Assembly: GCA_964577985.1 (NCBI GenBank) | Contig: CAZOAR010000004.1 | Span: 6,470-70,469, forward strand | Direction: 5' to 3' | DNA length: 64,000 bases | Origin: an uncultured Gemmatimonadota bacterium | GTDB taxonomy: Bacteria > Gemmatimonadota > CAZMKB01 > CAZNLH01 | Part shown: positions 1 to 64,000 of the stretch, in pieces | Layout: each line of letters begins with the position of its first letter | Position numbering within the stretch: the first letter of the stretch is position 1 | The notes under the pieces: model-generated | Told to the model about the DNA's origin: nothing | The model's input: only the letters and a program-made list of their open reading frames with translations | Database searches by the model: none | Program-made: the position numbers and the translations under genes

Positions 1-1
1 A

Positions 2-523
2 GTGATCTGGAGGGGACCTCTGGTGGGAAAAGCCGTGAGACAAATGCTCCAGGATGTGGAATGGGGAGAACTCGATTACCTCATCATAGACCTGCCCCCC
101 GGGACTGGTGACGCGCAGTTGACAATTTCGCAAAACCTGTCGCTCACCGGAGCCGTCATGGTGACAACACCGCAGGCCGTGTCGCTGTCAGACGTGCGCC
201 GCGGTATAGTAATGTTTCAGAACGTACACGTCCCCATCGTGGGAATCGTGGAAAACATGGCCTACTATACATGCCCGTCGTGCGGAACGAGGGAGGAGAT
301 CTTCCCCGGAAACGAGGCAGGAAAGCTGACCACAGATTTCTCGATAGACCTTCTCGGCAGGATCCCCATAGACCCCGGGGTGTCCTCAGGTGGAGATTCC
401 GGAGAACCGGCGGTGGTCTCGGATCCTGACGGAGTGGTGGGAAAGGTCTTCAAAGACATTGCGGGGGCGGTGGTCGATTTCTCAAAGGGCGGTTCGATCG
501 TGAATGATACTCCAGCCGACTGA
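2..523 (+). CDS. Mrp/ApbC/NBP35-family Fe-S cluster carrier ATPase, C-terminal part (5' end lies outside the window)
   Basis: The ORF runs from the window edge. The translation carries the family's C-terminal region, including the YYTCPSCG Cys pair and the following IPIDP-type segment typical of Mrp/ApbC. It is the only plus-strand gene in the window. Confidence 0.8.
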   Translation: MIWRGPLVGKAVRQMLQDVEWGELDYLIIDLPPGTGDAQLTISQNLSLTGAVMVTTPQAVSLSDVRRGIVMFQNVHVPIVGIVENMAYYTCPSCGTREEIFPGNEAGKLTTDFSIDLLGRIPIDPGVSSGGDSGEPAVVSDPDGVVGKVFKDIAGAVVDFSKGGSIVNDTPAD

Positions 524-528
524 ATTGA

Positions 529-560
529 GCCACCGGTCGGGTGGCCCGATATTTCAAGAT
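529..560 (+). terminator. Candidate hairpin terminator after mrp (GCCACC-GGUCG-GGUGGC followed by CCGAUAUUUC)
   Basis: A 6-bp GC-rich stem with a 5-nt loop sits right after the mrp stop, followed by a short U-containing tract. Convergent nupC ends at 613, so the hairpin may act on both strands. Confidence 0.3.
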
Positions 561-612
561 CACCCATCGAAGCCACGAAACGACGCAGCCGACACACTGA
601 CTCGAATGAGTA

Positions 613-1899
613 CTACCTCCCACCCATCAGGATGGAAGCACCGCTGAAGAACGTTCCGGCCACGGCGGCGGTCAACAGGCACGCCAGCGTCGCGGCCAGC
701 AGGGCCCTCGGCCCTATCCTCGTGAGATCAGAGGTGCGGGAGGGGGCGAGCGCGGAGATCCCTCCGACAAAAATCGCCAGCGACGCTACATGTGCGAATC
801 CGCAGAGAGCGTAGGTGGCTATGACAATAGAACGTTGATGAACTATGGCGCCTGAACCGATGGCCGAGGCCAGATCCATATACGACTGGATCTCCGTCAC
901 CATCAGGCGTTCGCCGATAATATCGGAAATGATCTTCGCATCGGCCGCTGGTATCCCTATGACGAGGGTGAAAGGGTAGAAAACGATGCCCGCTATCGCC
1001 TTCAGAGACCACTGAAAATCCCATCCCGCTACGTGATTGACCCATCCACCCGCATAGCCGATAAACAGGTCACACAGTGCTACGAGTCCGAGAAACGCGA
1101 TAAGCAGAGCGACAATCCCGACAACAAGTTTGACTCCATTGTTCGCCCCGTTGATAATGGCCTCTATCCAGTTTGCTTCATCCGGAGGAGACTGCCGGAT
1201 GTCAACGCCCATGGTGACAGGAGATCCTTTCTCAGGAAGAAGCAGTTTGGACATTATCACGGCCGCCGGCGCTGACAGTATAGATGCCGAGACCAGGTGC
1301 CCCGCGATATTCGAGAACTCCTTTCCCAGGAGCATGACGTAGAGAGCGAGTACGCTCGACGCAACGGTCCCCATGCCGGCCGTCAATATAGTACAGAGTT
1401 CGGAGGATGTCATCTCCCGCAGATAAGGCCTGACGGTCAGTGCGGATTCGATCCCTACAAAGATATTGCTCGAAGCGCACATCGCTTCCGCGCCGCTTAT
1501 CCGCATCAGTCTCGAGAAGACGAAGGAGAAACAGCGGATAATCCTCCCCATGATACCGAGATAGTAGAGGAGACCCATGAGGCTGGCAAAGAAGATCACC
1601 GCGGGCATCGCCTGGAAGGCCAGGAAAAAGCCGAGAGATTCCTCTCCTTCCGGGCCGGTCATGCCGGGTGGTAGTGCCAGCCTTCCGAAGAGGAATCGAG
1701 CCCCGGCGCCCGCGCTGTCGAGGACCTTCACGACCGCATCGTTTATGAAGAGGAAAAGCCTCGTCCCCGGCGGAAAAAGGAAGATCAGAGAGGCGAAGGC
1801 GAACAGTATAACGAGGCCCCATGTTATGAGCCGCCAGTTGACGCTCCGTCTGTCGGCGGATACAATCCAGGCGAACGCGAGGAGTAGAAAAACTCCCAT
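613..1899 (-). CDS. nupC: NupC/CNT-family concentrative nucleoside transporter
   Basis: 428 aa polytopic membrane protein. Blocks align with E. coli NupC as recalled from memory: LMRISGAEAMCASSNIFVGIESALTV matches [26 protein letters not shown], and IVFYPFTLVIGIP matches YIFYPIAWVMGVP. Confidence 0.85.
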   Translation of the reverse strand: MGVFLLLAFAWIVSADRRSVNWRLITWGLVILFAFASLIFLFPPGTRLFLFINDAVVKVLDSAGAGARFLFGRLALPPGMTGPEGEESLGFFLAFQAMPAVIFFASLMGLLYYLGIMGRIIRCFSFVFSRLMRISGAEAMCASSNIFVGIESALTVRPYLREMTSSELCTILTAGMGTVASSVLALYVMLLGKEFSNIAGHLVSASILSAPAAVIMSKLLLPEKGSPVTMGVDIRQSPPDEANWIEAIINGANNGVKLVVGIVALLIAFLGLVALCDLFIGYAGGWVNHVAGWDFQWSLKAIAGIVFYPFTLVIGIPAADAKIISDIIGERLMVTEIQSYMDLASAIGSGAIVHQRSIVIATYALCGFAHVASLAIFVGGISALAPSRTSDLTRIGPRALLAATLACLLTAAVAGTFFSGASILMGGR

Positions 1900-1944
1900 G
1901 AAACTGATCAGGTTATAGGTCTCCAGCTCGCGACCTCCAGGTTG

Positions 1945-4086
1945 TCATCCAGTCCGACCCTCGCGCAGGCTGATTCTTGCGTCTACTCCTCGCGCCCCTC
2001 TCTTTCCGGGCAGGACGATGAAGGGGTTGATGTCCGTCTGGGATATCTCTGGAAAATCTGTGACAAGCTGTGCGAGACGTCCGATCGCCTCGGCGATAGC
2101 CTTGAGATCCGACGCCCTCTGGCCCCTGACTCCTTCCAGGATACTGTAGCCACGGATGCTCCTGATCATCTCGTCCGCGTCAACGTCTGTGACGGGAAGA
2201 ATCCGGAACGTCACGTCCTTGAGATGCTCCACATATATTCCGCCGAGTCCGAACATCAGCAGCGGACCGAAAGAGGGGTCGAGGGTAGTGCCCAGGATCG
2301 TCTCCTGCCCCCCGTCCACCATCTCCTGAACCATGTATTTTCCCCCATATCTTCCCTTCTTCAATCGGGCTCTCAGCTTCTTGAACTGCTGGAAAGCCTT
2401 TACCATCTCTCCGTCATCCCGTATACCGAGGACTACTCCTCCCACGTCTGTCTTGTGTGAGACATCAGGATCGGCAATCTTGAGCGCAACCGGATAGCCG
2501 ATCTCTTCGGCGGTCGCAACGACTTCCTCCAGTCCCTCGACGACGCTGAAGCGTGCCATCGGTATACCATAGGCCTCGAGTACCCGGTAAGATTCCTCCT
2601 GGGTGAGATCGACCCGCCCGGATGCCGACACACCCTTGAGGACCTTCCTGACGGTGGCTGAGTCGACCCGAGAATTGACGACCTTACCCCGGGGACGCTC
2701 CAGCCATCGCCTGTACTTGTCCATGAGACAGAGGGTCTTGGCCGCCGACTCCGGGAATGAATAGATGGGGATGATCTTCCCTTCTTTCCGATCGGAGTTC
2801 CCCAGGACCTGCTCCCGTCCCATGAAACACCCCAGCACTGTCTTGTCGCTCTCCTTTGTGGCGTTGTGTATTATGGTCGATATCTCGAGCGGATCTGTCG
2901 TAATCGGCGGGACGAAGATGACGAGAACGGCGTGGACGTTCTCATCTTTCAGGATAATCTCGAGAGCCTCCCTGTAACGCTCCGTGCCCGCGCTCGCGAT
3001 AAGATCGATTGGATTCTGGGGTGCTATTATCGGAGGTAGTGTTCTCCTGAGTTTTCTTACTGTATCGTCCGTAAAGTTCGCGATGTGGAGTCCAAGGGTT
3101 TCACACGCGTCGACCGCCATGATGCCTGGTCCGCCGGCATTCGTGATGATAGCGACTCCGTTCCCCTTCGGAACCGGTTGATTGCAGAACGCCATCGCCA
3201 GATCAAAGAGTTCCTCAACGGAAGTAACCCTGAGAATTCCGCTCTGTTCGAACAGCGCTTCGCTCGCCACCTCCCTGTTCGCCATCGCGCCGGTATGAGA
3301 GGTTGCCGCCCTTATGCCGGACCTGGTGCGTCCAGCCTTCACCGCGATCACGGGCTTCTTTCTCGTGATCTCGCGTGCCAGACTGCTGAACTTCATGGGA
3401 TTGCCAAAACTCTCGAGATACATCAGTATGAGTTCCGTGGCGGGGTCGTCCTTCCAGTACTCGATAAGGTCATTCCCCGAGACATCAACCTTGTTCCCGA
3501 CACTTATGAAGTTTGAGAAGCCCAGGTTCAGTTCACGCGCCATGCAGAGAATAGCTTCGCCGAGCGCCCCGCTCTGTGACATGAACCCTATCTTTCCCTT
3601 TGTGGGCGTTGTGGCCGCGAACGTGGCGTTCATGCTGACAGCCGGCTCGGTGTTCACCACTCCCATGCAGTTGGGCCCCACGGCCCTCATTCCGTACTTC
3701 CTGAGGAGCTTGACGATCTTCTCCTCCGCGCGCGCTCCCTTGCCGCCTATCTCCTTGAAGCCCGCCGATATGATAACCAGGCCGCGAACGCCCTTCTTTC
3801 CGCAGTTCTCCACGACCTTGACAACTTCCGGCATAGGCACGACTACTATCGCGAGATCGACGCGGTCCGGCACGTCGAGGATCGAAGGATAGCACTTGAT
3901 ACTGTTGACCACGTCCGCGTTCGGGTTCACGGGAAAGAGCGTTCCCTTGAATTCATAATCCAGCAGATTATGAAGTATTTCCCTGCCGATCGTCCCGCGC
4001 CTTCTCGAAGCCCCGATCACCGCTATCGATTCTGGCTTGAATATGCTGTCAAGGCTTCTCGCCTTCCCCTTATCCTCTTTCATCAT
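1945..4086 (-). CDS. Acetate/acyl--CoA ligase (ADP-forming), fused alpha+beta subunits (NDP-forming acyl-CoA synthetase)
   Basis: 713 aa. The N-terminus is a CoA-binding domain (SIAVIGAS..., succinyl-CoA-synthetase-alpha-like). The C-terminal half is an ATP-grasp domain (YPVALKIADPDVSHKTDVGGV). This is the classic ACD architecture. The stop overlaps the start of the upstream PfkB gene by 4 bp. Confidence 0.85.
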   Translation of the reverse strand: MMKEDKGKARSLDSIFKPESIAVIGASRRRGTIGREILHNLLDYEFKGTLFPVNPNADVVNSIKCYPSILDVPDRVDLAIVVVPMPEVVKVVENCGKKGVRGLVIISAGFKEIGGKGARAEEKIVKLLRKYGMRAVGPNCMGVVNTEPAVSMNATFAATTPTKGKIGFMSQSGALGEAILCMARELNLGFSNFISVGNKVDVSGNDLIEYWKDDPATELILMYLESFGNPMKFSSLAREITRKKPVIAVKAGRTRSGIRAATSHTGAMANREVASEALFEQSGILRVTSVEELFDLAMAFCNQPVPKGNGVAIITNAGGPGIMAVDACETLGLHIANFTDDTVRKLRRTLPPIIAPQNPIDLIASAGTERYREALEIILKDENVHAVLVIFVPPITTDPLEISTIIHNATKESDKTVLGCFMGREQVLGNSDRKEGKIIPIYSFPESAAKTLCLMDKYRRWLERPRGKVVNSRVDSATVRKVLKGVSASGRVDLTQEESYRVLEAYGIPMARFSVVEGLEEVVATAEEIGYPVALKIADPDVSHKTDVGGVVLGIRDDGEMVKAFQQFKKLRARLKKGRYGGKYMVQEMVDGGQETILGTTLDPSFGPLLMFGLGGIYVEHLKDVTFRILPVTDVDADEMIRSIRGYSILEGVRGQRASDLKAIAEAIGRLAQLVTDFPEISQTDINPFIVLPGKRGARGVDARISLREGRTG

Positions 4087-5060
4087 AGATTATCTCCACT
4101 CTCTTCTCCTCGTCCCGGCTTGATCCGAAAATCGTCCTGTTCCATCTGATTCCTCAGATGATCGTTCAACCCTGCGGTTCCGGATCGGGCACAGTTGAAA
4201 CCCGCAAGCCTTGTCGCAAGTGTCATGGCCGTTTCGATGCTGCCTCCGCTCAGCCTTGAATAGAAGAACGCAGCCCCGAAGACATCGCCGCTACCTGTGG
4301 GATCCACCAACTCGACCTCTCCCGATGGTGGCATGTGGCGCTTGTGAGGTTTTCCCTTTTCATCCGTGTACCAGCACCACGATCCTTGCTTGCCGTCGGT
4401 GACTATAAGACAGGCTATGCGGTGTCCGCGACTCATCCGCCACAGATAATCCCCGGCGTCACAGGTCTCCCCTTCAGATCCAAGTATCGTGCAAAGTTCA
4501 TCCCGGTTGACCTGAAGTGTGTCACACAGATCGAGCCACTCCTCCCAGCCCTCCGGTCGTCTCCTGTAGTGTCTGCCGCCCTCGTCAAGACCGAGCAGAT
4601 AACTGTGCAGGTCGAGGTACACCGGAAGAGACACTTCATCCATCGTGTCCGAGAGGAGTTGCCGGTCCAATTCCCTTCCGGAAATCATGTTGATCAGGAG
4701 ACCGTCGCATTCTCCAATCGAGAGGAGGTCTCCCCGCTTCAACGCGCTTACGCCGCCCGATGCCAGCTCCTCCCTCGTGTCCGGTCCGGTGTAGCGAAGC
4801 TCGACACGGTTGTTGGGCCCCTCATCCTCGAGTACCCCATCCCACGACATGTGCGGGACTTCTGCCAGAGCCATCCTGATCTTCTCGATGGCATCACTGC
4901 CGACGCGGACTATCGGTGAGACGAGATCGTCACTCTCCATCAACGAATCAACCGTCATGATGGAATATGCGATACCGCCGAGATCCTCGGTGACACCTCC
5001 CCGGTACCTGTGAACCGTGTCGAGCACGATCTGTCCGATCATGCCGATCTTAAGAGACAA
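4083..5060 (-). CDS. PfkB-family (ribokinase-like) sugar/nucleoside kinase
   Basis: 325 aa. The C-terminal PfkB signature DPTGSGDVFGAAF is present. The gene overlaps the ROK kinase upstream and the ACD downstream. Confidence 0.8.
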   Translation of the reverse strand: MSLKIGMIGQIVLDTVHRYRGGVTEDLGGIAYSIMTVDSLMESDDLVSPIVRVGSDAIEKIRMALAEVPHMSWDGVLEDEGPNNRVELRYTGPDTREELASGGVSALKRGDLLSIGECDGLLINMISGRELDRQLLSDTMDEVSLPVYLDLHSYLLGLDEGGRHYRRRPEGWEEWLDLCDTLQVNRDELCTILGSEGETCDAGDYLWRMSRGHRIACLIVTDGKQGSWCWYTDEKGKPHKRHMPPSGEVELVDPTGSGDVFGAAFFYSRLSGGSIETAMTLATRLAGFNCARSGTAGLNDHLRNQMEQDDFRIKPGRGEESGDNL

Positions 5061-6039
5061 TTCCGCCTTCGATCTCTGCCTTGATAACTCCTACCGCCCC
5101 TATTATCCCGGCATCATCACCGAGTTCGGCCGGGACCACCCTCACCCCCTGTACCGCGGCGGGAAACGCCCTTCCCCTGACTTCATCGACCAGCGGGGCA
5201 AAGAGCATTTCGCCCGCCTTTATGACACCGCCGCTGATCACTACAAGCTCCGGGTTGATGATATTCAGGATGTTGGCCACGCCGACGGAAAGATAGGTAG
5301 CCGTCTCCACCATAATCTCTTTGCAGAATGAATCACCCGCAATTGCCTGCTGGTATACCGTCGCTGAGGTGATCCTGCTCAGGTCACCCTCCACGGCGCG
5401 TTTGAGAACTGTCTCCCGGCCGTCCTCAATTCCCTCCCTGGCCCTTGCGGCTATCGCTGTCGCCGACGCGTAGGACTCCAGACAACCGAGATTCCCGCAA
5501 CTGCAACGCCGCCCGTCCACCTCGATCGTCATATGACCGATCTCCCCGGCCACGTCGGTCGCCCCGCGCCAGATCTCACCATGAATCACTATCCCACCTC
5601 CTACCCCGGTACCCAGCGTAAAGCAGACCAGCGAATCCATCCCGACGCCGGCTCCCTTCCACCACTCACCTATGGCCGCAGCATTTGCGTCGTTGTCGAG
5701 CGCCGCGGGAACGCCCGTAGCATCCGAGACCATGTCCCTCAGAGGGACGTCCCGCCATCCGAGGTTGTGGGTGTGGATTATCGTTCCCGATTTTGTGTCG
5801 AGAGGTCCGGGAGAGCCTATTCCTATCCCCAGCAGGGAGGAAGAAGATATCCCCTTCTCCCCGACCAGTCTTCTCACGATTTGGGAGATCTTCGCGACGA
5901 CGTGATCTGGTCCCTTCTGGCCCTCGGTGGGGAATGCCTCTCTGCCGAAGAGAACGCCTTCACTGTCGGAGAGGCCGATCTTGGTGACGGAGCCACCGAT
6001 ATCGACTCCCATATAGTACTTATCCACTCTGTTTGACAA
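5050..6039 (-). CDS. ROK-family glucokinase
   Basis: 329 aa. N-terminal GVDIGGS ATPase motif and the ROK zinc motif CSCGNLGCLESYAS. Overlaps the downstream PfkB gene by 11 bp. Confidence 0.85.
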   Translation of the reverse strand: MSNRVDKYYMGVDIGGSVTKIGLSDSEGVLFGREAFPTEGQKGPDHVVAKISQIVRRLVGEKGISSSSLLGIGIGSPGPLDTKSGTIIHTHNLGWRDVPLRDMVSDATGVPAALDNDANAAAIGEWWKGAGVGMDSLVCFTLGTGVGGGIVIHGEIWRGATDVAGEIGHMTIEVDGRRCSCGNLGCLESYASATAIAARAREGIEDGRETVLKRAVEGDLSRITSATVYQQAIAGDSFCKEIMVETATYLSVGVANILNIINPELVVISGGVIKAGEMLFAPLVDEVRGRAFPAAVQGVRVVPAELGDDAGIIGAVGVIKAEIEGGIVS

Positions 6040-6091
6040 GGCTGCCCCTTTCTTACGCCCCTGTTCGTTTCATATCAACCCGACCTGCGGG

Positions 6092-7003
6092 TTAGATGAC
6101 ATCGGCCGGGACCGTCTTCCATCTTCGATGCTGCCATAGCCACTGTTCGGGATGAGCCCTGATCTGTTCCTCCAGCCTCGACGTAAATGTGCGGGTGAAC
6201 GTCTCGACATCCTTCTCGAGATCTCCGGCCCGCTCGTACAGTATCGGCTCCACAGACAGCTCATAGCTGCCGTCGTCAGTCCTGATAACGAATGCCATGA
6301 CGGCGGGCACGCCCTGACGAATCGACAAGACAGCGGGGCCCCTCGCGGTGGACGCCATCCTGCCGAAAAAAGGCACGAACACACCCTTCTCGCGCGCATC
6401 CTGATCCGCCAGGAGTACCACGATGTCATTCGCCTTCATCGCCTTGATCGCCCCCTTCACCGCCCTGTTTCGCTGGATCGTCTTCATCCCCGAAGTCTCC
6501 CGCATGTCGGAAATAAGTCTATCGATATACGGGTTGTGGATCCTCTGAACCACCACGCTGAGCGAGTATCCGAGACTCGCGAGACAGGCACCCCCCAGCT
6601 CCCAGTTGCCGAGATGAAACGTCACAACCAGCAATCCCTTGCCCTTGCTCAGTCCTTCATCGAGGTGGCGGCGGCCTTTGACTACGATGTGACGAGACAA
6701 AACATCGCGGTCGAGGCCCCTGAGCTTCAGCAATTCGACGGGAAGCCTGCACATATTTTGGTAACAGGCTACACCATATCTTCTGATCTCTTCAGGGGTC
6801 CTCTCCGGGAGCGCTCTCGCCAGTTGATCAAGCACGACTTCTCTCCGAATCCTGATAACCCGGAAAAAGAAGAGACCGAGGATGTCTCCGAGACGATGGC
6901 ACGCCTTCAGAGAAAGTGCCCTGATGAGACCGGAGAATAGAAGCGCCAGGAGATACTCGCCTCGATATGACGTATTTTTAAGGATTCCGTTGCCCCGCCC
7001 CAT
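6092..7003 (-). CDS. LpxL/HtrB-like lysophospholipid (lipid A late) acyltransferase family protein
   Basis: 303 aa. N-terminal membrane anchor followed by an acyltransferase-like region. Length and architecture match lauroyl/myristoyl Kdo2-lipid IVA acyltransferases. The exact substrate is unknown. Confidence 0.65.
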   Translation of the reverse strand: MGRGNGILKNTSYRGEYLLALLFSGLIRALSLKACHRLGDILGLFFFRVIRIRREVVLDQLARALPERTPEEIRRYGVACYQNMCRLPVELLKLRGLDRDVLSRHIVVKGRRHLDEGLSKGKGLLVVTFHLGNWELGGACLASLGYSLSVVVQRIHNPYIDRLISDMRETSGMKTIQRNRAVKGAIKAMKANDIVVLLADQDAREKGVFVPFFGRMASTARGPAVLSIRQGVPAVMAFVIRTDDGSYELSVEPILYERAGDLEKDVETFTRTFTSRLEEQIRAHPEQWLWQHRRWKTVPADVI

Positions 7004-7200
7004 GATGGCATAATAATAACAGTCTCCCTCCCCTTTTTCAACCGGGTGGTTTCGCTGGAGGTTACCGGGTTTTTTCGACGCACCTCGCTGTCATTCCGGC
7101 TTGCACGAAATCAACAGATTCCCGACGCGCTGCGCTTGCGGGAATGACAGGACGTGGCCATTCACCATCAAAATATGAAAGGCAAACAGTGTCAAAAAAC

Positions 7201-8991
7201 TCATTCCCGGATGGAAAGAACGGCCATGAACGCCTCCTGAGGGATATCGACCGATCCTATCCGCTTCATCTTCTTCTTCCCCTCTTTCTGTTTCTCGAGG
7301 AGTTTCCTCTTGCGGGTTATGTCGCCACCATAGAGCTTGGCTGTCACGTTCTTTCTCAGCGGCGGTATCCGCTCCCTCGCTATTACCTTGCTGCCATGCG
7401 ACGCCTGGATTACGACCTCGAACATCTGCCTGGGTATGACCTCCTTCAGCTTGCCTGTAAGCTTTCTGCCCCAGTCGTAGGCCCTGTCTTTGTGTACGAT
7501 GAGTGTCAGCGCGTCAAGGATCTTGCCGTTTATCCGTATGTCGAGCTTCAGGAGTTCAGACTCCCGGTAGCCCGTGAACTCGTAGTCGAGGGAGGCGTAG
7601 CCCTGCGTGATCGATTTGAGCCGGTCATGGAAGTCTGTTATTATACCCGAGAGTGGAATCTCATAATTGATGACCACCCGGGCGGGATCCGGATAGATCA
7701 TCTCAAGGAACTTTCCCCGCTTATCCTGGCAGAGTTTCATGACGTTTCCCATATACTCGACCGGGGTTATCAGGTGAGCGCGGACAAAGGGCTCCAGGAC
7801 GGCGTCGCGACGGTTTCTCTCCGGCATCTGGTCGATCCGCTCCACATCTATCTCGGTCCCGTCAGCACGACGAACACGGTACCGGACCGTCGGGACGGTG
7901 GAGACCAGATCGAGGCCGTGCTCGCGGAAAAGCCGTTCCTGGATGATCTCCATGTGGAGCATCCCGAGGAAACCGCAACGGAACCCGAACCCGAGGGCGC
8001 TCGACGACTCCGGCTCGAAGCGGAGGGAGGCATCGTTCAGATTCAGCTTCTCGAGGGCGGTCTTCAGCACGCCATAGTCGTCGCTGTCTGTGGGATACAG
8101 ACTGCAATAGACCATCGGCTTGACTTCACGATATCCCGGCAGGGGCTCTGACGGCCTGCCGGACTCCATGACCGTGTCGCCCACGCGGATGTCGGAGAGC
8201 TTCCTGACCGAGGCCACCAGGTATCCTACATCACCCGCCGCAAGTTCCTCAACGGGGATCTTCTCCATCTTGAACACGCCGACCTCTGTCACCTCATAAC
8301 GCGCGTTCATCGAGTGGAATGAGATCTCCATACCGGGCCTGACCGCTCCATCTATCACGCGCAGATAGGGAATCGCCCCACGGTACTGGTCGAAGGTGGA
8401 ATCGAATATGAGCGCTTTCAACGGATCGTCCTTCTTCCCTGACGGCGCAGGGACCCTCTCGACAATCGCCCGAAGAATCTCGTCTATTCCTTCTCCGGCC
8501 TTCGCGCTCGCCATCAGTATCTCGTCGGGAAGGCAATCCAGGAGATTGCACAGCTCATCCTGCACCTCATCCTTCCTGTTGTTCGGAAGGTCGATCTTGT
8601 TGATCACCGGGATTACTACAAGCTCGTTATCGAGCGCGAGAAGGAGATTGCTCATAGTCTGAGCCTCTATCCCCTGGACCGCGTCTACCAGCAGGAGCGC
8701 CCCCTCACAGGCCGCCAGGCTCCTGGATACTTCATATGTGAAATCTACGTGCCCGGGCGTGTCGATCAGGTTGAGCCGCCAGCTGCTGCCGTCGCAGGCG
8801 TAGTCGATCCTGATGGGGTGGGACTTGATAGTAATCCCACGCTCGCGTTCGAGGTCCATGTCGTCGAGGACCTGGGCACGCATCTCCCTCGGGGCAAGCG
8901 TCGCCGTCGCCTCGAGGAGCCGGTCCGCCAGGGTCGACTTTCCGTGGTCTATGTGGGCTATGATGCAGAAATTGCGAGTGTTTTCAAGCAT
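7201..8991 (-). CDS. lepA: Elongation factor 4 (LepA)
   Basis: 596 aa. N-terminus [26 protein letters not shown] is the translational GTPase G1 motif. Length and the LepA-specific C-terminal domain match. Confidence 0.97.
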
Positions 8992-9047
8992 GATATTCCC
9001 TGCTCTCGATAGAGAATGGTGAAATCATGTCCGGTAAACGGATGCAT

Positions 9048-9073
9048 GGAAACGCCCGGACATGAGTCCGGGC
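9048..9073 (-). terminator. Candidate hairpin after priA (GCCCGGAC-UCAU-GUCCGGGC then GUUUCC) in the lepA 5' region
   Basis: Seen on the minus strand: an 8-bp GC stem with a 4-nt loop about 50 nt after the priA stop, followed by a short U-containing tract. It overlaps an alternative 8-bp pairing, AUGUCCGG with CCGGACAU. Confidence 0.35.
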
Positions 9074-9122
9074 TCGCGACCAGATGCCGGGGGCTTTGCG
9101 CGTTCCGGCAATTCAGATAGTT

Positions 9123-11576
9123 TCAAAAAAATGAAATCGGATCGCGGTCGATGACCAGCGTGACGTCTCTTCTCGAGGCTTTCTTCGTCTTCTCCTTCAG
9201 GACACGTACAAACGGGCCGGGGTTCACGTCCTGCTTCACCTTGAAGAGAAAGTGCCAGCGGTACTCCCCCTTTATCCTCTCCACGAGACAGGGAGCGGGA
9301 CCGACAACAGCAGTGTCTCCCGATTCGATTTCAAGCGTCACGGCATCCCGGACAGCCCCGGCCGCGGCGGTGACAATGTCTACTACCTTCTCCTTTGCCC
9401 GTCCCGACGCGGTAACGTTAAAGAGATGATAGAACGGCGGATAATGTGCGTCCTTCCTCTCCGCGAGTTCATCCGTTGCGAACGCGCCGTAATCGAGCCC
9501 CTCCACGCACCTGAGCACCTTGTTCTCCGGCAGAAACGTCTGGAGTACTACTTCGCCACCCCCACCTTCTCTGCCTGATCTCCCCGATACCTGGGCAAGG
9601 AGCTGAAAGGTCCTCTCCGCAGACCTCAGGTCAGGGAGGTGAATCGAGGCATCTGAGTTTACGACCCCAACGAGCGTGATCCCCGGAAAGTCGAGCCCCT
9701 TTGTGACCATCTGTGTGCCGAGAAGTATGTCCACCTCTCCATCGAGCAGTCTCCGCAGTATCCGCTCATGCGATCCTTTCAGGGATGTGCTGTCCATATC
9801 CATCCGCGCGATTCTGACGTCCGGCAACGACTTCTTTATCTCCTCCTCCACCTGTTCGGTCCCGAGTCCTCTCAATCTGAGCCTCATACCGCTGCACGAA
9901 GGACATGCATCCGGGATTCTCTCTACATGGGAACAATAATGGCAGATAAGGGCGTTCTCGAAGCGATGATAGGTAAGGCTGATTTCGCACTGGTGACAAC
10001 CGGCTACCCACCCGCAGAGAGGGCACTGCAGAAACGTGGAATGCCCCCGTCGATTGAGGAAGAGTATCGACTGCTCCGCCTTCTCGATCCTTTCGACAAG
10101 CTTTTCACCGAGTGTGTCGGATATGAACCACGAATCTTTCCACCTCGGCTCCTCGCGCATATCCACGATCGTTATATCCGGCGTCGGCCTCGATCGATAG
10201 CGTCTCGAGAGCTCAATATAACGATATGCCCCACTACCAGCCTTCCAGAAAGATTCGAGCGATGGCGTGGCGGAACCGAGTATGACCGTGGCGTCGGTCA
10301 TCTCAGCGCGCCTGACAGCGACCTCGCGAGCATGATACCGGGGCGTCTCTTCCTGCTTGTACGTCGTTTCGTGTTCTTCATCTATCACTATGAGGCCAAG
10401 ATCTTTCACCGGCAGGAATATCGCCGATCTCGCCCCGACGACCACGCGATAGTCCCCGTCCCGTACCTTTCGCCAGGCATCAAATCTCTCCCCGGCTGAG
10501 AGGGCGCTGTGAAAGAGAGCCACCGGCTGGTCGATGGCGCTGCTGATGCGCGAGACGGTCTGGGTCGTAAGAGCGATCTCCGGGACAAGCAGTATTGCGC
10601 CTCGGCCCGATGTGAGCGCCTTCTTTATCGCCTCAATATAGACTACCGTTTTCCCGCTCCCTGATACGCCATGGAGGAGGAACACCTCCTTTTTCTCCAT
10701 CTCTATGGCTCTCTCTATCGCCTCGAGCGCTTCAATCTGATCCGCCTCCGGAACAAAATTTTCCCATCCCTCTCCAAACAGGCTCATCGACTTGGTGGAG
10801 ACTGTTCTCAGTTCCTCTACATTCTCCACTGAAGCGAGTCCCTTCGACCTGAGCCCCTCGACTACCGAGGCGCCAAAACCGCTATTCTTCCTGAGCGTTG
10901 ACACCGCTATCGCATCATCGAGACCGAGCAGATATTCATAACATTCTCTCTGTCGCGTCGACCTGCCGAACTCGGGCGCGCCCGTTCCGTCCCATTCCAG
11001 GGCTTTAACCACCTTATGTTTCTTCTCCCTGACCCTTTCCCCGCCGAGATACTCTTCCAGCGCCACCACACCCATATCCTCGAGGGAAGCGAGCGCCCTC
11101 CCCATTGCTCCACGCGTTATTCCGACCCTCTTCCGCAGATAATCTGCCGTAATGGGAGATTTTTCGCTCAGGATGGTGAGTATGGTCGTCATGGCGGGAT
11201 TCAGGTCCCGGAGAGAGGCTGCGCCGTCCAGGAGCGAGACGCGAGTCTTTCCCTTTCTCAGCAGTCCGGCAGGCAACGCCGACTTGAGCACCATCCCCAG
11301 TGGACAGAAGTAGTAGGAAGAGATCCAGCGACAGAGTTCCAGCATGCGGGCGTCTATCAGAGGGGTCCGATCTCGCAGCTCCAGAACCGATTTCACGTGA
11401 TCAATCGTCGATGCGCCGCTGAGGTCGACCACGAATCCCGTCATCGCGCGTCGGCGAAACGGGACAAGGACTCTCGCTCCAGCCATTATGTCATCAGACA
11501 TCGCCTCCGGAACACGGTAGGTAAAAGTCCCTTCTATCGGCAGTGGAAGCGAAACGTCGGCGAAGAGGTCAGCCAT
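9123..11576 (-). CDS. priA: Primosomal protein N' (PriA helicase)
   Basis: Start called at MADLFADVSLPLPIEGTFTYRVP, the typical PriA N-terminus. Walker A LLHGVSGSGKT, a DEEH box and the Cys-rich zinc region CPLCGWVAGCHQCEISLTYH...CHYCSH...CPSC are present. The longer upstream ATG would overlap the previous gene extensively. Confidence 0.9.
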   Translation of the reverse strand: MADLFADVSLPLPIEGTFTYRVPEAMSDDIMAGARVLVPFRRRAMTGFVVDLSGASTIDHVKSVLELRDRTPLIDARMLELCRWISSYYFCPLGMVLKSALPAGLLRKGKTRVSLLDGAASLRDLNPAMTTILTILSEKSPITADYLRKRVGITRGAMGRALASLEDMGVVALEEYLGGERVREKKHKVVKALEWDGTGAPEFGRSTRQRECYEYLLGLDDAIAVSTLRKNSGFGASVVEGLRSKGLASVENVEELRTVSTKSMSLFGEGWENFVPEADQIEALEAIERAIEMEKKEVFLLHGVSGSGKTVVYIEAIKKALTSGRGAILLVPEIALTTQTVSRISSAIDQPVALFHSALSAGERFDAWRKVRDGDYRVVVGARSAIFLPVKDLGLIVIDEEHETTYKQEETPRYHAREVAVRRAEMTDATVILGSATPSLESFWKAGSGAYRYIELSRRYRSRPTPDITIVDMREEPRWKDSWFISDTLGEKLVERIEKAEQSILFLNRRGHSTFLQCPLCGWVAGCHQCEISLTYHRFENALICHYCSHVERIPDACPSCSGMRLRLRGLGTEQVEEEIKKSLPDVRIARMDMDSTSLKGSHERILRRLLDGEVDILLGTQMVTKGLDFPGITLVGVVNSDASIHLPDLRSAERTFQLLAQVSGRSGREGGGGEVVLQTFLPENKVLRCVEGLDYGAFATDELAERKDAHYPPFYHLFNVTASGRAKEKVVDIVTAAAGAVRDAVTLEIESGDTAVVGPAPCLVERIKGEYRWHFLFKVKQDVNPGPFVRVLKEKTKKASRRDVTLVIDRDPISFF

Positions 11577-12600
11577 CCGCCGCCTCGGTGTATCTCTCCC
11601 TGACCCCGAGTCCCGGTTCGCGCGGGAGGAGGATCTTACCATGCTCCACGGTAACACCCGCATACGGATCCTCAAGTAACAGGAGATTTCCGTCGAGGTC
11701 GGCACAATCGACCAGGGGAGAGATGTGAGAGGCGGCTGTAATTCCTATCGAGCTCTCTATCATGCACCCCAGCATTATCCTGAGGCCGCAGGCCCTCGCC
11801 GTGTGTATCATCCTGAGTGCTTCCCATATGCCTCCGCACTTCACCAGTTTGATGTTTATGCCATCCACCTTTCCGGCCAGTTTGGGAATATCCGTGGATA
11901 CCAGGACAGATTCATCGACGAAAACAGGCACGCGTGACTTCCCGTGAAGTATGGCGTATCCCTCCATGTCCCCTGCGTAGATCGGCTGCTCAACCAGTTC
12001 GATGCCCAGGTCCGAGAGCCGGTCGATCTTTGAAATGGCCTCGGTCACGGTCCACCCGCCGTTGACGTCGACCCTGATCGGACGGTTAGTTACCTCGCGT
12101 ATTGCGTGTATGATATCCATATCGGAGTCTGTCCCGAGTTTGACCTTGAGAATAGGAGAGTCCGAGGCCTCGAGTGCCTTTTCTTTCATGAGATATGGGT
12201 CATCTATCCCGAGCGTGTATGATGTCATCGGTGTCGCCATCGGGTTGAGGCCGAGGACCTTGAAGAGCGGGACGTTCATGATCTTCCCGACGAGGTCATA
12301 TACCGCCATCAGCACCGCGGATTTCGCCGCCCGACTCTCCGGAATCTGCTCATCCAGTTCCCTGACGATGCTCTGTATGTCTGTGGGATTCACGCTTATT
12401 CGATCAGAGATTCGTTCGATCGCGCTCTCAACCATCGCGGGAGTCTCGCCGAAATACTCAGATGGGGCAGCTTCCCCCAGGCCGAAACGTCCAGCATCCT
12501 CCACACGAACCAGGAGATTCTCGAATCTGACTCCTTTACTCCTTGATATTCGGAAGATCCGCCTTGTCTTGAGGATCAGAGGAGAACACGTGATTCTCAT
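11569..12600 (-). CDS. Enolase-superfamily racemase/epimerase (dipeptide epimerase / N-acyl-amino-acid racemase, DgcA-like)
   Basis: 343 aa. Mandelate racemase/muconate lactonizing enzyme fold with the KxK and metal-binding Asp/Glu layout (VKLG...DVNGGW...LVEQP...FVDES). Resembles L-Ala-D/L-Glu epimerase/YcjG. Overlaps the upstream DUF1611 gene by 4 bp. Confidence 0.75.
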   Translation of the reverse strand: MRITCSPLILKTRRIFRISRSKGVRFENLLVRVEDAGRFGLGEAAPSEYFGETPAMVESAIERISDRISVNPTDIQSIVRELDEQIPESRAAKSAVLMAVYDLVGKIMNVPLFKVLGLNPMATPMTSYTLGIDDPYLMKEKALEASDSPILKVKLGTDSDMDIIHAIREVTNRPIRVDVNGGWTVTEAISKIDRLSDLGIELVEQPIYAGDMEGYAILHGKSRVPVFVDESVLVSTDIPKLAGKVDGINIKLVKCGGIWEALRMIHTARACGLRIMLGCMIESSIGITAASHISPLVDCADLDGNLLLLEDPYAGVTVEHGKILLPREPGLGVRERYTEAADG

Positions 12601-13643
12601 CCTTTTCTCACCACCTTTCTTATCGACTCCATCAACATGTCTACACCTGATTTTATCGGATCCGTGACCGGAAGTCCAGTCTCTTCCGCGGCTGACTCGA
12701 TTGCCGCCACGGCCTCTTCCTCATCCAGATCGAAACAGTTGAGGGCAATGCCTATCACCGGAACCTTCTTTATATCAGCTATGCACCCTTCGTATATGTC
12801 GACCCACCGGCGGAGGCCTGGAAGCCGCACTCCATATCCGGGAATCTCCTTCCTCGTGGGTATATGGCAGAGTATGAACGCGTCCGGCATAGTACCGTGG
12901 ATGAGTCCAAGTGTGACACCCGAATAACCGGGATGAAGGAGCGAGCCCTGTCCCTCCACAATCACGAGCTCCTTTCCTTCTGACACCCTCAATACCAGTT
13001 CCTCCGCGCTCCCCGAGACAAAATCGGCCTTGACACTGTCGACAACGGCTCCATCTCCCAGGATGTAGACGCCCGTCTGTCCGGTGGTCGCCAGGGCCGT
13101 TCTGATACCGGCCTTCCGGGCGGCCCGATATAGCTCGAATGAGACCGTCATCTTACCAACGTTGCAGTCGGTCCCCACAGTGAGAATTACCGTAGCCTCT
13201 ACATCTCTCGCCTTTCCCGTTCCGACAGTGACAGACGGTCTCGGCCTCCGGATATCCCGGATCCTGACTCCCTTCTCCTTCGCAAGCAAAGAGATCTGCG
13301 GATCGTCACTCAAATAATCATGGAGCCCGCTGACAATGTCCAGGCGACGCTCCACAGCGCTCAGAATGATCGCTCTCCACTCTTCCGGCAGTGCTCCTCC
13401 CCTCGGCGCGATTCCGATCAGCAGTTCCGTGGGTGAGAAGGCCTCGGCCTCTTCGATGGACGCCACTACCGGTATCCCCTCGCCGATCCCGATTATCTCC
13501 GAGGCATCCATACCGGCGTGTTCACTATCCAGAAGCGCGACGACATTATCGGGTCTGTAGCGGATGACACAGCAGGCCGTCTTCGACTCAAGCACGCCTA
13601 GCGATCCCTCCACCAGCACCACGGTTCGCGTGGACCCGCTCAT
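12597..13643 (-). CDS. DUF1611 domain protein (DgcN-like putative N-acetyltransferase)
   Basis: 348 aa. DUF1611/COG3367 is the usual partner of enolase-family epimerases (the DgcN-DgcA pair). Overlaps the uvrA start by 4 bp. Confidence 0.65.
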   Translation of the reverse strand: MSGSTRTVVLVEGSLGVLESKTACCVIRYRPDNVVALLDSEHAGMDASEIIGIGEGIPVVASIEEAEAFSPTELLIGIAPRGGALPEEWRAIILSAVERRLDIVSGLHDYLSDDPQISLLAKEKGVRIRDIRRPRPSVTVGTGKARDVEATVILTVGTDCNVGKMTVSFELYRAARKAGIRTALATTGQTGVYILGDGAVVDSVKADFVSGSAEELVLRVSEGKELVIVEGQGSLLHPGYSGVTLGLIHGTMPDAFILCHIPTRKEIPGYGVRLPGLRRWVDIYEGCIADIKKVPVIGIALNCFDLDEEEAVAAIESAAEETGLPVTDPIKSGVDMLMESIRKVVRKG

Positions 13644-16513
13644 CTCCGCCCTTTCAGGACCTTCTTGAGATATGACCCCGTGAATGAACCTCGCGTGCCT
13701 GCGACATCTTCGGGGGTACCAGCCACAACCAGAGAACCACCCTCATCACCACCCTCCGGGCCGAGGTCGATGACATAATCGGCCGTCTTGACAACCTCGA
13801 GGTTGTGCTCTATGACTATCACTGTATTCCCCTTGTCAACAAGGGCGTGGAGTACATTCAGAAGCGCCCTTACATCATCAAAGTGCAGACCAGTGGTCGG
13901 TTCATCCAGTATGTACAGGGTCCTGCCGGTACCGATTTTCGCCAGCTCAGAGGCCAGCTTCACCCGCTGCGCCTCACCACCGGAGAGGGTGGTGGCCGGC
14001 TGCCCGAGCCGTATATATCCGAGACCTACCTCATTCAGGACATCGAGTTTTCTCCGGATCACCGGTACGTTCATGAAGAATTCTAGGGCTTCACCGACCG
14101 TCATGTCAAGGATATCGGCGATAGATCGCCCCTTGTATGTCACGTCGAGCGTCTCCCTGTTGTACCTCCTGCCACGACAAATCTCGCATGGGACATAGAC
14201 ATCCGGCAGAAAGTGCATCTCGATCTTCACCAGCCCGTCACCCCTGCACGCTTCACATCTGCCCCCCTTGACATTGAAGCTGAATCGCCCCCTGGAATAT
14301 CCCCGCATCTTCGACTCCGGGAGCATCGAGAAATAGTCCCTGATCGGGGTAAAGATACCCGTGTAGGTTGCAGGATTGGATCTTGGTGTCCGGCCGATAG
14401 GAGACTGGTCGATTTCTATCACCTTGTCTATCTGTTCAAGGCCCTCGATCGAGTCATGCTTACCCGGCCTGGCTTTCGACCGATAAAAATGGGCGGCGAG
14501 TGCCCTGTAGAGTATATCGTTCACGAGTGTACTCTTCCCCGAACCCGATACCCCACATACCGCGATAAGGAGCCCGAGGGGGAAACAGACATCAAGGTTC
14601 TTCAGGTTGTGCTCTCTCGCCCCGTTGACCGTTATCACACCGCCGTTTCCCCTCCTTCTGGATCCTGGAACCGGAATCGACAACTTCCCGCTGAGATACC
14701 TGCCGGTCAGAGACTCCCCGCTTCCCATCACCACTGCCGGTTTCCCGGCAGCCACGACCTCTCCACCCTGAACACCCGCGCCGGGCCCGAGGTCCACAAT
14801 ATAATCCGCGGCCCTGATTATCTCGTCGTCGTGCTCAACCACCACGATCGTGTTCCCCAGATCCTTCAGTCGCCTGAGTGTCTTGAGCAGATTCTCATTG
14901 TCCCTGTAGTGGAGTCCGATAGAAGGTTCATCCAGTATGTAGAGCACACCCACCAGGTTAGTCCCGATCTGCGTGGCGAGGCGGATGCGCTGAGATTCTC
15001 CACCTGCCAGTGTGGAGGCCTGCCTGTCGAGCGTGAGATAGCCGAGCCCTACCTCGACGAGAAACTGGAGCCTTTCTGTTATCCCCCCCAATATCGGCCC
15101 CGCTATCTCCTCGCGATTCCCCTCCGGCCTGTAGGAGCCAAAGAAACTCAGAGCCTTCTTGATCGACATGGCCGTCACGCTGGCGATGCTCAACCCATCC
15201 ACTCTGACCGCCAGGCTTTCCTTCTTCAGACGGTCACCACCGCATGAGCCGCACGTCACGAGCCTCACGTATGCGCCTATCTGCTCCCTCACCCTCGCTG
15301 AGCTTGTCTCGTGATATTTCCGGCTTAACCCGGGGATGACTCCCTTAAAAGGGCGTCTGTACTCAAGCGTGTGCTCTCCGCGCCGATATTCAAAAGAGAT
15401 CTCCTCGTCTGATGAGCCGTTGAGGATGACGTCGTGCACATTGTCCGGGAGCTCCCGCCAGGGTGTATCGAGGCAGAAACCATAATGCCGTGAGAGCGAT
15501 TCGAGAACCGTGTCTCTCAGGTGGTCGGTCGGCACGCCCCACGGTTTCAGCGCGCCCTGCAGTAATGAACGTCCAGAATCCTCCACGAGTAGGTCCGGGT
15601 CTACCTCATGTCTCTGACCCAGGCCGTCACACTCCGGACAGGCCCCGTAGGGGCTGTTGAAGGAAAAGATCCTCGGCTCTATCTCGGGATAGCTGATGTC
15701 GCATCTGACACAAGCGTACTTTTCACTGAAGATGAGGTCATGCCCCGATTCGCCCGACTCCTTTCGAGGTGTTCGAGCCTGCGGACCGGCGGACCCTTCC
15801 GGTGATACCTGCACAACTCCGCCACCCATCCGAAGTGCAACCTCGACGGAATCGGCTATCCTTGCCCTGAACCTCTCTTCTCCACTGAGACGATCAACTA
15901 CGAGTTCTATGTCGTGTCGAACGTTTTTCTTCAGGGCGGGAGGTTCGTTCACATCATGTATCACACCATCCACACGTGTCCGTACGAACCCCTCTCCTCT
16001 GAGCTGTTGAAAAAGTTCCCTGTACTCTCCCTTCTTCCCCCGCACCAGCGGAGAGAGGATAAGAAGACTGCCCACGTACCCCGCCTGGAGAATCGTGTCC
16101 ACGATCTGGTCGACCGACTGGCGGGCTATGGGCCTCCCGCAGTTGTAGCAGAACGGCTCTCCCACACGGGCGAAGAGAAGCCGGAGATAGTCGTAGATCT
16201 CCGTAACCGTCCCGACGGTGGACCTGGGATTGTGACCAGCCCTCCTCTGTTCTATCGAGACGGCAGGCGAGAGTCCCTCGATTACATCAACATCCGGCTT
16301 TTCCATTACACCGAGGAACTGCCGCGCATATGCGGATAGAGATTCGACGTATCTCCGCTGTCCCTCGGCATAGATGGTGTCGAACGCGAGCGAGGATTTC
16401 CCGGAACCCGAGAGCCCCGTCACAACAACGAGGCTGTTCCTCGGTATCTCGAGGTTGACGTCTTTGAGATTGTGTTCTCTCGCGCCCTTTATGACAAGCT
16501 TCTCGTATTTCAT
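13640..16513 (-). CDS. uvrA: Excinuclease ABC subunit A (UvrA)
   Basis: 957 aa. Two ABC ATPase modules ([12 protein letters not shown] and [11 protein letters not shown]) with Zn-finger Cys clusters. N-terminus [24 protein letters not shown] is canonical. Confidence 0.97.
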
Positions 16514-16559
16514 GGACTACCGTGCCGCTTGAGTGGTGAGAAATGCCTTCCGCCAGGCT

Positions 16560-16601
16560 GCTAAAACAAGAGGGGGCGATCGGCCAGGGATCACCCCCTC
16601 T
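16560..16601 (-). terminator. Rho-independent terminator (13-bp stem AGAGGGGGUGAUC / GAUCGCCCCCUCU, loop CCUGGCC, then UGUUUUAG)
   Basis: Minus-strand reading. It lies just after the stop of the T9SS-CTD protein gene (16627) and before uvrA. Confidence 0.7.
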
Positions 16602-16626
16602 ATTCCATTACAGACTGGAACCGTGC

Positions 16627-18969
16627 TTACTTCACCAGGACCATCTTCCTGGCGGCGGTATGCCCGCCGATCGAGATCCTGTAGATGTAGATGCCGGAAC
16701 CCACCTTCTCTCCACTATCGGCCCTGCCGTTCCACTGAACGACGTAGTCGCCACTCTCCCTGTCGTCGTTCACCAGGGTCGTAATGAGCTGGCCGCGGAC
16801 ATTGTAGATCTTCATGACCACATGTTCCGCCTGCGACTGATCCTCAGGAACCGTGTACCTGATGGTCGTGGAAGGGTTGAAAGGATTCGGGTAGTTCTGG
16901 CCGAGCGCGAAGGCCTTCGGGATTCCGATCTCCCCCGGGGAACCATCGTCACCTATGCCGACCGGCGTGAAGAATCCAAGCATCAGGTTCATCAATTCGC
17001 CACGCGTTATCATGGTCGAATCGGCTGGATTGGAGCGATTGACCGACTCGAATCCGAAGCCGAGAACGATCGCCTCGGAACCCGTGTCCGTGTTCTCGAC
17101 ATGAACCCCACCTACTGCCCCCGAAGGAGCTACATAGGTCACGAAAGGAACGGCGACGCTGTCAGGCGTGGCGAAGATATCCGGTGATGTCTGGTTGTTC
17201 GCCCCTCCGCCTCCGCTGATGAGCGCCTTTTCTATCTGATCGCCGAGGACGTCACCGGGGACACCAAAGAGGAGTCTCCCGATCGCGCTGGAATCTTCGA
17301 GGCTGATGTGAAGGATGTCTGTCAGGAAAGGATCGGGACTGCCCCCGTTATCGAGGTCTTCCACGATGTTCTGACCACTGAGGATCAGCCGGCCCCCGCC
17401 ATTCATGTAGTCGGTCAGGACTGCAACGTCGGCGTCCGTCATGACATCACCCGTCTCACTGCCGGACATCCAGATGACCGTGTGGTAGTGGGTGGGCCAC
17501 TGGAGCTGGTCGGTAATGCTCCCCATGACCGACATGTCCCACACGTCAAACGGGACGGCGAGAGAATCCATGGTGTTTGTATAAAAGGTGTCATAAGCCG
17601 CACCACCGTCGTCATCAACCAGCATCACCGTCGGCATGCCGATCATCAGCGATACCGTATCGGTGGAAGTGACAGCACCTCCGCTGGCGCTGATGTCGAG
17701 CTGGAAGGAGACTGAATGGGAACTCGCTCCCTGGTCGATTTCTATGACGAATGGATCCGCGCCGTTGTCGCCAGCGCTGTTCGCCGGGATATCCGGATAA
17801 GTCCCCGCACCGTCCGTAACAGTCACCGTCGGGTCATTGATCACACTGAGCGTAGCGGAGATGTCGGAACCGTCGAAGAGCCGGTTGACAAGCCCGACAG
17901 CCAGGTTGACCGTCTCACCCGGGTCCGGAACACCATCTCCCGAAGGTTCATCTACAACCATGTATGCCCCCGACAGATCGGGATAATAGTCGAGCCCGAA
18001 GACGCCCTGCGTCGTGCCGACCAGCACTCGTTGTCCCTGGTCGATAGCAACGGCGTTAACCCGGCCGACCGAGAGATCGCCTGTGAGCGGAAGAAACGAT
18101 CCTCCGGCCAGACCCCTGATCGTAATGCCACCCAGATGCCCGACAAAGAGATAACCCTGCGAGGCATCTATACCCAGATCATTCTGGCCAACATCGTCGG
18201 GCCATGGCAGTGGCGTCCAGTTCTCCCCCCCGTTGATGCTCTCATACATCTCGTAAACAATTACTCTCGCCGTGAAGTAGTTCGCAGTCACGAAAAGATT
18301 CATGCTGTTGAGGGGGTTTACCGCTATATTGTCTACGACAAAGCTGATCGCCGGGTTGAATCCGCTCGTTAAACGCAGCGGCCAGGTCTCACCGGCATCT
18401 GTGCTCTTGCCGATCCCATTACCTAACCGTAAACACTCATACATGATGTTGACATCGTTTGGATCGATGGCCACATCCAGGGTAGTAAGCGTGTCCTTCT
18501 GTTCTGTCAGCCGATAGAGGCCGTCCTGAGTCGCAAAAAAAGCGATCCCGCTGTTAACAGGATCGACGGCTATCGCGTCGATTTCCTTTGGCAGCGCGGT
18601 GGGCACTTCAACCCAGTTTCTGCCGCCGTCCGTGCTCCGAAAGAACTTGGCGCCGTTACCGAAGATGTTACCCTCGTCGGAGACGACGATCGCTGCAGGG
18701 TCGGAGGGAGACACCTCGATGGCCGTCATGAGCCTGCCTCCGACAGGGTTTATAAAGACGGGAGAAAAACTGGCTCCTCCGTCTGTGCTCTTGAAGACCT
18801 TGCTCGTATTGATTGCAAAGACCGATTCGGGCGCCGAGGAATTGAGGGAGATATCCGTTACATCGAGCCCCTCGAGGCCCAACGTATCCCACGACTGCGC
18901 GCGAGCGCTACCTGAAAAGGCCATCGCCAGGATGGTCAGCAATGCTGCAAACTTCATTTTATTACCCAT
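16627..18969 (-). CDS. Secreted beta-propeller-like protein with T9SS (Por) C-terminal sorting domain
   Basis: The start is called at MGNKMKFAALLTILAMAFSGSARA (signal peptide) after a GGAGGTG SD. Multiple Asp-box-like S-x-D-G-G-x-W repeats. The C-terminus GQNYPNPFNPSTTIRYTVPE...IYNVRGQLITTL...GIYIYRI is the T9SS type-A CTD. Confidence 0.75.
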   Translation of the reverse strand: MGNKMKFAALLTILAMAFSGSARAQSWDTLGLEGLDVTDISLNSSAPESVFAINTSKVFKSTDGGASFSPVFINPVGGRLMTAIEVSPSDPAAIVVSDEGNIFGNGAKFFRSTDGGRNWVEVPTALPKEIDAIAVDPVNSGIAFFATQDGLYRLTEQKDTLTTLDVAIDPNDVNIMYECLRLGNGIGKSTDAGETWPLRLTSGFNPAISFVVDNIAVNPLNSMNLFVTANYFTARVIVYEMYESINGGENWTPLPWPDDVGQNDLGIDASQGYLFVGHLGGITIRGLAGGSFLPLTGDLSVGRVNAVAIDQGQRVLVGTTQGVFGLDYYPDLSGAYMVVDEPSGDGVPDPGETVNLAVGLVNRLFDGSDISATLSVINDPTVTVTDGAGTYPDIPANSAGDNGADPFVIEIDQGASSHSVSFQLDISASGGAVTSTDTVSLMIGMPTVMLVDDDGGAAYDTFYTNTMDSLAVPFDVWDMSVMGSITDQLQWPTHYHTVIWMSGSETGDVMTDADVAVLTDYMNGGGRLILSGQNIVEDLDNGGSPDPFLTDILHISLEDSSAIGRLLFGVPGDVLGDQIEKALISGGGGANNQTSPDIFATPDSVAVPFVTYVAPSGAVGGVHVENTDTGSEAIVLGFGFESVNRSNPADSTMITRGELMNLMLGFFTPVGIGDDGSPGEIGIPKAFALGQNYPNPFNPSTTIRYTVPEDQSQAEHVVMKIYNVRGQLITTLVNDDRESGDYVVQWNGRADSGEKVGSGIYIYRISIGGHTAARKMVLVK

Positions 18970-19110
18970 AACACCTCCATGGAACCGCTGATATCGTAGC
19001 AAGTTAATAGTCTTCCGAACGGGGTCTCGTGCTGACCCAGGTGAATTATCCCCCCTTTCAGCGCAGTAGATACATGCAGCTCGGCTAATGATACCAAGAA
19101 GAGTATCACC

Positions 19111-19138
19111 ATTATACGAAAATTTAGAAATATGTCAA
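19111..19138 (-). promoter_or_regulatory. Consensus sigma70-type promoter TTGACA-16nt-TATAAT upstream of the T9SS-CTD protein gene
   Basis: The minus strand reads cTTGACAtatttctaaattttcgTATAATgg. Both hexamers are perfect with a 16-nt spacer. It sits ~140 nt upstream of the start at 18969, downstream of the paralog array. Confidence 0.6.
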
Positions 19139-19171
19139 GTGTTCGGGAGCGGAAAAGCGGTATATGGTCAT

Positions 19172-21535
19172 CTATTTTTTCTTCTGTTTCATCTGTTCCA
19201 CGAATTCAAGAAGCCTCTTTTTCTCACCGGGGTCCGCAACATGAGGGAGATACTCCTCGAACTCCCGGATCGATTCCTGATAGTGCCCCATCTTGTAATA
19301 AGTAACACCGAGATTGGAGTGAACTTCCGCCATCCCGGGCTCGAGCGCGAGAGCATCATTGAAATGGTCGATCGCCTCCCGGTATCTCGCATTATCATCA
19401 CATATCAATCCCAACTGGTTGTGGGCCTCCGCCGCATTCTCATCCAGGGCGATCACCCTCTCGAACATCCTCTCCGCATCGGCCGGATTCCCGCTCTTGT
19501 AATAACAGCTCCCGAGCGCATAGTAGAGACGGGGAGACAGCGTGTCACCATCGTCGAGCGCACCTTCAAGGGGCCGGAGACTGGCCAGTGCGGCTTCGAA
19601 GTCGCCGTCCTTGAGCAGATACTCCCCCAGCAGCAGACGCGCCCGCGCATTATCCGGCTCCATCTCAAGGATGTGTGACATTACCTCCTCGACCCGACCC
19701 AATTCTCCCATCCTGCCCCACAATCCTGCTTCGAGGAAGAGCGGCCCGGGTTTCTCGGATATCATGGGGTGCACATCTTCCAGCCTCCTCTCGGCCTCGG
19801 CCGTATCCCCCATGGCCAGCTCGGCGTCGACAACAGCGAGGCCCGCAACAATGTTAGTCGGGTTTATGTCGAGCACCCGGCCGAATGATTCGGCGGCTCC
19901 CCGGTAGTCCCCTGACTCCATTCTGGCGAGGCCGAGATAGTAGTGAGCCGAGACATTCCTGGCGTTCTTCGCAATGGCATTCTCGAGATAGTCGATCGCG
20001 CTCTGGAGCGAACCCATTTCCATCCTGGCCAGTCCTTTTCTCATGGTCGCATCTGACAACGAAGCCTGCCGATATTCCTTGAGCTTCTCCTTGGGATCGG
20101 GGAGAGACTGATCGAACATCTCTTCGTAGGAGGAAGTATACTTTTCCGTCGTCCCGAGATATCCGAGTGCCCTCAGTTTCTCGCGACGTTCATCACTGAG
20201 CTGATCTTCAATAGGTGTAGACATCTCTTTTCCCGACGCATCGGAGTAGATCCTGATACCCGATATCATCTCATTGAAGATCTCTCTCAGGGAATCCGCC
20301 ACTGAAGGCATCGACCCGATCAGGTTTTCCATCTCGCGCGGATCGGACCTGAGATCATACAACTCTTCCAGAGGCGCGGAGATGTACTTCCAGTTCGCGT
20401 TGCGAATGCCCCTGAGCCCGCACCATCCATAAAGGATATAAGGCGATACGCACTCCAGATAGGAAAAACCGCTACCCCCGCCCTCGCCGAAGGGGTAGAG
20501 GCTCGTACCCTGAAAATCGTGCTTCCCCCTCCACTTCACTCCCAGGATGTCCAGAACAGTGGGCAGCAGATCGATGTGCCCGGCATCACCAATATTACGG
20601 AGCCCCTCTTCTATAGTGCCCGGCATCGAGAATATCAACGGCACATGGACAGTCTGGTCATAGACAAAGTGGCCATGCGTCCTCTCCCCGTGATCGCCGA
20701 GCCCCTCTCCGTGATCGGCCGTCACGACGATAAGCGTCTTCTCCCTGATGCCCAGATCGTCGAGTCCCCGGATGAGCTTCCCCACCTGCTCATCAGCATA
20801 TGATATCTCCGCATCGTAGAGTCTGTACCGGCGTTCCTGTGATCGGGGCGACAGACCGGCAGCGGAATCGGACCACGGCGGAGGCGGATCGAGAGGTATG
20901 TGCGGATCGAAGTAGTGGGCAAAGAGGAAGAATGGCCCTTCATTCACCATCGAGCCCGCGAGGGCCAGAGCCTTTTCCGTTACTTCTTCCGCCCGCCGCT
21001 GGGTATCGTCGTACTGCGTCTTCAACTCCTTCACATCCGGCTGATAGCAGGTGAACGCTCCGAAGTCGTCGTCATAACGGCCGAATCCCTGCGAGATGCC
21101 ACTGGTGGAATCGATAACGACCGCACCGACCACGGCAGCGGTTGAGTATCCTTCTTCCTCCAGGATTTCCGCCAGAGTCTTCGACGACTCGTCGAGATGA
21201 AAACCCTCGTTGTAGTGCACACCGTTCGTGGGCGGCAGCGTGGAGGTCATTATTGCAGATATTGCCGGGAGCGTGATGGGGACGTGAGAACCAGCGTGTT
21301 CGAAGAGAACGCCCGATCGCGCCAACTCGTCTATGTTTGGAGTACCATTACTGTCGTAGCCATAGCAGCCCAGATGGTCTGCGCGAAGGGTGTCGATGAT
21401 TATCAGCACGAGGTTCGGCCTGTCAGGACCCCTCCCCCTGAGGAATAAAAAACCAAACGTTACGATCAGCGCGGCTGCACATGCGAAAAGTAATGCGCGT
21501 CGGCATGTATAACCCACGTTCCGGACGTTTCCCAT
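19172..21535 (-). CDS. Sulfatase-like (alkaline phosphatase superfamily) domain + C-terminal TPR repeat membrane protein, paralog 1
   Basis: 787 aa. N-terminal TM/anchor, then IIIDTLRADHLGCYGY (metal-binding D-T...D-H), the ...TADHGEGLGDHGERTHG motif, then ~300 aa of TPR repeats. Where sulfatases have C/S-x-P-x-R this protein has T-L-P-A-I (SHVPITLPAISAIMTS), so there is no FGly site. Confidence 0.8.
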   Translation of the reverse strand: MGNVRNVGYTCRRALLFACAAALIVTFGFLFLRGRGPDRPNLVLIIIDTLRADHLGCYGYDSNGTPNIDELARSGVLFEHAGSHVPITLPAISAIMTSTLPPTNGVHYNEGFHLDESSKTLAEILEEEGYSTAAVVGAVVIDSTSGISQGFGRYDDDFGAFTCYQPDVKELKTQYDDTQRRAEEVTEKALALAGSMVNEGPFFLFAHYFDPHIPLDPPPPWSDSAAGLSPRSQERRYRLYDAEISYADEQVGKLIRGLDDLGIREKTLIVVTADHGEGLGDHGERTHGHFVYDQTVHVPLIFSMPGTIEEGLRNIGDAGHIDLLPTVLDILGVKWRGKHDFQGTSLYPFGEGGGSGFSYLECVSPYILYGWCGLRGIRNANWKYISAPLEELYDLRSDPREMENLIGSMPSVADSLREIFNEMISGIRIYSDASGKEMSTPIEDQLSDERREKLRALGYLGTTEKYTSSYEEMFDQSLPDPKEKLKEYRQASLSDATMRKGLARMEMGSLQSAIDYLENAIAKNARNVSAHYYLGLARMESGDYRGAAESFGRVLDINPTNIVAGLAVVDAELAMGDTAEAERRLEDVHPMISEKPGPLFLEAGLWGRMGELGRVEEVMSHILEMEPDNARARLLLGEYLLKDGDFEAALASLRPLEGALDDGDTLSPRLYYALGSCYYKSGNPADAERMFERVIALDENAAEAHNQLGLICDDNARYREAIDHFNDALALEPGMAEVHSNLGVTYYKMGHYQESIREFEEYLPHVADPGEKKRLLEFVEQMKQKKK

Positions 21536-21591
21536 CTACTCATCCCTTCTACCGCCATCCCGCGCGGTTCGCCAGCGCGGCAGGCTGCATA

Positions 21592-23316
21592 CTACCTCGA
21601 CTTCAGATAGTCGAGGGTCTCTCTCAGCTTGACCCTCTCCGGCCCGACAGGCGCTCTTTCCAGAGCGAGCTCAAGTTCGTCTCTCGCCTTCTCCTCCTCG
21701 CCTTTTCCCATGTATGCGAGTCCGAGGTGATATAATGCCTGCCAGTTTGTCTCTCCCATGTCCCGCATACCTTCGAGCATCGCGATACATTCGTCGAACA
21801 TCGAGTTCTTCAGATACAGGCCGGATATATTGATCTTCGCTCGAATGGCGAGCCTGTTATTGTATTCCCCGATCTTCTCCTTCGGGTCTGCCAGCGAGTC
21901 CTCGAACATCTGCTCGTAGAGGGTTGTTTGCTCAACCGGATTACCTATGTAGCCGAGCGCCCTCAGCTTGTTTATCCGATCCGATTCATTCTTCCGACTG
22001 TTTTCCATCGACATCTCGCTGCCATATCCGGCTTCATAGAGATCAATGCCTCCGATGATGGTGTTCATCTCCTTCCTGAGAGAATCCACAACATCCGGCA
22101 TGGTCTCCGCGAGGTTGACCGCCTCATAAGGGTCCGCCGCGAGATTGTACAGCTCCTCTCCGGGAGTATCGATGAGTTTCCAGTTCAGGCTTTTCACACC
22201 CCTTATGCCGCTGTAACCGAATACGATATAGGGCATGGCGCACTCGAAATATGAGAATCCGGAGTTCTCCTTATCCGGGAAGGGGTAGAGGCTCCTGCCC
22301 TGGAGGCTCTGCCTCTCTTTCCACTCGATACCGAGAATATCGAGTATCGTGGGAAGGAGGTCTATATGACGGGACAGCCCGGCATATTTCATCCCCCGCG
22401 GCAGTCTTCCCGGCATCGAGAAAATCAACGGCACATGCAGGGTCTGTTCATATGCGAAATACGCGTGTGTTTTCTCCCCGTGCCCGCCCAATCCTTCCCC
22501 GTGATCGGCGGTCAGGACAACGAGCGTATTCTCCAGCAGTCCGGACTCCTTGAGGCCATCCAGCAGCCTTCCTATCTGTTCGTCGGTGTAGGCTATCTCT
22601 CCGTCATAGAGCTCCAGTTGTCTCTCATATGAATCTTCCGCCACGCTCGGATCCGGCTTCGAGTAAGGCGGAGGGGGATCATACGGCGCGTGCGGATCAA
22701 AGTAGTGGACAAAAAGGAAAAAGGGAGAGTCCCCGGAAAGTGAGTCCACATACCCCAGGGCCGCCTGAGTGACATCCCCCGCCCTGCGCTGCGTGTCACT
22801 CTTCACCTGCCGAGGCCCCTTCAGGTAGACCTCGTAGCCCGTGTACGCCATCTGAAAATCGTCATCGTAACGGTCGAAACCCTGAGAGAGGCCGCTGCTG
22901 GAATCGAGCACCGCCGCGCCTACGACTGCCGACGTGGAATATCCTTCCTCCTTCAGGATCTCCGCTAGCGTGACAGAAGAATCATCGAGATAAAAACCCT
23001 CGTTGCTGTGCACCCCGTGTGTCGGTGGGAGGGTCGACGTCATGATCGACGAGAAAGATGGCAGGGTTATCGGGACATGCGAGGTGGCATTCTCTGCCAG
23101 TATCCCGTCGAGTGCAAGCCTGTCGATATGAGGTGTCTCGATCGCCGTGTAACCGTAACAACCGAGGTGGTCTGAGCGCAGCGTATCGATCACGATCATG
23201 ACCAGGTTGGGCCTGGCCTTCGCCCATGGAAAGAAGCTGCCGCAAGACGACACGACGATCATGCCGGCCAGCGCCACGAGGAAGGCGCGGAGTAATGACC
23301 GATGATGATACCCCAC
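21592..23316 (-). CDS. Sulfatase-like domain + short TPR tail membrane protein, paralog 2
   Basis: 574 aa. Same core motifs: VIDTLRSDHLGCYGY, TSHVPITLPSFSSIMTS, TADHGEGLGGHGEKTHA. C-terminal TPR repeats. Confidence 0.8.
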   Translation of the reverse strand: MGYHHRSLLRAFLVALAGMIVVSSCGSFFPWAKARPNLVMIVIDTLRSDHLGCYGYTAIETPHIDRLALDGILAENATSHVPITLPSFSSIMTSTLPPTHGVHSNEGFYLDDSSVTLAEILKEEGYSTSAVVGAAVLDSSSGLSQGFDRYDDDFQMAYTGYEVYLKGPRQVKSDTQRRAGDVTQAALGYVDSLSGDSPFFLFVHYFDPHAPYDPPPPYSKPDPSVAEDSYERQLELYDGEIAYTDEQIGRLLDGLKESGLLENTLVVLTADHGEGLGGHGEKTHAYFAYEQTLHVPLIFSMPGRLPRGMKYAGLSRHIDLLPTILDILGIEWKERQSLQGRSLYPFPDKENSGFSYFECAMPYIVFGYSGIRGVKSLNWKLIDTPGEELYNLAADPYEAVNLAETMPDVVDSLRKEMNTIIGGIDLYEAGYGSEMSMENSRKNESDRINKLRALGYIGNPVEQTTLYEQMFEDSLADPKEKIGEYNNRLAIRAKINISGLYLKNSMFDECIAMLEGMRDMGETNWQALYHLGLAYMGKGEEEKARDELELALERAPVGPERVKLRETLDYLKSR

Positions 23317-23318
23317 GA

Positions 23319-25688
23319 TTATCCTCCGGAAATCTCCTTCTTCCTGATCTCCTCGATGAACGCCTTCAGTCGCGTAACCTCGACATCATCTTCCGCATAC
23401 GGTAGATAACGTTCGAACTCCTCCCGCGATTCCCTGTAGCGGCCCATCTTATAATACGTAACTCCAAGGTTGGAATGGACGTCGTGAAGCCCGGGATTCA
23501 GTCGAAGCGCATGTGTGTACTCCTCAATCGCCCGCTGATATGCGCCTGTCTCATCATCGCTCAGGCCAAGCTGATTGTATGCGTCCGCTGAGGATGAATC
23601 GAGGGACACCACACGCAGGAACATCCCTCTCGCACTGTCGGGTTCCCCGCGGCTGTATAGACAGCGCCCCAGACCGTAGTAGACACGATAGGCCAGGCTG
23701 TCCGCAAGGTCCTGGTTCTCAAGGAGCGATTCGAGGTGGGGAAAGGCCTCCTCGAAGCGGCCCCCCGAGAGGTACAGCTCCGCGAGAGATATACGAGCCT
23801 TGTCGTCTCCAGGGTCTATCTCCACCGCTCGATTCATGGTCTCCTGCGCTCGATCCGTCATGCCCAGGCGTTTGAACAACCGGCCTGCAAGCCTCAGTTC
23901 CCTCACGGTGTCTATGCCGACGGAAAAAGCCGATTCCAACCACGTAACGGCGGCGGCAGAGTCGCCCCGGGCCAGATTGAAATCTGCCGAAGCGATATCC
24001 GCCCTCACATTATCAGGTTCGATCTCGAGTACGCGTCCCATCTTCTCCAGAGCGGCGCCATAATCCCCACGCTTTGCATCTATCAAGCCGAGATAGAAAT
24101 AGGCGTTCGAGTTCCGCGAGTATTGCGCTATCGCCGACCTCAGATACTTCTCAGCCTTATCGAGCGAATCCATAGCCGCGTACGCAATTCCAACGCGCAG
24201 GCCAAGGTTCGACAACATCGCCAACCTGTACTCATCGTGTTTCTCCTTCGGGTCGGGGAGAGAAGGGGCGAACATATCCTCGTATCCAGCTTCCAGATTC
24301 TTCGGTGCGCCGATATATCCGAGGGCCTGAAGCTTCTTCTCGAATTCCGGACTCGTTTCATCCTCACTCACCGTCGAAAAACCACTGCCGCCGTCTTCGC
24401 CAGAATAGATCTCTATATTCGCAAGCATATCTCCCATAGCACTCCTCAGGGAGTCAGCCATCCGCGGTCTCCGGTCTATCAGGTTTGTCTGTTCGCCAGG
24501 ATCCTCCGCGAGGTTGTAAAGTTCTTCAGGCCCGGAGATATACTTCCAGTCCCTGCTCCGAACCCCCCTCTGAGCGCCCCACTTGAAGACAATAAACGTG
24601 GTCGCGCTCTCCAGGTATTCGAATACCGGAGCCCGGTCGTCGTCGAATGGAAAGAGACTTCTCCCCTGAAAATGTTTCCCCCGTCCTTCGATACCGGCTA
24701 TGTCGAGGATTGTGGGGGCGATATCTATGTGTCCCGCCAGCCCCTTGTAGACCTCACCCTCGGGGATCGTGCCCGGCATCGAAAATATGATCGGAATATG
24801 CATGGTCCCGTTGTATATGTAGTAGCCGTGTGTCTTCTCGCCATTATCTCCGAGACCATCTCCGTGATCAGCGACAAGAACCACCAGTGTGTTTTCCAGG
24901 AGGCCGTCCGTCTCGAGATTCCTGAGGAGTCTCCCTATCTGCTCATCGGCATAGGCAATCTCGCCGTCATACCGCTGAAGGCGGATCTCCCCACTGTCCT
25001 CCTTCAGGCTCGGATCGACCAGCGAATAGGGAGGAGGAGGGTCGTATGGGGCATGAGGATCAAAGTAGTGGAAGAACAGAAAAAAGGGTTCCTCCTCCGA
25101 CTCGGATGCCGCGATATCGAGCGCCAGATCGGTTACCTCAGCGGCCCGTCTCTGAGTGAAGCTGAGTTGATCCTCCAGTATCTTTATCTGAGGCTGGTAG
25201 ACCGAGAATCTCCCGAAGTTGTCATCGTACCGTGAGAATCCCTGTGAAACGCCATTGACGGAATCGAGGACTACGGCACCCACAACGGCGGCGGTCGAGT
25301 ATCCTTCATCCCGAAGTATTTCCGCGAGCGTCTCAGCGGAGTCATCGAGGCGGAACCCCTCGTTATAATGCACTCCGCTGGTGGGAGGGATTGTCGATGT
25401 CATGATCGAAGAGAAGGCTGGAAGCGTCAGTGGGACGTGAGAGGTCGCGTTCTCCAGGAGAACGCCCTTCCGGGCGAGATTGTCGATATTGGGCGTTCGA
25501 ATCTTATCATAACCATAACAACTCAAGTGGTCCGCCCGGAGCGTGTCCACGGCGATCAGGATGATATTGGGCCGTCTTCCATGCCAGTAGCCACTCCAAC
25601 GGGCAATAAACAGGAGCGAGAGAGACACCAGCACGACGAGCGAAACAACAAACACCGATTTCCTTTTCAATTCATTGCCCTCATACAC
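23319..25688 (-). CDS. Sulfatase-like domain + TPR repeat membrane protein, paralog 3
   Basis: 789 aa. AVDTLRADHLSCYGY, TSHVPLTLPAFSSIMTS, VADHGDGLGDNGEKTHG. Long C-terminal TPR region. Ends 3 bp from the start of paralog 2. Confidence 0.8.
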   Translation of the reverse strand: MYEGNELKRKSVFVVSLVVLVSLSLLFIARWSGYWHGRRPNIILIAVDTLRADHLSCYGYDKIRTPNIDNLARKGVLLENATSHVPLTLPAFSSIMTSTIPPTSGVHYNEGFRLDDSAETLAEILRDEGYSTAAVVGAVVLDSVNGVSQGFSRYDDNFGRFSVYQPQIKILEDQLSFTQRRAAEVTDLALDIAASESEEEPFFLFFHYFDPHAPYDPPPPYSLVDPSLKEDSGEIRLQRYDGEIAYADEQIGRLLRNLETDGLLENTLVVLVADHGDGLGDNGEKTHGYYIYNGTMHIPIIFSMPGTIPEGEVYKGLAGHIDIAPTILDIAGIEGRGKHFQGRSLFPFDDDRAPVFEYLESATTFIVFKWGAQRGVRSRDWKYISGPEELYNLAEDPGEQTNLIDRRPRMADSLRSAMGDMLANIEIYSGEDGGSGFSTVSEDETSPEFEKKLQALGYIGAPKNLEAGYEDMFAPSLPDPKEKHDEYRLAMLSNLGLRVGIAYAAMDSLDKAEKYLRSAIAQYSRNSNAYFYLGLIDAKRGDYGAALEKMGRVLEIEPDNVRADIASADFNLARGDSAAAVTWLESAFSVGIDTVRELRLAGRLFKRLGMTDRAQETMNRAVEIDPGDDKARISLAELYLSGGRFEEAFPHLESLLENQDLADSLAYRVYYGLGRCLYSRGEPDSARGMFLRVVSLDSSSADAYNQLGLSDDETGAYQRAIEEYTHALRLNPGLHDVHSNLGVTYYKMGRYRESREEFERYLPYAEDDVEVTRLKAFIEEIRKKEISGG

Positions 25689-25761
25689 GCGGATAGTCGG
25701 CGCGGAACACGATCATCGGGCATTCCACGTGGCTGTCATCACCTTGTGAACGTTGCCTTAT

Positions 25762-26811
25762 CTACTCCGACCCTTCGGCCCCCTTGATTCCCTTCACCTC
25801 CACCGTCACGACCTTGACAGGATACATCTCACTATTCGTGTGAATCTCCACCGTGCTGTTGAATCCAGCTGGTGGGAATCCCGGCAATACCGCCACATTC
25901 AGTCGGTATTTCTTTCCATCCTCGACTGTCTTCAGTTCGCACGCTACAAACTCGCTGTTGCTCTTGATCTCGTTGACTATCAGCGGCTCATCCGTGTAGT
26001 TCCTCAGCAGGACGTTGTACGCGAGTTTCCCCTCGAAATCGTTTCTGACGTTCTTGAAGGTTATTGTATACGGTGCTATCGTGTAGGGCTGGTCAATCCC
26101 GACAAAGATGGGTATGCGGACGAGTGGCTCATCATTGATACCTGTATAGACATTGACGGCGGCCGGTAGTGTCCTTCTCCTCGTGTGGGAGTCTATCGAT
26201 ACTGCTATTCGCACCGTGTCCGATCCATCCGACTCGAGCATCCTGGCCTTGACCAGTTTACCGTTCGACTCCACGTGTTTCACGTTGAGGTCATAGCCCT
26301 CCATGGGAGTCAGCTTCACAATCTGCTCCGGGATCAATTCTCCTGGCTTGTACCCGCCGAGCCTAATCTGGGACGGACTCACGTTCACGGCGACGTTAAC
26401 CGATCCTTTCATGGTGACTATCGCCTCGGGCTCACCCGGATCGTTTGTGGCTATGCGAACAGATTTTTCGAGTTCACCCTGCTCAAGTGTAATAGAATTC
26501 ACACCTACCTCGATCTGCATGCTCTCCCCAGGCAACAGCGATTTCCTGGTGACATTGGCAGTCGTGCACCCGCAATCGGGGTCAGGCTCACCAATTGTGA
26601 GTTCTTCGTCCCCGGCGTTCGTGATCGTGAACGAGTGGTGGACCTTCGTGCCACGGAATATCTCCCCGAAATCATAGACGGGTTCCGTTATCTCGATCCT
26701 TGGACCCTTCTCCCCGCCTTCCCCGGCTGCGGCTCCGTCAGGGGCTGCAAGGGTCAAGACCAGCATGGCAACTACCATAGAAACAAACATGAACGTGCGA
26801 TTCCAGATCAT
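25762..26811 (-). CDS. DUF1573 (ASH/PapD-like beta-sandwich) domain secreted protein
   Basis: 349 aa with a signal peptide. The N-terminal domain has the DUF1573 signature YDFGEIFRGTKVHHSFTITNAGDEELTI...PDCGCTTA. The rest is further beta-rich sequence. Confidence 0.65.
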   Translation of the reverse strand: MIWNRTFMFVSMVVAMLVLTLAAPDGAAAGEGGEKGPRIEITEPVYDFGEIFRGTKVHHSFTITNAGDEELTIGEPDPDCGCTTANVTRKSLLPGESMQIEVGVNSITLEQGELEKSVRIATNDPGEPEAIVTMKGSVNVAVNVSPSQIRLGGYKPGELIPEQIVKLTPMEGYDLNVKHVESNGKLVKARMLESDGSDTVRIAVSIDSHTRRRTLPAAVNVYTGINDEPLVRIPIFVGIDQPYTIAPYTITFKNVRNDFEGKLAYNVLLRNYTDEPLIVNEIKSNSEFVACELKTVEDGKKYRLNVAVLPGFPPAGFNSTVEIHTNSEMYPVKVVTVEVKGIKGAEGSE

Positions 26812-26827
26812 CGGGATGACTCCTTTC

Positions 26828-28627
26828 TCACTGTTTTGTCTTGAGATACTTCAACGCTTCCCTGATTTCCACGCGTTCAGGGCCGACCGGCGCAAGATCG
26901 AGTGCCGACAGGAACTCTTTCCGCGCGCGATTGTTATCCGTTTTTCCCATGCGGGCAAGACCAAGATTGTAGTGTATCATCCATTCTCTGTCGCCCTGGT
27001 AGTCGAGACCTTCGAGGAGTTGAATGGCCCTGTCGTACCGTTCCTGCTCGATGAGCTGCCCCGCAAGTATTATCCTGCCCGTCGCGATCTGCCGGCGACT
27101 GTAGGCCGGCATCATCTCCTTCGGGTCGGGAAGGAGCGAATCGACATCATCTCCTGTGTCAACGACGTCTGTCAGGTATCCGAGACTCTCCAGGAGTCCT
27201 TTCCGTTCAGGGTCCATGGAGATCGCCCTGGACAGCCCACCCTCCTTACTCGAAAAACGCTCGATGACGCCGCGGAGCCTTTCTCTCATGGCAGAGGCCA
27301 TCTCCGGCATCTCGTCCACCAGATTCATGACTTCACCCGGGTCTTCCTCGACGTTGTACAACTCGGGCTCGGGGGCCTGGATATACTTCCACTCATCCCA
27401 CTGCACACCCCTCAGGGCGCTCCATCCCATGAAGATCTTCCCGTAATAGGTCTCAAAATACGCCTCGACGTGCGGGAGTTCTTCTTCTCCCATAATCTGA
27501 GCTGACAGACTCATCCCCTGCATCCCGCCGGGTCGATCGAGTCCCATAATATCTATCATCGTGGGCATCAAGTCAATCGTTCGTACGGTACCATCCACGG
27601 TTTTTCCCACCGGAATTATCCCCGGGCACGAGAAGATGAGCGGGACACGAATTGTGCTGTCGTAGAGGAAATACCCGTGCGTTGCTTCATAGTGCTGCTG
27701 GAGCCCTTCACCGTGATCGGCCACAAAGACAACAAGCGTGTTCTCATCGAGTCCGAGCGCTTTCATACGTTCGAACATCCTTCCAAGTTGTCTATCCACC
27801 TCGGCGATCTCGCTGTCATAGGCCCATACGGGGGTCTCATCGGGGCTGTATCTCTGAGGGGGAAGCTTCCCCGGTGAGTCATATGGAAGATGCGCGTCGA
27901 AGAAATGGATAAAGAGAAAGAAGGGATCTCCTGAATTATCTCCGAGCCACTCGACAGTCCTGTCCACGACCGCCTTAGCGCGTCGTCTCCCTGCATTCTC
28001 GTGATCGTCCCCGGCAACCGTCGACCCATCCGTGACTTCCTCGAGCGCCCCGAAGTCGTCATCATAATCATCAAAGCCCTGGTTGAGCCCCTGTCTGTGC
28101 GCGAGTGCAGCGCTCCCGACAATGGCTTTTGTCTTGAAACCGGCCTTGCTGAAAACTTCCGCAAGCGTCGTCGCCGAGTCGCTCAACGCGTTTGTCTCGT
28201 TCTCGCGGATCCCGTGATAGATCGGGTAGGTGGACGTGAGGATAGACGTAAACGAGGGAAGCGTCAGCGGAACGGCACTCCTTGCGCCGGTGAACATTAC
28301 TCCATTGCCGGCGAGCGCGTCGATGGTCCTCGAATCCCCCCTGCCGTAACCATAGCATCCCAGGTGGTCTTTCCTCAACGTGTCGACCGAGATGATGATC
28401 GCATTGCGTGGCCGTTTCTCATTCCCCGCGGTCGTGCAGGACGACAGGAAGAGGAGAAGGAAGATGACAAGGCAGACAACCATGCGCTGCCGGTCTGCTG
28501 GAGGATTCGATGATGTCATATGGCCTGATACACGGTTCCTGATTATACTTGACATGTGAGACAAGGATCTATCTCCAGACCCTCGCACATCCGCCCGCGC
28601 GAAGATGGATCGGATCATCCGGATCAT
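26828..28627 (-). CDS. Sulfatase-like domain + short TPR tail membrane protein, paralog 4
   Basis: 599 aa. SVDTLRKDHLGCYGY, RSAVPLTLPSFTSILTS, VADHGEGLQQHYEATHG (second His motif partly altered). C-terminal TPR. Confidence 0.8.
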   Translation of the reverse strand: MIRMIRSIFARADVRGSGDRSLSHMSSIIRNRVSGHMTSSNPPADRQRMVVCLVIFLLLFLSSCTTAGNEKRPRNAIIISVDTLRKDHLGCYGYGRGDSRTIDALAGNGVMFTGARSAVPLTLPSFTSILTSTYPIYHGIRENETNALSDSATTLAEVFSKAGFKTKAIVGSAALAHRQGLNQGFDDYDDDFGALEEVTDGSTVAGDDHENAGRRRAKAVVDRTVEWLGDNSGDPFFLFIHFFDAHLPYDSPGKLPPQRYSPDETPVWAYDSEIAEVDRQLGRMFERMKALGLDENTLVVFVADHGEGLQQHYEATHGYFLYDSTIRVPLIFSCPGIIPVGKTVDGTVRTIDLMPTMIDIMGLDRPGGMQGMSLSAQIMGEEELPHVEAYFETYYGKIFMGWSALRGVQWDEWKYIQAPEPELYNVEEDPGEVMNLVDEMPEMASAMRERLRGVIERFSSKEGGLSRAISMDPERKGLLESLGYLTDVVDTGDDVDSLLPDPKEMMPAYSRRQIATGRIILAGQLIEQERYDRAIQLLEGLDYQGDREWMIHYNLGLARMGKTDNNRARKEFLSALDLAPVGPERVEIREALKYLKTKQ

Positions 28628-30738
28628 TGCTTCTCTGCCATCTTCCCGCGTATGGTCTTTATCCAGCCCTGAACCCTGGTGACCGTGAATGAATCAGGCT
28701 CTGTGGCGAGATATGACTGGTAATGACCGAGCGCCTTCTCGTACTGGCCCCGTCTGAAATAGGATCCTCCGAGGAGAAGATGCAGGTCCGTTCTCTCCGG
28801 ATCGAGCAGCAGGGCAAGCTCCCATTCCCGTTCGGCGTCCTCTGGTCTTCCCATTGCGTAGTAGGCGTTTCCCGTGTTGGCTCGTGCCTGGGGCAGGTCA
28901 GGATTGATCCTGATCGCTTCATGGAGCATCTCGAGGGCACGATCATATTCCTGACGCTTCCCGTAGATCATCCCCATGTTGTTGTACGCCTCGGCGTAAT
29001 CAGGATCCAGGCTCACGACCTTATTCAGGTCCTCCAGAGCCTCATCCTCTCTGCCCGCCCGGGACATCAGCAGGCCTCCAAGATACCAGGCATCCGCATT
29101 TTCCGGCTCCAGCTCCAGGACCCTGTCGATCTCGGCGAGCCCTTCGTCGGTCTTTCCCTCCACCCTGAGTATCTCCGCAAGATAGTAGCGAGGCAGCGCG
29201 TAATCGGGTGAGAGTTCGATCGTCTTGCGCAGGAAGTAGGACGCTGCCTCGTTCCGCTCAGATGACATGAAGAAGAGCGCGAGGCGCATATACTCCCCGC
29301 TGAACCTCTTCCTCCGGAACTCCTTCATCATCTCCCTGGGATCGGGCCCCGAGAGATCGATTGCGTCGTAGTCCGCGTCCATATCTCCCGCGCCGGCGTA
29401 GCCGAGGCTTCTAACCTTCTCGAGGAAGGCCTTATCCTTGATGCCGGGGTCCACGCGCTCGCTCCCGGCAGCCTCCTTGTCCATATCTGCGAGGAGACCG
29501 GCAAGTCTGCTCGACACCTCTTTGTCTTCGGCAAACAAGTTTCGTGTCTCATCGGGATCCTTCCGCAGGTCATAGAGCTCCGGCGATGGTGCCTGTATGA
29601 ACTTCCACCCACCTGCCCTTACGCCCCTCAGCACGCTCCAGCCCCTCTCGAACCTGTTGGCGTAAGTCTCCATATAAGCCGGGGGATTCTCCTGGCTCTC
29701 CCCCCCTTCCACACGCGGGATGAGACTCCTTCCTGAGATTCCAGGAGGAGGGGCAATCTCCATAATGTCGAGCACAGTGGGCATGATGTCGATCGACCTC
29801 ACCTGCCCATTGATCACCCTGCCACCCGACATGCCGATCGCGCCGCCGAGTATCAACGGGACACGCACGGTCGGTTCGTAGAGGAAGACACTGTGTGTCT
29901 CTTCACCATTGTCTCCCAGGGCCTCACCGTGATCGGAGGTAAACACTATCAGTGTGTTCCTGTCGAGATCGAGCTCCCTCAACTCATCGAGAAGGAGTCC
30001 TATCTGCTGATCTGTGTAAGCGATCTCCCCGTCGTAGTAGTCCGCCTGTCGGGACAGTATCTCTTTGTAATTGTCCGGTCCCGCCTGCGGGGCAAATGGC
30101 GGGGGAGGATCGTATGGTATGTGCGGGTCATAGTAGTGGAGGAGCAGGAAGAACGGTCGCTCCTTCTTTTCCTTCAGCCACGACACCGCGGATTTCGTGA
30201 TATCTTCTGCCCTCCTCTGGCTTCCATCGTAGAGGCCCTCAACGGATTTGAGCGAGGACTGATAGAATGGAAACCGCTCAGGGAAGCGTGCGTCATACCG
30301 GTCGAACCCCTGCGCCGTGCCGAAGGTGGAATCGAGTACGATCGAGCCCACGAATGCCGCAGTCTGGAGCCCCTGGGTGGACATCACCTCCGCCAGCGTG
30401 GTAACCCTCTCGGGGAGTCTGTACCCCTCATTGTAATGCACACCATGCTCCAGAGGGGTCAGGGAGGTGAGTATGGAGGATATCGACGGCAGTGTGATGG
30501 GTGCCTGCGATACGGCGTCCTCGAAACGGATCCCCTCTCGGGCCAGACGATCAATACTGGGGGTATTGTTGCCGGCATGGCCGTAACAGCCGAGGTGGTC
30601 ATACCTCAGTGTGTCGACGATTATCAGGATGACGTTCTCGGGTCTTTCCTCAGACACGGCTCCGCAGCCGCAGATCAGGAGGGATGAGACAAGGCACGTC
30701 AGAATGGCGCGGGTTGCAAGAGGCTTCATTGTCATCAC
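28624..30738 (-). CDS. Sulfatase-like domain + TPR repeat membrane protein, paralog 5 (GTG start)
   Basis: 704 aa. IVDTLRYDHLGCYGH, SQAPITLPSISSILTS, TSDHGEALGDNGEETHS, then C-terminal TPRs. Overlaps paralog 4 by 4 bp. The start codon in the sequence is GTG. Confidence 0.8.
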   Translation of the reverse strand: MMTMKPLATRAILTCLVSSLLICGCGAVSEERPENVILIIVDTLRYDHLGCYGHAGNNTPSIDRLAREGIRFEDAVSQAPITLPSISSILTSLTPLEHGVHYNEGYRLPERVTTLAEVMSTQGLQTAAFVGSIVLDSTFGTAQGFDRYDARFPERFPFYQSSLKSVEGLYDGSQRRAEDITKSAVSWLKEKKERPFFLLLHYYDPHIPYDPPPPFAPQAGPDNYKEILSRQADYYDGEIAYTDQQIGLLLDELRELDLDRNTLIVFTSDHGEALGDNGEETHSVFLYEPTVRVPLILGGAIGMSGGRVINGQVRSIDIMPTVLDIMEIAPPPGISGRSLIPRVEGGESQENPPAYMETYANRFERGWSVLRGVRAGGWKFIQAPSPELYDLRKDPDETRNLFAEDKEVSSRLAGLLADMDKEAAGSERVDPGIKDKAFLEKVRSLGYAGAGDMDADYDAIDLSGPDPREMMKEFRRKRFSGEYMRLALFFMSSERNEAASYFLRKTIELSPDYALPRYYLAEILRVEGKTDEGLAEIDRVLELEPENADAWYLGGLLMSRAGREDEALEDLNKVVSLDPDYAEAYNNMGMIYGKRQEYDRALEMLHEAIRINPDLPQARANTGNAYYAMGRPEDAEREWELALLLDPERTDLHLLLGGSYFRRGQYEKALGHYQSYLATEPDSFTVTRVQGWIKTIRGKMAEKQ

Positions 30739-30875
30739 CGGTATATGTTCCTTCGTTCCTCTGACACTTTCAGACCTAATAATAGCACATGCGTATACTA
30801 ATCGAAAGAGGTTTTGTTCCTGGAGTTTCCGGTGACAGCAAAAGACTCAGGCGACGAAATCCACGAGGTGTGAGG

Positions 30876-30923
30876 GTGGACATCTTTCACATAAGAAGGG
30901 GACTCCATCCCATTCGAGATGAG
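30876..30923 (-). terminator. Rho-independent terminator (11-bp stem GGGACUCCAUC/GAUGGAGUCCC, then UUCUUAUGUG)
   Basis: Minus-strand reading. Located ~70 nt after the stop of the secreted hypothetical gene (30993) and upstream of paralog 5. Confidence 0.6.
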
Positions 30924-30992
30924 ATGGAGTCCCTCCTGAAGCTGATCAAACACCACAGGGCGCGCAGCCCCGCGGGTCATGAGTGATCAGAT

Positions 30993-31703
30993 TTAGTTCA
31001 TCTTGAAGCACCACGGACGCCCGGAACCGGCACCGTTGCCGATCTGGTCATTGGCGTTGTGGAGGAGGTTCGTGACACCAGGTCCGAACTCAAAGCCGCC
31101 AAGATCCGTGTCGGATGCCGGCGGGACCGGAATCGGGGTAAGGCCGTCATAGCGGGCCATCCATCCCCAGTCATACGTGCCGGGGCTGAAACCACTGAAT
31201 CCAACGGTGATGTACCAGTTACCCGCGTAGGGAAGCGTCAGGACGAGCGTACCACCGTCCAGAGTACTTCCATACAGACTCGGAACAGGCGGATAAACTA
31301 CGCCCGCGCCGCAGCTGGTCCACACATAGGCCTCTGAGACTGGAGTCGGCCAGGGACCGGCGTTGTTGTCGACATTGGTCCTGTGGTCGACGTACGCTGC
31401 TGAGCCACCGGTAAAGGAATACTGCTCAACACTGAAGACCGACGGCGAGCCGGTCGCCCAGCTCGGGGCCGTGAAAGCATTACCGGTAAAATTCGCAGTA
31501 CCTGGTCCGGCACCAGGTCCACCAAGCGTGTCGTTGCCTTTCTTGAAACTGCTGACGTAATTGGACACGCAGTCGATAGTGACATGATCAACATCAAGGG
31601 CCATGCCGGTGTAGGTGTCTCCCCAACCGGACTGCTGTGCGGCCTGCGCGTTAACCGCGAAGACCATGGCGATAATCGTGCAAAGAGCGAAAATCTTCTT
31701 CAT
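30993..31703 (-). CDS. Secreted Gly/Pro/Thr-rich hypothetical protein
   Basis: 236 aa. Clear signal peptide MKKIFALCTIIAMVFAVNAQA with an AGGAGA SD. No recognisable domain. Rich in G, P, T, W and Y, ending in WCFKMN. Confidence 0.5.
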   Translation of the reverse strand: MKKIFALCTIIAMVFAVNAQAAQQSGWGDTYTGMALDVDHVTIDCVSNYVSSFKKGNDTLGGPGAGPGTANFTGNAFTAPSWATGSPSVFSVEQYSFTGGSAAYVDHRTNVDNNAGPWPTPVSEAYVWTSCGAGVVYPPVPSLYGSTLDGGTLVLTLPYAGNWYITVGFSGFSPGTYDWGWMARYDGLTPIPVPPASDTDLGGFEFGPGVTNLLHNANDQIGNGAGSGRPWCFKMN

Positions 31704-32294
31704 TACGATCTCCTTTCAGATCAGAAGAAAGAACAAAACTGATGTCTCTCGGCATCCACCAGCCGGGACAATCAACCCTGGACCGTCGGCGGACAGGATA
31801 CAACACGAGAGAAACTTCTATTCTGACAGCCTCTCAATCACCTCCTTCCAGGATTCCCAGATGTTTCGAACAAAAGAGCAAGAGTAATTTCGGCTCACGC
31901 ATAAGAGAGCCTCTATCGTTCTGAGCAATTATAAGACACTCGACCGTTCAAATCTGTAAGCGTCCTTACATATATGGTTCATTTCCGCCCGGGAAAGGGG
32001 CATAGGTCGATAATTCTTGAAATATTCCGCCATCTGTGGACCTTTTTCTCCTTATCGCTCAATTAATGATACCACCATCCGCCCACCATGTCAAGTGTTT
32101 TTTTCCCTCTTGTCGATCGTCTTTTCTTATCGGTCAATCAATATCGTAATTATACCTCAGTTGATATGTATTATGCTAATATTAGAGATAATAACTCCCA
32201 TGTGTCGCCATGGTAGCGCGACACGTAAGGAGTATTGAGCAGATAATAGCCACAGAGGTACTGGATGGAAGGTCCTGTTTCTGGCAGGCAGGGT

Positions 32295-33026
32295 TTATCC
32301 GATCATAGAGCCCTTCTCAATCGCCCGGATCATCTCGCCCACAGCGCGTTCGAGTCCCACCGTAACCGCCCGGCTGATGATGGAGTGACCTATGTTGAGT
32401 TCTTCTATCCCGGGGATGGCAGCCACGAGGAAGACATTCTGATACGTAAGGCCGTGTCCCGCGAAGGTCCGAAGTCCCGTCTCGCCGGAGAGCCTGCACG
32501 CTTCTTCGAGTTCCTTGAGCGAGGCATCCCACTGCCGGCGCAGGTGGCCTTCGGCGAACCTGCCCGTGTGGAGCTCAACCGCATCGGCACCCAGGTCCTT
32601 CGCCCTTTCGACCGCTCTCGTATCGGGGTCAACGAAGAGACTTACGAGTATCCCCCTGCTCTTGAGTCCCTCTATCACGCCCCTTATACGGCCTTTGCCC
32701 TTCCCGAGGTCGAGCCCGCCCTCGGTAGTGACCTCCTCACGCTTCTCCGGGACCAGTGTCGCCTGTTTCGGGCATACATCGAGGGCGATCTCCAGCATAT
32801 CGTCCGTCGCTGCCATCTCGAGGTTCAACGGGACCTCCAGGGCCTCCCTGATTGTCCGGACGTCCCGCTCCTGTATGTGCCGACGATCCTCGCGAAGATG
32901 GACGACTATGCTGTTCGCCCCGGCTTCTTCGGCAATCAGCGCCGCGTAGACCGGTTCAGGCTCCACGGTCTTTCTCGCTTCACGTATGGTCGCTATGTGA
33001 TCTACATTTACACCCAGCCTGATCAT
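32295..33026 (-). CDS. pdxJ: Pyridoxine 5'-phosphate synthase (PdxJ)
   Basis: Start called at [20 protein letters not shown], the canonical PdxJ N-terminus, with an AGGAGG SD 6 nt upstream. TIM-barrel PdxJ motifs run throughout. Confidence 0.9.
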
Positions 33027-33936
33027 CCTGCCCCTCCTTTCGAATCGACTGATCAAAGGACTGCATGACATCTCTCAATCCGACGATGTCATCGTCTGCA
33101 AGGCCGCCTCTCTCCTCCGCAAGTTCAAGGGTGCGGTACGCGAGCGAGAGAAAGAGGGGGAGGGCTCCGGGGCTCTTTTTCACTACGGCGTCGAGCTGGA
33201 TTCTCACCGTCTCGCGATCACCCCTGGCGATCGGACCCGTGAGGGCGCGATGGGGCCCCAGCCCATCAATCATATCGAGGACATTCGTCATCATCGGTCG
33301 TAGTGCTCGCAACGCCTCCTCGACCGAGATGCCGGCGCTCGCCATCATCCGGGCGGCGGACCAGACCTGTGCCACAAGGTAATTGCTTGCCATGCTGGCG
33401 GCGGCGTGATAGATGCCTCGGTCGGCTCCCCGCAATTCAAGCGCAGTGCCTCCGATCGCTCCCGCGAGTTCCTTTCCCATCGAGACCGCGAGGGCGTCGC
33501 CCTCGAGCGTGAAAAAGGAACGGGGCAATGCCCGGATTCCTGCCTCTACCGTCGGCACGGTCTGAAGAGGATGGAACGTCCCTGCACTGACCCCTGATTT
33601 CCTCATAGGATCCAGGACGCTCGAATCGAGCGCGCCACTGCAGTGAAATACGGCGCCCCCCTCCGTCAGATACCCTGAACTGCTCAGGCTTACAGCGATC
33701 TCCTCGATGGCGGAGTCGCTCGTTGTAACAAAAATAACAGTCGCGTCCGCAATCACCAGAGGGATCGATCCATGAAACCGGGGACACTTCAGCGATGACG
33801 GCACGCCTTCCAGCGACCCTGCGTTCCTGCCCCACATCCCCACGACCTCAAATCCAGCCCGCTCAAGAAGGATGCAGAGGCTCGTTCCGACCCTGCCGGG
33901 ACCGAGAAAAAAAAGTGCCTTTCTATTACCGGTCAT
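32980..33936 (-). CDS. Rossmann-like + DUF2520 domain protein (P5C-reductase/prephenate-dehydrogenase-like oxidoreductase)
   Basis: Start called at [19 protein letters not shown] (GxGxxG dinucleotide-binding). The C-terminal half resembles DUF2520. Overlaps pdxJ. Confidence 0.5.
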
Positions 33937-33946
33937 CCTCGCCCCT

Positions 33947-35227
33947 CTATTCCACGCGCAGGCCCTGCATGCCATCTTTGAGCAGCCTGTCCCTCATCCC
34001 TCGCTCCATCCTTACCGTCACCGTCACCCTTCCATCATGCGCGGACTTCTCCATGACCCTGCCGGCGGCGTAAAGGCGCGCGACCGAGCGGGCATCATCC
34101 AGAGGAAATGAGAACGCCATCACGACTTCGTCTTTCCTCATCTCCTTCTCGATAGCGTCCCTGAGATCGTCGATGCCCGATCGCTCCCTTGCCGAGGTAC
34201 AGACCCCGATCCCATCTCGCGACCGCGCCCGCGCTATCACATCGGCGTTCTCCAGCAGATCTACCTTGTTGAAGACCTGAATGGTGCGCTTCTCCTCCAC
34301 TCCAAGGTCAGCGAGCACATCTTTGACCACCTCCAATTGATCGGACATACCTTTTGATGAGATGTCGATGACGTGGAGGAGAAGGTCCGCCTCAACGACC
34401 TCTTCCAGGGTGGCCCTGAACGACGCGACCAGGTGGTGAGGGAGTTTTCGAATGAATCCCACAGTGTCTGTAATTACCACGCGGCGCGGCGAATCGAGGT
34501 CGAGCACCCTGGTGCGGGCGTCGAGCGTCTCGAAGAGCCTGTCACCCGCAGCCGCGTCGCTGCCGGTGAGGAGGTTGAAGAGCGTCGATTTGCCGGCGTT
34601 TGTGTACCCGACGATGGCTATGTTGTATACCCCTGAGCGCCGTACCCTCTGTTGCTCTCGACGGCTCTTAACCACCTTCAACTGCTTTCTGAGATGCCCG
34701 ATCCGTTCTCTGATGGCGCGACGGTCTACCTCGAGCTGGGTCTCGCCCGGCCCCCGGAGGCCTATGCCCCCCCTTATCCTGGAAAGGTGCTCCCACATGC
34801 GGGTAAGCCTCGGAAGCAGATACTGCAGTTGAGCCAGCTCGACCTGGAGCCTGGCCTGTCTGCTCCTTGCGCGCAGGGCGAAGATATCGAGGATCAACTC
34901 GCTCCTGTCGAGGATCCTCTTCTCGACACACTTCTCGAGGTTCTTCTCCTGTGTCGGTGTAAGGTCATCATCAAAAACAACCAGGTCGCAATTGGCCGCC
35001 TCGGCGGCGCCCTTCAGGTCCAGTGCCTTTCCCCTGCCGATGTAGTAGGCCGGATCGGGCCGTTTCCTGTACTGCGTGACCTTTCCCCTGACCTCTCCAC
35101 CAGCCGACTCGACAAGCCTGCCAAGCTCCACCAGAGACTCTTCCACCTCCCATGGAGAATCGGAAGGTGTTATGAGCTTGACAAGAAGCGCCTTTTCTTT
35201 CTCTGCGTTCAGCGAGGTATCCCGCAT
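33947..35227 (-). CDS. hflX: GTPase HflX
   Basis: 426 aa. HflX N-domain followed by a G domain with IAIVGYTNAGKSTLFNLLTG, DTVGF, NKVD. Confidence 0.9.
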   Translation of the reverse strand: MRDTSLNAEKEKALLVKLITPSDSPWEVEESLVELGRLVESAGGEVRGKVTQYRKRPDPAYYIGRGKALDLKGAAEAANCDLVVFDDDLTPTQEKNLEKCVEKRILDRSELILDIFALRARSRQARLQVELAQLQYLLPRLTRMWEHLSRIRGGIGLRGPGETQLEVDRRAIRERIGHLRKQLKVVKSRREQQRVRRSGVYNIAIVGYTNAGKSTLFNLLTGSDAAAGDRLFETLDARTRVLDLDSPRRVVITDTVGFIRKLPHHLVASFRATLEEVVEADLLLHVIDISSKGMSDQLEVVKDVLADLGVEEKRTIQVFNKVDLLENADVIARARSRDGIGVCTSARERSGIDDLRDAIEKEMRKDEVVMAFSFPLDDARSVARLYAAGRVMEKSAHDGRVTVTVRMERGMRDRLLKDGMQGLRVE

Positions 35228-35239
35228 TCTCGACTACTC

Positions 35240-36586
35240 TCAGAACTCCTTCCGTTTGAGGATCCGGTGCCGCTTCAGCCAGCTCCTGGTGCTGTATACG
35301 GCCTTCTGCACCGGAGAGAGGATGGTGTGAAACCTCTGAAACGAAGGGTCTATGAAGCGGTAATCCATCCCGTAGATGTCCCCCTGGAGCAGCCCCCGTT
35401 CGTTCAACTCATGGAAGAGCGGGGTCCCCGAAAAGACCTGCATCTTTGAAAGCGGGTCCACATAGGAGCCGAGCCGTTTCTTCATTGGATAGACCTTTTC
35501 CACTACAAACCTAAGATTTGTAAAGAATTCGTCAAATGTGGTCTCCGGCTCCATCGTTATGAAACCTACGCCACAGCGTATGTCAAGCCTGTCGAAGATA
35601 TCGAGCGCCTCAAGGTTCTGATCCAGCGTGACCCCCTTGCGCATCGCTTCAAGGGACCGCGGAACCGCGGACTCTATCCCGACGAAGACCTCCCTTAGAC
35701 CGGCCTTCTTGAGGCGGCGGAACAGTCCCTCTTCGATATTCTCCGCGCGGCACTCGATACGGAATTCCATGTCGAGCCCCTTCGAAAGCATGCCCTCGAC
35801 GATCTCTTCCACTCTCCTTCTTCCCGCGGCGCCCGGCCCGAAGAAGTTGGCGTCCTCGAACCGAACGCGCTTTACTCCGTAAGTCTTGAGGAGAAGCTCG
35901 AGCTCCTCCAGGATATTCTCCGGGCTCCTGCCCCGCCAGGCCGGACCCTTCGCCGTCCGATAAAATGCGCTGATGCTGCAGTACGAACATATCGCGTGAC
36001 ATCCCCTGCTCCCGACAAGCGTGAGACATCCCCCCCTCTCGAAGGCGAGGGGAAGCTCGTCTCTGGCGGGGAATGGAAGCGCATCGAGGTCTCTGATAAG
36101 CGGTCGCGCCCCGCCCTCCACTATTTGACCGGCCGGGTTTCTGTACGTCAAACCCTTCACTCCGTCGAGTGGTTCCCCCGCTCTGAGCCTGTCGAGTAAC
36201 TCCCTCACCGTGTATTCGCCTTCTCCCCTTACTACAGAATCTATCTCCGGCGTGTCTGCCATCAACTGGCGATGGGCAAGCGTCGGGAAATAGCCTCCCA
36301 CGCAGACGTGGGTCTTGAGCCCCTTCTTTCGCAGGATACTGATGAGCGACAACTGCTCCTTTGCGGCTCCCTGGTAGATAACAGTCACCCCAAGCAACCT
36401 GAACTCTCTCGCCATGATCTCCGCTGCCAGATCCTTGTGCGTCATCCCTCGGATACTTCCATCCAGGATCTGCACGGAATAGCCAAGGGAACGAAGATGG
36501 GAGGCCATGTATCCGAAACCGAGATTCTCCTGGATCGGCTCCTCCATGAGATGATAACGCGGATTTATGAGGAGCAGATCGATCAT
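35240..36586 (-). CDS. B12-binding domain radical SAM protein
   Basis: 448 aa. N-terminal cobalamin-binding-like Rossmann region, then a CHAICSYC CxxxCxxC radical SAM cluster motif. Confidence 0.85.
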   Translation of the reverse strand: MIDLLLINPRYHLMEEPIQENLGFGYMASHLRSLGYSVQILDGSIRGMTHKDLAAEIMAREFRLLGVTVIYQGAAKEQLSLISILRKKGLKTHVCVGGYFPTLAHRQLMADTPEIDSVVRGEGEYTVRELLDRLRAGEPLDGVKGLTYRNPAGQIVEGGARPLIRDLDALPFPARDELPLAFERGGCLTLVGSRGCHAICSYCSISAFYRTAKGPAWRGRSPENILEELELLLKTYGVKRVRFEDANFFGPGAAGRRRVEEIVEGMLSKGLDMEFRIECRAENIEEGLFRRLKKAGLREVFVGIESAVPRSLEAMRKGVTLDQNLEALDIFDRLDIRCGVGFITMEPETTFDEFFTNLRFVVEKVYPMKKRLGSYVDPLSKMQVFSGTPLFHELNERGLLQGDIYGMDYRFIDPSFQRFHTILSPVQKAVYSTRSWLKRHRILKRKEF

Positions 36587-37902
36587 GCCGGTTGCTCCCT
36601 GTCGAGGACTGTGACTACCCTCGGCGCCTTCTCCTCTTCCCGGCTCACGCGTGAGAAGTCCATTTTCAGGAAGACCTCCACCACCTTCGGATCGAACTGG
36701 TATCCAATGTAGCGCTGAAGCTCGTCGGTCGCCTGCTGATGACTCAGTGCCCTTCTGTATGGACGGTTCGTGGTCATGGCGTCATAGGCGTCCGATACCA
36801 TGATTATCCTCGAACCAAGCGGTATATCCTCTCCCTTCAGACCATCGGGGTATCCGTTGCCGCCGTAACTTTCATGATGATGCCTGATGATATCCTCGAT
36901 GTCGCCCCTCAGAAAGCTGATGTGCGAGACCAGGTCCGCGCTCAGAACGGGGTGTTCCTTGATGATCTCGTATTCCTCATCCGTCAGCTTCGCCGGTTTT
37001 CTTATCAGGGCGTGATATTCGCCACCGATTTTTCCCACATCATGCAGGATCGCCGCTATCTCTATCATCTCCACGTCCGAAAAGGGCAGGTCCATGGCAG
37101 TAGCCAGACTCCTTGCGTAACTCGACACCCTTTCCGAATGGCCAGATGTGTACGGATCACTTGCCTCTATCCCCTTGACAAGCGCGAGGACCGTCTCTTT
37201 ATACGTTCGCTTCAGTTCCACGTACAGGCGGTACGCCTGGCGAATCATCATCAGTGGAAGGAAGAACAGAATGAGTCCCCATTCACTCATCTTCTCATAG
37301 AGGTAGAGCATGAGAAGGAGGAGCGGGAGGGAGGCGACGGTGTAGAAGAACTGCCACCTGCAGTTGTCGTACCACACCCTGAGGGCTGACTCGTCCTGGT
37401 AGAAACCTATCGCGCATGAGACAGTAAGAGAATTAACAACAAAATATGTCATAGCCATCATTGTCAGGGAGAAGAGGACATCGGGAAAGTTGAGCAGCCC
37501 GAACTTCCCGCCGGTCAGGGAGAAGACGAGCCCCGCCGAGAATATGGAGACTGAAAACTGTAGAATATTGTGAAAATACTTTATGAAACTCTTGTGAAGT
37601 TTGATCTTGTCGTACAGGAAGTAAGCCATCGCCGCCGCGATCATTGTCCAGAAAGGCCCGAAGTTGAATATCGATGTATAGAAGATAAGAGAGGTCATGG
37701 AGAGCGTTGATCCACCGGTCGGCAGCTCTATGGAGAGGAAGAACGATGCCAGGCTCAGCAGGAATATCACACCGAAAGTGAGGAGGAATCTGTTTACGCT
37801 CAGGCTATCCGGGACGAAGAAATAGTACTTGCCGGCAAAATAGCAGGAGATGGCCGATATTGTTAGAATGATCCCATAATATGCCTTGAACCTGCTGTTC
37901 AA
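36583..37902 (-). CDS. Membrane-anchored HD-GYP domain phosphodiesterase (7TM receptor-HD type); TTG start
   Basis: 439 aa. ~7 predicted TM helices, then an HD domain (HSERVS...AAILHDVGK) with the HHHESYGGNGYPDGL GYP motif. The start codon is TTG. The stop overlaps the rSAM start by 4 bp. Confidence 0.85.
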   Translation of the reverse strand: MNSRFKAYYGIILTISAISCYFAGKYYFFVPDSLSVNRFLLTFGVIFLLSLASFFLSIELPTGGSTLSMTSLIFYTSIFNFGPFWTMIAAAMAYFLYDKIKLHKSFIKYFHNILQFSVSIFSAGLVFSLTGGKFGLLNFPDVLFSLTMMAMTYFVVNSLTVSCAIGFYQDESALRVWYDNCRWQFFYTVASLPLLLLMLYLYEKMSEWGLILFFLPLMMIRQAYRLYVELKRTYKETVLALVKGIEASDPYTSGHSERVSSYARSLATAMDLPFSDVEMIEIAAILHDVGKIGGEYHALIRKPAKLTDEEYEIIKEHPVLSADLVSHISFLRGDIEDIIRHHHESYGGNGYPDGLKGEDIPLGSRIIMVSDAYDAMTTNRPYRRALSHQQATDELQRYIGYQFDPKVVEVFLKMDFSRVSREEEKAPRVVTVLDREQPA

Positions 37903-37949
37903 CTCTTGTGGGGCTCCAGGATAGAAGAGGCTGACACTCGAAAAGTCAA

Positions 37950-38033
37950 TTACCAGGCATTAGAGCCAGCACGGCTCAGGACAATCAGAACCGTGACGAT
38001 CTTTGAAAGCGCACTGAAATACTTAGTCAGCAT
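37950..38033 (-). CDS. Possible 27-aa hydrophobic small protein (MLTKYFSALSKIVTVLIVLSRAGSNAW) upstream of the HD-GYP gene
   Basis: Not in the ORF track because it is under 60 aa. An AGGAGGTG SD lies ~10 nt upstream of the ATG. The peptide has a single predicted TM helix. Confidence 0.25.
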   Translation of the reverse strand: MLTKYFSALSKIVTVLIVLSRAGSNAW

Positions 38034-38232
38034 GAGCGATTCACCTCCTGACTGAATGGATTAGACCCGCGCATCGGCGAGGGTCCGGCGTTCGCTCATC
38101 TCCACTTGTGCCGCTCCGCTAAATAAAGGCTACCTCTGCTGTTCGAGTGTCAGCCAAACATGTCTAATTCGTTCGATGTCGTACTGCAAAATCTAACCGT
38201 TTCCCGCTCCACCTTCAACCCCCGTATGCCCT

Positions 38233-38949
38233 CTAAGTGCAGCCCAGATAGCGGTTAACCGCTTTCAGTGTAGCCAGGGCAGCGGCCCTGTTCATGTCGT
38301 CGCGCACGAAAGAGGTCCCGACCAGTGATACTGTGGCGCTTTTTGATACGGCCTCAACGACAACGAGTACCACCGGCGAATTGACTTCTTCAACAATTTT
38401 CAGCTCCTCAAGAGTAAAAGCCTTTTCTCCGTGCAGGTACTCCTCCAGCGCGGACAGCACGGCCTTCGCGCAGATTTTCATCTGATTCGACCGTGTGCTG
38501 GTGTCTTCACAGACCCCCCTGTAGAGATTACCGCCGTTCGCGAGGACGACTTCCGCTGAACATTTCAGGTTTCCGACAGGGACAATCTCGAACCGGTCGA
38601 ATCTCAACCGTGGCTTGCTGTTCCCCTTCTCATTCCCGCCAGCCTCTCCGGGCGCAAAGGTCTCGAAGCGGAATTCGCTTGTACTCCTCCCGCCGTTTTC
38701 GGGACTCCTCAACTGGGCGACGCTTATCCTCTTGTGGTCGACCTCGATATTGAAACCGGAGAAAAGCGCGGATTCAATGTCACGCACGATATGCTTCGGC
38801 CTTCTGTTGTGATCCGTCAGAACATGTACTTCTACGATTTCCCCTTCAGTGCTGACGTTGATTTTCGCAGATATTACACCCGGAAGATTGCACAACAGGC
38901 GCTCTGCGAGGAGTAGAGAATCGGAGGAACCATTCCGATTTGATACCAT
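38233..38949 (-). CDS. Hypothetical protein with two related alpha/beta halves (internal duplication), downstream of rarA
   Basis: 238 aa, no confident family assignment. The N-half is LPGVISAKINVSTEGEIVEVHVL...IVRDIESAL. The C-half is ICAKAVLSALEEYLHGEKAFTLEELKIVEEV...LVVVEAV. The halves are joined by a Gly-rich linker. Confidence 0.4.
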   Translation of the reverse strand: MVSNRNGSSDSLLLAERLLCNLPGVISAKINVSTEGEIVEVHVLTDHNRRPKHIVRDIESALFSGFNIEVDHKRISVAQLRSPENGGRSTSEFRFETFAPGEAGGNEKGNSKPRLRFDRFEIVPVGNLKCSAEVVLANGGNLYRGVCEDTSTRSNQMKICAKAVLSALEEYLHGEKAFTLEELKIVEEVNSPVVLVVVEAVSKSATVSLVGTSFVRDDMNRAAALATLKAVNRYLGCT

Positions 38950-39131
38950 CTGTCTTCCTTTGTTCCTGGGCCTTTATGATGAGCATAAATATACCCGGGA
39001 TAGTCACCGTTGTAAAGCAACTTGTCAACAGCACAGGGCTTCGCAGCCTTTGACAATTATTCCGGGACCGACAGCCCTCCCGTTGTCGGTCTACAGCTCA
39101 ATTCAGTCGTACCTTTCGAGGGGCCGGGAAC

Positions 39132-40541
39132 TCAACGCTCTAGGGAACGAGGGATCGAGGAGTGCCCGCCTGGTTTTTCCTCCTCCGGCGATGACAGCCT
39201 CTTTCTGATCGCAGCCCACCGTTTCAGTCGTTCTTTCACGGCAGACTCGTATCCGGAATTGCCCGGTCGATAAAATGTTCTGCCCTTCAGCTTCGCCGGC
39301 AGATAGTCCTGCTTCACTATCTTCTCCCTGGCGTCGTGCGGGTATTTGTAATCCTTTCCATACCCGAGATCTTTCATCAGACTGGTCGGGGCGTTCCTCA
39401 GTTCGATCGGGACCGGATCGTTCCTGCCTCCTCTGATCGTCTTCTTTACCTCCGCATATGCCTTGTACAACGAGTTGCTCTTCGGAGCCGTGGCAAGATA
39501 AACCGCCGCCTGGGCGAGGGCCAGTTCTCCCTCAGGGAGGCCGATAAAATGAACCGCATCCCTGGCTGCTATGGCCATCGTCAGCGCGTTCGGATCCGCG
39601 ATGCCTATGTCTTCAGACGCGAAGCGGACCATCCGCCTGGCAATATAAAGGGGCGCCTCCCCCGCCTCCAGCATCCTCGCCAGCCAGTAAAGAGATGCGT
39701 CCGGGTCGCTCCCGCGGAGGCTCTTGTGGAGCGCCGATATCAGGTTATAGTGTTCCTCCCCCGCCTTGTCGTAGCCGATGTGCTTGTGCTGCAGGGCCTC
39801 CCGGACGGTAGCCTTTGAGATCTCCCTGCTTTCCCCCGTGACCAGGAGGGAGGAAAGTTCCAGAAGATTGAGCGCGCGTCGGGCGTCACCGTCCGAGGAG
39901 CTGGCGATGAGATAGAGCGCGTCTTTCTCCAGCGTCAGTCCCTGTCCACCAAGCCCCCTCTCGGTGTCCTCCAGGGCCCTCATCACAAGGAGGCATATAT
40001 CTTTTTCCGACAATGGACTCAGCACGAAAACCCTCGCCCGGGAAAGGAGCGGGGAATTGACTTCAAAGGACGGGTTCTCCGTGGTCGCGCCTACCAGGAT
40101 GATGCAGCCGTTTTCGACATGTGGAAGGAAGGCATCCTGCTGGGACTTGTTGAAGCGGTGTATCTCATCGCAGAAGAGTACCGTACGTCTCCCGTTGATG
40201 GATATGTGTTCCCGGGCTCTCCCGACGACGTCACGGATGTCCCTGACACCGGAAGTCACCGCGCTGAACGAGACGAACTCAGAGCCGGTCATCGTGGCCA
40301 TGATCATCGCGACAGTGGTCTTCCCGCTTCCAGGTGGCCCCCAGAGGATAAGAGAACTCAAGGCGTCTCTCTCGATCATGGTCCTCAGGACTTTTCCTCT
40401 GCCCATGATCTTTTCCTGCCCCACAAATTCGCCTATGGACCGGGGCCTCATCCTGAAGGCGAGGGGGCCGGCTCCACGATCACCTCCGCCGACATTCCCT
40501 CCGTCAAACAAATCTCTCACTTCACCGGCCCCGCTGTTCAT
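39132..40541 (-). CDS. rarA: Replication-associated recombination protein A (RarA/MgsA AAA+ ATPase)
   Basis: 469 aa. Walker A LILWGPPGSGKTT, Walker B LFCDEIHRFNK, sensor regions and the RarA C-terminal domain. Overlaps the upstream gene by 4 bp. Confidence 0.9.
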   Translation of the reverse strand: MNSGAGEVRDLFDGGNVGGGDRGAGPLAFRMRPRSIGEFVGQEKIMGRGKVLRTMIERDALSSLILWGPPGSGKTTVAMIMATMTGSEFVSFSAVTSGVRDIRDVVGRAREHISINGRRTVLFCDEIHRFNKSQQDAFLPHVENGCIILVGATTENPSFEVNSPLLSRARVFVLSPLSEKDICLLVMRALEDTERGLGGQGLTLEKDALYLIASSSDGDARRALNLLELSSLLVTGESREISKATVREALQHKHIGYDKAGEEHYNLISALHKSLRGSDPDASLYWLARMLEAGEAPLYIARRMVRFASEDIGIADPNALTMAIAARDAVHFIGLPEGELALAQAAVYLATAPKSNSLYKAYAEVKKTIRGGRNDPVPIELRNAPTSLMKDLGYGKDYKYPHDAREKIVKQDYLPAKLKGRTFYRPGNSGYESAVKERLKRWAAIRKRLSSPEEEKPGGHSSIPRSLER

Positions 40542-41593
40542 ACCGACGACCGTCCTGGTTTGTCCCTGAGTTTGAGGATCTCATCGCTTTCGAACCTCTC
40601 GAGGTCAGCCTCTGCATCGAGCGTGACGATCGTTCTCACACCCGGTTCATCCAGTAGTCTTCCAATGACCGCTGGATGCGAGCCCGCGGCCTCGAGTTCA
40701 TCCTCCAGTTCTCCGAGGTGGTCTTCCTCCACCGCTATGAGAAGCGCTCCGGAGGCGATGAGGCCAAGCGGATCCATACCATATCCTGCGCATAATTCGC
40801 TCGTCTCCGGGAAAATCGGGATCGATTCACGCCTGACGATAAAACCGGTGCCCGAGGCATCCGCGAGTTCGTGAAGCGCCGTGGCCAGCCCGCCTTCGGT
40901 CGGGTCGTGCATCGCGTGAACGCCATCCACCCGGCATGCCGCGCGCGCCGGGGGCAGAACGCTGATCCCGGGATCCCTGAGATATCCTGTGCATCTCGCG
41001 AGGAAATCCTCCCCCCATTGTTTCGACACCTCATGAGGCTTCTCCCTGGCTATAATGGATGTGCCCTCTACAGCCACGCCCCCTGTCAGGACTATGCAGT
41101 CCCCCGCTCTCGCGAGAGAGGCTTGAAACGTGCGGTTCGCCATCGCCAGGCCGAGCATCGTCCCACCCGCGACCGTCCTTGTCACAGCGCTTGTGACTTC
41201 GGTGTGGCCCCCGCAGAAGGCGACAGACAACTCGTCGCACGCCTCGCGTATCCCGGAGAATATACTCTCCACCTGATCAGGGTCGGTCGCGCCCGCCGGA
41301 AAAAGGAGGGTCGCCATGAACCAGCGCGGTTCGCCACCCATTGCGGCGAGATCATTCGCGTTCACGTTGACGACATAGTGCCCCATATCCTCCGTGACGA
41401 AGGTCACGGGATCGGTCTTCGCAAAGAGTACGTCTCCCGAAAAGCGCAGGAGTGTTGCATCGATCCCTGTCGCCGGGCCTTCGATCACCCGTTCGTCAAC
41501 CGACGTATACCGCGCCAGCAGACTGTCGAGCAGGCCGTGGGGGAGTTTCCCCGATTGCAGTGTCACGGTGTCTTTTCGGCGGCTGTGAGTCAT
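40538..41593 (-). CDS. AIR synthase-related (PurM/HypE/ThiL-fold) protein of unknown specificity
   Basis: 351 aa. PurM-superfamily N-domain (DATLL...NDLAAMGGEP) and C-domain. It lacks the HypE C-terminal PRIC and ThiL features. Start and stop are both in 4-bp overlaps, with queC upstream and rarA downstream. Confidence 0.7.
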   Translation of the reverse strand: MTHSRRKDTVTLQSGKLPHGLLDSLLARYTSVDERVIEGPATGIDATLLRFSGDVLFAKTDPVTFVTEDMGHYVVNVNANDLAAMGGEPRWFMATLLFPAGATDPDQVESIFSGIREACDELSVAFCGGHTEVTSAVTRTVAGGTMLGLAMANRTFQASLARAGDCIVLTGGVAVEGTSIIAREKPHEVSKQWGEDFLARCTGYLRDPGISVLPPARAACRVDGVHAMHDPTEGGLATALHELADASGTGFIVRRESIPIFPETSELCAGYGMDPLGLIASGALLIAVEEDHLGELEDELEAAGSHPAVIGRLLDEPGVRTIVTLDAEADLERFESDEILKLRDKPGRSSV

Positions 41594-42273
41594 GGTTCTG
41601 TTCTGTCCCCTGCATAAGGTATCGGATCGGCCACACCTGCTTCACTGAATCCTTTCAGACGCAGGACGCAACTCTCGCACTCGCCGCACGCAAGATCGCT
41701 CTTTGCGTAGCAGGACCAGGTCAGGTGAAACGGAGCCTTGAGTGCCAGGCCGGTCTCGACTATCTCCTTCTTTCCCATCTCGACCAGCGGAGCAACTATC
41801 GTAATGTCTCCCGACCTTGTTCCCTGCCGCACAAGGAGATTGAAAGCCTCATAATAACTCTTTCGGCAGTCGGGATAACCCGCGCTGTCGCTCTCCACGG
41901 CACCGATAAAGATCTTCCTGACTCCGAGCACCTCCGCCCACGATACGGCGGCGCACAGGAAGTGGCTGTTACGAAACGGCACATAGGTCGACGGGATCTC
42001 AGCCGGGTCGGACTGGCCGCTCTCAATCTCCATCGATTCGTCCGTAAGGCTTGATCCTCCCATACGCCCGAGATAGGACATGTCCACCACCATTTTCTCC
42101 CTTGCTCCGAAGTGCCTCGCGACCGCCTCGAACGCCCTCGTCTCCCTTTCGGCCGTTCTCTGACCGTAGGTACAATGGAGAAGAGCAAGCTCATGAGTTT
42201 GAGCCGCGAACGCGGTCGCCACACAACTGTCCAGGCCTCCACTGGCGAGCACTATCGCCATCTCACGCCCCAA
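41590..42273 (-). CDS. queC: 7-cyano-7-deazaguanine synthase (QueC)
   Basis: PP-loop SGGLDS near the N-terminus (M/LGREMAIVLASGGLDSCVA). C-terminal Zn motif CYAKSDLACGECESCVLR. Probable TTG start 7 nt after GGAGG; an in-frame ATG lies at 42261. Confidence 0.9.
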   Translation of the reverse strand: MGREMAIVLASGGLDSCVATAFAAQTHELALLHCTYGQRTAERETRAFEAVARHFGAREKMVVDMSYLGRMGGSSLTDESMEIESGQSDPAEIPSTYVPFRNSHFLCAAVSWAEVLGVRKIFIGAVESDSAGYPDCRKSYYEAFNLLVRQGTRSGDITIVAPLVEMGKKEIVETGLALKAPFHLTWSCYAKSDLACGECESCVLRLKGFSEAGVADPIPYAGDRTEP

Positions 42274-42368
42274 CCACACACCTCCTTTCCCGGCAGCCCC
42301 CGCCGGACGACGGGAGAGAGGCGACAGTAGAACGCGCGGCACCACTTGAGTCCTTCATCGGAACCCGC

Positions 42369-43040
42369 CTACGGCAGACCAAGGTACTTGTGAAGTTGAA
42401 GATTGAGCCGCACATTTATCCTGTCCTCCAGAATCCACTGAACCAGTCTTTCGGGCTCCATCTCCCCGCACGCGGGAGAGAAGAGGACACCCGGCGCGCG
42501 GGATGCGTGACCGGGGCCTCCTCCGCCCTCACGCAACCCGTTGATCTCCAGGAAGTTGACGCTCCACAAATAGTCTTCCCGGTTCCTGACTATGAACTTC
42601 AGGCAATCATTCGAATCCAGTTGCTCGAGGTTGGAGTCGAGAAACGAGCCTCCTTCGCCACTCCCGGGAGACTTGACATCAACAACTCGTACGACGTCCT
42701 CGGGCACGGCAGTCAGGTCGTACGACCCGTTGGTCTCAAGGACGACGTCCATACCGACCTCCCGCAGTCTCTCGATCATCGCCGGCGTCCCTTCCTGATA
42801 CATAGGTTCTCCCCCTGTTACCAGGACGAGTGAGGGGCCCTGAGAGGCAACCTCCTCGACAATCTCATCGAGAGAGCGCAGACTGTGACGGGAGGAATCT
42901 ACCTCGAGGGCTTGCGGCGTGTCGCAGTAGCTGCATCTCAGATTGCACCCCGCCAGCCGGAGGATGACACATGGGAATCCCTGCAAAGGCATTTCACCCA
43001 TGACGGAAACACATATCTCCGCCACATAGAGCTCTGTCAT
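42369..43040 (-). CDS. queE: 7-carboxy-7-deazaguanine synthase (QueE, radical SAM)
   Basis: 223 aa. N-terminus MTELYVAEICVSVMGEMPLQGFPCVILRLAGCNLRCSYCDT aligns with the QueE consensus ...IQGEG...F.R..GCNLRC.YCDT. Confidence 0.9.
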   Translation of the reverse strand: MTELYVAEICVSVMGEMPLQGFPCVILRLAGCNLRCSYCDTPQALEVDSSRHSLRSLDEIVEEVASQGPSLVLVTGGEPMYQEGTPAMIERLREVGMDVVLETNGSYDLTAVPEDVVRVVDVKSPGSGEGGSFLDSNLEQLDSNDCLKFIVRNREDYLWSVNFLEINGLREGGGGPGHASRAPGVLFSPACGEMEPERLVQWILEDRINVRLNLQLHKYLGLP

Positions 43041-43209
43041 CGAACCATCACCATTTCACACGGTATTCCACGCTCGACAAGGTCCGCCCTCGCCTGGAAG
43101 AGACTTATCCGCACTCGCGGTGCACAACGCATATTCTCGATCGTTACGGGAGGGAGCGGGAGGGGCTATGTCTGAGCGGGGTGAATGCCGGTTTCTCTGC
43201 GCAACAGCT

Positions 43210-43575
43210 TCATTCCCGGTAAGACGCCCACTCATCGCCGGTCTCCTCGACTCTCACCTCGACCATCTCCACTCCCGCGGGAAGCTCTGGCTTCAGCCTG
43301 TTGTAGAGATACCTGGCGATGTTCTCTGCGGTAGGATTGATTTCCTGAAATGGCTCAAGGCTGTTCAGGTGCTTGTGGTCGAGCTGCATAATATGTTTGT
43401 TGAGACATTCTCGAAGCAGTCTGAAGTCCATGCCCATGCCGGACGCGTCAATGTCCTTGACCTCCACAACGGTTGAGACACCCCAGTTGTGTCCGTGAAG
43501 AGAAGCGCAGTCACCCGCATAACCCCGGAGTTCGTGAGACGAAGAGAACGATGAACGCACACTTATCCTATACAC
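43210..43575 (-). CDS. queD: 6-carboxy-5,6,7,8-tetrahydropterin synthase (QueD, PTPS family); GTG start
   Basis: ~121 aa from GTG (VYRISVRSSFSSSHELRGY...CASLHGHNW) after an AGAGGGAG SD. This is the PTPS/QueD fold with the zinc His motif. The longer ATG-initiated reading adds a non-conserved Arg/Ser-rich N-terminus that overlaps smc. Confidence 0.85.
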   Translation of the reverse strand: MYRISVRSSFSSSHELRGYAGDCASLHGHNWGVSTVVEVKDIDASGMGMDFRLLRECLNKHIMQLDHKHLNSLEPFQEINPTAENIARYLYNRLKPELPAGVEMVEVRVEETGDEWASYRE

Positions 43576-46500
43576 TTGCTCCCTCTTGCTCCCTGGCGTT
43601 ACCCCGGCTGCCGTCTGCCACTCTCCTGCCGTCACCGTCGAGGGTGACCGACACGACCTTCGAGACACCCGGCTCCTCCATCGTCACTCCATACAGACAA
43701 TCCGCGGCGCTCATTGTCTTCTTGTTATGCGTCACCACTATGAACTGGGTCTTGCCCCTGAACTTCACGAGCATATCTATCAACCTGTCAACATTGGTAT
43801 CATCGAGCGCAGCGTCTGCTTCGTCCAGGATACAGAAAGGGCTCGGCCTCACCTGGTATATCGCAAACAGCAGCGCCAGCGCCGTAAGAGCCCTCTCCCC
43901 ACCGGACATGAGGTCGACTGACTCCGCTCGTTTGCCGAACGGCTGGGCTGCCATCTCGATCGGGCATTCGAGCGGATCGCCATCGTCTGCCATGATAAGA
44001 TCGGCCTTCCCTCCCCTGAAAAGGAGGCGGAACGTCTCCCGGAAGTTCTCTCTGACCAGGCCGAATGTCTCGAGGAACCTCTCCCTTGCGGTACGGTTGA
44101 TCTGTCTGATGGCCTTCTCGAGAGATTCCTTCCCTTCAATCAGATCGTCTCTCTGCGTGCGAAGGAGATCGAGCCTTTCCTCTTCTCCCTCATACTCCTC
44201 AAGCGCGACGAAGTTCACGTGACCAAGATGTGCGAGTTTCTCCTTCAGCCCCTGGAGTTCATGTTTGAGTTCTCCCGTGCGTTGCGCATCCACATTCTCC
44301 GGGAGGACGATTTCATCGAGGCTGATCCCATACTTCTCACCCATCCGGTCCTTCAACGAGAGGATCAGGTTATTGACATCGTTTTCTTCCAGTTCAAGAC
44401 GGCGTATCTCGCTCGATCTGCCGTCCATTTCCATTCGCAAATCGCCCATTGCAGCATCTTTCCTGTCCAGCTCTGTCCTGGCGAGCCGGATTTCCACTTC
44501 CCCGGCCGAGAGCTCTAACTCAACCTGCTCTGCATCGGAAGCAACTGCGAGTCTTTTCCCTTCCGCATCGCCTATTTCCTCATCGAGTCTGCCGAGCTCT
44601 TCCTCGATAGCCGCCTGTTCCTCCGCGAGACGGCAGGATAGCTCCTCCCTCGCCTTCAATTCTTTCTCTATTCTCTCCGCTCTCCTGTCCATCTCCGACA
44701 GGGAAGCCTTCAAAGAGGCGTCTTCCACCCTCGCCCGTCCGAGGTCACCATCCAGGACGTCCCTCCGCTCTCTCACGTAATTCAGCTCCCCCCCGGGCTC
44801 CGCTTCTTCTCGCGTTTCTCCGCCGGCGCCTTCGGTTGTCGCAAGCGCGTCCATGAGATCACGCTTTTCCCGCTCTTTCGACCTGCACATGGATACGACC
44901 CTCTGCAACTCCTCTTCCATATGACTGATTTCGCTCTGCAGAAAATCCTCTTCCCGCGCCAGTCCCAGCAGAACATTTTCCTTCTCTCTGAGGGACAGCG
45001 TCTCTTCCGCCGATCTCCTTTCCAGCTTCTCGTGTTCGCTCACGGCGTCCACCAGGATCTGATTCAGCCTGCGATGGTCTGTCTCGACCTTTTCGAGCGC
45101 ACGCTTCAGAGACACTGATTCACGCTTGAGCCCCTCGATCGCTCTCGATCTTTCGACAAGTAGAGGGCTCTTATTCCCGTCTTCTCCTCCCCAGAGCACG
45201 AATCTATCCTTCAGGAGGCTCCCGTCGAGCGACACGAGCCTCGCTTCAGCCTTAATGTAAGCTTCCACGTCCTCGCCGGCCGACGGAGGCGGGACTATCC
45301 ATAGATCTCCCAGGAGCAGGTCTCTCAGAGCGTTCAGCTCAGGCTTGCAGCTTACAACGTCCGAACCGATGGCTATGACCCAGGAGGGCAGCCTTGGCAT
45401 TCTTCTTTCATTCATGGTCCGGATCATTTCGAGGGATAGAAAAGACGCCACTCCTTTTCCATGAGACCTCAGATGGTTGATCGCCCTCATCGCGGCCATG
45501 TTGTCGACCGTAACAATCATCTTCAAAAAGGACAACAAACCCGTCTCGATGGCTCTGGCAAACTTACGGTCTATCTCGAAAAGCTCCCCCACGGGTCCGA
45601 GGATGCCCGGAAAATCATCCTTCGAGCGCATGATTTCAGAGACTCCCCCCGGATATCCCTCATAATCTTCCCGCCACTTTCTGCGCAGCTCCAGTTGAGA
45701 CAGGACGTTGTCCAGGTGAAGCTGCTGCTTCCCCGCCTCGCGGTCGGAGGCGTCCCTGCGTTCGGATATCTTCTCCCTGAGCGCAGACAGCTTCTCGAGC
45801 TTCCCGGACATGTTCGCGACTATTGTCCTCAACTCCTGAACCTCGGAGGAAAAACTCACCTTTTCTCCGCCGGCTGTGGTTATCTTCTCCCTCTTATCTG
45901 CCAGTTGAGCCTCAAGTCGATCTCTCTTCTGGAAGAGTGAGCTGTTTTCATTGTCGAGCGCACTCAACCTGGCCTTTATCTCGGCAATCGCCTCGAGTTT
46001 CCTGATTCTCTTCTCTTCTGCCAGTCGGTATCGTTCCGACTCGCTACGGAGCTCTGCCTCGGCTTTTCCTCTCTCTGCCTCCAGCTCCCGCAGGAGACTG
46101 GAAAGTTCCTCAAGTCGATTCACACCTTTCGCTTTTTCCCGGGCGAGTTCGTCCCTCTCCTCGAGGAGTGCCTCTCTCGAATCCCTCGCCTCGGCAGCCT
46201 CCACAACGACCCTGTCCATCCGCTCACGTCTGTGGACACATCTCTCCTTCAGTACAACCAGCCGCTCATCCAGCAGTTTAATATCAAGCGAGCGGCTCTT
46301 GAGCCTCTCACGGATCTCTTTCAGTTTCTCCTCTTTCGAAATCAGATCCGATTTTCCCTCGCGAAGATCCGCTTCGAGGCCCTGCATCGTCGCAAGGGCT
46401 TTCTCTTTCCTGTTCTCCAGTTCTTCCAGCCTGGTGCCTACCGCTTTCTCCTTTGCGTCAAGCTCTCCACGTTTCAACCCGGCGAGAAGGATCTCGACTT

Positions 46501-47170
46501 CTTTCTCGCGCACCTTGTACGCCTTGTGTCGTCGCGCCTTGCCGACATGTCGCTTCAATCCCCTGACGGAGTGCTCCACCTCATCGAAGAGCACCTGGAT
46601 CTGTTCGAGATCAAGGCGCGTCTTCTCCAGTTTTCTCTGCGCAAGTCGTCTTCTATCCTTGTATTTCACCACGCCCGCCGCTTCTTCGAGGATCCGCCGC
46701 CTTTCATCGCTCTTCCCGTTCAGGATCGCGTCGATCATCTTCTGCTCTATCAGAGAATACGCGTCCTTGCCCACACCGATGTCGAGAATAAGGTCCACGA
46801 CATCCTTCAGCCGACATTCGCTGTTGTTGATCCTGTACTCGCTCTCTCCCGAACGGAAAAGCTTTCTCGAGATATTGACTTCCTGATAAGGGAGTGATAT
46901 GAGCCCGTCATCATTCTCGAAGGATATGACAACTTCGGCCAGGTTTAGCGGCCTTCTCGTCCGGGTCCCTTTGAAGATCGTATCGTCCATTCTCTGACCG
47001 CGAAGCACCCTCGGGTTCTGCTCTCCCAGTACCCACCTGATCGCGTCGGCTACGTTGCTCTTTCCACAGCCATTCGGGCCGACAATAGCCGTTATACCCT
47101 CACCGAAATCGAGCGAGACTTTCCTGTAGAACGACTTGAACCCGCTTACTTTGATGCTCTTCAAGATCAT
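43568..47170 (-). CDS. smc: Chromosome segregation protein SMC
   Basis: 1200 aa. N-terminal Walker A (GPNGCGKSNV), long coiled coils, a central hinge, a C-terminal ABC signature (LSGGER) and Walker B (ILDEADAALD). Confidence 0.95.
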   Translation of the reverse strand: MILKSIKVSGFKSFYRKVSLDFGEGITAIVGPNGCGKSNVADAIRWVLGEQNPRVLRGQRMDDTIFKGTRTRRPLNLAEVVISFENDDGLISLPYQEVNISRKLFRSGESEYRINNSECRLKDVVDLILDIGVGKDAYSLIEQKMIDAILNGKSDERRRILEEAAGVVKYKDRRRLAQRKLEKTRLDLEQIQVLFDEVEHSVRGLKRHVGKARRHKAYKVREKEVEILLAGLKRGELDAKEKAVGTRLEELENRKEKALATMQGLEADLREGKSDLISKEEKLKEIRERLKSRSLDIKLLDERLVVLKERCVHRRERMDRVVVEAAEARDSREALLEERDELAREKAKGVNRLEELSSLLRELEAERGKAEAELRSESERYRLAEEKRIRKLEAIAEIKARLSALDNENSSLFQKRDRLEAQLADKREKITTAGGEKVSFSSEVQELRTIVANMSGKLEKLSALREKISERRDASDREAGKQQLHLDNVLSQLELRRKWREDYEGYPGGVSEIMRSKDDFPGILGPVGELFEIDRKFARAIETGLLSFLKMIVTVDNMAAMRAINHLRSHGKGVASFLSLEMIRTMNERRMPRLPSWVIAIGSDVVSCKPELNALRDLLLGDLWIVPPPSAGEDVEAYIKAEARLVSLDGSLLKDRFVLWGGEDGNKSPLLVERSRAIEGLKRESVSLKRALEKVETDHRRLNQILVDAVSEHEKLERRSAEETLSLREKENVLLGLAREEDFLQSEISHMEEELQRVVSMCRSKEREKRDLMDALATTEGAGGETREEAEPGGELNYVRERRDVLDGDLGRARVEDASLKASLSEMDRRAERIEKELKAREELSCRLAEEQAAIEEELGRLDEEIGDAEGKRLAVASDAEQVELELSAGEVEIRLARTELDRKDAAMGDLRMEMDGRSSEIRRLELEENDVNNLILSLKDRMGEKYGISLDEIVLPENVDAQRTGELKHELQGLKEKLAHLGHVNFVALEEYEGEEERLDLLRTQRDDLIEGKESLEKAIRQINRTARERFLETFGLVRENFRETFRLLFRGGKADLIMADDGDPLECPIEMAAQPFGKRAESVDLMSGGERALTALALLFAIYQVRPSPFCILDEADAALDDTNVDRLIDMLVKFRGKTQFIVVTHNKKTMSAADCLYGVTMEEPGVSKVVSVTLDGDGRRVADGSRGNAREQEGASV

Positions 47171-49023
47171 GGATGGAAGCCTTCCCGGGCGATCAATTTA
47201 CACTTGATATCCTTCTCCGCGAGCAACTCTTCGACGACCACGGACTGACGCTCGTTCTCAAAGGCACCTACGTAGAGATAAAAAGGTCCTTCCTCACCAC
47301 CCGACCAGATGGTGTAAGGATCCAGTCCCGGCTCCTCGATCATCTTACGTGCCTCTTCTGCCCCTTCCATCGAATCGAACTCTCCAAGAAGACAGGAAAG
47401 CCGTGAAGAGATTACCCTGCCTTCCGTGAATTCGCTCCTGACGGAAATCTCTTCGAGGATGGTCTCCGCCTCCGACTTCTCGCTGTAATACCCCGTCATC
47501 AGACGCGTCCAGCGACCTATACCCGTTATCTCGACCGGCACCAGATAGGCATCGAACCCGGCCTCCTGGAGAGCCATTCTCCCCTTCTCAGCCGCTGCTT
47601 GATTTTTGTACGAGGCAAGTACGAGCGAATATGGAAGGGGCTTGACCTGCCGGGAGGGACTACCCATGACATTCTCCGCCACCTGGCCGGTCGAGGCGGA
47701 TGGCGACTCAGGAGCGGCCTCCGTTCCATCGAATCCCCCTGCAGAAGAGGCTTCAGAACCGACCTGGCTGGTCGCCGCGTCCCGCCCCGGCTCAACCGGA
47801 GAGAATACGCCCTGGTTGTACATCACCCATCCAACAAACAATAGAGGTATGACAATGAGAAGCACGATCCATGACCTCCTGCCCGTGGCCACCTCACTTT
47901 CCCTCTCAGCACTGTTCGCTTCGCCCCCTTCTATCCCTGCACCCACGGCCTCAGCCACCTGTTCACCCAGCTCCTCTCGTTCAACTTCCTCTCCCCCTCC
48001 TGTCCCGCCGCTCGATTCATCCTCCCTCTCATTACCACCCGCGACGCCGCTTTCTCCACTCCCCACATCCGGTTCTGCGTCGGCGGCCACATCTTCAGCG
48101 TGTCCATCCTTTTCCATGAATGACTCTCCCCGGGATACAACGGAAACAGTCTCCTCCTCGGGGACTGTTTCGTCCACTCCTCCACTTTCCTCGACATATT
48201 GAGGTTGAACCTTCTTGAACGGGTATTCCAGCGGATTCGTCCAGATCACACCGACCACGTCCGACTTCCGTTTGACCTTCCTGAGCTCTTTCCTTACCCA
48301 TCTGTTGATCTTCTCTCCACTCGAGAAAAGGAGGAGAACTCCATCGACCTCAGGCATCAGCTCGCTGAGGTCAAATCCCTTTCCGGTGCCTGCATAGATC
48401 AACCCGACCACTCCAGGCGGAATCAACCGGTCGAGTGTGCTGCTCCATCCAAGCACTGAGAGTACATCGTCGGGGTCAGTCAGCAACCTCCCCGAGGGTA
48501 TGAATTTCAGCTCCGGGACACCCGTATCTCTTATGACATCCTCGGCATCGGTCCCCTTGAGGAGGTACTCAACCATGCCGGGGTTCCTGTCGACGTGGAA
48601 GACATCGTGCAACGCAGGCTCCTTCATGTCGAGATCGACGAGATATGTGACCAGATCTTCCGATGCAAGCGTTATCGCGAGATTGGCAGCGACTCGCCTC
48701 GATATCGAGGGGTCGCAATTCACGTTCATGAACAGTATCCTGAAGAGGGGTGTATCCCTCTCCGTGAAGAGGCGATAAAACATCTTGGTATATGGTTCGA
48801 CCAGGCGTGACTCTGTCGATTCAACTATGAGCGGGAGGTCGTGCACAGCGCCCGTGCCTTTCGCGGGGACATAGACCTCAAAGAAAGCGGCCTGCGGGTA
48901 CATCTTCCACAGTAGCCTCATCCCTTCACCTCCCAGGAATATCTTTTTCCTTGACCTGTGCAGTGGATTTTTCATTGTCGTTAACCTCGCCTCTGAGATT
49001 TGATGCCACGAAACTGAAGACAA
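47167..49023 (-). CDS. Fusion protein: degenerate BY-kinase/MinD-like P-loop domain (Walker A lost) + acidic linker + TM helix + two SPOR domains
   Basis: 618 aa. RILFMNVNCDPSISRRVAANLAITLASEDLVTYLVDLDMKEP aligns to BY-kinase KVI.VTS..PGEGKST.SANLAISLA....VLLIDADLRKP, with GEGKST replaced by DPSISR. A Glu/Gly-rich acidic tract follows, then a TM helix (WIVLLIVIPLLFVGWVMY). Two SPOR-like repeats come next: YSLVLASYKNQAAAEKGRMALQEAGFDAYLVP and FYLYVGAFENERQSVVV. The stop overlaps the smc start (ATGA). The exact start is uncertain. Confidence 0.55.
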   Translation of the reverse strand: MSSVSWHQISEARLTTMKNPLHRSRKKIFLGGEGMRLLWKMYPQAAFFEVYVPAKGTGAVHDLPLIVESTESRLVEPYTKMFYRLFTERDTPLFRILFMNVNCDPSISRRVAANLAITLASEDLVTYLVDLDMKEPALHDVFHVDRNPGMVEYLLKGTDAEDVIRDTGVPELKFIPSGRLLTDPDDVLSVLGWSSTLDRLIPPGVVGLIYAGTGKGFDLSELMPEVDGVLLLFSSGEKINRWVRKELRKVKRKSDVVGVIWTNPLEYPFKKVQPQYVEESGGVDETVPEEETVSVVSRGESFMEKDGHAEDVAADAEPDVGSGESGVAGGNEREDESSGGTGGGEEVEREELGEQVAEAVGAGIEGGEANSAERESEVATGRRSWIVLLIVIPLLFVGWVMYNQGVFSPVEPGRDAATSQVGSEASSAGGFDGTEAAPESPSASTGQVAENVMGSPSRQVKPLPYSLVLASYKNQAAAEKGRMALQEAGFDAYLVPVEITGIGRWTRLMTGYYSEKSEAETILEEISVRSEFTEGRVISSRLSCLLGEFDSMEGAEEARKMIEEPGLDPYTIWSGGEEGPFYLYVGAFENERQSVVVEELLAEKDIKCKLIAREGFHP

Positions 49024-49091
49024 TGAGAAACAACTGAATAACTAATGATCACCACCCCTCGTGCCGGCACGTGCCCGACTCCGCCGAATGA

Positions 49092-50162
49092 CTATGCACT
49101 CACGGGCCTCATCACGCTCCTCAGATATTCTCCGAGAGAGCCCACGGGAAGTTCTTTTCCCTTCACGACAAAGGGGCTGATCCCTTTGATTCGATTCAGC
49201 GAGAGCCTGCGGACCTCCTCCTCACGTACTATTGCAACCACATTTCCGCCGATCGAGGCCATCAAGAGTGCAAAGCCGATGTTATTCGTCAGGACGCAGT
49301 GGCATTCCTTCATGATGGAGGCGATCTTGGCTATCGTCTCCCTCGGCAGAACAATCACGTCATACGTTGGAAGATCCTCCCAGACGGAGCTGGAAATCCT
49401 GTTCTGCGCGAGGAGTATCTTCTTGGAAGGCAGCGTGTTGAGGTTCTTGAGGAGATTGGTCAACGTATCGTGGTTTGAGATGACCCCCTCCCTGCTGTCG
49501 TCGAGAAACACCCCGAGCAATTGATCCCTTTCTGGTTGCACGCTCAATCCGATGGTCTTCCACACCGTATTCACCCGGGCTTCTTCGCCTGGTAGATGGT
49601 AGATGTTATCCCCGGGATGAATATCGAGTATACTGAAAAGCGACCACATCCTGTGCAGAAAGGGCTTGTTCTCCTTCTCAGACCTGACCGATATGGAGTA
49701 TTTGAAGACCTTCGCGGGATCATAGAAACCGAGGGTTATCGAGGCTCCCGAGAGCGTAACGGGAAGATAGGTCTCAAGGTTATGTCGGTAAGACAAGTCT
49801 ATGGCAATATCGAACGATTCCGCTCTCAGTTGATCTACAAGGTCTCTCAATGACCGGCTGAAGGGATTCCTGGATCTGTTATCATAAAAGAAGAGTCTGT
49901 TGGTCCAGTAATCGCCTTCTATAACACTGCTGTACTCGCCGGGCGTGACTACGGCCACAGAGGCTGAGGGGTATCTCTTGCGCATACCTCTGATGAAAGA
50001 ACGAGAGAGAATCAGGCTGGCGAGTCCGCGTTCCGGGACAAAGACGAGCTTCCTGGCGGATTCCAGATCTCGAGCAAGAGAAAAAGCGCCATCAGGCCCT
50101 TCCGAGCCCAACAGGCGTTGATACGTCCCCATTAAAGCCTGATATACCAGCGTTCTTCCCAT
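49092..50162 (-). CDS. Glycosyltransferase family 9 (heptosyltransferase-like) protein
   Basis: 356 aa. GT-B fold with the GT9-like C-terminal part. Consistent with an LPS core glycosyltransferase. Confidence 0.6.
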   Translation of the reverse strand: MGRTLVYQALMGTYQRLLGSEGPDGAFSLARDLESARKLVFVPERGLASLILSRSFIRGMRKRYPSASVAVVTPGEYSSVIEGDYWTNRLFFYDNRSRNPFSRSLRDLVDQLRAESFDIAIDLSYRHNLETYLPVTLSGASITLGFYDPAKVFKYSISVRSEKENKPFLHRMWSLFSILDIHPGDNIYHLPGEEARVNTVWKTIGLSVQPERDQLLGVFLDDSREGVISNHDTLTNLLKNLNTLPSKKILLAQNRISSSVWEDLPTYDVIVLPRETIAKIASIMKECHCVLTNNIGFALLMASIGGNVVAIVREEEVRRLSLNRIKGISPFVVKGKELPVGSLGEYLRSVMRPVSA

Positions 50163-50285
50163 CTCCGGAGATCAAAAGGTTTATTTAGCACGGTATTAGA
50201 CTACAAGTCACCCGACTGTTTGTCAACGATTTTCCTGCCGCGGCACGCCGCTATTCCAGATGTCCGGTTCGGGAGAGTCACACCA

Positions 50286-50340
50286 CATAAAAAGGGAGAC
50301 TGAGATATCTCGAAGCAATATCGAGACAACCAGTCTCCCC
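50286..50340 (-). terminator. Rho-independent terminator (GGGAGACUG...CAGUCUCCC 9-bp outer stem with a 6-bp inner stem, followed by UUUUUAUGUG)
   Basis: Minus-strand reading. Located ~100 nt after the stop (50442) of the Tat-signal protein gene. Confidence 0.7.
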
Positions 50341-50441
50341 TCGATCCTTGAAGGTGGGGGACACCCTCAAGGTGATATGCTGAAATCAGTCTCTCCGCTT
50401 TTCCCTGGCGGTGGCATCCCGGGCGACCGTGGCATACGCCG

Positions 50442-51545
50442 CTATGTCAGATCGAGCTCTACATAGTCGATGTTGGAATAATTGCCATTGCCGTCCCTGT
50501 GTTCATGAACCCCCAGATGGTGATAGTCCATCGCGTCGTGCAGGTAGAAGTGGGACAGGAGGGGTATTCCCCGATACTCCTGCTCGGCGATAAGGTAGTC
50601 TATCATCACCGATTCGGTGGCCACCGGGTCCTGCCCTACAAAAATGCTGTTCGGGGTCGGGCCTCCCGGGAACGTCTCCCACTGCTGCGGGGGACCGTAT
50701 GGCCCGCCATTATATACTCCCCACAGCGCGTCACCGACTATCAGCCTGGTCTTGTTGTGGATGTTAGGCGTGGCATTCAGATCGCTCAGGTTGTAATCGA
50801 TTGGTGAGTGAAGATTAGCTGGACCCGGTTTCGTCGTCCCGAAGTGATTCTTGAAACCCATGGTGGCCAGAACGAAAATATGATCCTTGAAGAGCGAGAG
50901 ATCGATAACGTGGCTGGCCTGGGTCAGCACCTTCGGACAATACTGTGTAGCAATATTGCGAAACTCTATCGGGGCATCGTAATCCGCCGCCGCGAGAGGG
51001 TCGCCAGTCTGGACGAAGTTGACGTTCCAGTTTACCCTGTCACGAATTCGCCACTGATAGATGGGCCGGGAACAGTCGTAGACATAGATGTCCCCCGGGG
51101 GGATTCCCAGGATATCAATCAACCCGTGCAGTACAGCGTTTATGCTGGGCGCGGTCGCATCTATTTCGTTGCTCTGATTCGAATAGTTGTTGCAGTTGAT
51201 CTTGATCGCGAATTTTCCCCGGACCTGGTTACGCCCTCCGAGCAACTTAGTCCATGCTGCAAGGTCCGTGTTGGCCGCCATCAATTGCCTGACACCCTGG
51301 AGCAGCATTCTCCTGACCCGGGTCTCATCGACAAAGTCGAAGTAGTAGTTTGATGAGTAATCCCACCATGTGGCATTAGCATCATAGCTGCGGACAACCC
51401 TTGGGAGAGTCCTCTTTCTTCCCGGGACTTTCTGCTCGAGAGCACCGAGCCCGAGAGCCATCCCGACTGCCGCCCTGGATGAACTCCCTATGAATTCACG
51501 CCTGCTTATGCCGTTACGATTTCCGGAACTCTTCTTCTCTCCCAT
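50442..51545 (-). CDS. Tat-signal secreted protein, DUF362-like
   Basis: The first ATG gives MGEKKSSGNRNGISRREFIGSSSRAAVGMALGLGA, a twin-arginine signal. The mature domain shows DUF362-like features. The longer reading initiates at TTG. Confidence 0.45.
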   Translation of the reverse strand: MGEKKSSGNRNGISRREFIGSSSRAAVGMALGLGALEQKVPGRKRTLPRVVRSYDANATWWDYSSNYYFDFVDETRVRRMLLQGVRQLMAANTDLAAWTKLLGGRNQVRGKFAIKINCNNYSNQSNEIDATAPSINAVLHGLIDILGIPPGDIYVYDCSRPIYQWRIRDRVNWNVNFVQTGDPLAAADYDAPIEFRNIATQYCPKVLTQASHVIDLSLFKDHIFVLATMGFKNHFGTTKPGPANLHSPIDYNLSDLNATPNIHNKTRLIVGDALWGVYNGGPYGPPQQWETFPGGPTPNSIFVGQDPVATESVMIDYLIAEQEYRGIPLLSHFYLHDAMDYHHLGVHEHRDGNGNYSNIDYVELDLT

Positions 51546-51836
51546 ACGCTGCTCACGTCCTTTCAGCTGGAATATCAGGAACAGGCTTCCGAACAAGACG
51601 ATTCGATAAGCATTTTACCATAAAAAGGGAATATTGTCAACCAGAAGTTGAACAGGTGTCGATCAGCAACCTGGAGGCGACATACGACATCATACCGCAA
51701 CTCACTGTGCAGATTTCAGTTGCGGACTCCGCCGAGCAATATCCTTGTGACGAGTGATATCCGTTTCACGGCGCGAGTCCCGGCTCAGTCAGGATATGAA
51801 CGTTGGAATACCAGCCCCTCTGCTTGAGAGTCCTGT

Positions 51837-52868
51837 CTACCCATGGTCAAGGAGAGAACTTATATCCATGATGTAAATCGACATGAGCCGGCCGTCCGGG
51901 TCTTCCCGGTTCGAAGAAAAGTTTATCGTCTTTCCATCGGGTGAAAACGATGGATAAGCATCGAAGGCCTCGTTGTAAGTAACGCGAATCTGTTCTCTGC
52001 TCTCGACATTCATCAGGAACACCTCGAAATTATGTGGAGGGAGGTCTCTTACATAAAGAAAGTACCTGCCGTCCGGCGATGGATAAGGCGACCAGTTCAG
52101 CCCAGGGTCCGTAGTAATCTGGTGAAGCTCGGTGCCGTCCTGTTTTATCGTGTAGATCGTCATGGGTATCGGACGTTGGTGCTGATCCTCGACCTTCCAG
52201 GCTCGGAATATGATGTGCTCGCTGTCGGGAAGATAGAACGCCCCACCTTCCTGCCACTCCTCCGTGTCGGTGATCTGTAGTTCTCCACTCCCATCCGGAC
52301 GCATTCTCCACAGGTCCATTCGTCCGTCGATGAGCCTGCTGAACAAGACCCATTTACCGTCAGGTGAGACAGAAACCTCCGCGTCATAATATTCATTGTT
52401 TGTGAGCCGCTTCCTGTTGGAACCGTCCAGGTCGCAGGTGTAGAGTTCGGCGCCGGTTGGATAGCCCTCTATCCTCGAATAGTCTCCATGCGGCAGTTGA
52501 AGGTTGTCACGGGTGCTCGTGAAGATCAGTCTTCTTCCATCGGGAAAAAAGTAGGAGCAGGCGTCGTCGCCCTTGTCGTTGATGCGGAGGATCTCTGTGC
52601 CCGCCAGATCTGTTGTATATACATGGTATTCTTCCTCGCCCTCATCCAGGCGCGCGTTCATGATAAGATGTCTGCCGTCAGGCGAAAAATACGCCTCGGC
52701 GGCGGAGTAGAATCCCGGCACCTTGACCGCCGTCAGTTCCACGGATGCCCGGTCCTTCGCAGGTTCCTTTTTTCCTCCGCAGGAAAGGAAGAGGATTGTT
52801 GATACTGCAACCGGAAAGGCCCGACGCCACAACCTGCTCGAATCAGAAGAAAAACCCATTGCTGACAC
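51837..52868 (-). CDS. TolB-like PD40 beta-propeller lipoprotein
   Basis: 343 aa. Lipobox LFLSCGG. Repeated SPDG(R/K) ... F(S/T)S.R PD40/WD40-like motifs (FSPDGRHL, FFPDGRRLIFTSTRD, VSPDGKWVLFSR, SPDGRYFLY, FSPDGKTINFSSNRE). Confidence 0.75.
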   Translation of the reverse strand: MSAMGFSSDSSRLWRRAFPVAVSTILFLSCGGKKEPAKDRASVELTAVKVPGFYSAAEAYFSPDGRHLIMNARLDEGEEEYHVYTTDLAGTEILRINDKGDDACSYFFPDGRRLIFTSTRDNLQLPHGDYSRIEGYPTGAELYTCDLDGSNRKRLTNNEYYDAEVSVSPDGKWVLFSRLIDGRMDLWRMRPDGSGELQITDTEEWQEGGAFYLPDSEHIIFRAWKVEDQHQRPIPMTIYTIKQDGTELHQITTDPGLNWSPYPSPDGRYFLYVRDLPPHNFEVFLMNVESREQIRVTYNEAFDAYPSFSPDGKTINFSSNREDPDGRLMSIYIMDISSLLDHG

Positions 52869-52895
52869 TCCCTGTTGAATTGTAGACAGGAAAGA

Positions 52896-53450
52896 CTACC
52901 ATTTTCCGCTCACTGACAGTGCGTATCGCCCCTGAATCGCGGCAGGTATAACGGAAACATCGTGGAAAGAGGACGTAAGGCAGAGGCCGCTGGCAACCCC
53001 TATGGCCGCGCCCGCAACGACATCACTCACATAGTGCTTATCGGCGGCCACCCTGCTGTAACCCACAAAGGTCGCGCCAAGGTACGCGGGGACTGCGTAT
53101 TTCCAACCGTATCTGTTGTGGATAAAGGAGGCACCCTGGAAGGCGGCAGAGGTGTGGCCCGAGGGGAAAGAGGTGTGATCGCCTCCACCGGGTCGTTCTC
53201 TGCGGACCGAGTACTTCAGGCCATAGGTAACCCCCATGGTGAGAGCGAAAGATCTCAAGAACTGACCTCCTCCGGCCCGATCGCCCAGATAGAGAGTTGC
53301 TCCACAGGCCGTGGCGGGGATAATCACCTGCAGCAGGTCCCCGGCGGTTTCCGTCCCGCTGCCGCCGGCGCTGGCCACGCTTCGCGACGATAACAGGAAT
53401 ACGAACAGGATAAGAAATGAGTGCATCTTCATTGGCTTCATGTCATCCAT
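52896..53450 (-). CDS. PAP2-family (phosphatidic acid phosphatase type 2) membrane phosphatase
   Basis: The three PAP2 motifs are present: KYSVRRERPGG, PSGHTSAAF and SRVAADKHYVSDV. The start is ambiguous among several Met codons (MDDMKPMKMHSF...). Confidence 0.8.
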   Translation of the reverse strand: MDDMKPMKMHSFLILFVFLLSSRSVASAGGSGTETAGDLLQVIIPATACGATLYLGDRAGGGQFLRSFALTMGVTYGLKYSVRRERPGGGDHTSFPSGHTSAAFQGASFIHNRYGWKYAVPAYLGATFVGYSRVAADKHYVSDVVAGAAIGVASGLCLTSSFHDVSVIPAAIQGRYALSVSGKW

Positions 53451-53579
53451 AACAGTTCGTGTGTGGGATCCGTTGAAGGACGGCTGAATCTCCGGAAGCA
53501 TTAATGGAGCGAATACGTCCCCGAAACAGTGTCTGAGGCCGGGCCCTCTTCGAGACAAGACTCTCAGGCCGACGGTAAT

Positions 53580-54332
53580 CTACTTGCCCGAGTGTTTCCT
53601 CTTGTCCTTGATGTATATAACTTTTGAACGTCTGTTTTCGGAAATCCGCTCATCTATCTCGAACAGCTTCGTGGCCACAACAAGTTCACCGAGCCGTTTG
53701 TAGCCATAGTTGCGTGGATCAAATTCCGGAGACTGCTTGGCAATACTGCTTCCCACGCTTCCCAGGTGCGCCCATCCAACATCATCAGACGCCGTCTCCC
53801 ACGCGTTTCTCAGGAGAGTAACCAGTTTCGTGTCACCCTTCAGCTGGGCGGCCGTTTTTTTCACGGTCGCTCCATCATCCTCTTCGGGACTCAGGACCTC
53901 GATGTAGATGAATCTGTCACACGCCGAGACGAAGGATTTTGGCGTCTTGCGCTCACCAAATCCGTACACCACAAGCCCCTCCTCCCTGATTCGAGTTGCC
54001 AGGCGCGTAAAGTCGCTGTCGCTGGAGACAAGGCAGAATCCATCGAACCGCCTCGCGTAGAGCAAGTCCATCGCGTCAATGATCATGGCGCTGTCCGTAG
54101 CGTTCTTGCCCACCGTGTACCTGAACTGCTGGATCGGCTGGATGGAACATTCCAGGAGTACTGCCTTCCAGCTGCTCAGATTGGGCTTTGTCCAGTCTCC
54201 ATAAATTCGCTTCACGCTTGCCGTCCCGTATTTCGCCACCTCCGAAAGGATGGCCTCGGTGATCGAGGCCCGAGCGTTGTCCGCGTCGATCAGCACAGCC
54301 AGCATCGTATCCGTCTGTTCACCATTACTCAT
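53580..54332 (-). CDS. NYN (LabA-like PIN-fold) domain protein with C-terminal OST-HTH/LOTUS domain
   Basis: 250 aa. The NYN N-domain (LAVLIDADNA...CLVSSDSDF) carries the conserved acidic residues. The C-terminal region has an OST-HTH-like pattern (GWAHLGSVGSSIAK...GYKRLGELV). Confidence 0.7.
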   Translation of the reverse strand: MSNGEQTDTMLAVLIDADNARASITEAILSEVAKYGTASVKRIYGDWTKPNLSSWKAVLLECSIQPIQQFRYTVGKNATDSAMIIDAMDLLYARRFDGFCLVSSDSDFTRLATRIREEGLVVYGFGERKTPKSFVSACDRFIYIEVLSPEEDDGATVKKTAAQLKGDTKLVTLLRNAWETASDDVGWAHLGSVGSSIAKQSPEFDPRNYGYKRLGELVVATKLFEIDERISENRRSKVIYIKDKRKHSGK

Positions 54333-54466
54333 AGGACCTGCTCCTCCATTCTTGAACCCGCCTGCGCAATCTATATGAGATTCCTTGTTTTCCGATCTAT
54401 CCAGGACGATTTTTCATCCAGTTATTCTTATAATATTAGCTGTTTGCAACGAGACTTTCAATTGTT

Positions 54467-55615
54467 TCAATACAACTCATACTTCACCAGCCTGCCGTCG
54501 AGTCCTCCATTATAGAGCAGTCTCTTCCATGACGGCTTCAGTCCGAGGCTCTTTATATACTTCCTGTTGCCAAAGTATATGTATGCAGTAGAACCTTCAC
54601 AGCGTCTCTTGAGAAAATCACCGAACCTCCTGTAAAAACCGCTGAGGTCCTCGTTCCTGCCCATCCTGATCCCGTAGGGCGGATTGCATACGATTGTCTT
54701 TTCTCTCAGGTCGTTGATGTCAAAGACATCACGGACCTTGACGTCGATGACATGGCCGGTGTCGACGGATGCGCAGTTGAGCGTTGAGGCCTCGACCGAC
54801 TCCGCCGAGATATCACTCCCCGCCACAAGATCTCTTGACAACGACTTGATTCCCTCCTGCCCCTCTTTCTTTATCCTGCCCCACAGCGACGCGTCGAAAT
54901 CCGGAAGGTTCTCGAAGCCGAATTTCTCTCGCAGGATAGCCGGCGGCGTTCCGGATGCACGCAGATAACCCTCACAAAGCAGAGTCCCGGAACCGCAGAA
55001 TGGATCGTAGAGAGGCTGAGATCCTTCCCACCCGGAATATCTGATGATAGCCGCGGCAAGCGTCTCGATCAGGGGAGCGCGTATTGACTTTCTTCGGTAC
55101 CCGCGCCTGTGGAGCGAGCCACCGGAAGTATCCAGACTTATCGTCGCTTCATTATTTTCGACATGGAGGTTAATCCATACATCCGGGTCGATAGTATCTA
55201 TCGAGGGGCGCTCACCCGTGCTGTTGCGGAAACGATCGACGATTGCGTCCTTGAGCCGAAGGGCCGCGAACTTCGAGTGGTGGATGGAGCTGTGTGACAC
55301 CGCGGCGAACACCGCAAAGGTCCGAGAGGGGTCAAGAAAATCCTCCCATCCGAGCTCCATGGCTCGTTTGTACAGATATCTGTCCGAATGGCACGTGAAG
55401 GAGATCAGCGGGGCGAGTATGCGATTTATCAGACTGGAATGGAGATTAGCCGTGTAGAGGGCCTCCGGGTCCGCTGAGAAATGGATACCCCTGAAGCAGG
55501 GCTTTGTATCAGTCGCGCCGAGCGACAGGAGTTCCTCTTCCGCGATTTCCTTGATGTCATCGGCGACCTGGGCGAAATAGCGATTCGTCTTCTGATACCT
55601 GTAAGTATCCGGCAA
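54467..55615 (-). CDS. THUMP domain class I SAM-dependent RNA methyltransferase (RlmL/Trm14-like N2-guanine MTase)
   Basis: 382 aa. THUMP region followed by MTase motif I DPFCGSGT and catalytic motif IV NPPYG. Confidence 0.85.
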   Translation of the reverse strand: MPDTYRYQKTNRYFAQVADDIKEIAEEELLSLGATDTKPCFRGIHFSADPEALYTANLHSSLINRILAPLISFTCHSDRYLYKRAMELGWEDFLDPSRTFAVFAAVSHSSIHHSKFAALRLKDAIVDRFRNSTGERPSIDTIDPDVWINLHVENNEATISLDTSGGSLHRRGYRRKSIRAPLIETLAAAIIRYSGWEGSQPLYDPFCGSGTLLCEGYLRASGTPPAILREKFGFENLPDFDASLWGRIKKEGQEGIKSLSRDLVAGSDISAESVEASTLNCASVDTGHVIDVKVRDVFDINDLREKTIVCNPPYGIRMGRNEDLSGFYRRFGDFLKRRCEGSTAYIYFGNRKYIKSLGLKPSWKRLLYNGGLDGRLVKYELY

Positions 55616-55729
55616 TGCATTCTCATCCTTGATCGGAAGAAGACTTACTTCACGCGAGTGCCTGCGTCGAGACGCCCCCCGCTCACTCGAATCAGCAAAG
55701 AAGAGACCTTGCCCCGCGCAGAGAGATGT

Positions 55730-56491
55730 TCATTTTTCCAGGAACTGCCTCAGAAAAGATTCCACGGCCTTCCAGTAACCATTGCTATCCTCGAACTGCC
55801 TCCATAGCGCCCGCGATCCATGCTGGCCATTCGTTTCGGGAAGATAAGACGTCTTTTCCCCGGACGGCACGGCTTCGTATATGGCGGTCCACTTATCCAT
55901 TTCGTTCCCCGCTGAAGTAATGAACACCGGTATCCTGATTTTCTCCGCGGCCTCTTTGATCCAGGACACCGGTTTCCCTTCCCCCGAAAAATACTCTCCC
56001 GGCGAGAATGATACGACCGCATCCATCATTTTCGGATGGTCTCCAGCGATTCTCAGCACGAGTGATGAAGAATAGGAACTTCCCCACGCTATCACGCTGC
56101 CCGTAGCGTAATGTCCGCGCGCATACGTCAGGGCAGCCTCGATATCCTTCATCGCATCGAAATAGCCGGTGCCCCTGCCAGCGGCCCTCGCCATCTTCGC
56201 GGTCTCGTTGTCCACACCGTTTACCGTATTGCCGGATCGCTGGTCTATCGCCATGCAGTTGAAACCCAGACCGTTCAGCCGCGGGGCGATCTCCCGATAT
56301 TCTCCCCGGCTCCATCCCGCCTGGTGGAACAGGACGATGAAAGGCGTTGACTTCTCCTCATAAGGGGCGTAGACGTCAGCCGTTATCATCAGGCCATCAC
56401 CCGACGGGAAAGAGATAGTCATGTAGTCCCGCGCCGAATCGGCGACGGCTGAGGACGCGACAAGAATGACGAGAAGGTATAGTCGGCTCAT
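55730..56491 (-). CDS. Secreted alpha/beta hydrolase (dienelactone hydrolase-like)
   Basis: 253 aa with a signal peptide. Nucleophile elbow GSSYS (GxSxG) and downstream His/Asp candidates. Confidence 0.7.
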   Translation of the reverse strand: MSRLYLLVILVASSAVADSARDYMTISFPSGDGLMITADVYAPYEEKSTPFIVLFHQAGWSRGEYREIAPRLNGLGFNCMAIDQRSGNTVNGVDNETAKMARAAGRGTGYFDAMKDIEAALTYARGHYATGSVIAWGSSYSSSLVLRIAGDHPKMMDAVVSFSPGEYFSGEGKPVSWIKEAAEKIRIPVFITSAGNEMDKWTAIYEAVPSGEKTSYLPETNGQHGSRALWRQFEDSNGYWKAVESFLRQFLEK

Positions 56492-56567
56492 GATCTTCCT
56501 CAGCTACTCCTTCCTAAAGCGTGGTTCGAGTGCGTGCTTATACACGCAGAGCATTCCCGCATCGCTC

Positions 56568-57218
56568 TTACCTCTTCATGATAAGTTCGTTTTCCGCGGT
56601 CGAACCGGACCTGTACACAGCCCAGTAAGGCCCCGGATCCGCCGATGAACTGTCATCATAAGCGCCGTTCCATACGATGCTGTACTCACCAGGATCCAGG
56701 AACTGGTTCTTGAGGTGTCTTACAACGGATTGGTTCGCGCCCAGGATATCGATCGCCGCCGAATCGCTGGCAGGCTGTGTGAACCTGAGAGTAACGGCGT
56801 CGTCGAAAGGGTTTTCGAACGCCAGAATGAAACCGCTGGAATGCAGCGTCAACGTGTCCGGAGCCTGTACGTCGTTGTCCGAGACCGTCAAGACGTTCGT
56901 GGTGTCCCCCGAGATATCGGCGACAAGCGCCACGCTCCTGTATTCGCCCACCGACAGGTCCTTGAAGATGTATTGCCCGCCAATTGTATATGTTGTTGAG
57001 ACAATCTGCGATGCGGAATCCAGCAGATCAACTCTCACGTTGTCGGCGTCCGTGATCTCCAGCTCACCCGTCGGGGAACCGGTAGAGTCTGTTTCAGAGC
57101 CCGACAGGAGCACCTGACCTGTTATTGAATAGAGGATCTCCGCGGGGCTCGTTCCCCCGCAGGAAGAACCAGCCCAGATGACGAAGGCCACCGTCACGAG
57201 AAGGAAGAAATGTTTCAT
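56568..57218 (-). CDS. Lipoprotein with carboxypeptidase-regulatory-like beta-sandwich and FlgD-Ig/T9SS-CTD-like C-terminal domain
   Basis: Start at MKHFFLLVTVAFVIWAGSSCGG (AAGGGA SD 5 nt upstream; lipobox). The C-terminus FENPFDDAVTLRF...GEYSIVWNG resembles FlgD-Ig/T9SS-CTD domains. Confidence 0.5.
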   Translation of the reverse strand: MKHFFLLVTVAFVIWAGSSCGGTSPAEILYSITGQVLLSGSETDSTGSPTGELEITDADNVRVDLLDSASQIVSTTYTIGGQYIFKDLSVGEYRSVALVADISGDTTNVLTVSDNDVQAPDTLTLHSSGFILAFENPFDDAVTLRFTQPASDSAAIDILGANQSVVRHLKNQFLDPGEYSIVWNGAYDDSSSADPGPYWAVYRSGSTAENELIMKR

Positions 57219-57382
57219 TTTGATCCCTTTCACTATTCAGCTGGATACATCTTTCGGCAGGACTCCCAGTTTCACGGCATTCAATAGCTGTGGGCATGAC
57301 CTGTCCAGACAGGAACCACAACAATTATAAACAATCGCGGCCAGATTTCCATACATTAGTTGCCCTGTGCTGCCGATCACGT

Positions 57383-57670
57383 TCAGCGACTCGGAACCCA
57401 GATTCTATCTGCCTTGACGATCTCGACACTGCCGGGTAGTTGCAGGGGAGCCCTGGATCTGGTGAAGAACACCAGCCCTCTGTATCCCGTCAGATACTTA
57501 TGAACAGTGCCAAGAAACCATCCTTCGGCGACCACTACCAACGGGCAATCGACCCTGTCAAGAATGGTCCTGAAGTCCTCCGGCTCGACTCTTACTATGG
57601 CTCCGGAAGCCTTGACGGCTCTGGCGATGGCCGCGGCATGGGCCCCGGCAGCAGCACTTCCTGTCATCAT
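57383..57670 (-). CDS. Small hypothetical protein (~95 aa)
   Basis: No family recognised. Start guessed at the MM pair (MMTGSAAAG...). The codon usage is consistent with its neighbours. Confidence 0.3.
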   Translation of the reverse strand: MMTGSAAAGAHAAAIARAVKASGAIVRVEPEDFRTILDRVDCPLVVVAEGWFLGTVHKYLTGYRGLVFFTRSRAPLQLPGSVEIVKADRIWVPSR

Positions 57671-57757
57671 CCGCCTCCCTTGTATACGACTGAGTGAGAC
57701 CTCATGTGTGCCCGTGCCCGGATACGGTTCCGGCGGAGGAACCAACATCTACAGGGT

Positions 57758-58156
57758 TCAGGCGTTGTGTCGGACTGTCTCCGCGAACGCCAGTACGTGC
57801 CCGTCCGGGTCAAGACTGTACGCGGTGCGATCACCCCAGCTCCTCTCTTCGAGCGCGGATATCTCCCTTGCTCCGCTCTCCAGGGCACGCGAGTGGAAAA
57901 GACCCGGGTCCTCCACAAGCAGGTACAGCTCCACTCTGGGAACGCCCTCCGCCATGGCGGGATCAGGCAATGATGATCCAAACAAGCGCCGTACACCCGC
58001 CTCCGGCATCAGACCGAGTCGGCAACCACCGGGAAGCTCAAACTCGGTCATGCCCGGGACATCGAGCAGAGGATCGCATCCCAGGACCGTAGAATAGAAT
58101 GACCTGCTCCTGTCCTGGTCTCTTACGTAGAGTATGATCAGCGTCCCTGTTGTCAC
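57758..58156 (-). CDS. VOC-family (glyoxalase/bleomycin-resistance fold) protein
   Basis: 132 aa. The pattern LIILYVRDQDRSRSFYSTVLGCDP ... DPDGHVLAF is the typical VOC beta-alpha-beta-beta-beta module. Confidence 0.7.
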   Translation of the reverse strand: MTTGTLIILYVRDQDRSRSFYSTVLGCDPLLDVPGMTEFELPGGCRLGLMPEAGVRRLFGSSLPDPAMAEGVPRVELYLLVEDPGLFHSRALESGAREISALEERSWGDRTAYSLDPDGHVLAFAETVRHNA

Positions 58157-58188
58157 GCGATTCGCTCTTTCCGCCGTGTGCCTTCTCT

Positions 58189-58953
58189 CTATGTCCTGAG
58201 ATATGAAGCACCGTTGACATCTATTATCGCGCCGGTCGTGAACTCCGTGCCGTCTGCCGAGAGAAAGAGAACCGCCCTCGCGACTTCCTCCGGCTCGGCG
58301 ACCCGCCCCGTAGGGCTTTGATTCCTTATCAAGTCGCCCTGCGGGCCAGCGAGACGACCAGCGGTCAGATCGGTATCAACGAATCCCGGAGCGACAACTC
58401 CCACAAATATATTATGCCGTGCGAGCGCCACGGCCAGCGATTGACTCAAGGCATTGAGCCCAGCCTTGCTCGCCCCATACGCGGGCATGTCGGGCTCCCC
58501 CCGAAAAGCTCCTCGTGAAGATACATTGACTATCCTGCCGCCACCATTCCGGATCATGTCTTTCACGGCACAGAAACAGACATTCGCAGGGCCGATGAGA
58601 TTGCATGAGAGCACTCGCTGCCATTCGTTCTGCCACACCTCGTAGCTCGTGTCAGCAGGGGGATGGAAACCTCCTACTCCGGCATTATTGACCAGAATGT
58701 CGATCGACCCGAGCGCCTTTATCGTCTCGGTTACTGCTCGTTCGGCCCCCTCGGCCAGAGAAATGTCCGCCTTCACAAGTACGTGTCCGGGCCCCTCCAG
58801 CCCATCGAGGCATTCGGTCGCGGCCACATCGTTCGCCTTGTAATTTACAGCGACCCTGGCACCTCGCGAAGCGAACGCACGGGCGATAGCGCGGCCAATC
58901 CCGCGTGACGCCCCCGTGACCAGGACCGTCTTCGTTCCGAAGCTCATCTCCAT
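58189..58953 (-). CDS. SDR-family oxidoreductase (FabG-like 3-oxoacyl-ACP reductase family)
   Basis: 254 aa. TGASRGIGRAIA cofactor motif, NNAG, catalytic YGASK. Confidence 0.9.
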   Translation of the reverse strand: MEMSFGTKTVLVTGASRGIGRAIARAFASRGARVAVNYKANDVAATECLDGLEGPGHVLVKADISLAEGAERAVTETIKALGSIDILVNNAGVGGFHPPADTSYEVWQNEWQRVLSCNLIGPANVCFCAVKDMIRNGGGRIVNVSSRGAFRGEPDMPAYGASKAGLNALSQSLAVALARHNIFVGVVAPGFVDTDLTAGRLAGPQGDLIRNQSPTGRVAEPEEVARAVLFLSADGTEFTTGAIIDVNGASYLRT

Positions 58954-59332
58954 CTCTCTATCCCGTTTTACTTGTTCCCGTCCCTGTCACCCAGCGCGTC
59001 GCGTCGGCCCGAAATGAGTTCTGGTCGAGCCGCGACCGGAGAGCAGGAGGGTCGTCAGTTTCGACTCAGACGTCAAGAGCCGCGCCAGGTGCAATCCCCG
59101 GACGTCGTTCCTGCCGGAAACGGTGCTGTGACACTTCCGCAGCAACGCATGGAACCATTGCTTTTGACCTCTTCCAGCAAAACCGCACGGCTGACTCACA
59201 ACACGATTGCACTATTTCCGGCGATGCCCACAGCCCATCGCCGGACGCTTCCCTGCCACGCGATACCGGGTCCAGGCCGGCAATACCTTCGCGAAGCAAC
59301 GGCGGCAGATCTCCTCCGCAAGCCCGCACAGT

Positions 59333-60058
59333 CTATCCGCTGGCAGCCTCCTCAACATACCCGGATCGTATGAATATCAGATAGCACGCCGCTGAGATCC
59401 CACCAGACCCGAATATCATGGTCATCACCATTATCTGGTAACGGGCAGCCACCAGCGGTTCCACCCCGGACAGAATCTGCCCGGTCATCATGCCGGGGAT
59501 GGATACCAGACCCACGGCAAACAGTGAATTGACCAGTGGTATCAGGCCTGCCCGAAAGGCGAGCCGGCGCGCGCTGTAATAGTCCTTCTGTTGCGCTATC
59601 TCCGCCTCGAATCGTTCCGCGGCCAGGCTCAGCGTGTTCATCGAATTCGCGAAGATCATCCCGGCCAGCGGTATGACGAATTGGGGCCTGTACCAGGGAA
59701 CCAGGTCCAGCACGACCTGCGTCACGAGAATCAACGTGAGAACGCCACCAATACTGATCGAAGCCAGTGCCTTGAGAAACACCATACGCCGCCTCTTCTT
59801 CAGAGGACGAAGTGCTATCCAGCTGGCCACGAAGAGCATCACCGTCAAGACCATCAGCACCACAACGGCCCGATCCGACTCGAAAATAAAGGTCAGAACG
59901 TGGCCGATGAGAATAAGCTGGACCAGCATGCGGACGATCGCGTAAACGGATGTGGCTCCATTGATCGACCACCAGAAGAAGATCACCACGACGACGAGGG
60001 CCGGGATGAATCCCAGTGCCAGGCCGGTGAGGGAGACGGGATCCAGTGTACTGTTCAT
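59333..60058 (-). CDS. fetB: FetB/YbbM-family (UPF0014) ABC-type iron export permease
   Basis: ~241 aa from MNSTLDP. Multiple TM segments typical of the YbbM/FetB family. No partner ABC ATPase (FetA) gene is adjacent. Confidence 0.7.
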   Translation of the reverse strand: MNSTLDPVSLTGLALGFIPALVVVVIFFWWSINGATSVYAIVRMLVQLILIGHVLTFIFESDRAVVVLMVLTVMLFVASWIALRPLKKRRRMVFLKALASISIGGVLTLILVTQVVLDLVPWYRPQFVIPLAGMIFANSMNTLSLAAERFEAEIAQQKDYYSARRLAFRAGLIPLVNSLFAVGLVSIPGMMTGQILSGVEPLVAARYQIMVMTMIFGSGGISAACYLIFIRSGYVEEAASG

Positions 60059-60185
60059 TTCCGTGGCACGCGACAATGAGATTCGTCCATGATGCTCTCC
60101 GGATCTGCGATTCCCGATCAACTGTGATGACGAGTCAATACATACCGTTTGCGACGGCTTGTCGCCCCTGCACCAGCCGACGACA

Positions 60186-60746
60186 TCAACCGTTGTGCGA
60201 CCAGTCTTTCCGGTCAGGGAGATCCTGAGGCCGGCCGGCCTCCGCCGAGGAATTCCCTTCGCGCGTAAGTCTCTTCACCAGCTCCATCTCGTCGCTTAGC
60301 GGAATCCCGTTCATCCCTGTCAGTGGAATCTCGGGCTTCATCTTCCGGGACCGTTCCAGCGCGTTCGGGTAGACCGCGGTCAAACGGAACCCTTTCCTCT
60401 GATAAAACCCCAGGGCTTTCAGGTTATCGTTGGTTGTTATCAGCCACAGTCTTATACATCCCGCTTCCAGAGCGGCCTTCTCCACGGCTTCAACGAGAGC
60501 GCTGCCCACACCAATTCCTTCGATAATGCTGTCCAGGCTCACGAGCTCACAATACTCACCCTCTATCTTGTACAGGCTCAGTCCTATCGGCTTGTTTCCC
60601 CCAACGGCGACAAACCCCGGAAGTTCATCGCCCGCATGTGAGCGCCCTCGAGTTACTATATGATGCGTTCCCCAGCGCTCGGTCAGCAGATCGATGGCCC
60701 AGCCGACATCGCCCGGACCGAGGGGACGGACAGTATACTTTCTCAT
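60186..60746 (-). CDS. GNAT-family N-acetyltransferase
   Basis: Start at MRKYTVRPLG. The acetyl-CoA binding region is IEGIGVGSALVEAVEKAALEAGCIRLWL, the motif A Q/RxxGxG/A pattern. Confidence 0.7.
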   Translation of the reverse strand: MRKYTVRPLGPGDVGWAIDLLTERWGTHHIVTRGRSHAGDELPGFVAVGGNKPIGLSLYKIEGEYCELVSLDSIIEGIGVGSALVEAVEKAALEAGCIRLWLITTNDNLKALGFYQRKGFRLTAVYPNALERSRKMKPEIPLTGMNGIPLSDEMELVKRLTREGNSSAEAGRPQDLPDRKDWSHNG

Positions 60747-60955
60747 GGAATAAGAATCCATATCATCGTGGCGCTCGCTCAGGATGATCGACGCGCCAAA
60801 AGGCACGGGCACCAATCCCGAGGCGAGCGTATCCTGCTGAGGATGAACGACCTTGCGGGATCGAAAGAGAGAGAATCGACCACTTAAACGTTACGGTGTT
60901 TGAGCAAGGGACCGAATATCGGGCGACCAGCGACAGCATCCTGTCCGCCAGAACA

Positions 60956-62236
60956 TCAACCCGGGAGCACTCGTTCGAGTAAATCTATAAGATGTTCTAT
61001 CTCATGGGTAGTATTGTAATGCACGGCACTGACACGGACCACACCGTCATCCGGGTCGAGTCCGAGCGCCTGACACAAGCGGTACGCATACATGTTCCCG
61101 TAGCGGATGGCCATGTCGCTGCGGTCTATCTCCGTCACTATGTCCCTCGAGCTGGAGCGTTCGTGCACGAAACTTATCGTACTCACGCGACGGTCATCCA
61201 CCGCCTCGGGCCCTATGATCCGGACCCCTGGCTTATCTGAGAGGTAGCCGATCAGTTTTTCCTTCACAGGCCTCTCACAGGCGACCATGCGTTCGAACGC
61301 AGCCTCGATCGTTCCCCGGTCGCATACGCCCTCCTTGTCCAGGTTCGATCCGACGAGAAACCTCAAATAGTCACCGAGCGCGAGGAGCCCCGCGCATCCT
61401 TCGTAGGATGAACCTCCCGGCTCAAATTTGCGGGGTAGATCATCCTTCGAAACAAAAAAATGGTTTGGACCCGTCAGTTCTTCAACCGCGTCCTTCCGCC
61501 CGTAAAGGGCCGCCATGTGCGGACCGTATACCTTGTAGGCCGAGTATGCATACCAGTCGACGTCCCAGGCGTCCACGTCCATAGCTCGATGTGGAGCGTA
61601 AGCAACGCCGTCTACCACGACACAGGCACCCGCTCTGTGCACGCACTCCGTAATCGCCGTGACATCCGCGATTTCACCCAGCAGGTTGGACACGTGAGGA
61701 AATGCTACCAGGGCCGTTCGTTCATTCAACTGCTCTTCCAGAGCGGCCAACGTTAATGAACAGGTTCTGGGGTCGACCCTCCACCACCGGATCTCTACTC
61801 CACGATCAGCCAGACTCGTCCAGGGTCCGATATTGGCCTCGTGGCCGCTTTCTGCGATCACAATCTCGCTTCCGGGAGCCAGGATCTGCGAATAGCAATC
61901 AGAAAGCATCTTTATGAGTGCCGTGGTGGACGGCCCGAAAATGACATGCCCTTTCGAGCCGTTCATAAGCGTGCTGACAAAGCTGTGAGCTTGTGCAACA
62001 ACTCGGGTACAGACCTGCGACAGGTGATAACCTGCGTCGAGTTGAACGTTCGTATGAAGCAGGTACTCATGCACACGATCGGCGACGACGAGCGGCACCT
62101 GGGTACCTCCTGCATTCTCGAGGAATACGGTCCCGGACGCGAGGGACGGGAAGGCCCCCCTGATGCGATTCCAGTCCTGTTCCACCCTGCCTTTCACAAC
62201 ACTCCTCTCCTGCCTCTCCAGATACGTTCCAACCAC
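60956..62236 (-). CDS. Class V aminotransferase-fold PLP enzyme (cysteine desulfurase/selenocysteine lyase-like)
   Basis: 426 aa. PLP-lysine context SAYKVYGPH and the overall class V fold. Confidence 0.8.
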   Translation of the reverse strand: MVGTYLERQERSVVKGRVEQDWNRIRGAFPSLASGTVFLENAGGTQVPLVVADRVHEYLLHTNVQLDAGYHLSQVCTRVVAQAHSFVSTLMNGSKGHVIFGPSTTALIKMLSDCYSQILAPGSEIVIAESGHEANIGPWTSLADRGVEIRWWRVDPRTCSLTLAALEEQLNERTALVAFPHVSNLLGEIADVTAITECVHRAGACVVVDGVAYAPHRAMDVDAWDVDWYAYSAYKVYGPHMAALYGRKDAVEELTGPNHFFVSKDDLPRKFEPGGSSYEGCAGLLALGDYLRFLVGSNLDKEGVCDRGTIEAAFERMVACERPVKEKLIGYLSDKPGVRIIGPEAVDDRRVSTISFVHERSSSRDIVTEIDRSDMAIRYGNMYAYRLCQALGLDPDDGVVRVSAVHYNTTHEIEHLIDLLERVLPG

Positions 62237-62390
62237 TTCAGCCGCTACTGCATCCCCATGAGCCGGCAGCCGTCACTCTGCCAGCCTCGAACCACTCGAT
62301 CAGGTGTATCCATGAATTGAAAACCGCGAGACGACGTCGGCAACCGGACAGGGCGGGACTGTCATCGACCACCGATCGTGCCGGGCTATT

Positions 62391-62597
62391 TCAACATCCG
62401 GAACCGGAAATAATCATAATATCCAGCCTGATCGCGTGCCCTACCGCATCCTCGATGTCAGACATTTTCTCAAGCCGCCTTGCCGCTCCATAGACGACAT
62501 AACCCTTGTCCAGCAACTTGAGGGAGAAATCTCTTCCCATTCCTGATGATGCTCCCGTGACGAGAACCACCTCTCGCTCTGCCTCGCTCTTCTTCAT
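62391..62597 (-). pseudogene. Truncated SDR-family gene remnant (N-terminal 68 codons only)
   Basis: MKKSEAEREVVLVTGASSGMGRDFSLKLLDKGYVVYGAARR... is a bona fide SDR N-terminus. A stop follows after 68 codons, and no catalytic YxxxK region continues downstream in any frame that I can see. Confidence 0.45.
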
Positions 62598-62780
62598 CTT
62601 CGATTATCCTTACCGGGATAGCCTTCGTTGCTCAACTCGAGGCACGTGGATTCTGTAATATGCCCTGTATCCAGGAAACACTTCCGTGAGTTTCGCCGCT
62701 CACTCGGGCACCCTTGATAATTCGACCAGGTCATATTGCCCGCTTCACGTCTTCATGTCAAGGCCGACATATTCGTCTGC

Positions 62781-63212
62781 TCAGAACGATATCGATTGAA
62801 CCGTGTGTTTCTGTCCGAGTCCGAGATCCGGCTCGCCCGGTGCCGCGATCATGGTGCTGAATATGTCGAGGCAGCTGTCATCCCTGCAACTCCTGATCGG
62901 GCCTGCTATGGAGTCATGATAATAGCAGATAACATCATTGACCGTGCCTCCGAAGAGCACCATCGAATAGGCATTATCCGGGCAGTTGCCCTCGCGATCC
63001 CAGAACACCGACCTGCCATCGATCAAGTATAGCTGGTTACGCATATCGGCACAATCCGCGACACTGGCCATCTCTTTGAACGGGGTCAGATCGATTTGCG
63101 GGGAGGATGAGGTGCCTTCATCCCGGCATCCGGTCTGCATAAGCAGAACGGCAGAGGCCAAAATCGCCAGGATGGTACTGAATCTCCGGGCTTGCTTCTG
63201 GATCTCACACAT
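62781..63212 (-). CDS. Cys-rich hypothetical lipoprotein
   Basis: Start at MCEIQKQARRFSTILAILASAVLLMQTGC (lipobox) after a GAGGT SD. The mature part has 8 Cys residues. Confidence 0.45.
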   Translation of the reverse strand: MCEIQKQARRFSTILAILASAVLLMQTGCRDEGTSSSPQIDLTPFKEMASVADCADMRNQLYLIDGRSVFWDREGNCPDNAYSMVLFGGTVNDVICYYHDSIAGPIRSCRDDSCLDIFSTMIAAPGEPDLGLGQKHTVQSISF

Positions 63213-63562
63213 GATCATGACCTCAACTGTTGTCCAGCATGAAACGCCATCGTGTGGGAAAACGCTGTCACCTGCCCGCCACGCTATTACAGGAGTGCAT
63301 TTCATCCACTCGCCCCGGGTGGATCGGCCCGGTCGGGGCCTGATCAGGTTTCTTGCGCCCCGGGTAGATACGCCCCGGTGAGTCGCCAGAAGCTCGGGTT
63401 CCTGATAGACAACATGTCAAACCCACCCGAACGTTGTCTCACTCCTGTATGCACGCCAGTAAACCAGGTGACAGCCACGTTCATCAGCACCGTAAGCCGG
63501 AGTGGAAATGGAGTCCACACCTCCCCCGGGCTCAAGCGGCCATCACACAGAGCAGACAACTC

Positions 63563-63925
63563 CTATAAGCAGGCGAGGCACGCATACAGATTCACCTCAA
63601 TTCTCTCACCCGCCGCGACAGCAGCCGGAACATGGTATTCAAGGAAACCAGGCCCCTCGCAACAAACCTCGGCATTCACAAAATAGTCTCCCGGGGCAAC
63701 CTCAAAGACCGCCATACCATCCTTGTCGGTCCTCAACACCAGCGTGACCGGCGCTACCTCAATCTCCACATCCGCAACCGGGTCCTGAGATGTTCCATCA
63801 GTCACGGATACGGATATGAAACCGGTGGATGGCTGCGAAGCTTCCTCATCACAACCAGAGAGCAGAATAAGACCGGAGACAAAGAGAATCGTTGTGACGA
63901 TCGTGGTACTTTGCATTTCACTCAC
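63563..63925 (-). CDS. Small lipoprotein with carboxypeptidase-regulatory-like (CarbopepD_reg) beta-sandwich
   Basis: 120 aa. Lipobox LLSGC. The FISVSVTDG...VADVEIEV...TDKDGMAVFEVAPGDYFVNAEV pattern is typical of the Cna-B/CarbopepD_reg fold. Confidence 0.45.
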   Translation of the reverse strand: MSEMQSTTIVTTILFVSGLILLSGCDEEASQPSTGFISVSVTDGTSQDPVADVEIEVAPVTLVLRTDKDGMAVFEVAPGDYFVNAEVCCEGPGFLEYHVPAAVAAGERIEVNLYACLACL

Positions 63926-64000
63926 TCTCCTCTCCGATGAAAATGAGTCTCAGTACCTGTTCATCGAGCGGCCCGCCTGACGTCCTGCCGATAGGTCGCA

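Follow-up and report, generated by a model that had tools for sequence, protein, structure and literature searches.

A tandem array of five threonine-type sulfatase-like TPR proteins in an uncultured Gemmatimonadota bacterium

The gene array described here, found in a window of 64,000 nucleotides (the whole stretch of DNA analysed) from an uncultured Gemmatimonadota bacterium, belongs to a known superfamily, the alkaline phosphatase (AP) superfamily, of which it represents an uncharacterised variant. In the reading that we favour with moderate confidence, it encodes five anciently diverged, exported and membrane-tethered metalloenzymes together with a DUF1573 protein, and the enzymes belong to an uncharacterised AP-superfamily clade in which a sulfatase fold is combined with phosphoryl-transfer chemistry. 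Judged from its sequences, this clade has kept the two-subdomain fold of the formylglycine sulfatases, and the sulfatase chemistry has probably been replaced by phosphoryl transfer.

Gene order, anchoring and neighbouring genes

ORF calling placed six ORFs on the minus strand from 30738 to 19172, five of them encoding proteins with a PF00884 domain and TPRs and one encoding a DUF1573 protein; strand, coordinates and lengths match those of an earlier sequence-only reading exactly. The first gene, W5 (28624..30738, 704 aa), encodes a lipobox-like signal, a Thr-type sulfatase-like domain with Thr82 (codon 30493-30495) and about 6 TPRs. It is followed by W4 (26828..28627, listed with 599 aa but probably translated from an internal Met), which has a lipobox LSSC, a catalytic domain with Thr122 (codon 28262-28264), about 2 TPRs and the variant motif DHGEGLQQHYEATHG. 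Next come a secreted DUF1573 / HYDIN-type Ig-like protein with a CGC motif (25762..26811, 349 aa) and W3 (23319..25688, 789 aa), with an N-terminal signal anchor, Thr88 (codon 25425-25427) in its catalytic domain and about 8 TPRs. The last two genes are W2 (21592..23316, 574 aa; lipobox VSSC, catalytic domain with Thr84 at codon 23065-23067, about 2.5 TPRs) and W1 (19172..21535, 787 aa; N-terminal signal anchor, catalytic domain with Thr88 at codon 21272-21274, about 8 TPRs). From the first gene to the last, the junction gaps are -4, 16, 73, 2 and 56 bp, so that only two junctions (-4 and 2), not three as had been claimed, are overlapping or no longer than 4 bp.

The operon probably comprises only 30738 to 19172, with W5 as its first gene and W1 as its last, because strong hairpins follow the upstream 236-aa gene and the downstream T9SS cargo gene has a consensus promoter of its own. 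The hairpins are two terminator-like structures with stems of 9 and 15 bp (30899..30975, minus strand) between the 236-aa gene and W5, and the promoter is a sigma-70 sequence, TTGACA-16-TATAAT, matching at 12/12 positions (19111..19138, minus strand) between W1 and the cargo gene. The 236-aa gene (30993..31703, minus strand), probably a separate transcript, encodes an orphan secreted all-beta protein with a C-terminal RPWCF motif. This protein is lineage-restricted, and every related locus has retained it upstream of the cluster; its predicted structure is of low confidence (pLDDT 59) and gave only weak Ig-like or adhesin matches. A 238-aa ORF at 38233-38949 was considered as a second copy of its family and was rejected on comparison.

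The downstream neighbour of W1 (16627..19002, minus strand) is a BNR/sortilin-like protein whose T9SS C-terminal sorting domain scored 36.4 bits against TIGR04183 (cut-off 23), as expected of the flanking T9SS cargo protein proposed earlier, and the gene lies downstream of the cluster in the related loci L002-L004, but not in L005. The DUF1573 domain (PF07610) was found at residues 39-138 with 91.7 bits against a gathering cut-off of 26.1. The sequence-only reading had described this protein, located after paralog 3, as interrupting the array; it is indeed present and secreted, but it is a conserved cluster member rather than an interruption, and its gene holds a constant position in every related locus with the cluster (L003, L004 and L005). 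This linkage was traced within the window lineage; a metagenome scan with the alignment of the DUF1573 protein retrieved only five generic DUF1573 relatives, none of them adjoining a family gene.

In Pfam searches, all five paralogs matched PF00884 (Sulfatase) over the whole 301-position profile, with E values of 1e-48 to 1e-54, and they also matched SGSH_C and TPR families. The TPR matches reached 1e-31 in W1, W3 and W5 and were weak in W2 and W4 (2e-4 to 4e-3), and the tandem 34-residue helix-turn-helix repeats that define TPR proteins were found. HMM search thus agrees with the architecture first proposed for all five, namely an N-terminal anchor, a PF00884 domain and C-terminal TPRs of varying length. 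Each paralog has a single hydrophobic segment, which is N-terminal, with none elsewhere in any of the five, and a lipobox-like Cys is present in W2, W4, W5 and most orthologs. The AF2 model of W2 (pLDDT 91.9) contains a lone N-terminal helix at residues 3-28 and five C-terminal helices.

Catalytic residues at sulfatase positions

In sequence, HMM and fold comparisons alike, the paralogs match sulfatases best, and the nearest formylglycine (S1) sulfatases and phosphonate monoester hydrolases include the BT4656 GlcNAc-6-sulfatase (5g2v), the FA22250 S1_25 module (6hr5), SpAS2 (4upl) and RlPMH (2vqr). The metal-binding motifs DTLRxDHLGCYG and DHGEGLGxHGExTH are conserved in the paralogs, as had been reported. 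However, at the position of the sulfatase C/S-x-P-x-R motif all five carry T-L-P-[SA]-[IF], and T-L-P-S-F aligns with C/S-x-P-x-R in three solved sulfatases. Thr occupies the nucleophile position in 5/5 paralogs, in 122/122 metagenome relatives and in 114/114 proteins of other phyla, which gives 236/236 relatives overall among those with a residue at this position. The motif [CS]x[PA]xR is absent from the canonical position in the five paralogs, and its three chance matches elsewhere are not conserved, so no relevant formylglycine motif lies in another part of the domain. In addition, for the two solved sulfatases with alignments that extend into this region, GKWH is paired with the GAAV segment of the family, and a family His coincides with, or lies next to, the second sulfatase Lys (the Lys before YE). 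In ARSA and PAS, the Lys and His of GKWH and the second Lys bind sulfate. None of the paralogs scored high enough for a curated sulfatase equivalog model, with 148-174 bits against a cut-off of 481 for arylsulfatase NF010322, 92-134 against 433 for choline-sulfatase and 98-129 against 900 for PehA. Because all five have lost the Arg and have Thr as the residue at the nucleophile position, as the alignments and the relatives confirm, the paralogs are very unlikely to be sulfatases, and our analysis supports the sequence-only reading on this point.

The remaining catalytic positions are also strongly constrained. In the proteins of other phyla, D44, H204, H209, D271, H272 and E274 were each found in 114/114 sequences and H284 in 113/114, and this near-invariance of the metal and catalytic residues argues for active enzymes. 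The family further shows a specific extra Asp within HxxDPH, and alignment to solved homologs suggests that the Thr, two His and an Asp cluster in space. The site four residues after the Thr, which in sulfatases is the Arg of CxPxR, is F/I in the window paralogs and an invariant His in all other phyla. Since this His is lost, and since the metal ligands are altered in the W5 orthologs of relatives, catalytic activity in the window lineage may differ from the family norm.

Age and distribution of the family

The catalytic domains of the five paralogs share 41-60% identity, and five orthology groups are common to related genomes in conserved synteny. Orthologs of W5 were found in L003, L004 and L005; W2 is an extra member, which is missing at this position in syntenic relatives and has an ortholog elsewhere in L001. 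The identities and the shared synteny rule out recent amplification, and on this sequence evidence the paralogs are ancient, in line with the divergence that had been suggested for them before their neighbourhood was found to be conserved in relatives.

A LepA search places the window lineage no more closely than as a clade of the FCB group; its relatives show 75-87% LepA identity, and the nearest named matches, from Gemmatimonadota, Marinimicrobia and Zixibacteria, show about 60-64%. Beyond this lineage, the family is widespread in metagenome-assembled genomes (MAGs) of Acidobacteriota, Planctomycetota and others, often in tandem duplication. Among 79 loci, the best genome loci in other phyla and all from MAG assemblies, 18 have an Oar-like CarboxypepD_reg/OMP_b-brl_4 barrel less than 500 bp from a family gene, on the same strand in 13. 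Apart from this outer-membrane barrel, no partner recurs in other phyla, and no such barrel adjoins the array in the window. Frequent tandem duplication and barrel linkage suggest that several components form a so far unstudied system. On a bolder reading, which we consider less likely than not, the family would be a large, phylum-spanning and wholly uncharacterised Thr-nucleophile branch of the arylsulfatase fold, with the active-site set of phosphoethanolamine transferases but without their membrane domain; fused to TPRs, its members would be lipoprotein enzymes that partner outer-membrane machinery (in Acidobacteriota, Oar-like barrels; in the FCB-group lineage of the window, the DUF1573 protein and the orphan beta-sandwich protein). 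If so, a new extracytoplasmic phosphoester-processing pathway, serving nutrient capture or envelope remodelling, would be at hand.

The earlier statement that no function has been described for a Thr-type sulfatase-like plus TPR family holds, since our literature search found none and the curated-model searches assigned none. Thousands of family proteins are labelled 'arylsulfatase A-like' or 'choline-sulfatase' in databases. If the family consists of phosphoesterases, MAG-based inferences on sulfur cycling are inflated for Acidobacteriota, Planctomycetota, Aminicenantes and FCB-group lineages, and a role in phosphorus cycling or in the envelope is being overlooked.

Proposed mechanism and comparison with known systems

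We propose that the paralogs are exported through Sec, after which three would be lipid-anchored at the lipobox Cys and two would remain on an uncleaved signal anchor. A divalent metal held by Asp48, Thr88, Asp274 and His275 (W1 numbering) would activate the hydroxyl of Thr88, which would attack a phosphate ester to give a covalent phospho-Thr intermediate. The phosphoryl or leaving group would be stabilised by His212 and by His287, which Glu277 would orient, and a second metal might be bound by His212, His287 and the family-specific Asp210. The intermediate would then be resolved by water, making the proteins periplasmic phosphodiesterases or phosphomonoesterases, or, less likely, by an acceptor hydroxyl, as in a transferase; the hydrolase route is favoured because a lipid-donor membrane domain is missing. 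The C-terminal arrays of 2 to 8 TPRs may dock partners or substrates, and the five paralogs may differ in specificity or assemble together.

The same intermediate would serve phosphotransferases that add phosphoethanolamine, phosphoglycerol or phosphocholine to an envelope polymer or lipid, with LPS, glucan, exopolysaccharide or glycoprotein providing the acceptor hydroxyl and the TPRs holding the acceptor or a partner. We regard this as unlikely, although the catalytic residue set is the same as in MCR-1/EptA. A profile alignment with MCR-1 (hhalign, probability 93.6%, covering the C-terminal half only) paired H209, D271, H272, E274 and H284 of W2 with H395, D465, H466, E468 and H478 of MCR-1.5. 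In MCR-1, the paired residues are the Zn1 ligands, the histidines that contact Zn2 and phospho-Thr, and their orienting Glu, and the same residues vary in choline sulfatase (PMC5216409). The membrane tethering, the secreted or T9SS proteins nearby and the number of paralogs, which could serve different acceptors, also fit this explanation. Nevertheless, a multi-pass membrane domain is missing in all five, and NCBIfam scores were 15-41 bits against cut-offs of ~400-1250 for EptA/MCR, LtaS, OpgB and BcsG. As far as we know, such a domain, which presents the lipid donor, is present in every characterised transferase of this type (EptA/MCR, LtaS, OpgB, BcsG). In addition, the array is surrounded in the window by housekeeping genes, and genes for the biosynthesis of LPS, glucan or EPS are absent from its vicinity. 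Nothing in the analysis supported the envelope glycoconjugate or lipid head-group modification role suggested at first; the barrel partnership in other phyla points as much to substrate uptake or processing as to envelope modification.

The barrels, together with the many members that are lipoproteins with a TPR module and the altered metal ligands of the W5 orthologs, would also suit proteins in which catalysis is secondary. Their sulfatase-like domain would serve to bind some phosphorylated or anionic ligand and, jointly with the TPRs, would make them the lipoprotein that accompanies an outer-membrane transporter, like SusD with SusC. We consider this quite improbable, since pure binding would not demand a nucleophile and metal and catalytic residues that are essentially invariant across phyla, and the window array lacks the barrel. 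Non-canonical sulfatases that use Thr or metal-bound hydroxide on sulfate esters without formylglycine, for which the top matches and the catalytic promiscuity of this superfamily branch (seen in phosphonate monoester hydrolases and arylsulfatases) could be cited, are very improbable, because the formylglycine motif, its Arg and the sulfate binders are replaced by residues that match phosphoryl-transfer enzymes, the equivalog scores are far too low, and a sulfatase with a Thr nucleophile would, as far as we know, be without precedent.

Phosphoesterases built on a sulfatase scaffold remain our preferred reading. With the S1 sulfatases the array shares the sulfatase-type AP-superfamily fold, whereas its nucleophile is Thr instead of a Cys/Ser turned to formylglycine and a C-terminal TPR array has been added. 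With EptA, EptC and MCR-1 it shares the Thr nucleophile, a DHGE...H motif with equal 12-residue spacing, a periplasmic location and the combination of Thr, a D/E-T-D-H metal site, two His and an orienting Glu, the Thr and first Asp being compared in separate sequence alignments outside the hhalign span. Yet it lacks the multi-pass N-terminal membrane domain of EptA/MCR, whose curated models gave 15-35 bits against cut-offs of ~490-1250, and the LtaS/OpgB phosphoglycerol transferases differ from it likewise in membrane domain and model score. The label 'LtaS/EptA/MdoB-type' given at first thus stands for the catalytic residue set, which resembles EptA/MCR-1, but not for descent, as sequence and fold are nearest to the formylglycine sulfatases. 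The periplasmic domain of YejM/PbgA/LapC is 17-19% identical to the family (NCBIfam 25-35 bits, cut-off 825), and YejM, unlike the array proteins, possesses a 5-TM domain but lacks TPRs. NPP/PafA (PF01663) are, like the family, soluble or secreted proteins with a Thr nucleophile, and are hydrolases; PF01663 matched the N-terminal ~70 residues (49-57 bits), where T-x-P-x-x...T-x-x-x-P-x-x-H-G...N of the family is in the same register as what we take to be the NPP motif, TFPNH...N. For enzymologists, the clade may offer a naturally occurring sulfatase scaffold with a phosphotransferase-type catalytic set, which bears directly on specificity switches in the alkaline phosphatase superfamily.

Array genes, conserved partners and flanks

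The array comprises six genes on the minus strand: W5 (28624-30738, 704 aa), W4 (26828-28627, 599 aa), a DUF1573/HYDIN-type Ig protein identified with Pfam (25762-26811, 349 aa), W3 (23319-25688, 789 aa), W2 (21592-23316, 574 aa) and W1 (19172-21535, 787 aa). A sequence-only reading had placed all six at exactly these coordinates. In the five W proteins, which are the sulfatase-like paralogs, the match to PF00884 (Sulfatase) covered the whole 301-position profile (Pfam, E 1e-48 to 1e-54), and every one of them also matched SGSH_C, the sulfatase C-terminal subdomain, followed by TPR families that were strong in W1, W3 and W5 and weak in W2 and W4. Each W protein possesses one hydrophobic segment, at the N terminus, and none elsewhere; a lipobox-like Cys was present in W2, W4, W5 and most orthologs, and in W1 and W3 the N terminus resembles a signal anchor.

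The gaps between consecutive array genes are -4, 16, 73, 2 and 56 bp; some junctions of 4 bp or less thus exist as first reported, but there are two of them rather than three. Consensus scans, the only method used to call transcription units, revealed two strong hairpins (30975-30953 and 30933-30899) after the gene of a 236-aa secreted protein, and a TTGACA-16-TATAAT promoter on the minus strand (19138-19111, 12/12 sigma-70 match) upstream of the T9SS cargo gene. Based on these two features, an operon probably spans W5 to W1. A comparison of LepA placed the window organism in an FCB-group lineage, with the nearest named relatives in Gemmatimonadota (~64% identity) and in Marinimicrobia and Zixibacteria (60-62%). 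Other promoter types are expected in FCB-group organisms; the perfect sigma-70 consensus at 19111-19138 is unusual for one of them.

The catalytic domains of W1-W5 share 41-60% identity and formed five orthology groups in a neighbour-joining tree. For synteny, we read the related contigs L003 (GCA_975971865.1), L004 (a JGI metagenome) and L002. The first two have the same order, namely PdxJ, two ~230-aa proteins, W5-like, W4-like, DUF1573, W3-like, W1-like, a sortilin/T9SS protein, UvrA, DUF1611, MR_MLE and PriA, and L002 keeps it over the part that its contig covers. The extra member in the window is W2, whose ortholog lies in a different context in L001. In the more distant L005, the flanks differ and the module consists of a ~240-aa protein, a W5-type gene, DUF1573, a W1/2/3-type gene and a ~230-aa protein. 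The shared synteny and the five orthology groups indicate that the cluster has conserved partners in DUF1573 and the small secreted protein and that the W duplications are old, which agrees with the earlier view that the array was not a recent amplification. The DUF1573 gene had been described as an interruption; this does not hold, because it keeps the same place in the module in L003, L004 and L005. Among the loci examined, its linkage to family genes was restricted to the window lineage.

The 236-aa protein (30993-31703, minus strand) is secreted and carries an invariant C-terminal RPWCF motif. Its family always adjoins the sulfatase-like cluster in the window and in L003-L005, often in two copies (L003 1062-1751 and 2451-3131; L004 2511-3200 and 3893-4603; L005 5757-6503). 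Neither Pfam nor NCBIfam gave a match for it, and 1.84 billion protein clusters contained only 12 representatives; structure prediction gave an all-beta protein at low confidence, and weak Ig-like matches were the strongest obtained. On the other side, a 791-aa BNR/sortilin-Vps10-like protein (16627-19002, minus strand) bears a T9SS type A sorting domain and weakly matched the F510_1955 glycosylhydrolase family; its place next to the array is conserved in three related contigs. Housekeeping genes make up the remainder of the window (SMC, LepA, UvrA, PriA, HflX, PdxJ). Just beyond HflX, a MASE9 and HD-GYP-type (HD_5) signalling protein (36583-37902, minus strand) overlaps by 4 bp an ORF (35240-36586, minus strand) judged by reading the sequence to be B12-binding-type radical SAM-like.

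Distribution and residue conservation

All of the 120 best of >7,800 metagenome matches possessed the sulfatase-like domain and most had TPRs; their names were 'arylsulfatase A-like enzyme', 'choline-sulfatase', 'sulfatase-like hydrolase/transferase' or 'tetratricopeptide repeat protein'. When a single genome was scanned for each GTDB species, no fewer than 576 relatives came up; the 80 best all derived from MAGs, among them Acidobacteriota, Planctomycetota, Gemmatimonadota, Nitrospinota and Sumerlaeota. Family genes occurred in groups of two to four within 10 kb in 26 of 79 loci. Neighbour clustering revealed an Oar-like CarboxypepD_reg and OMP_b-brl_4 barrel in 34 of the 79 (for example, L010 6429-9878, L017 6906-9851 and L041 6726-9770). 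Its distance from a family gene was no more than 500 bp in 18 loci, and the two shared a strand in 13; in these loci, which come from Acidobacteriota and other phyla (L007-L084), the barrel gene usually preceded the family gene directly in the same orientation. GWxTD-TPR proteins (10/79) and FG-GAP/ASPIC proteins (8/79) were also found, and none of these three neighbours was found beside the array in the window.

Residues were counted in two sets: the window paralogs together with the 120 best metagenome matches (125 sequences), and 114 proteins encoded at 79 loci in GTDB-representative genomes of other phyla. The nucleophile position was Thr in all 236 relatives of both sets having a residue there. 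In W2 numbering, D44, H204, H209, D271, H272 and E274 were present in 114/114 other-phyla proteins and H284 in 113; position 207 was D or E in all and is Ala in sulfatases. This near-invariance of the catalytic and metal residues speaks for enzymatic activity and against decay.

The residue at Thr +4, which corresponds to the CxPxR Arg of sulfatases, was His in 114/114 other-phyla proteins and F/I/L/V/M/T across all five window-lineage orthology groups (e.g., W1 Ile92 and W2 Phe88). It was Thr in one L005 paralog, hydrophobic in nearly every other window-lineage paralog, and His only in the basal 662-aa L001 paralog. The substitution is a lineage-wide active-site change. In the W5 orthologs of L003 (3409-5529) and L004 (4782-6956), DQG or DNG replaces the metal-binding DHG, and that of L003 also has DPN instead of DPH; window W5 retains the canonical residues, and this orthology group appears to be shifting its metal site in relatives.

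Descent and proposed chemistry

The sulfatase fold, the Thr nucleophile type and the TPR fusion are each already familiar. Our literature search found no publication on this family, in line with the earlier remark that no described function was known. We extend the original inference.

The NCBIfam arylsulfatase model scored 148-174 bits and the EptA/LtaS/YejM/MCR models 15-41 bits, all far below their cut-offs. Values from a second comparison agreed: YejM/PbgA 33, LtaP 29.4, EptC 28.1, LtaS 26.8, EptA 26.6, MCR-1 26, NPP 24.8, PafA 23.3 and BcsG 22. Both lines of evidence indicate that the W proteins belong by descent to the sulfatase branch and not to the LtaS/EptA branch. Membership in NPP is unlikely on fold grounds; EptA/MCR, LtaS and OpgB identity was rejected on the membrane domain and the model scores.

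The top PDB matches in phmmer were all formylglycine sulfatases (E ~1e-32), and the alignments retained the PH histidine as well as the D-H pair. T-L-P-S-F occupies the sulfatase (C/S)-x-P-x-R position, GAAV stands opposite the GKWH Lys/His pair, and a family-invariant His lies at or beside the sulfatase Lys preceding a conserved YE. No conserved [CS]x[PA]xR was found elsewhere in the W proteins, so that the proposed check for a canonical FGly motif elsewhere in the domain came out in favour of the earlier reading. With both the FGly motif and the sulfate binders absent, S1 sulfatase identity was rejected. The central inference of the sequence-only reading is sound. Structures of sulfatases place both the PH histidine and the second Lys in contact with the sulfate ester; by analogy, H209 and H284 of W2 should face the nucleophile.

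From these residues we conclude that the family would perform phosphoryl, not sulfuryl, transfer, and that the W proteins may function in the manner of those alkaline-phosphatase-superfamily enzymes that transfer phosphoryl groups through a Thr nucleophile. A metal would activate the Thr to give a covalent phospho-Thr intermediate, which might pass its phosphoryl group to an acceptor; this is possible. To our knowledge, every characterised transferase of this type has a multi-pass membrane domain presenting the lipid donor, whereas the W proteins have an anchor only, and resolution of the intermediate by water is thus the route we favour.

We aligned the family profile with authentic MCR-1.5 from a plasmid using hhalign (probability 93.6%, C-terminal half only). 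W2 H204/H209 fell opposite MCR-1 H390/H395, D271/H272 opposite D465/H466, E274 opposite E468 and H284 opposite H478. In MCR-1, E246, T285, D465 and H466 are Zn1 ligands, H395 and H478 make up the Zn2 site or touch phospho-Thr285, and E468 hydrogen-bonds to H478, while choline sulfatase varies at these positions (Hinchliffe et al., PMC5216409). Given these pairings and residue roles, the W family has the full phosphoethanolamine-transferase-type set, borne on a sulfatase scaffold.
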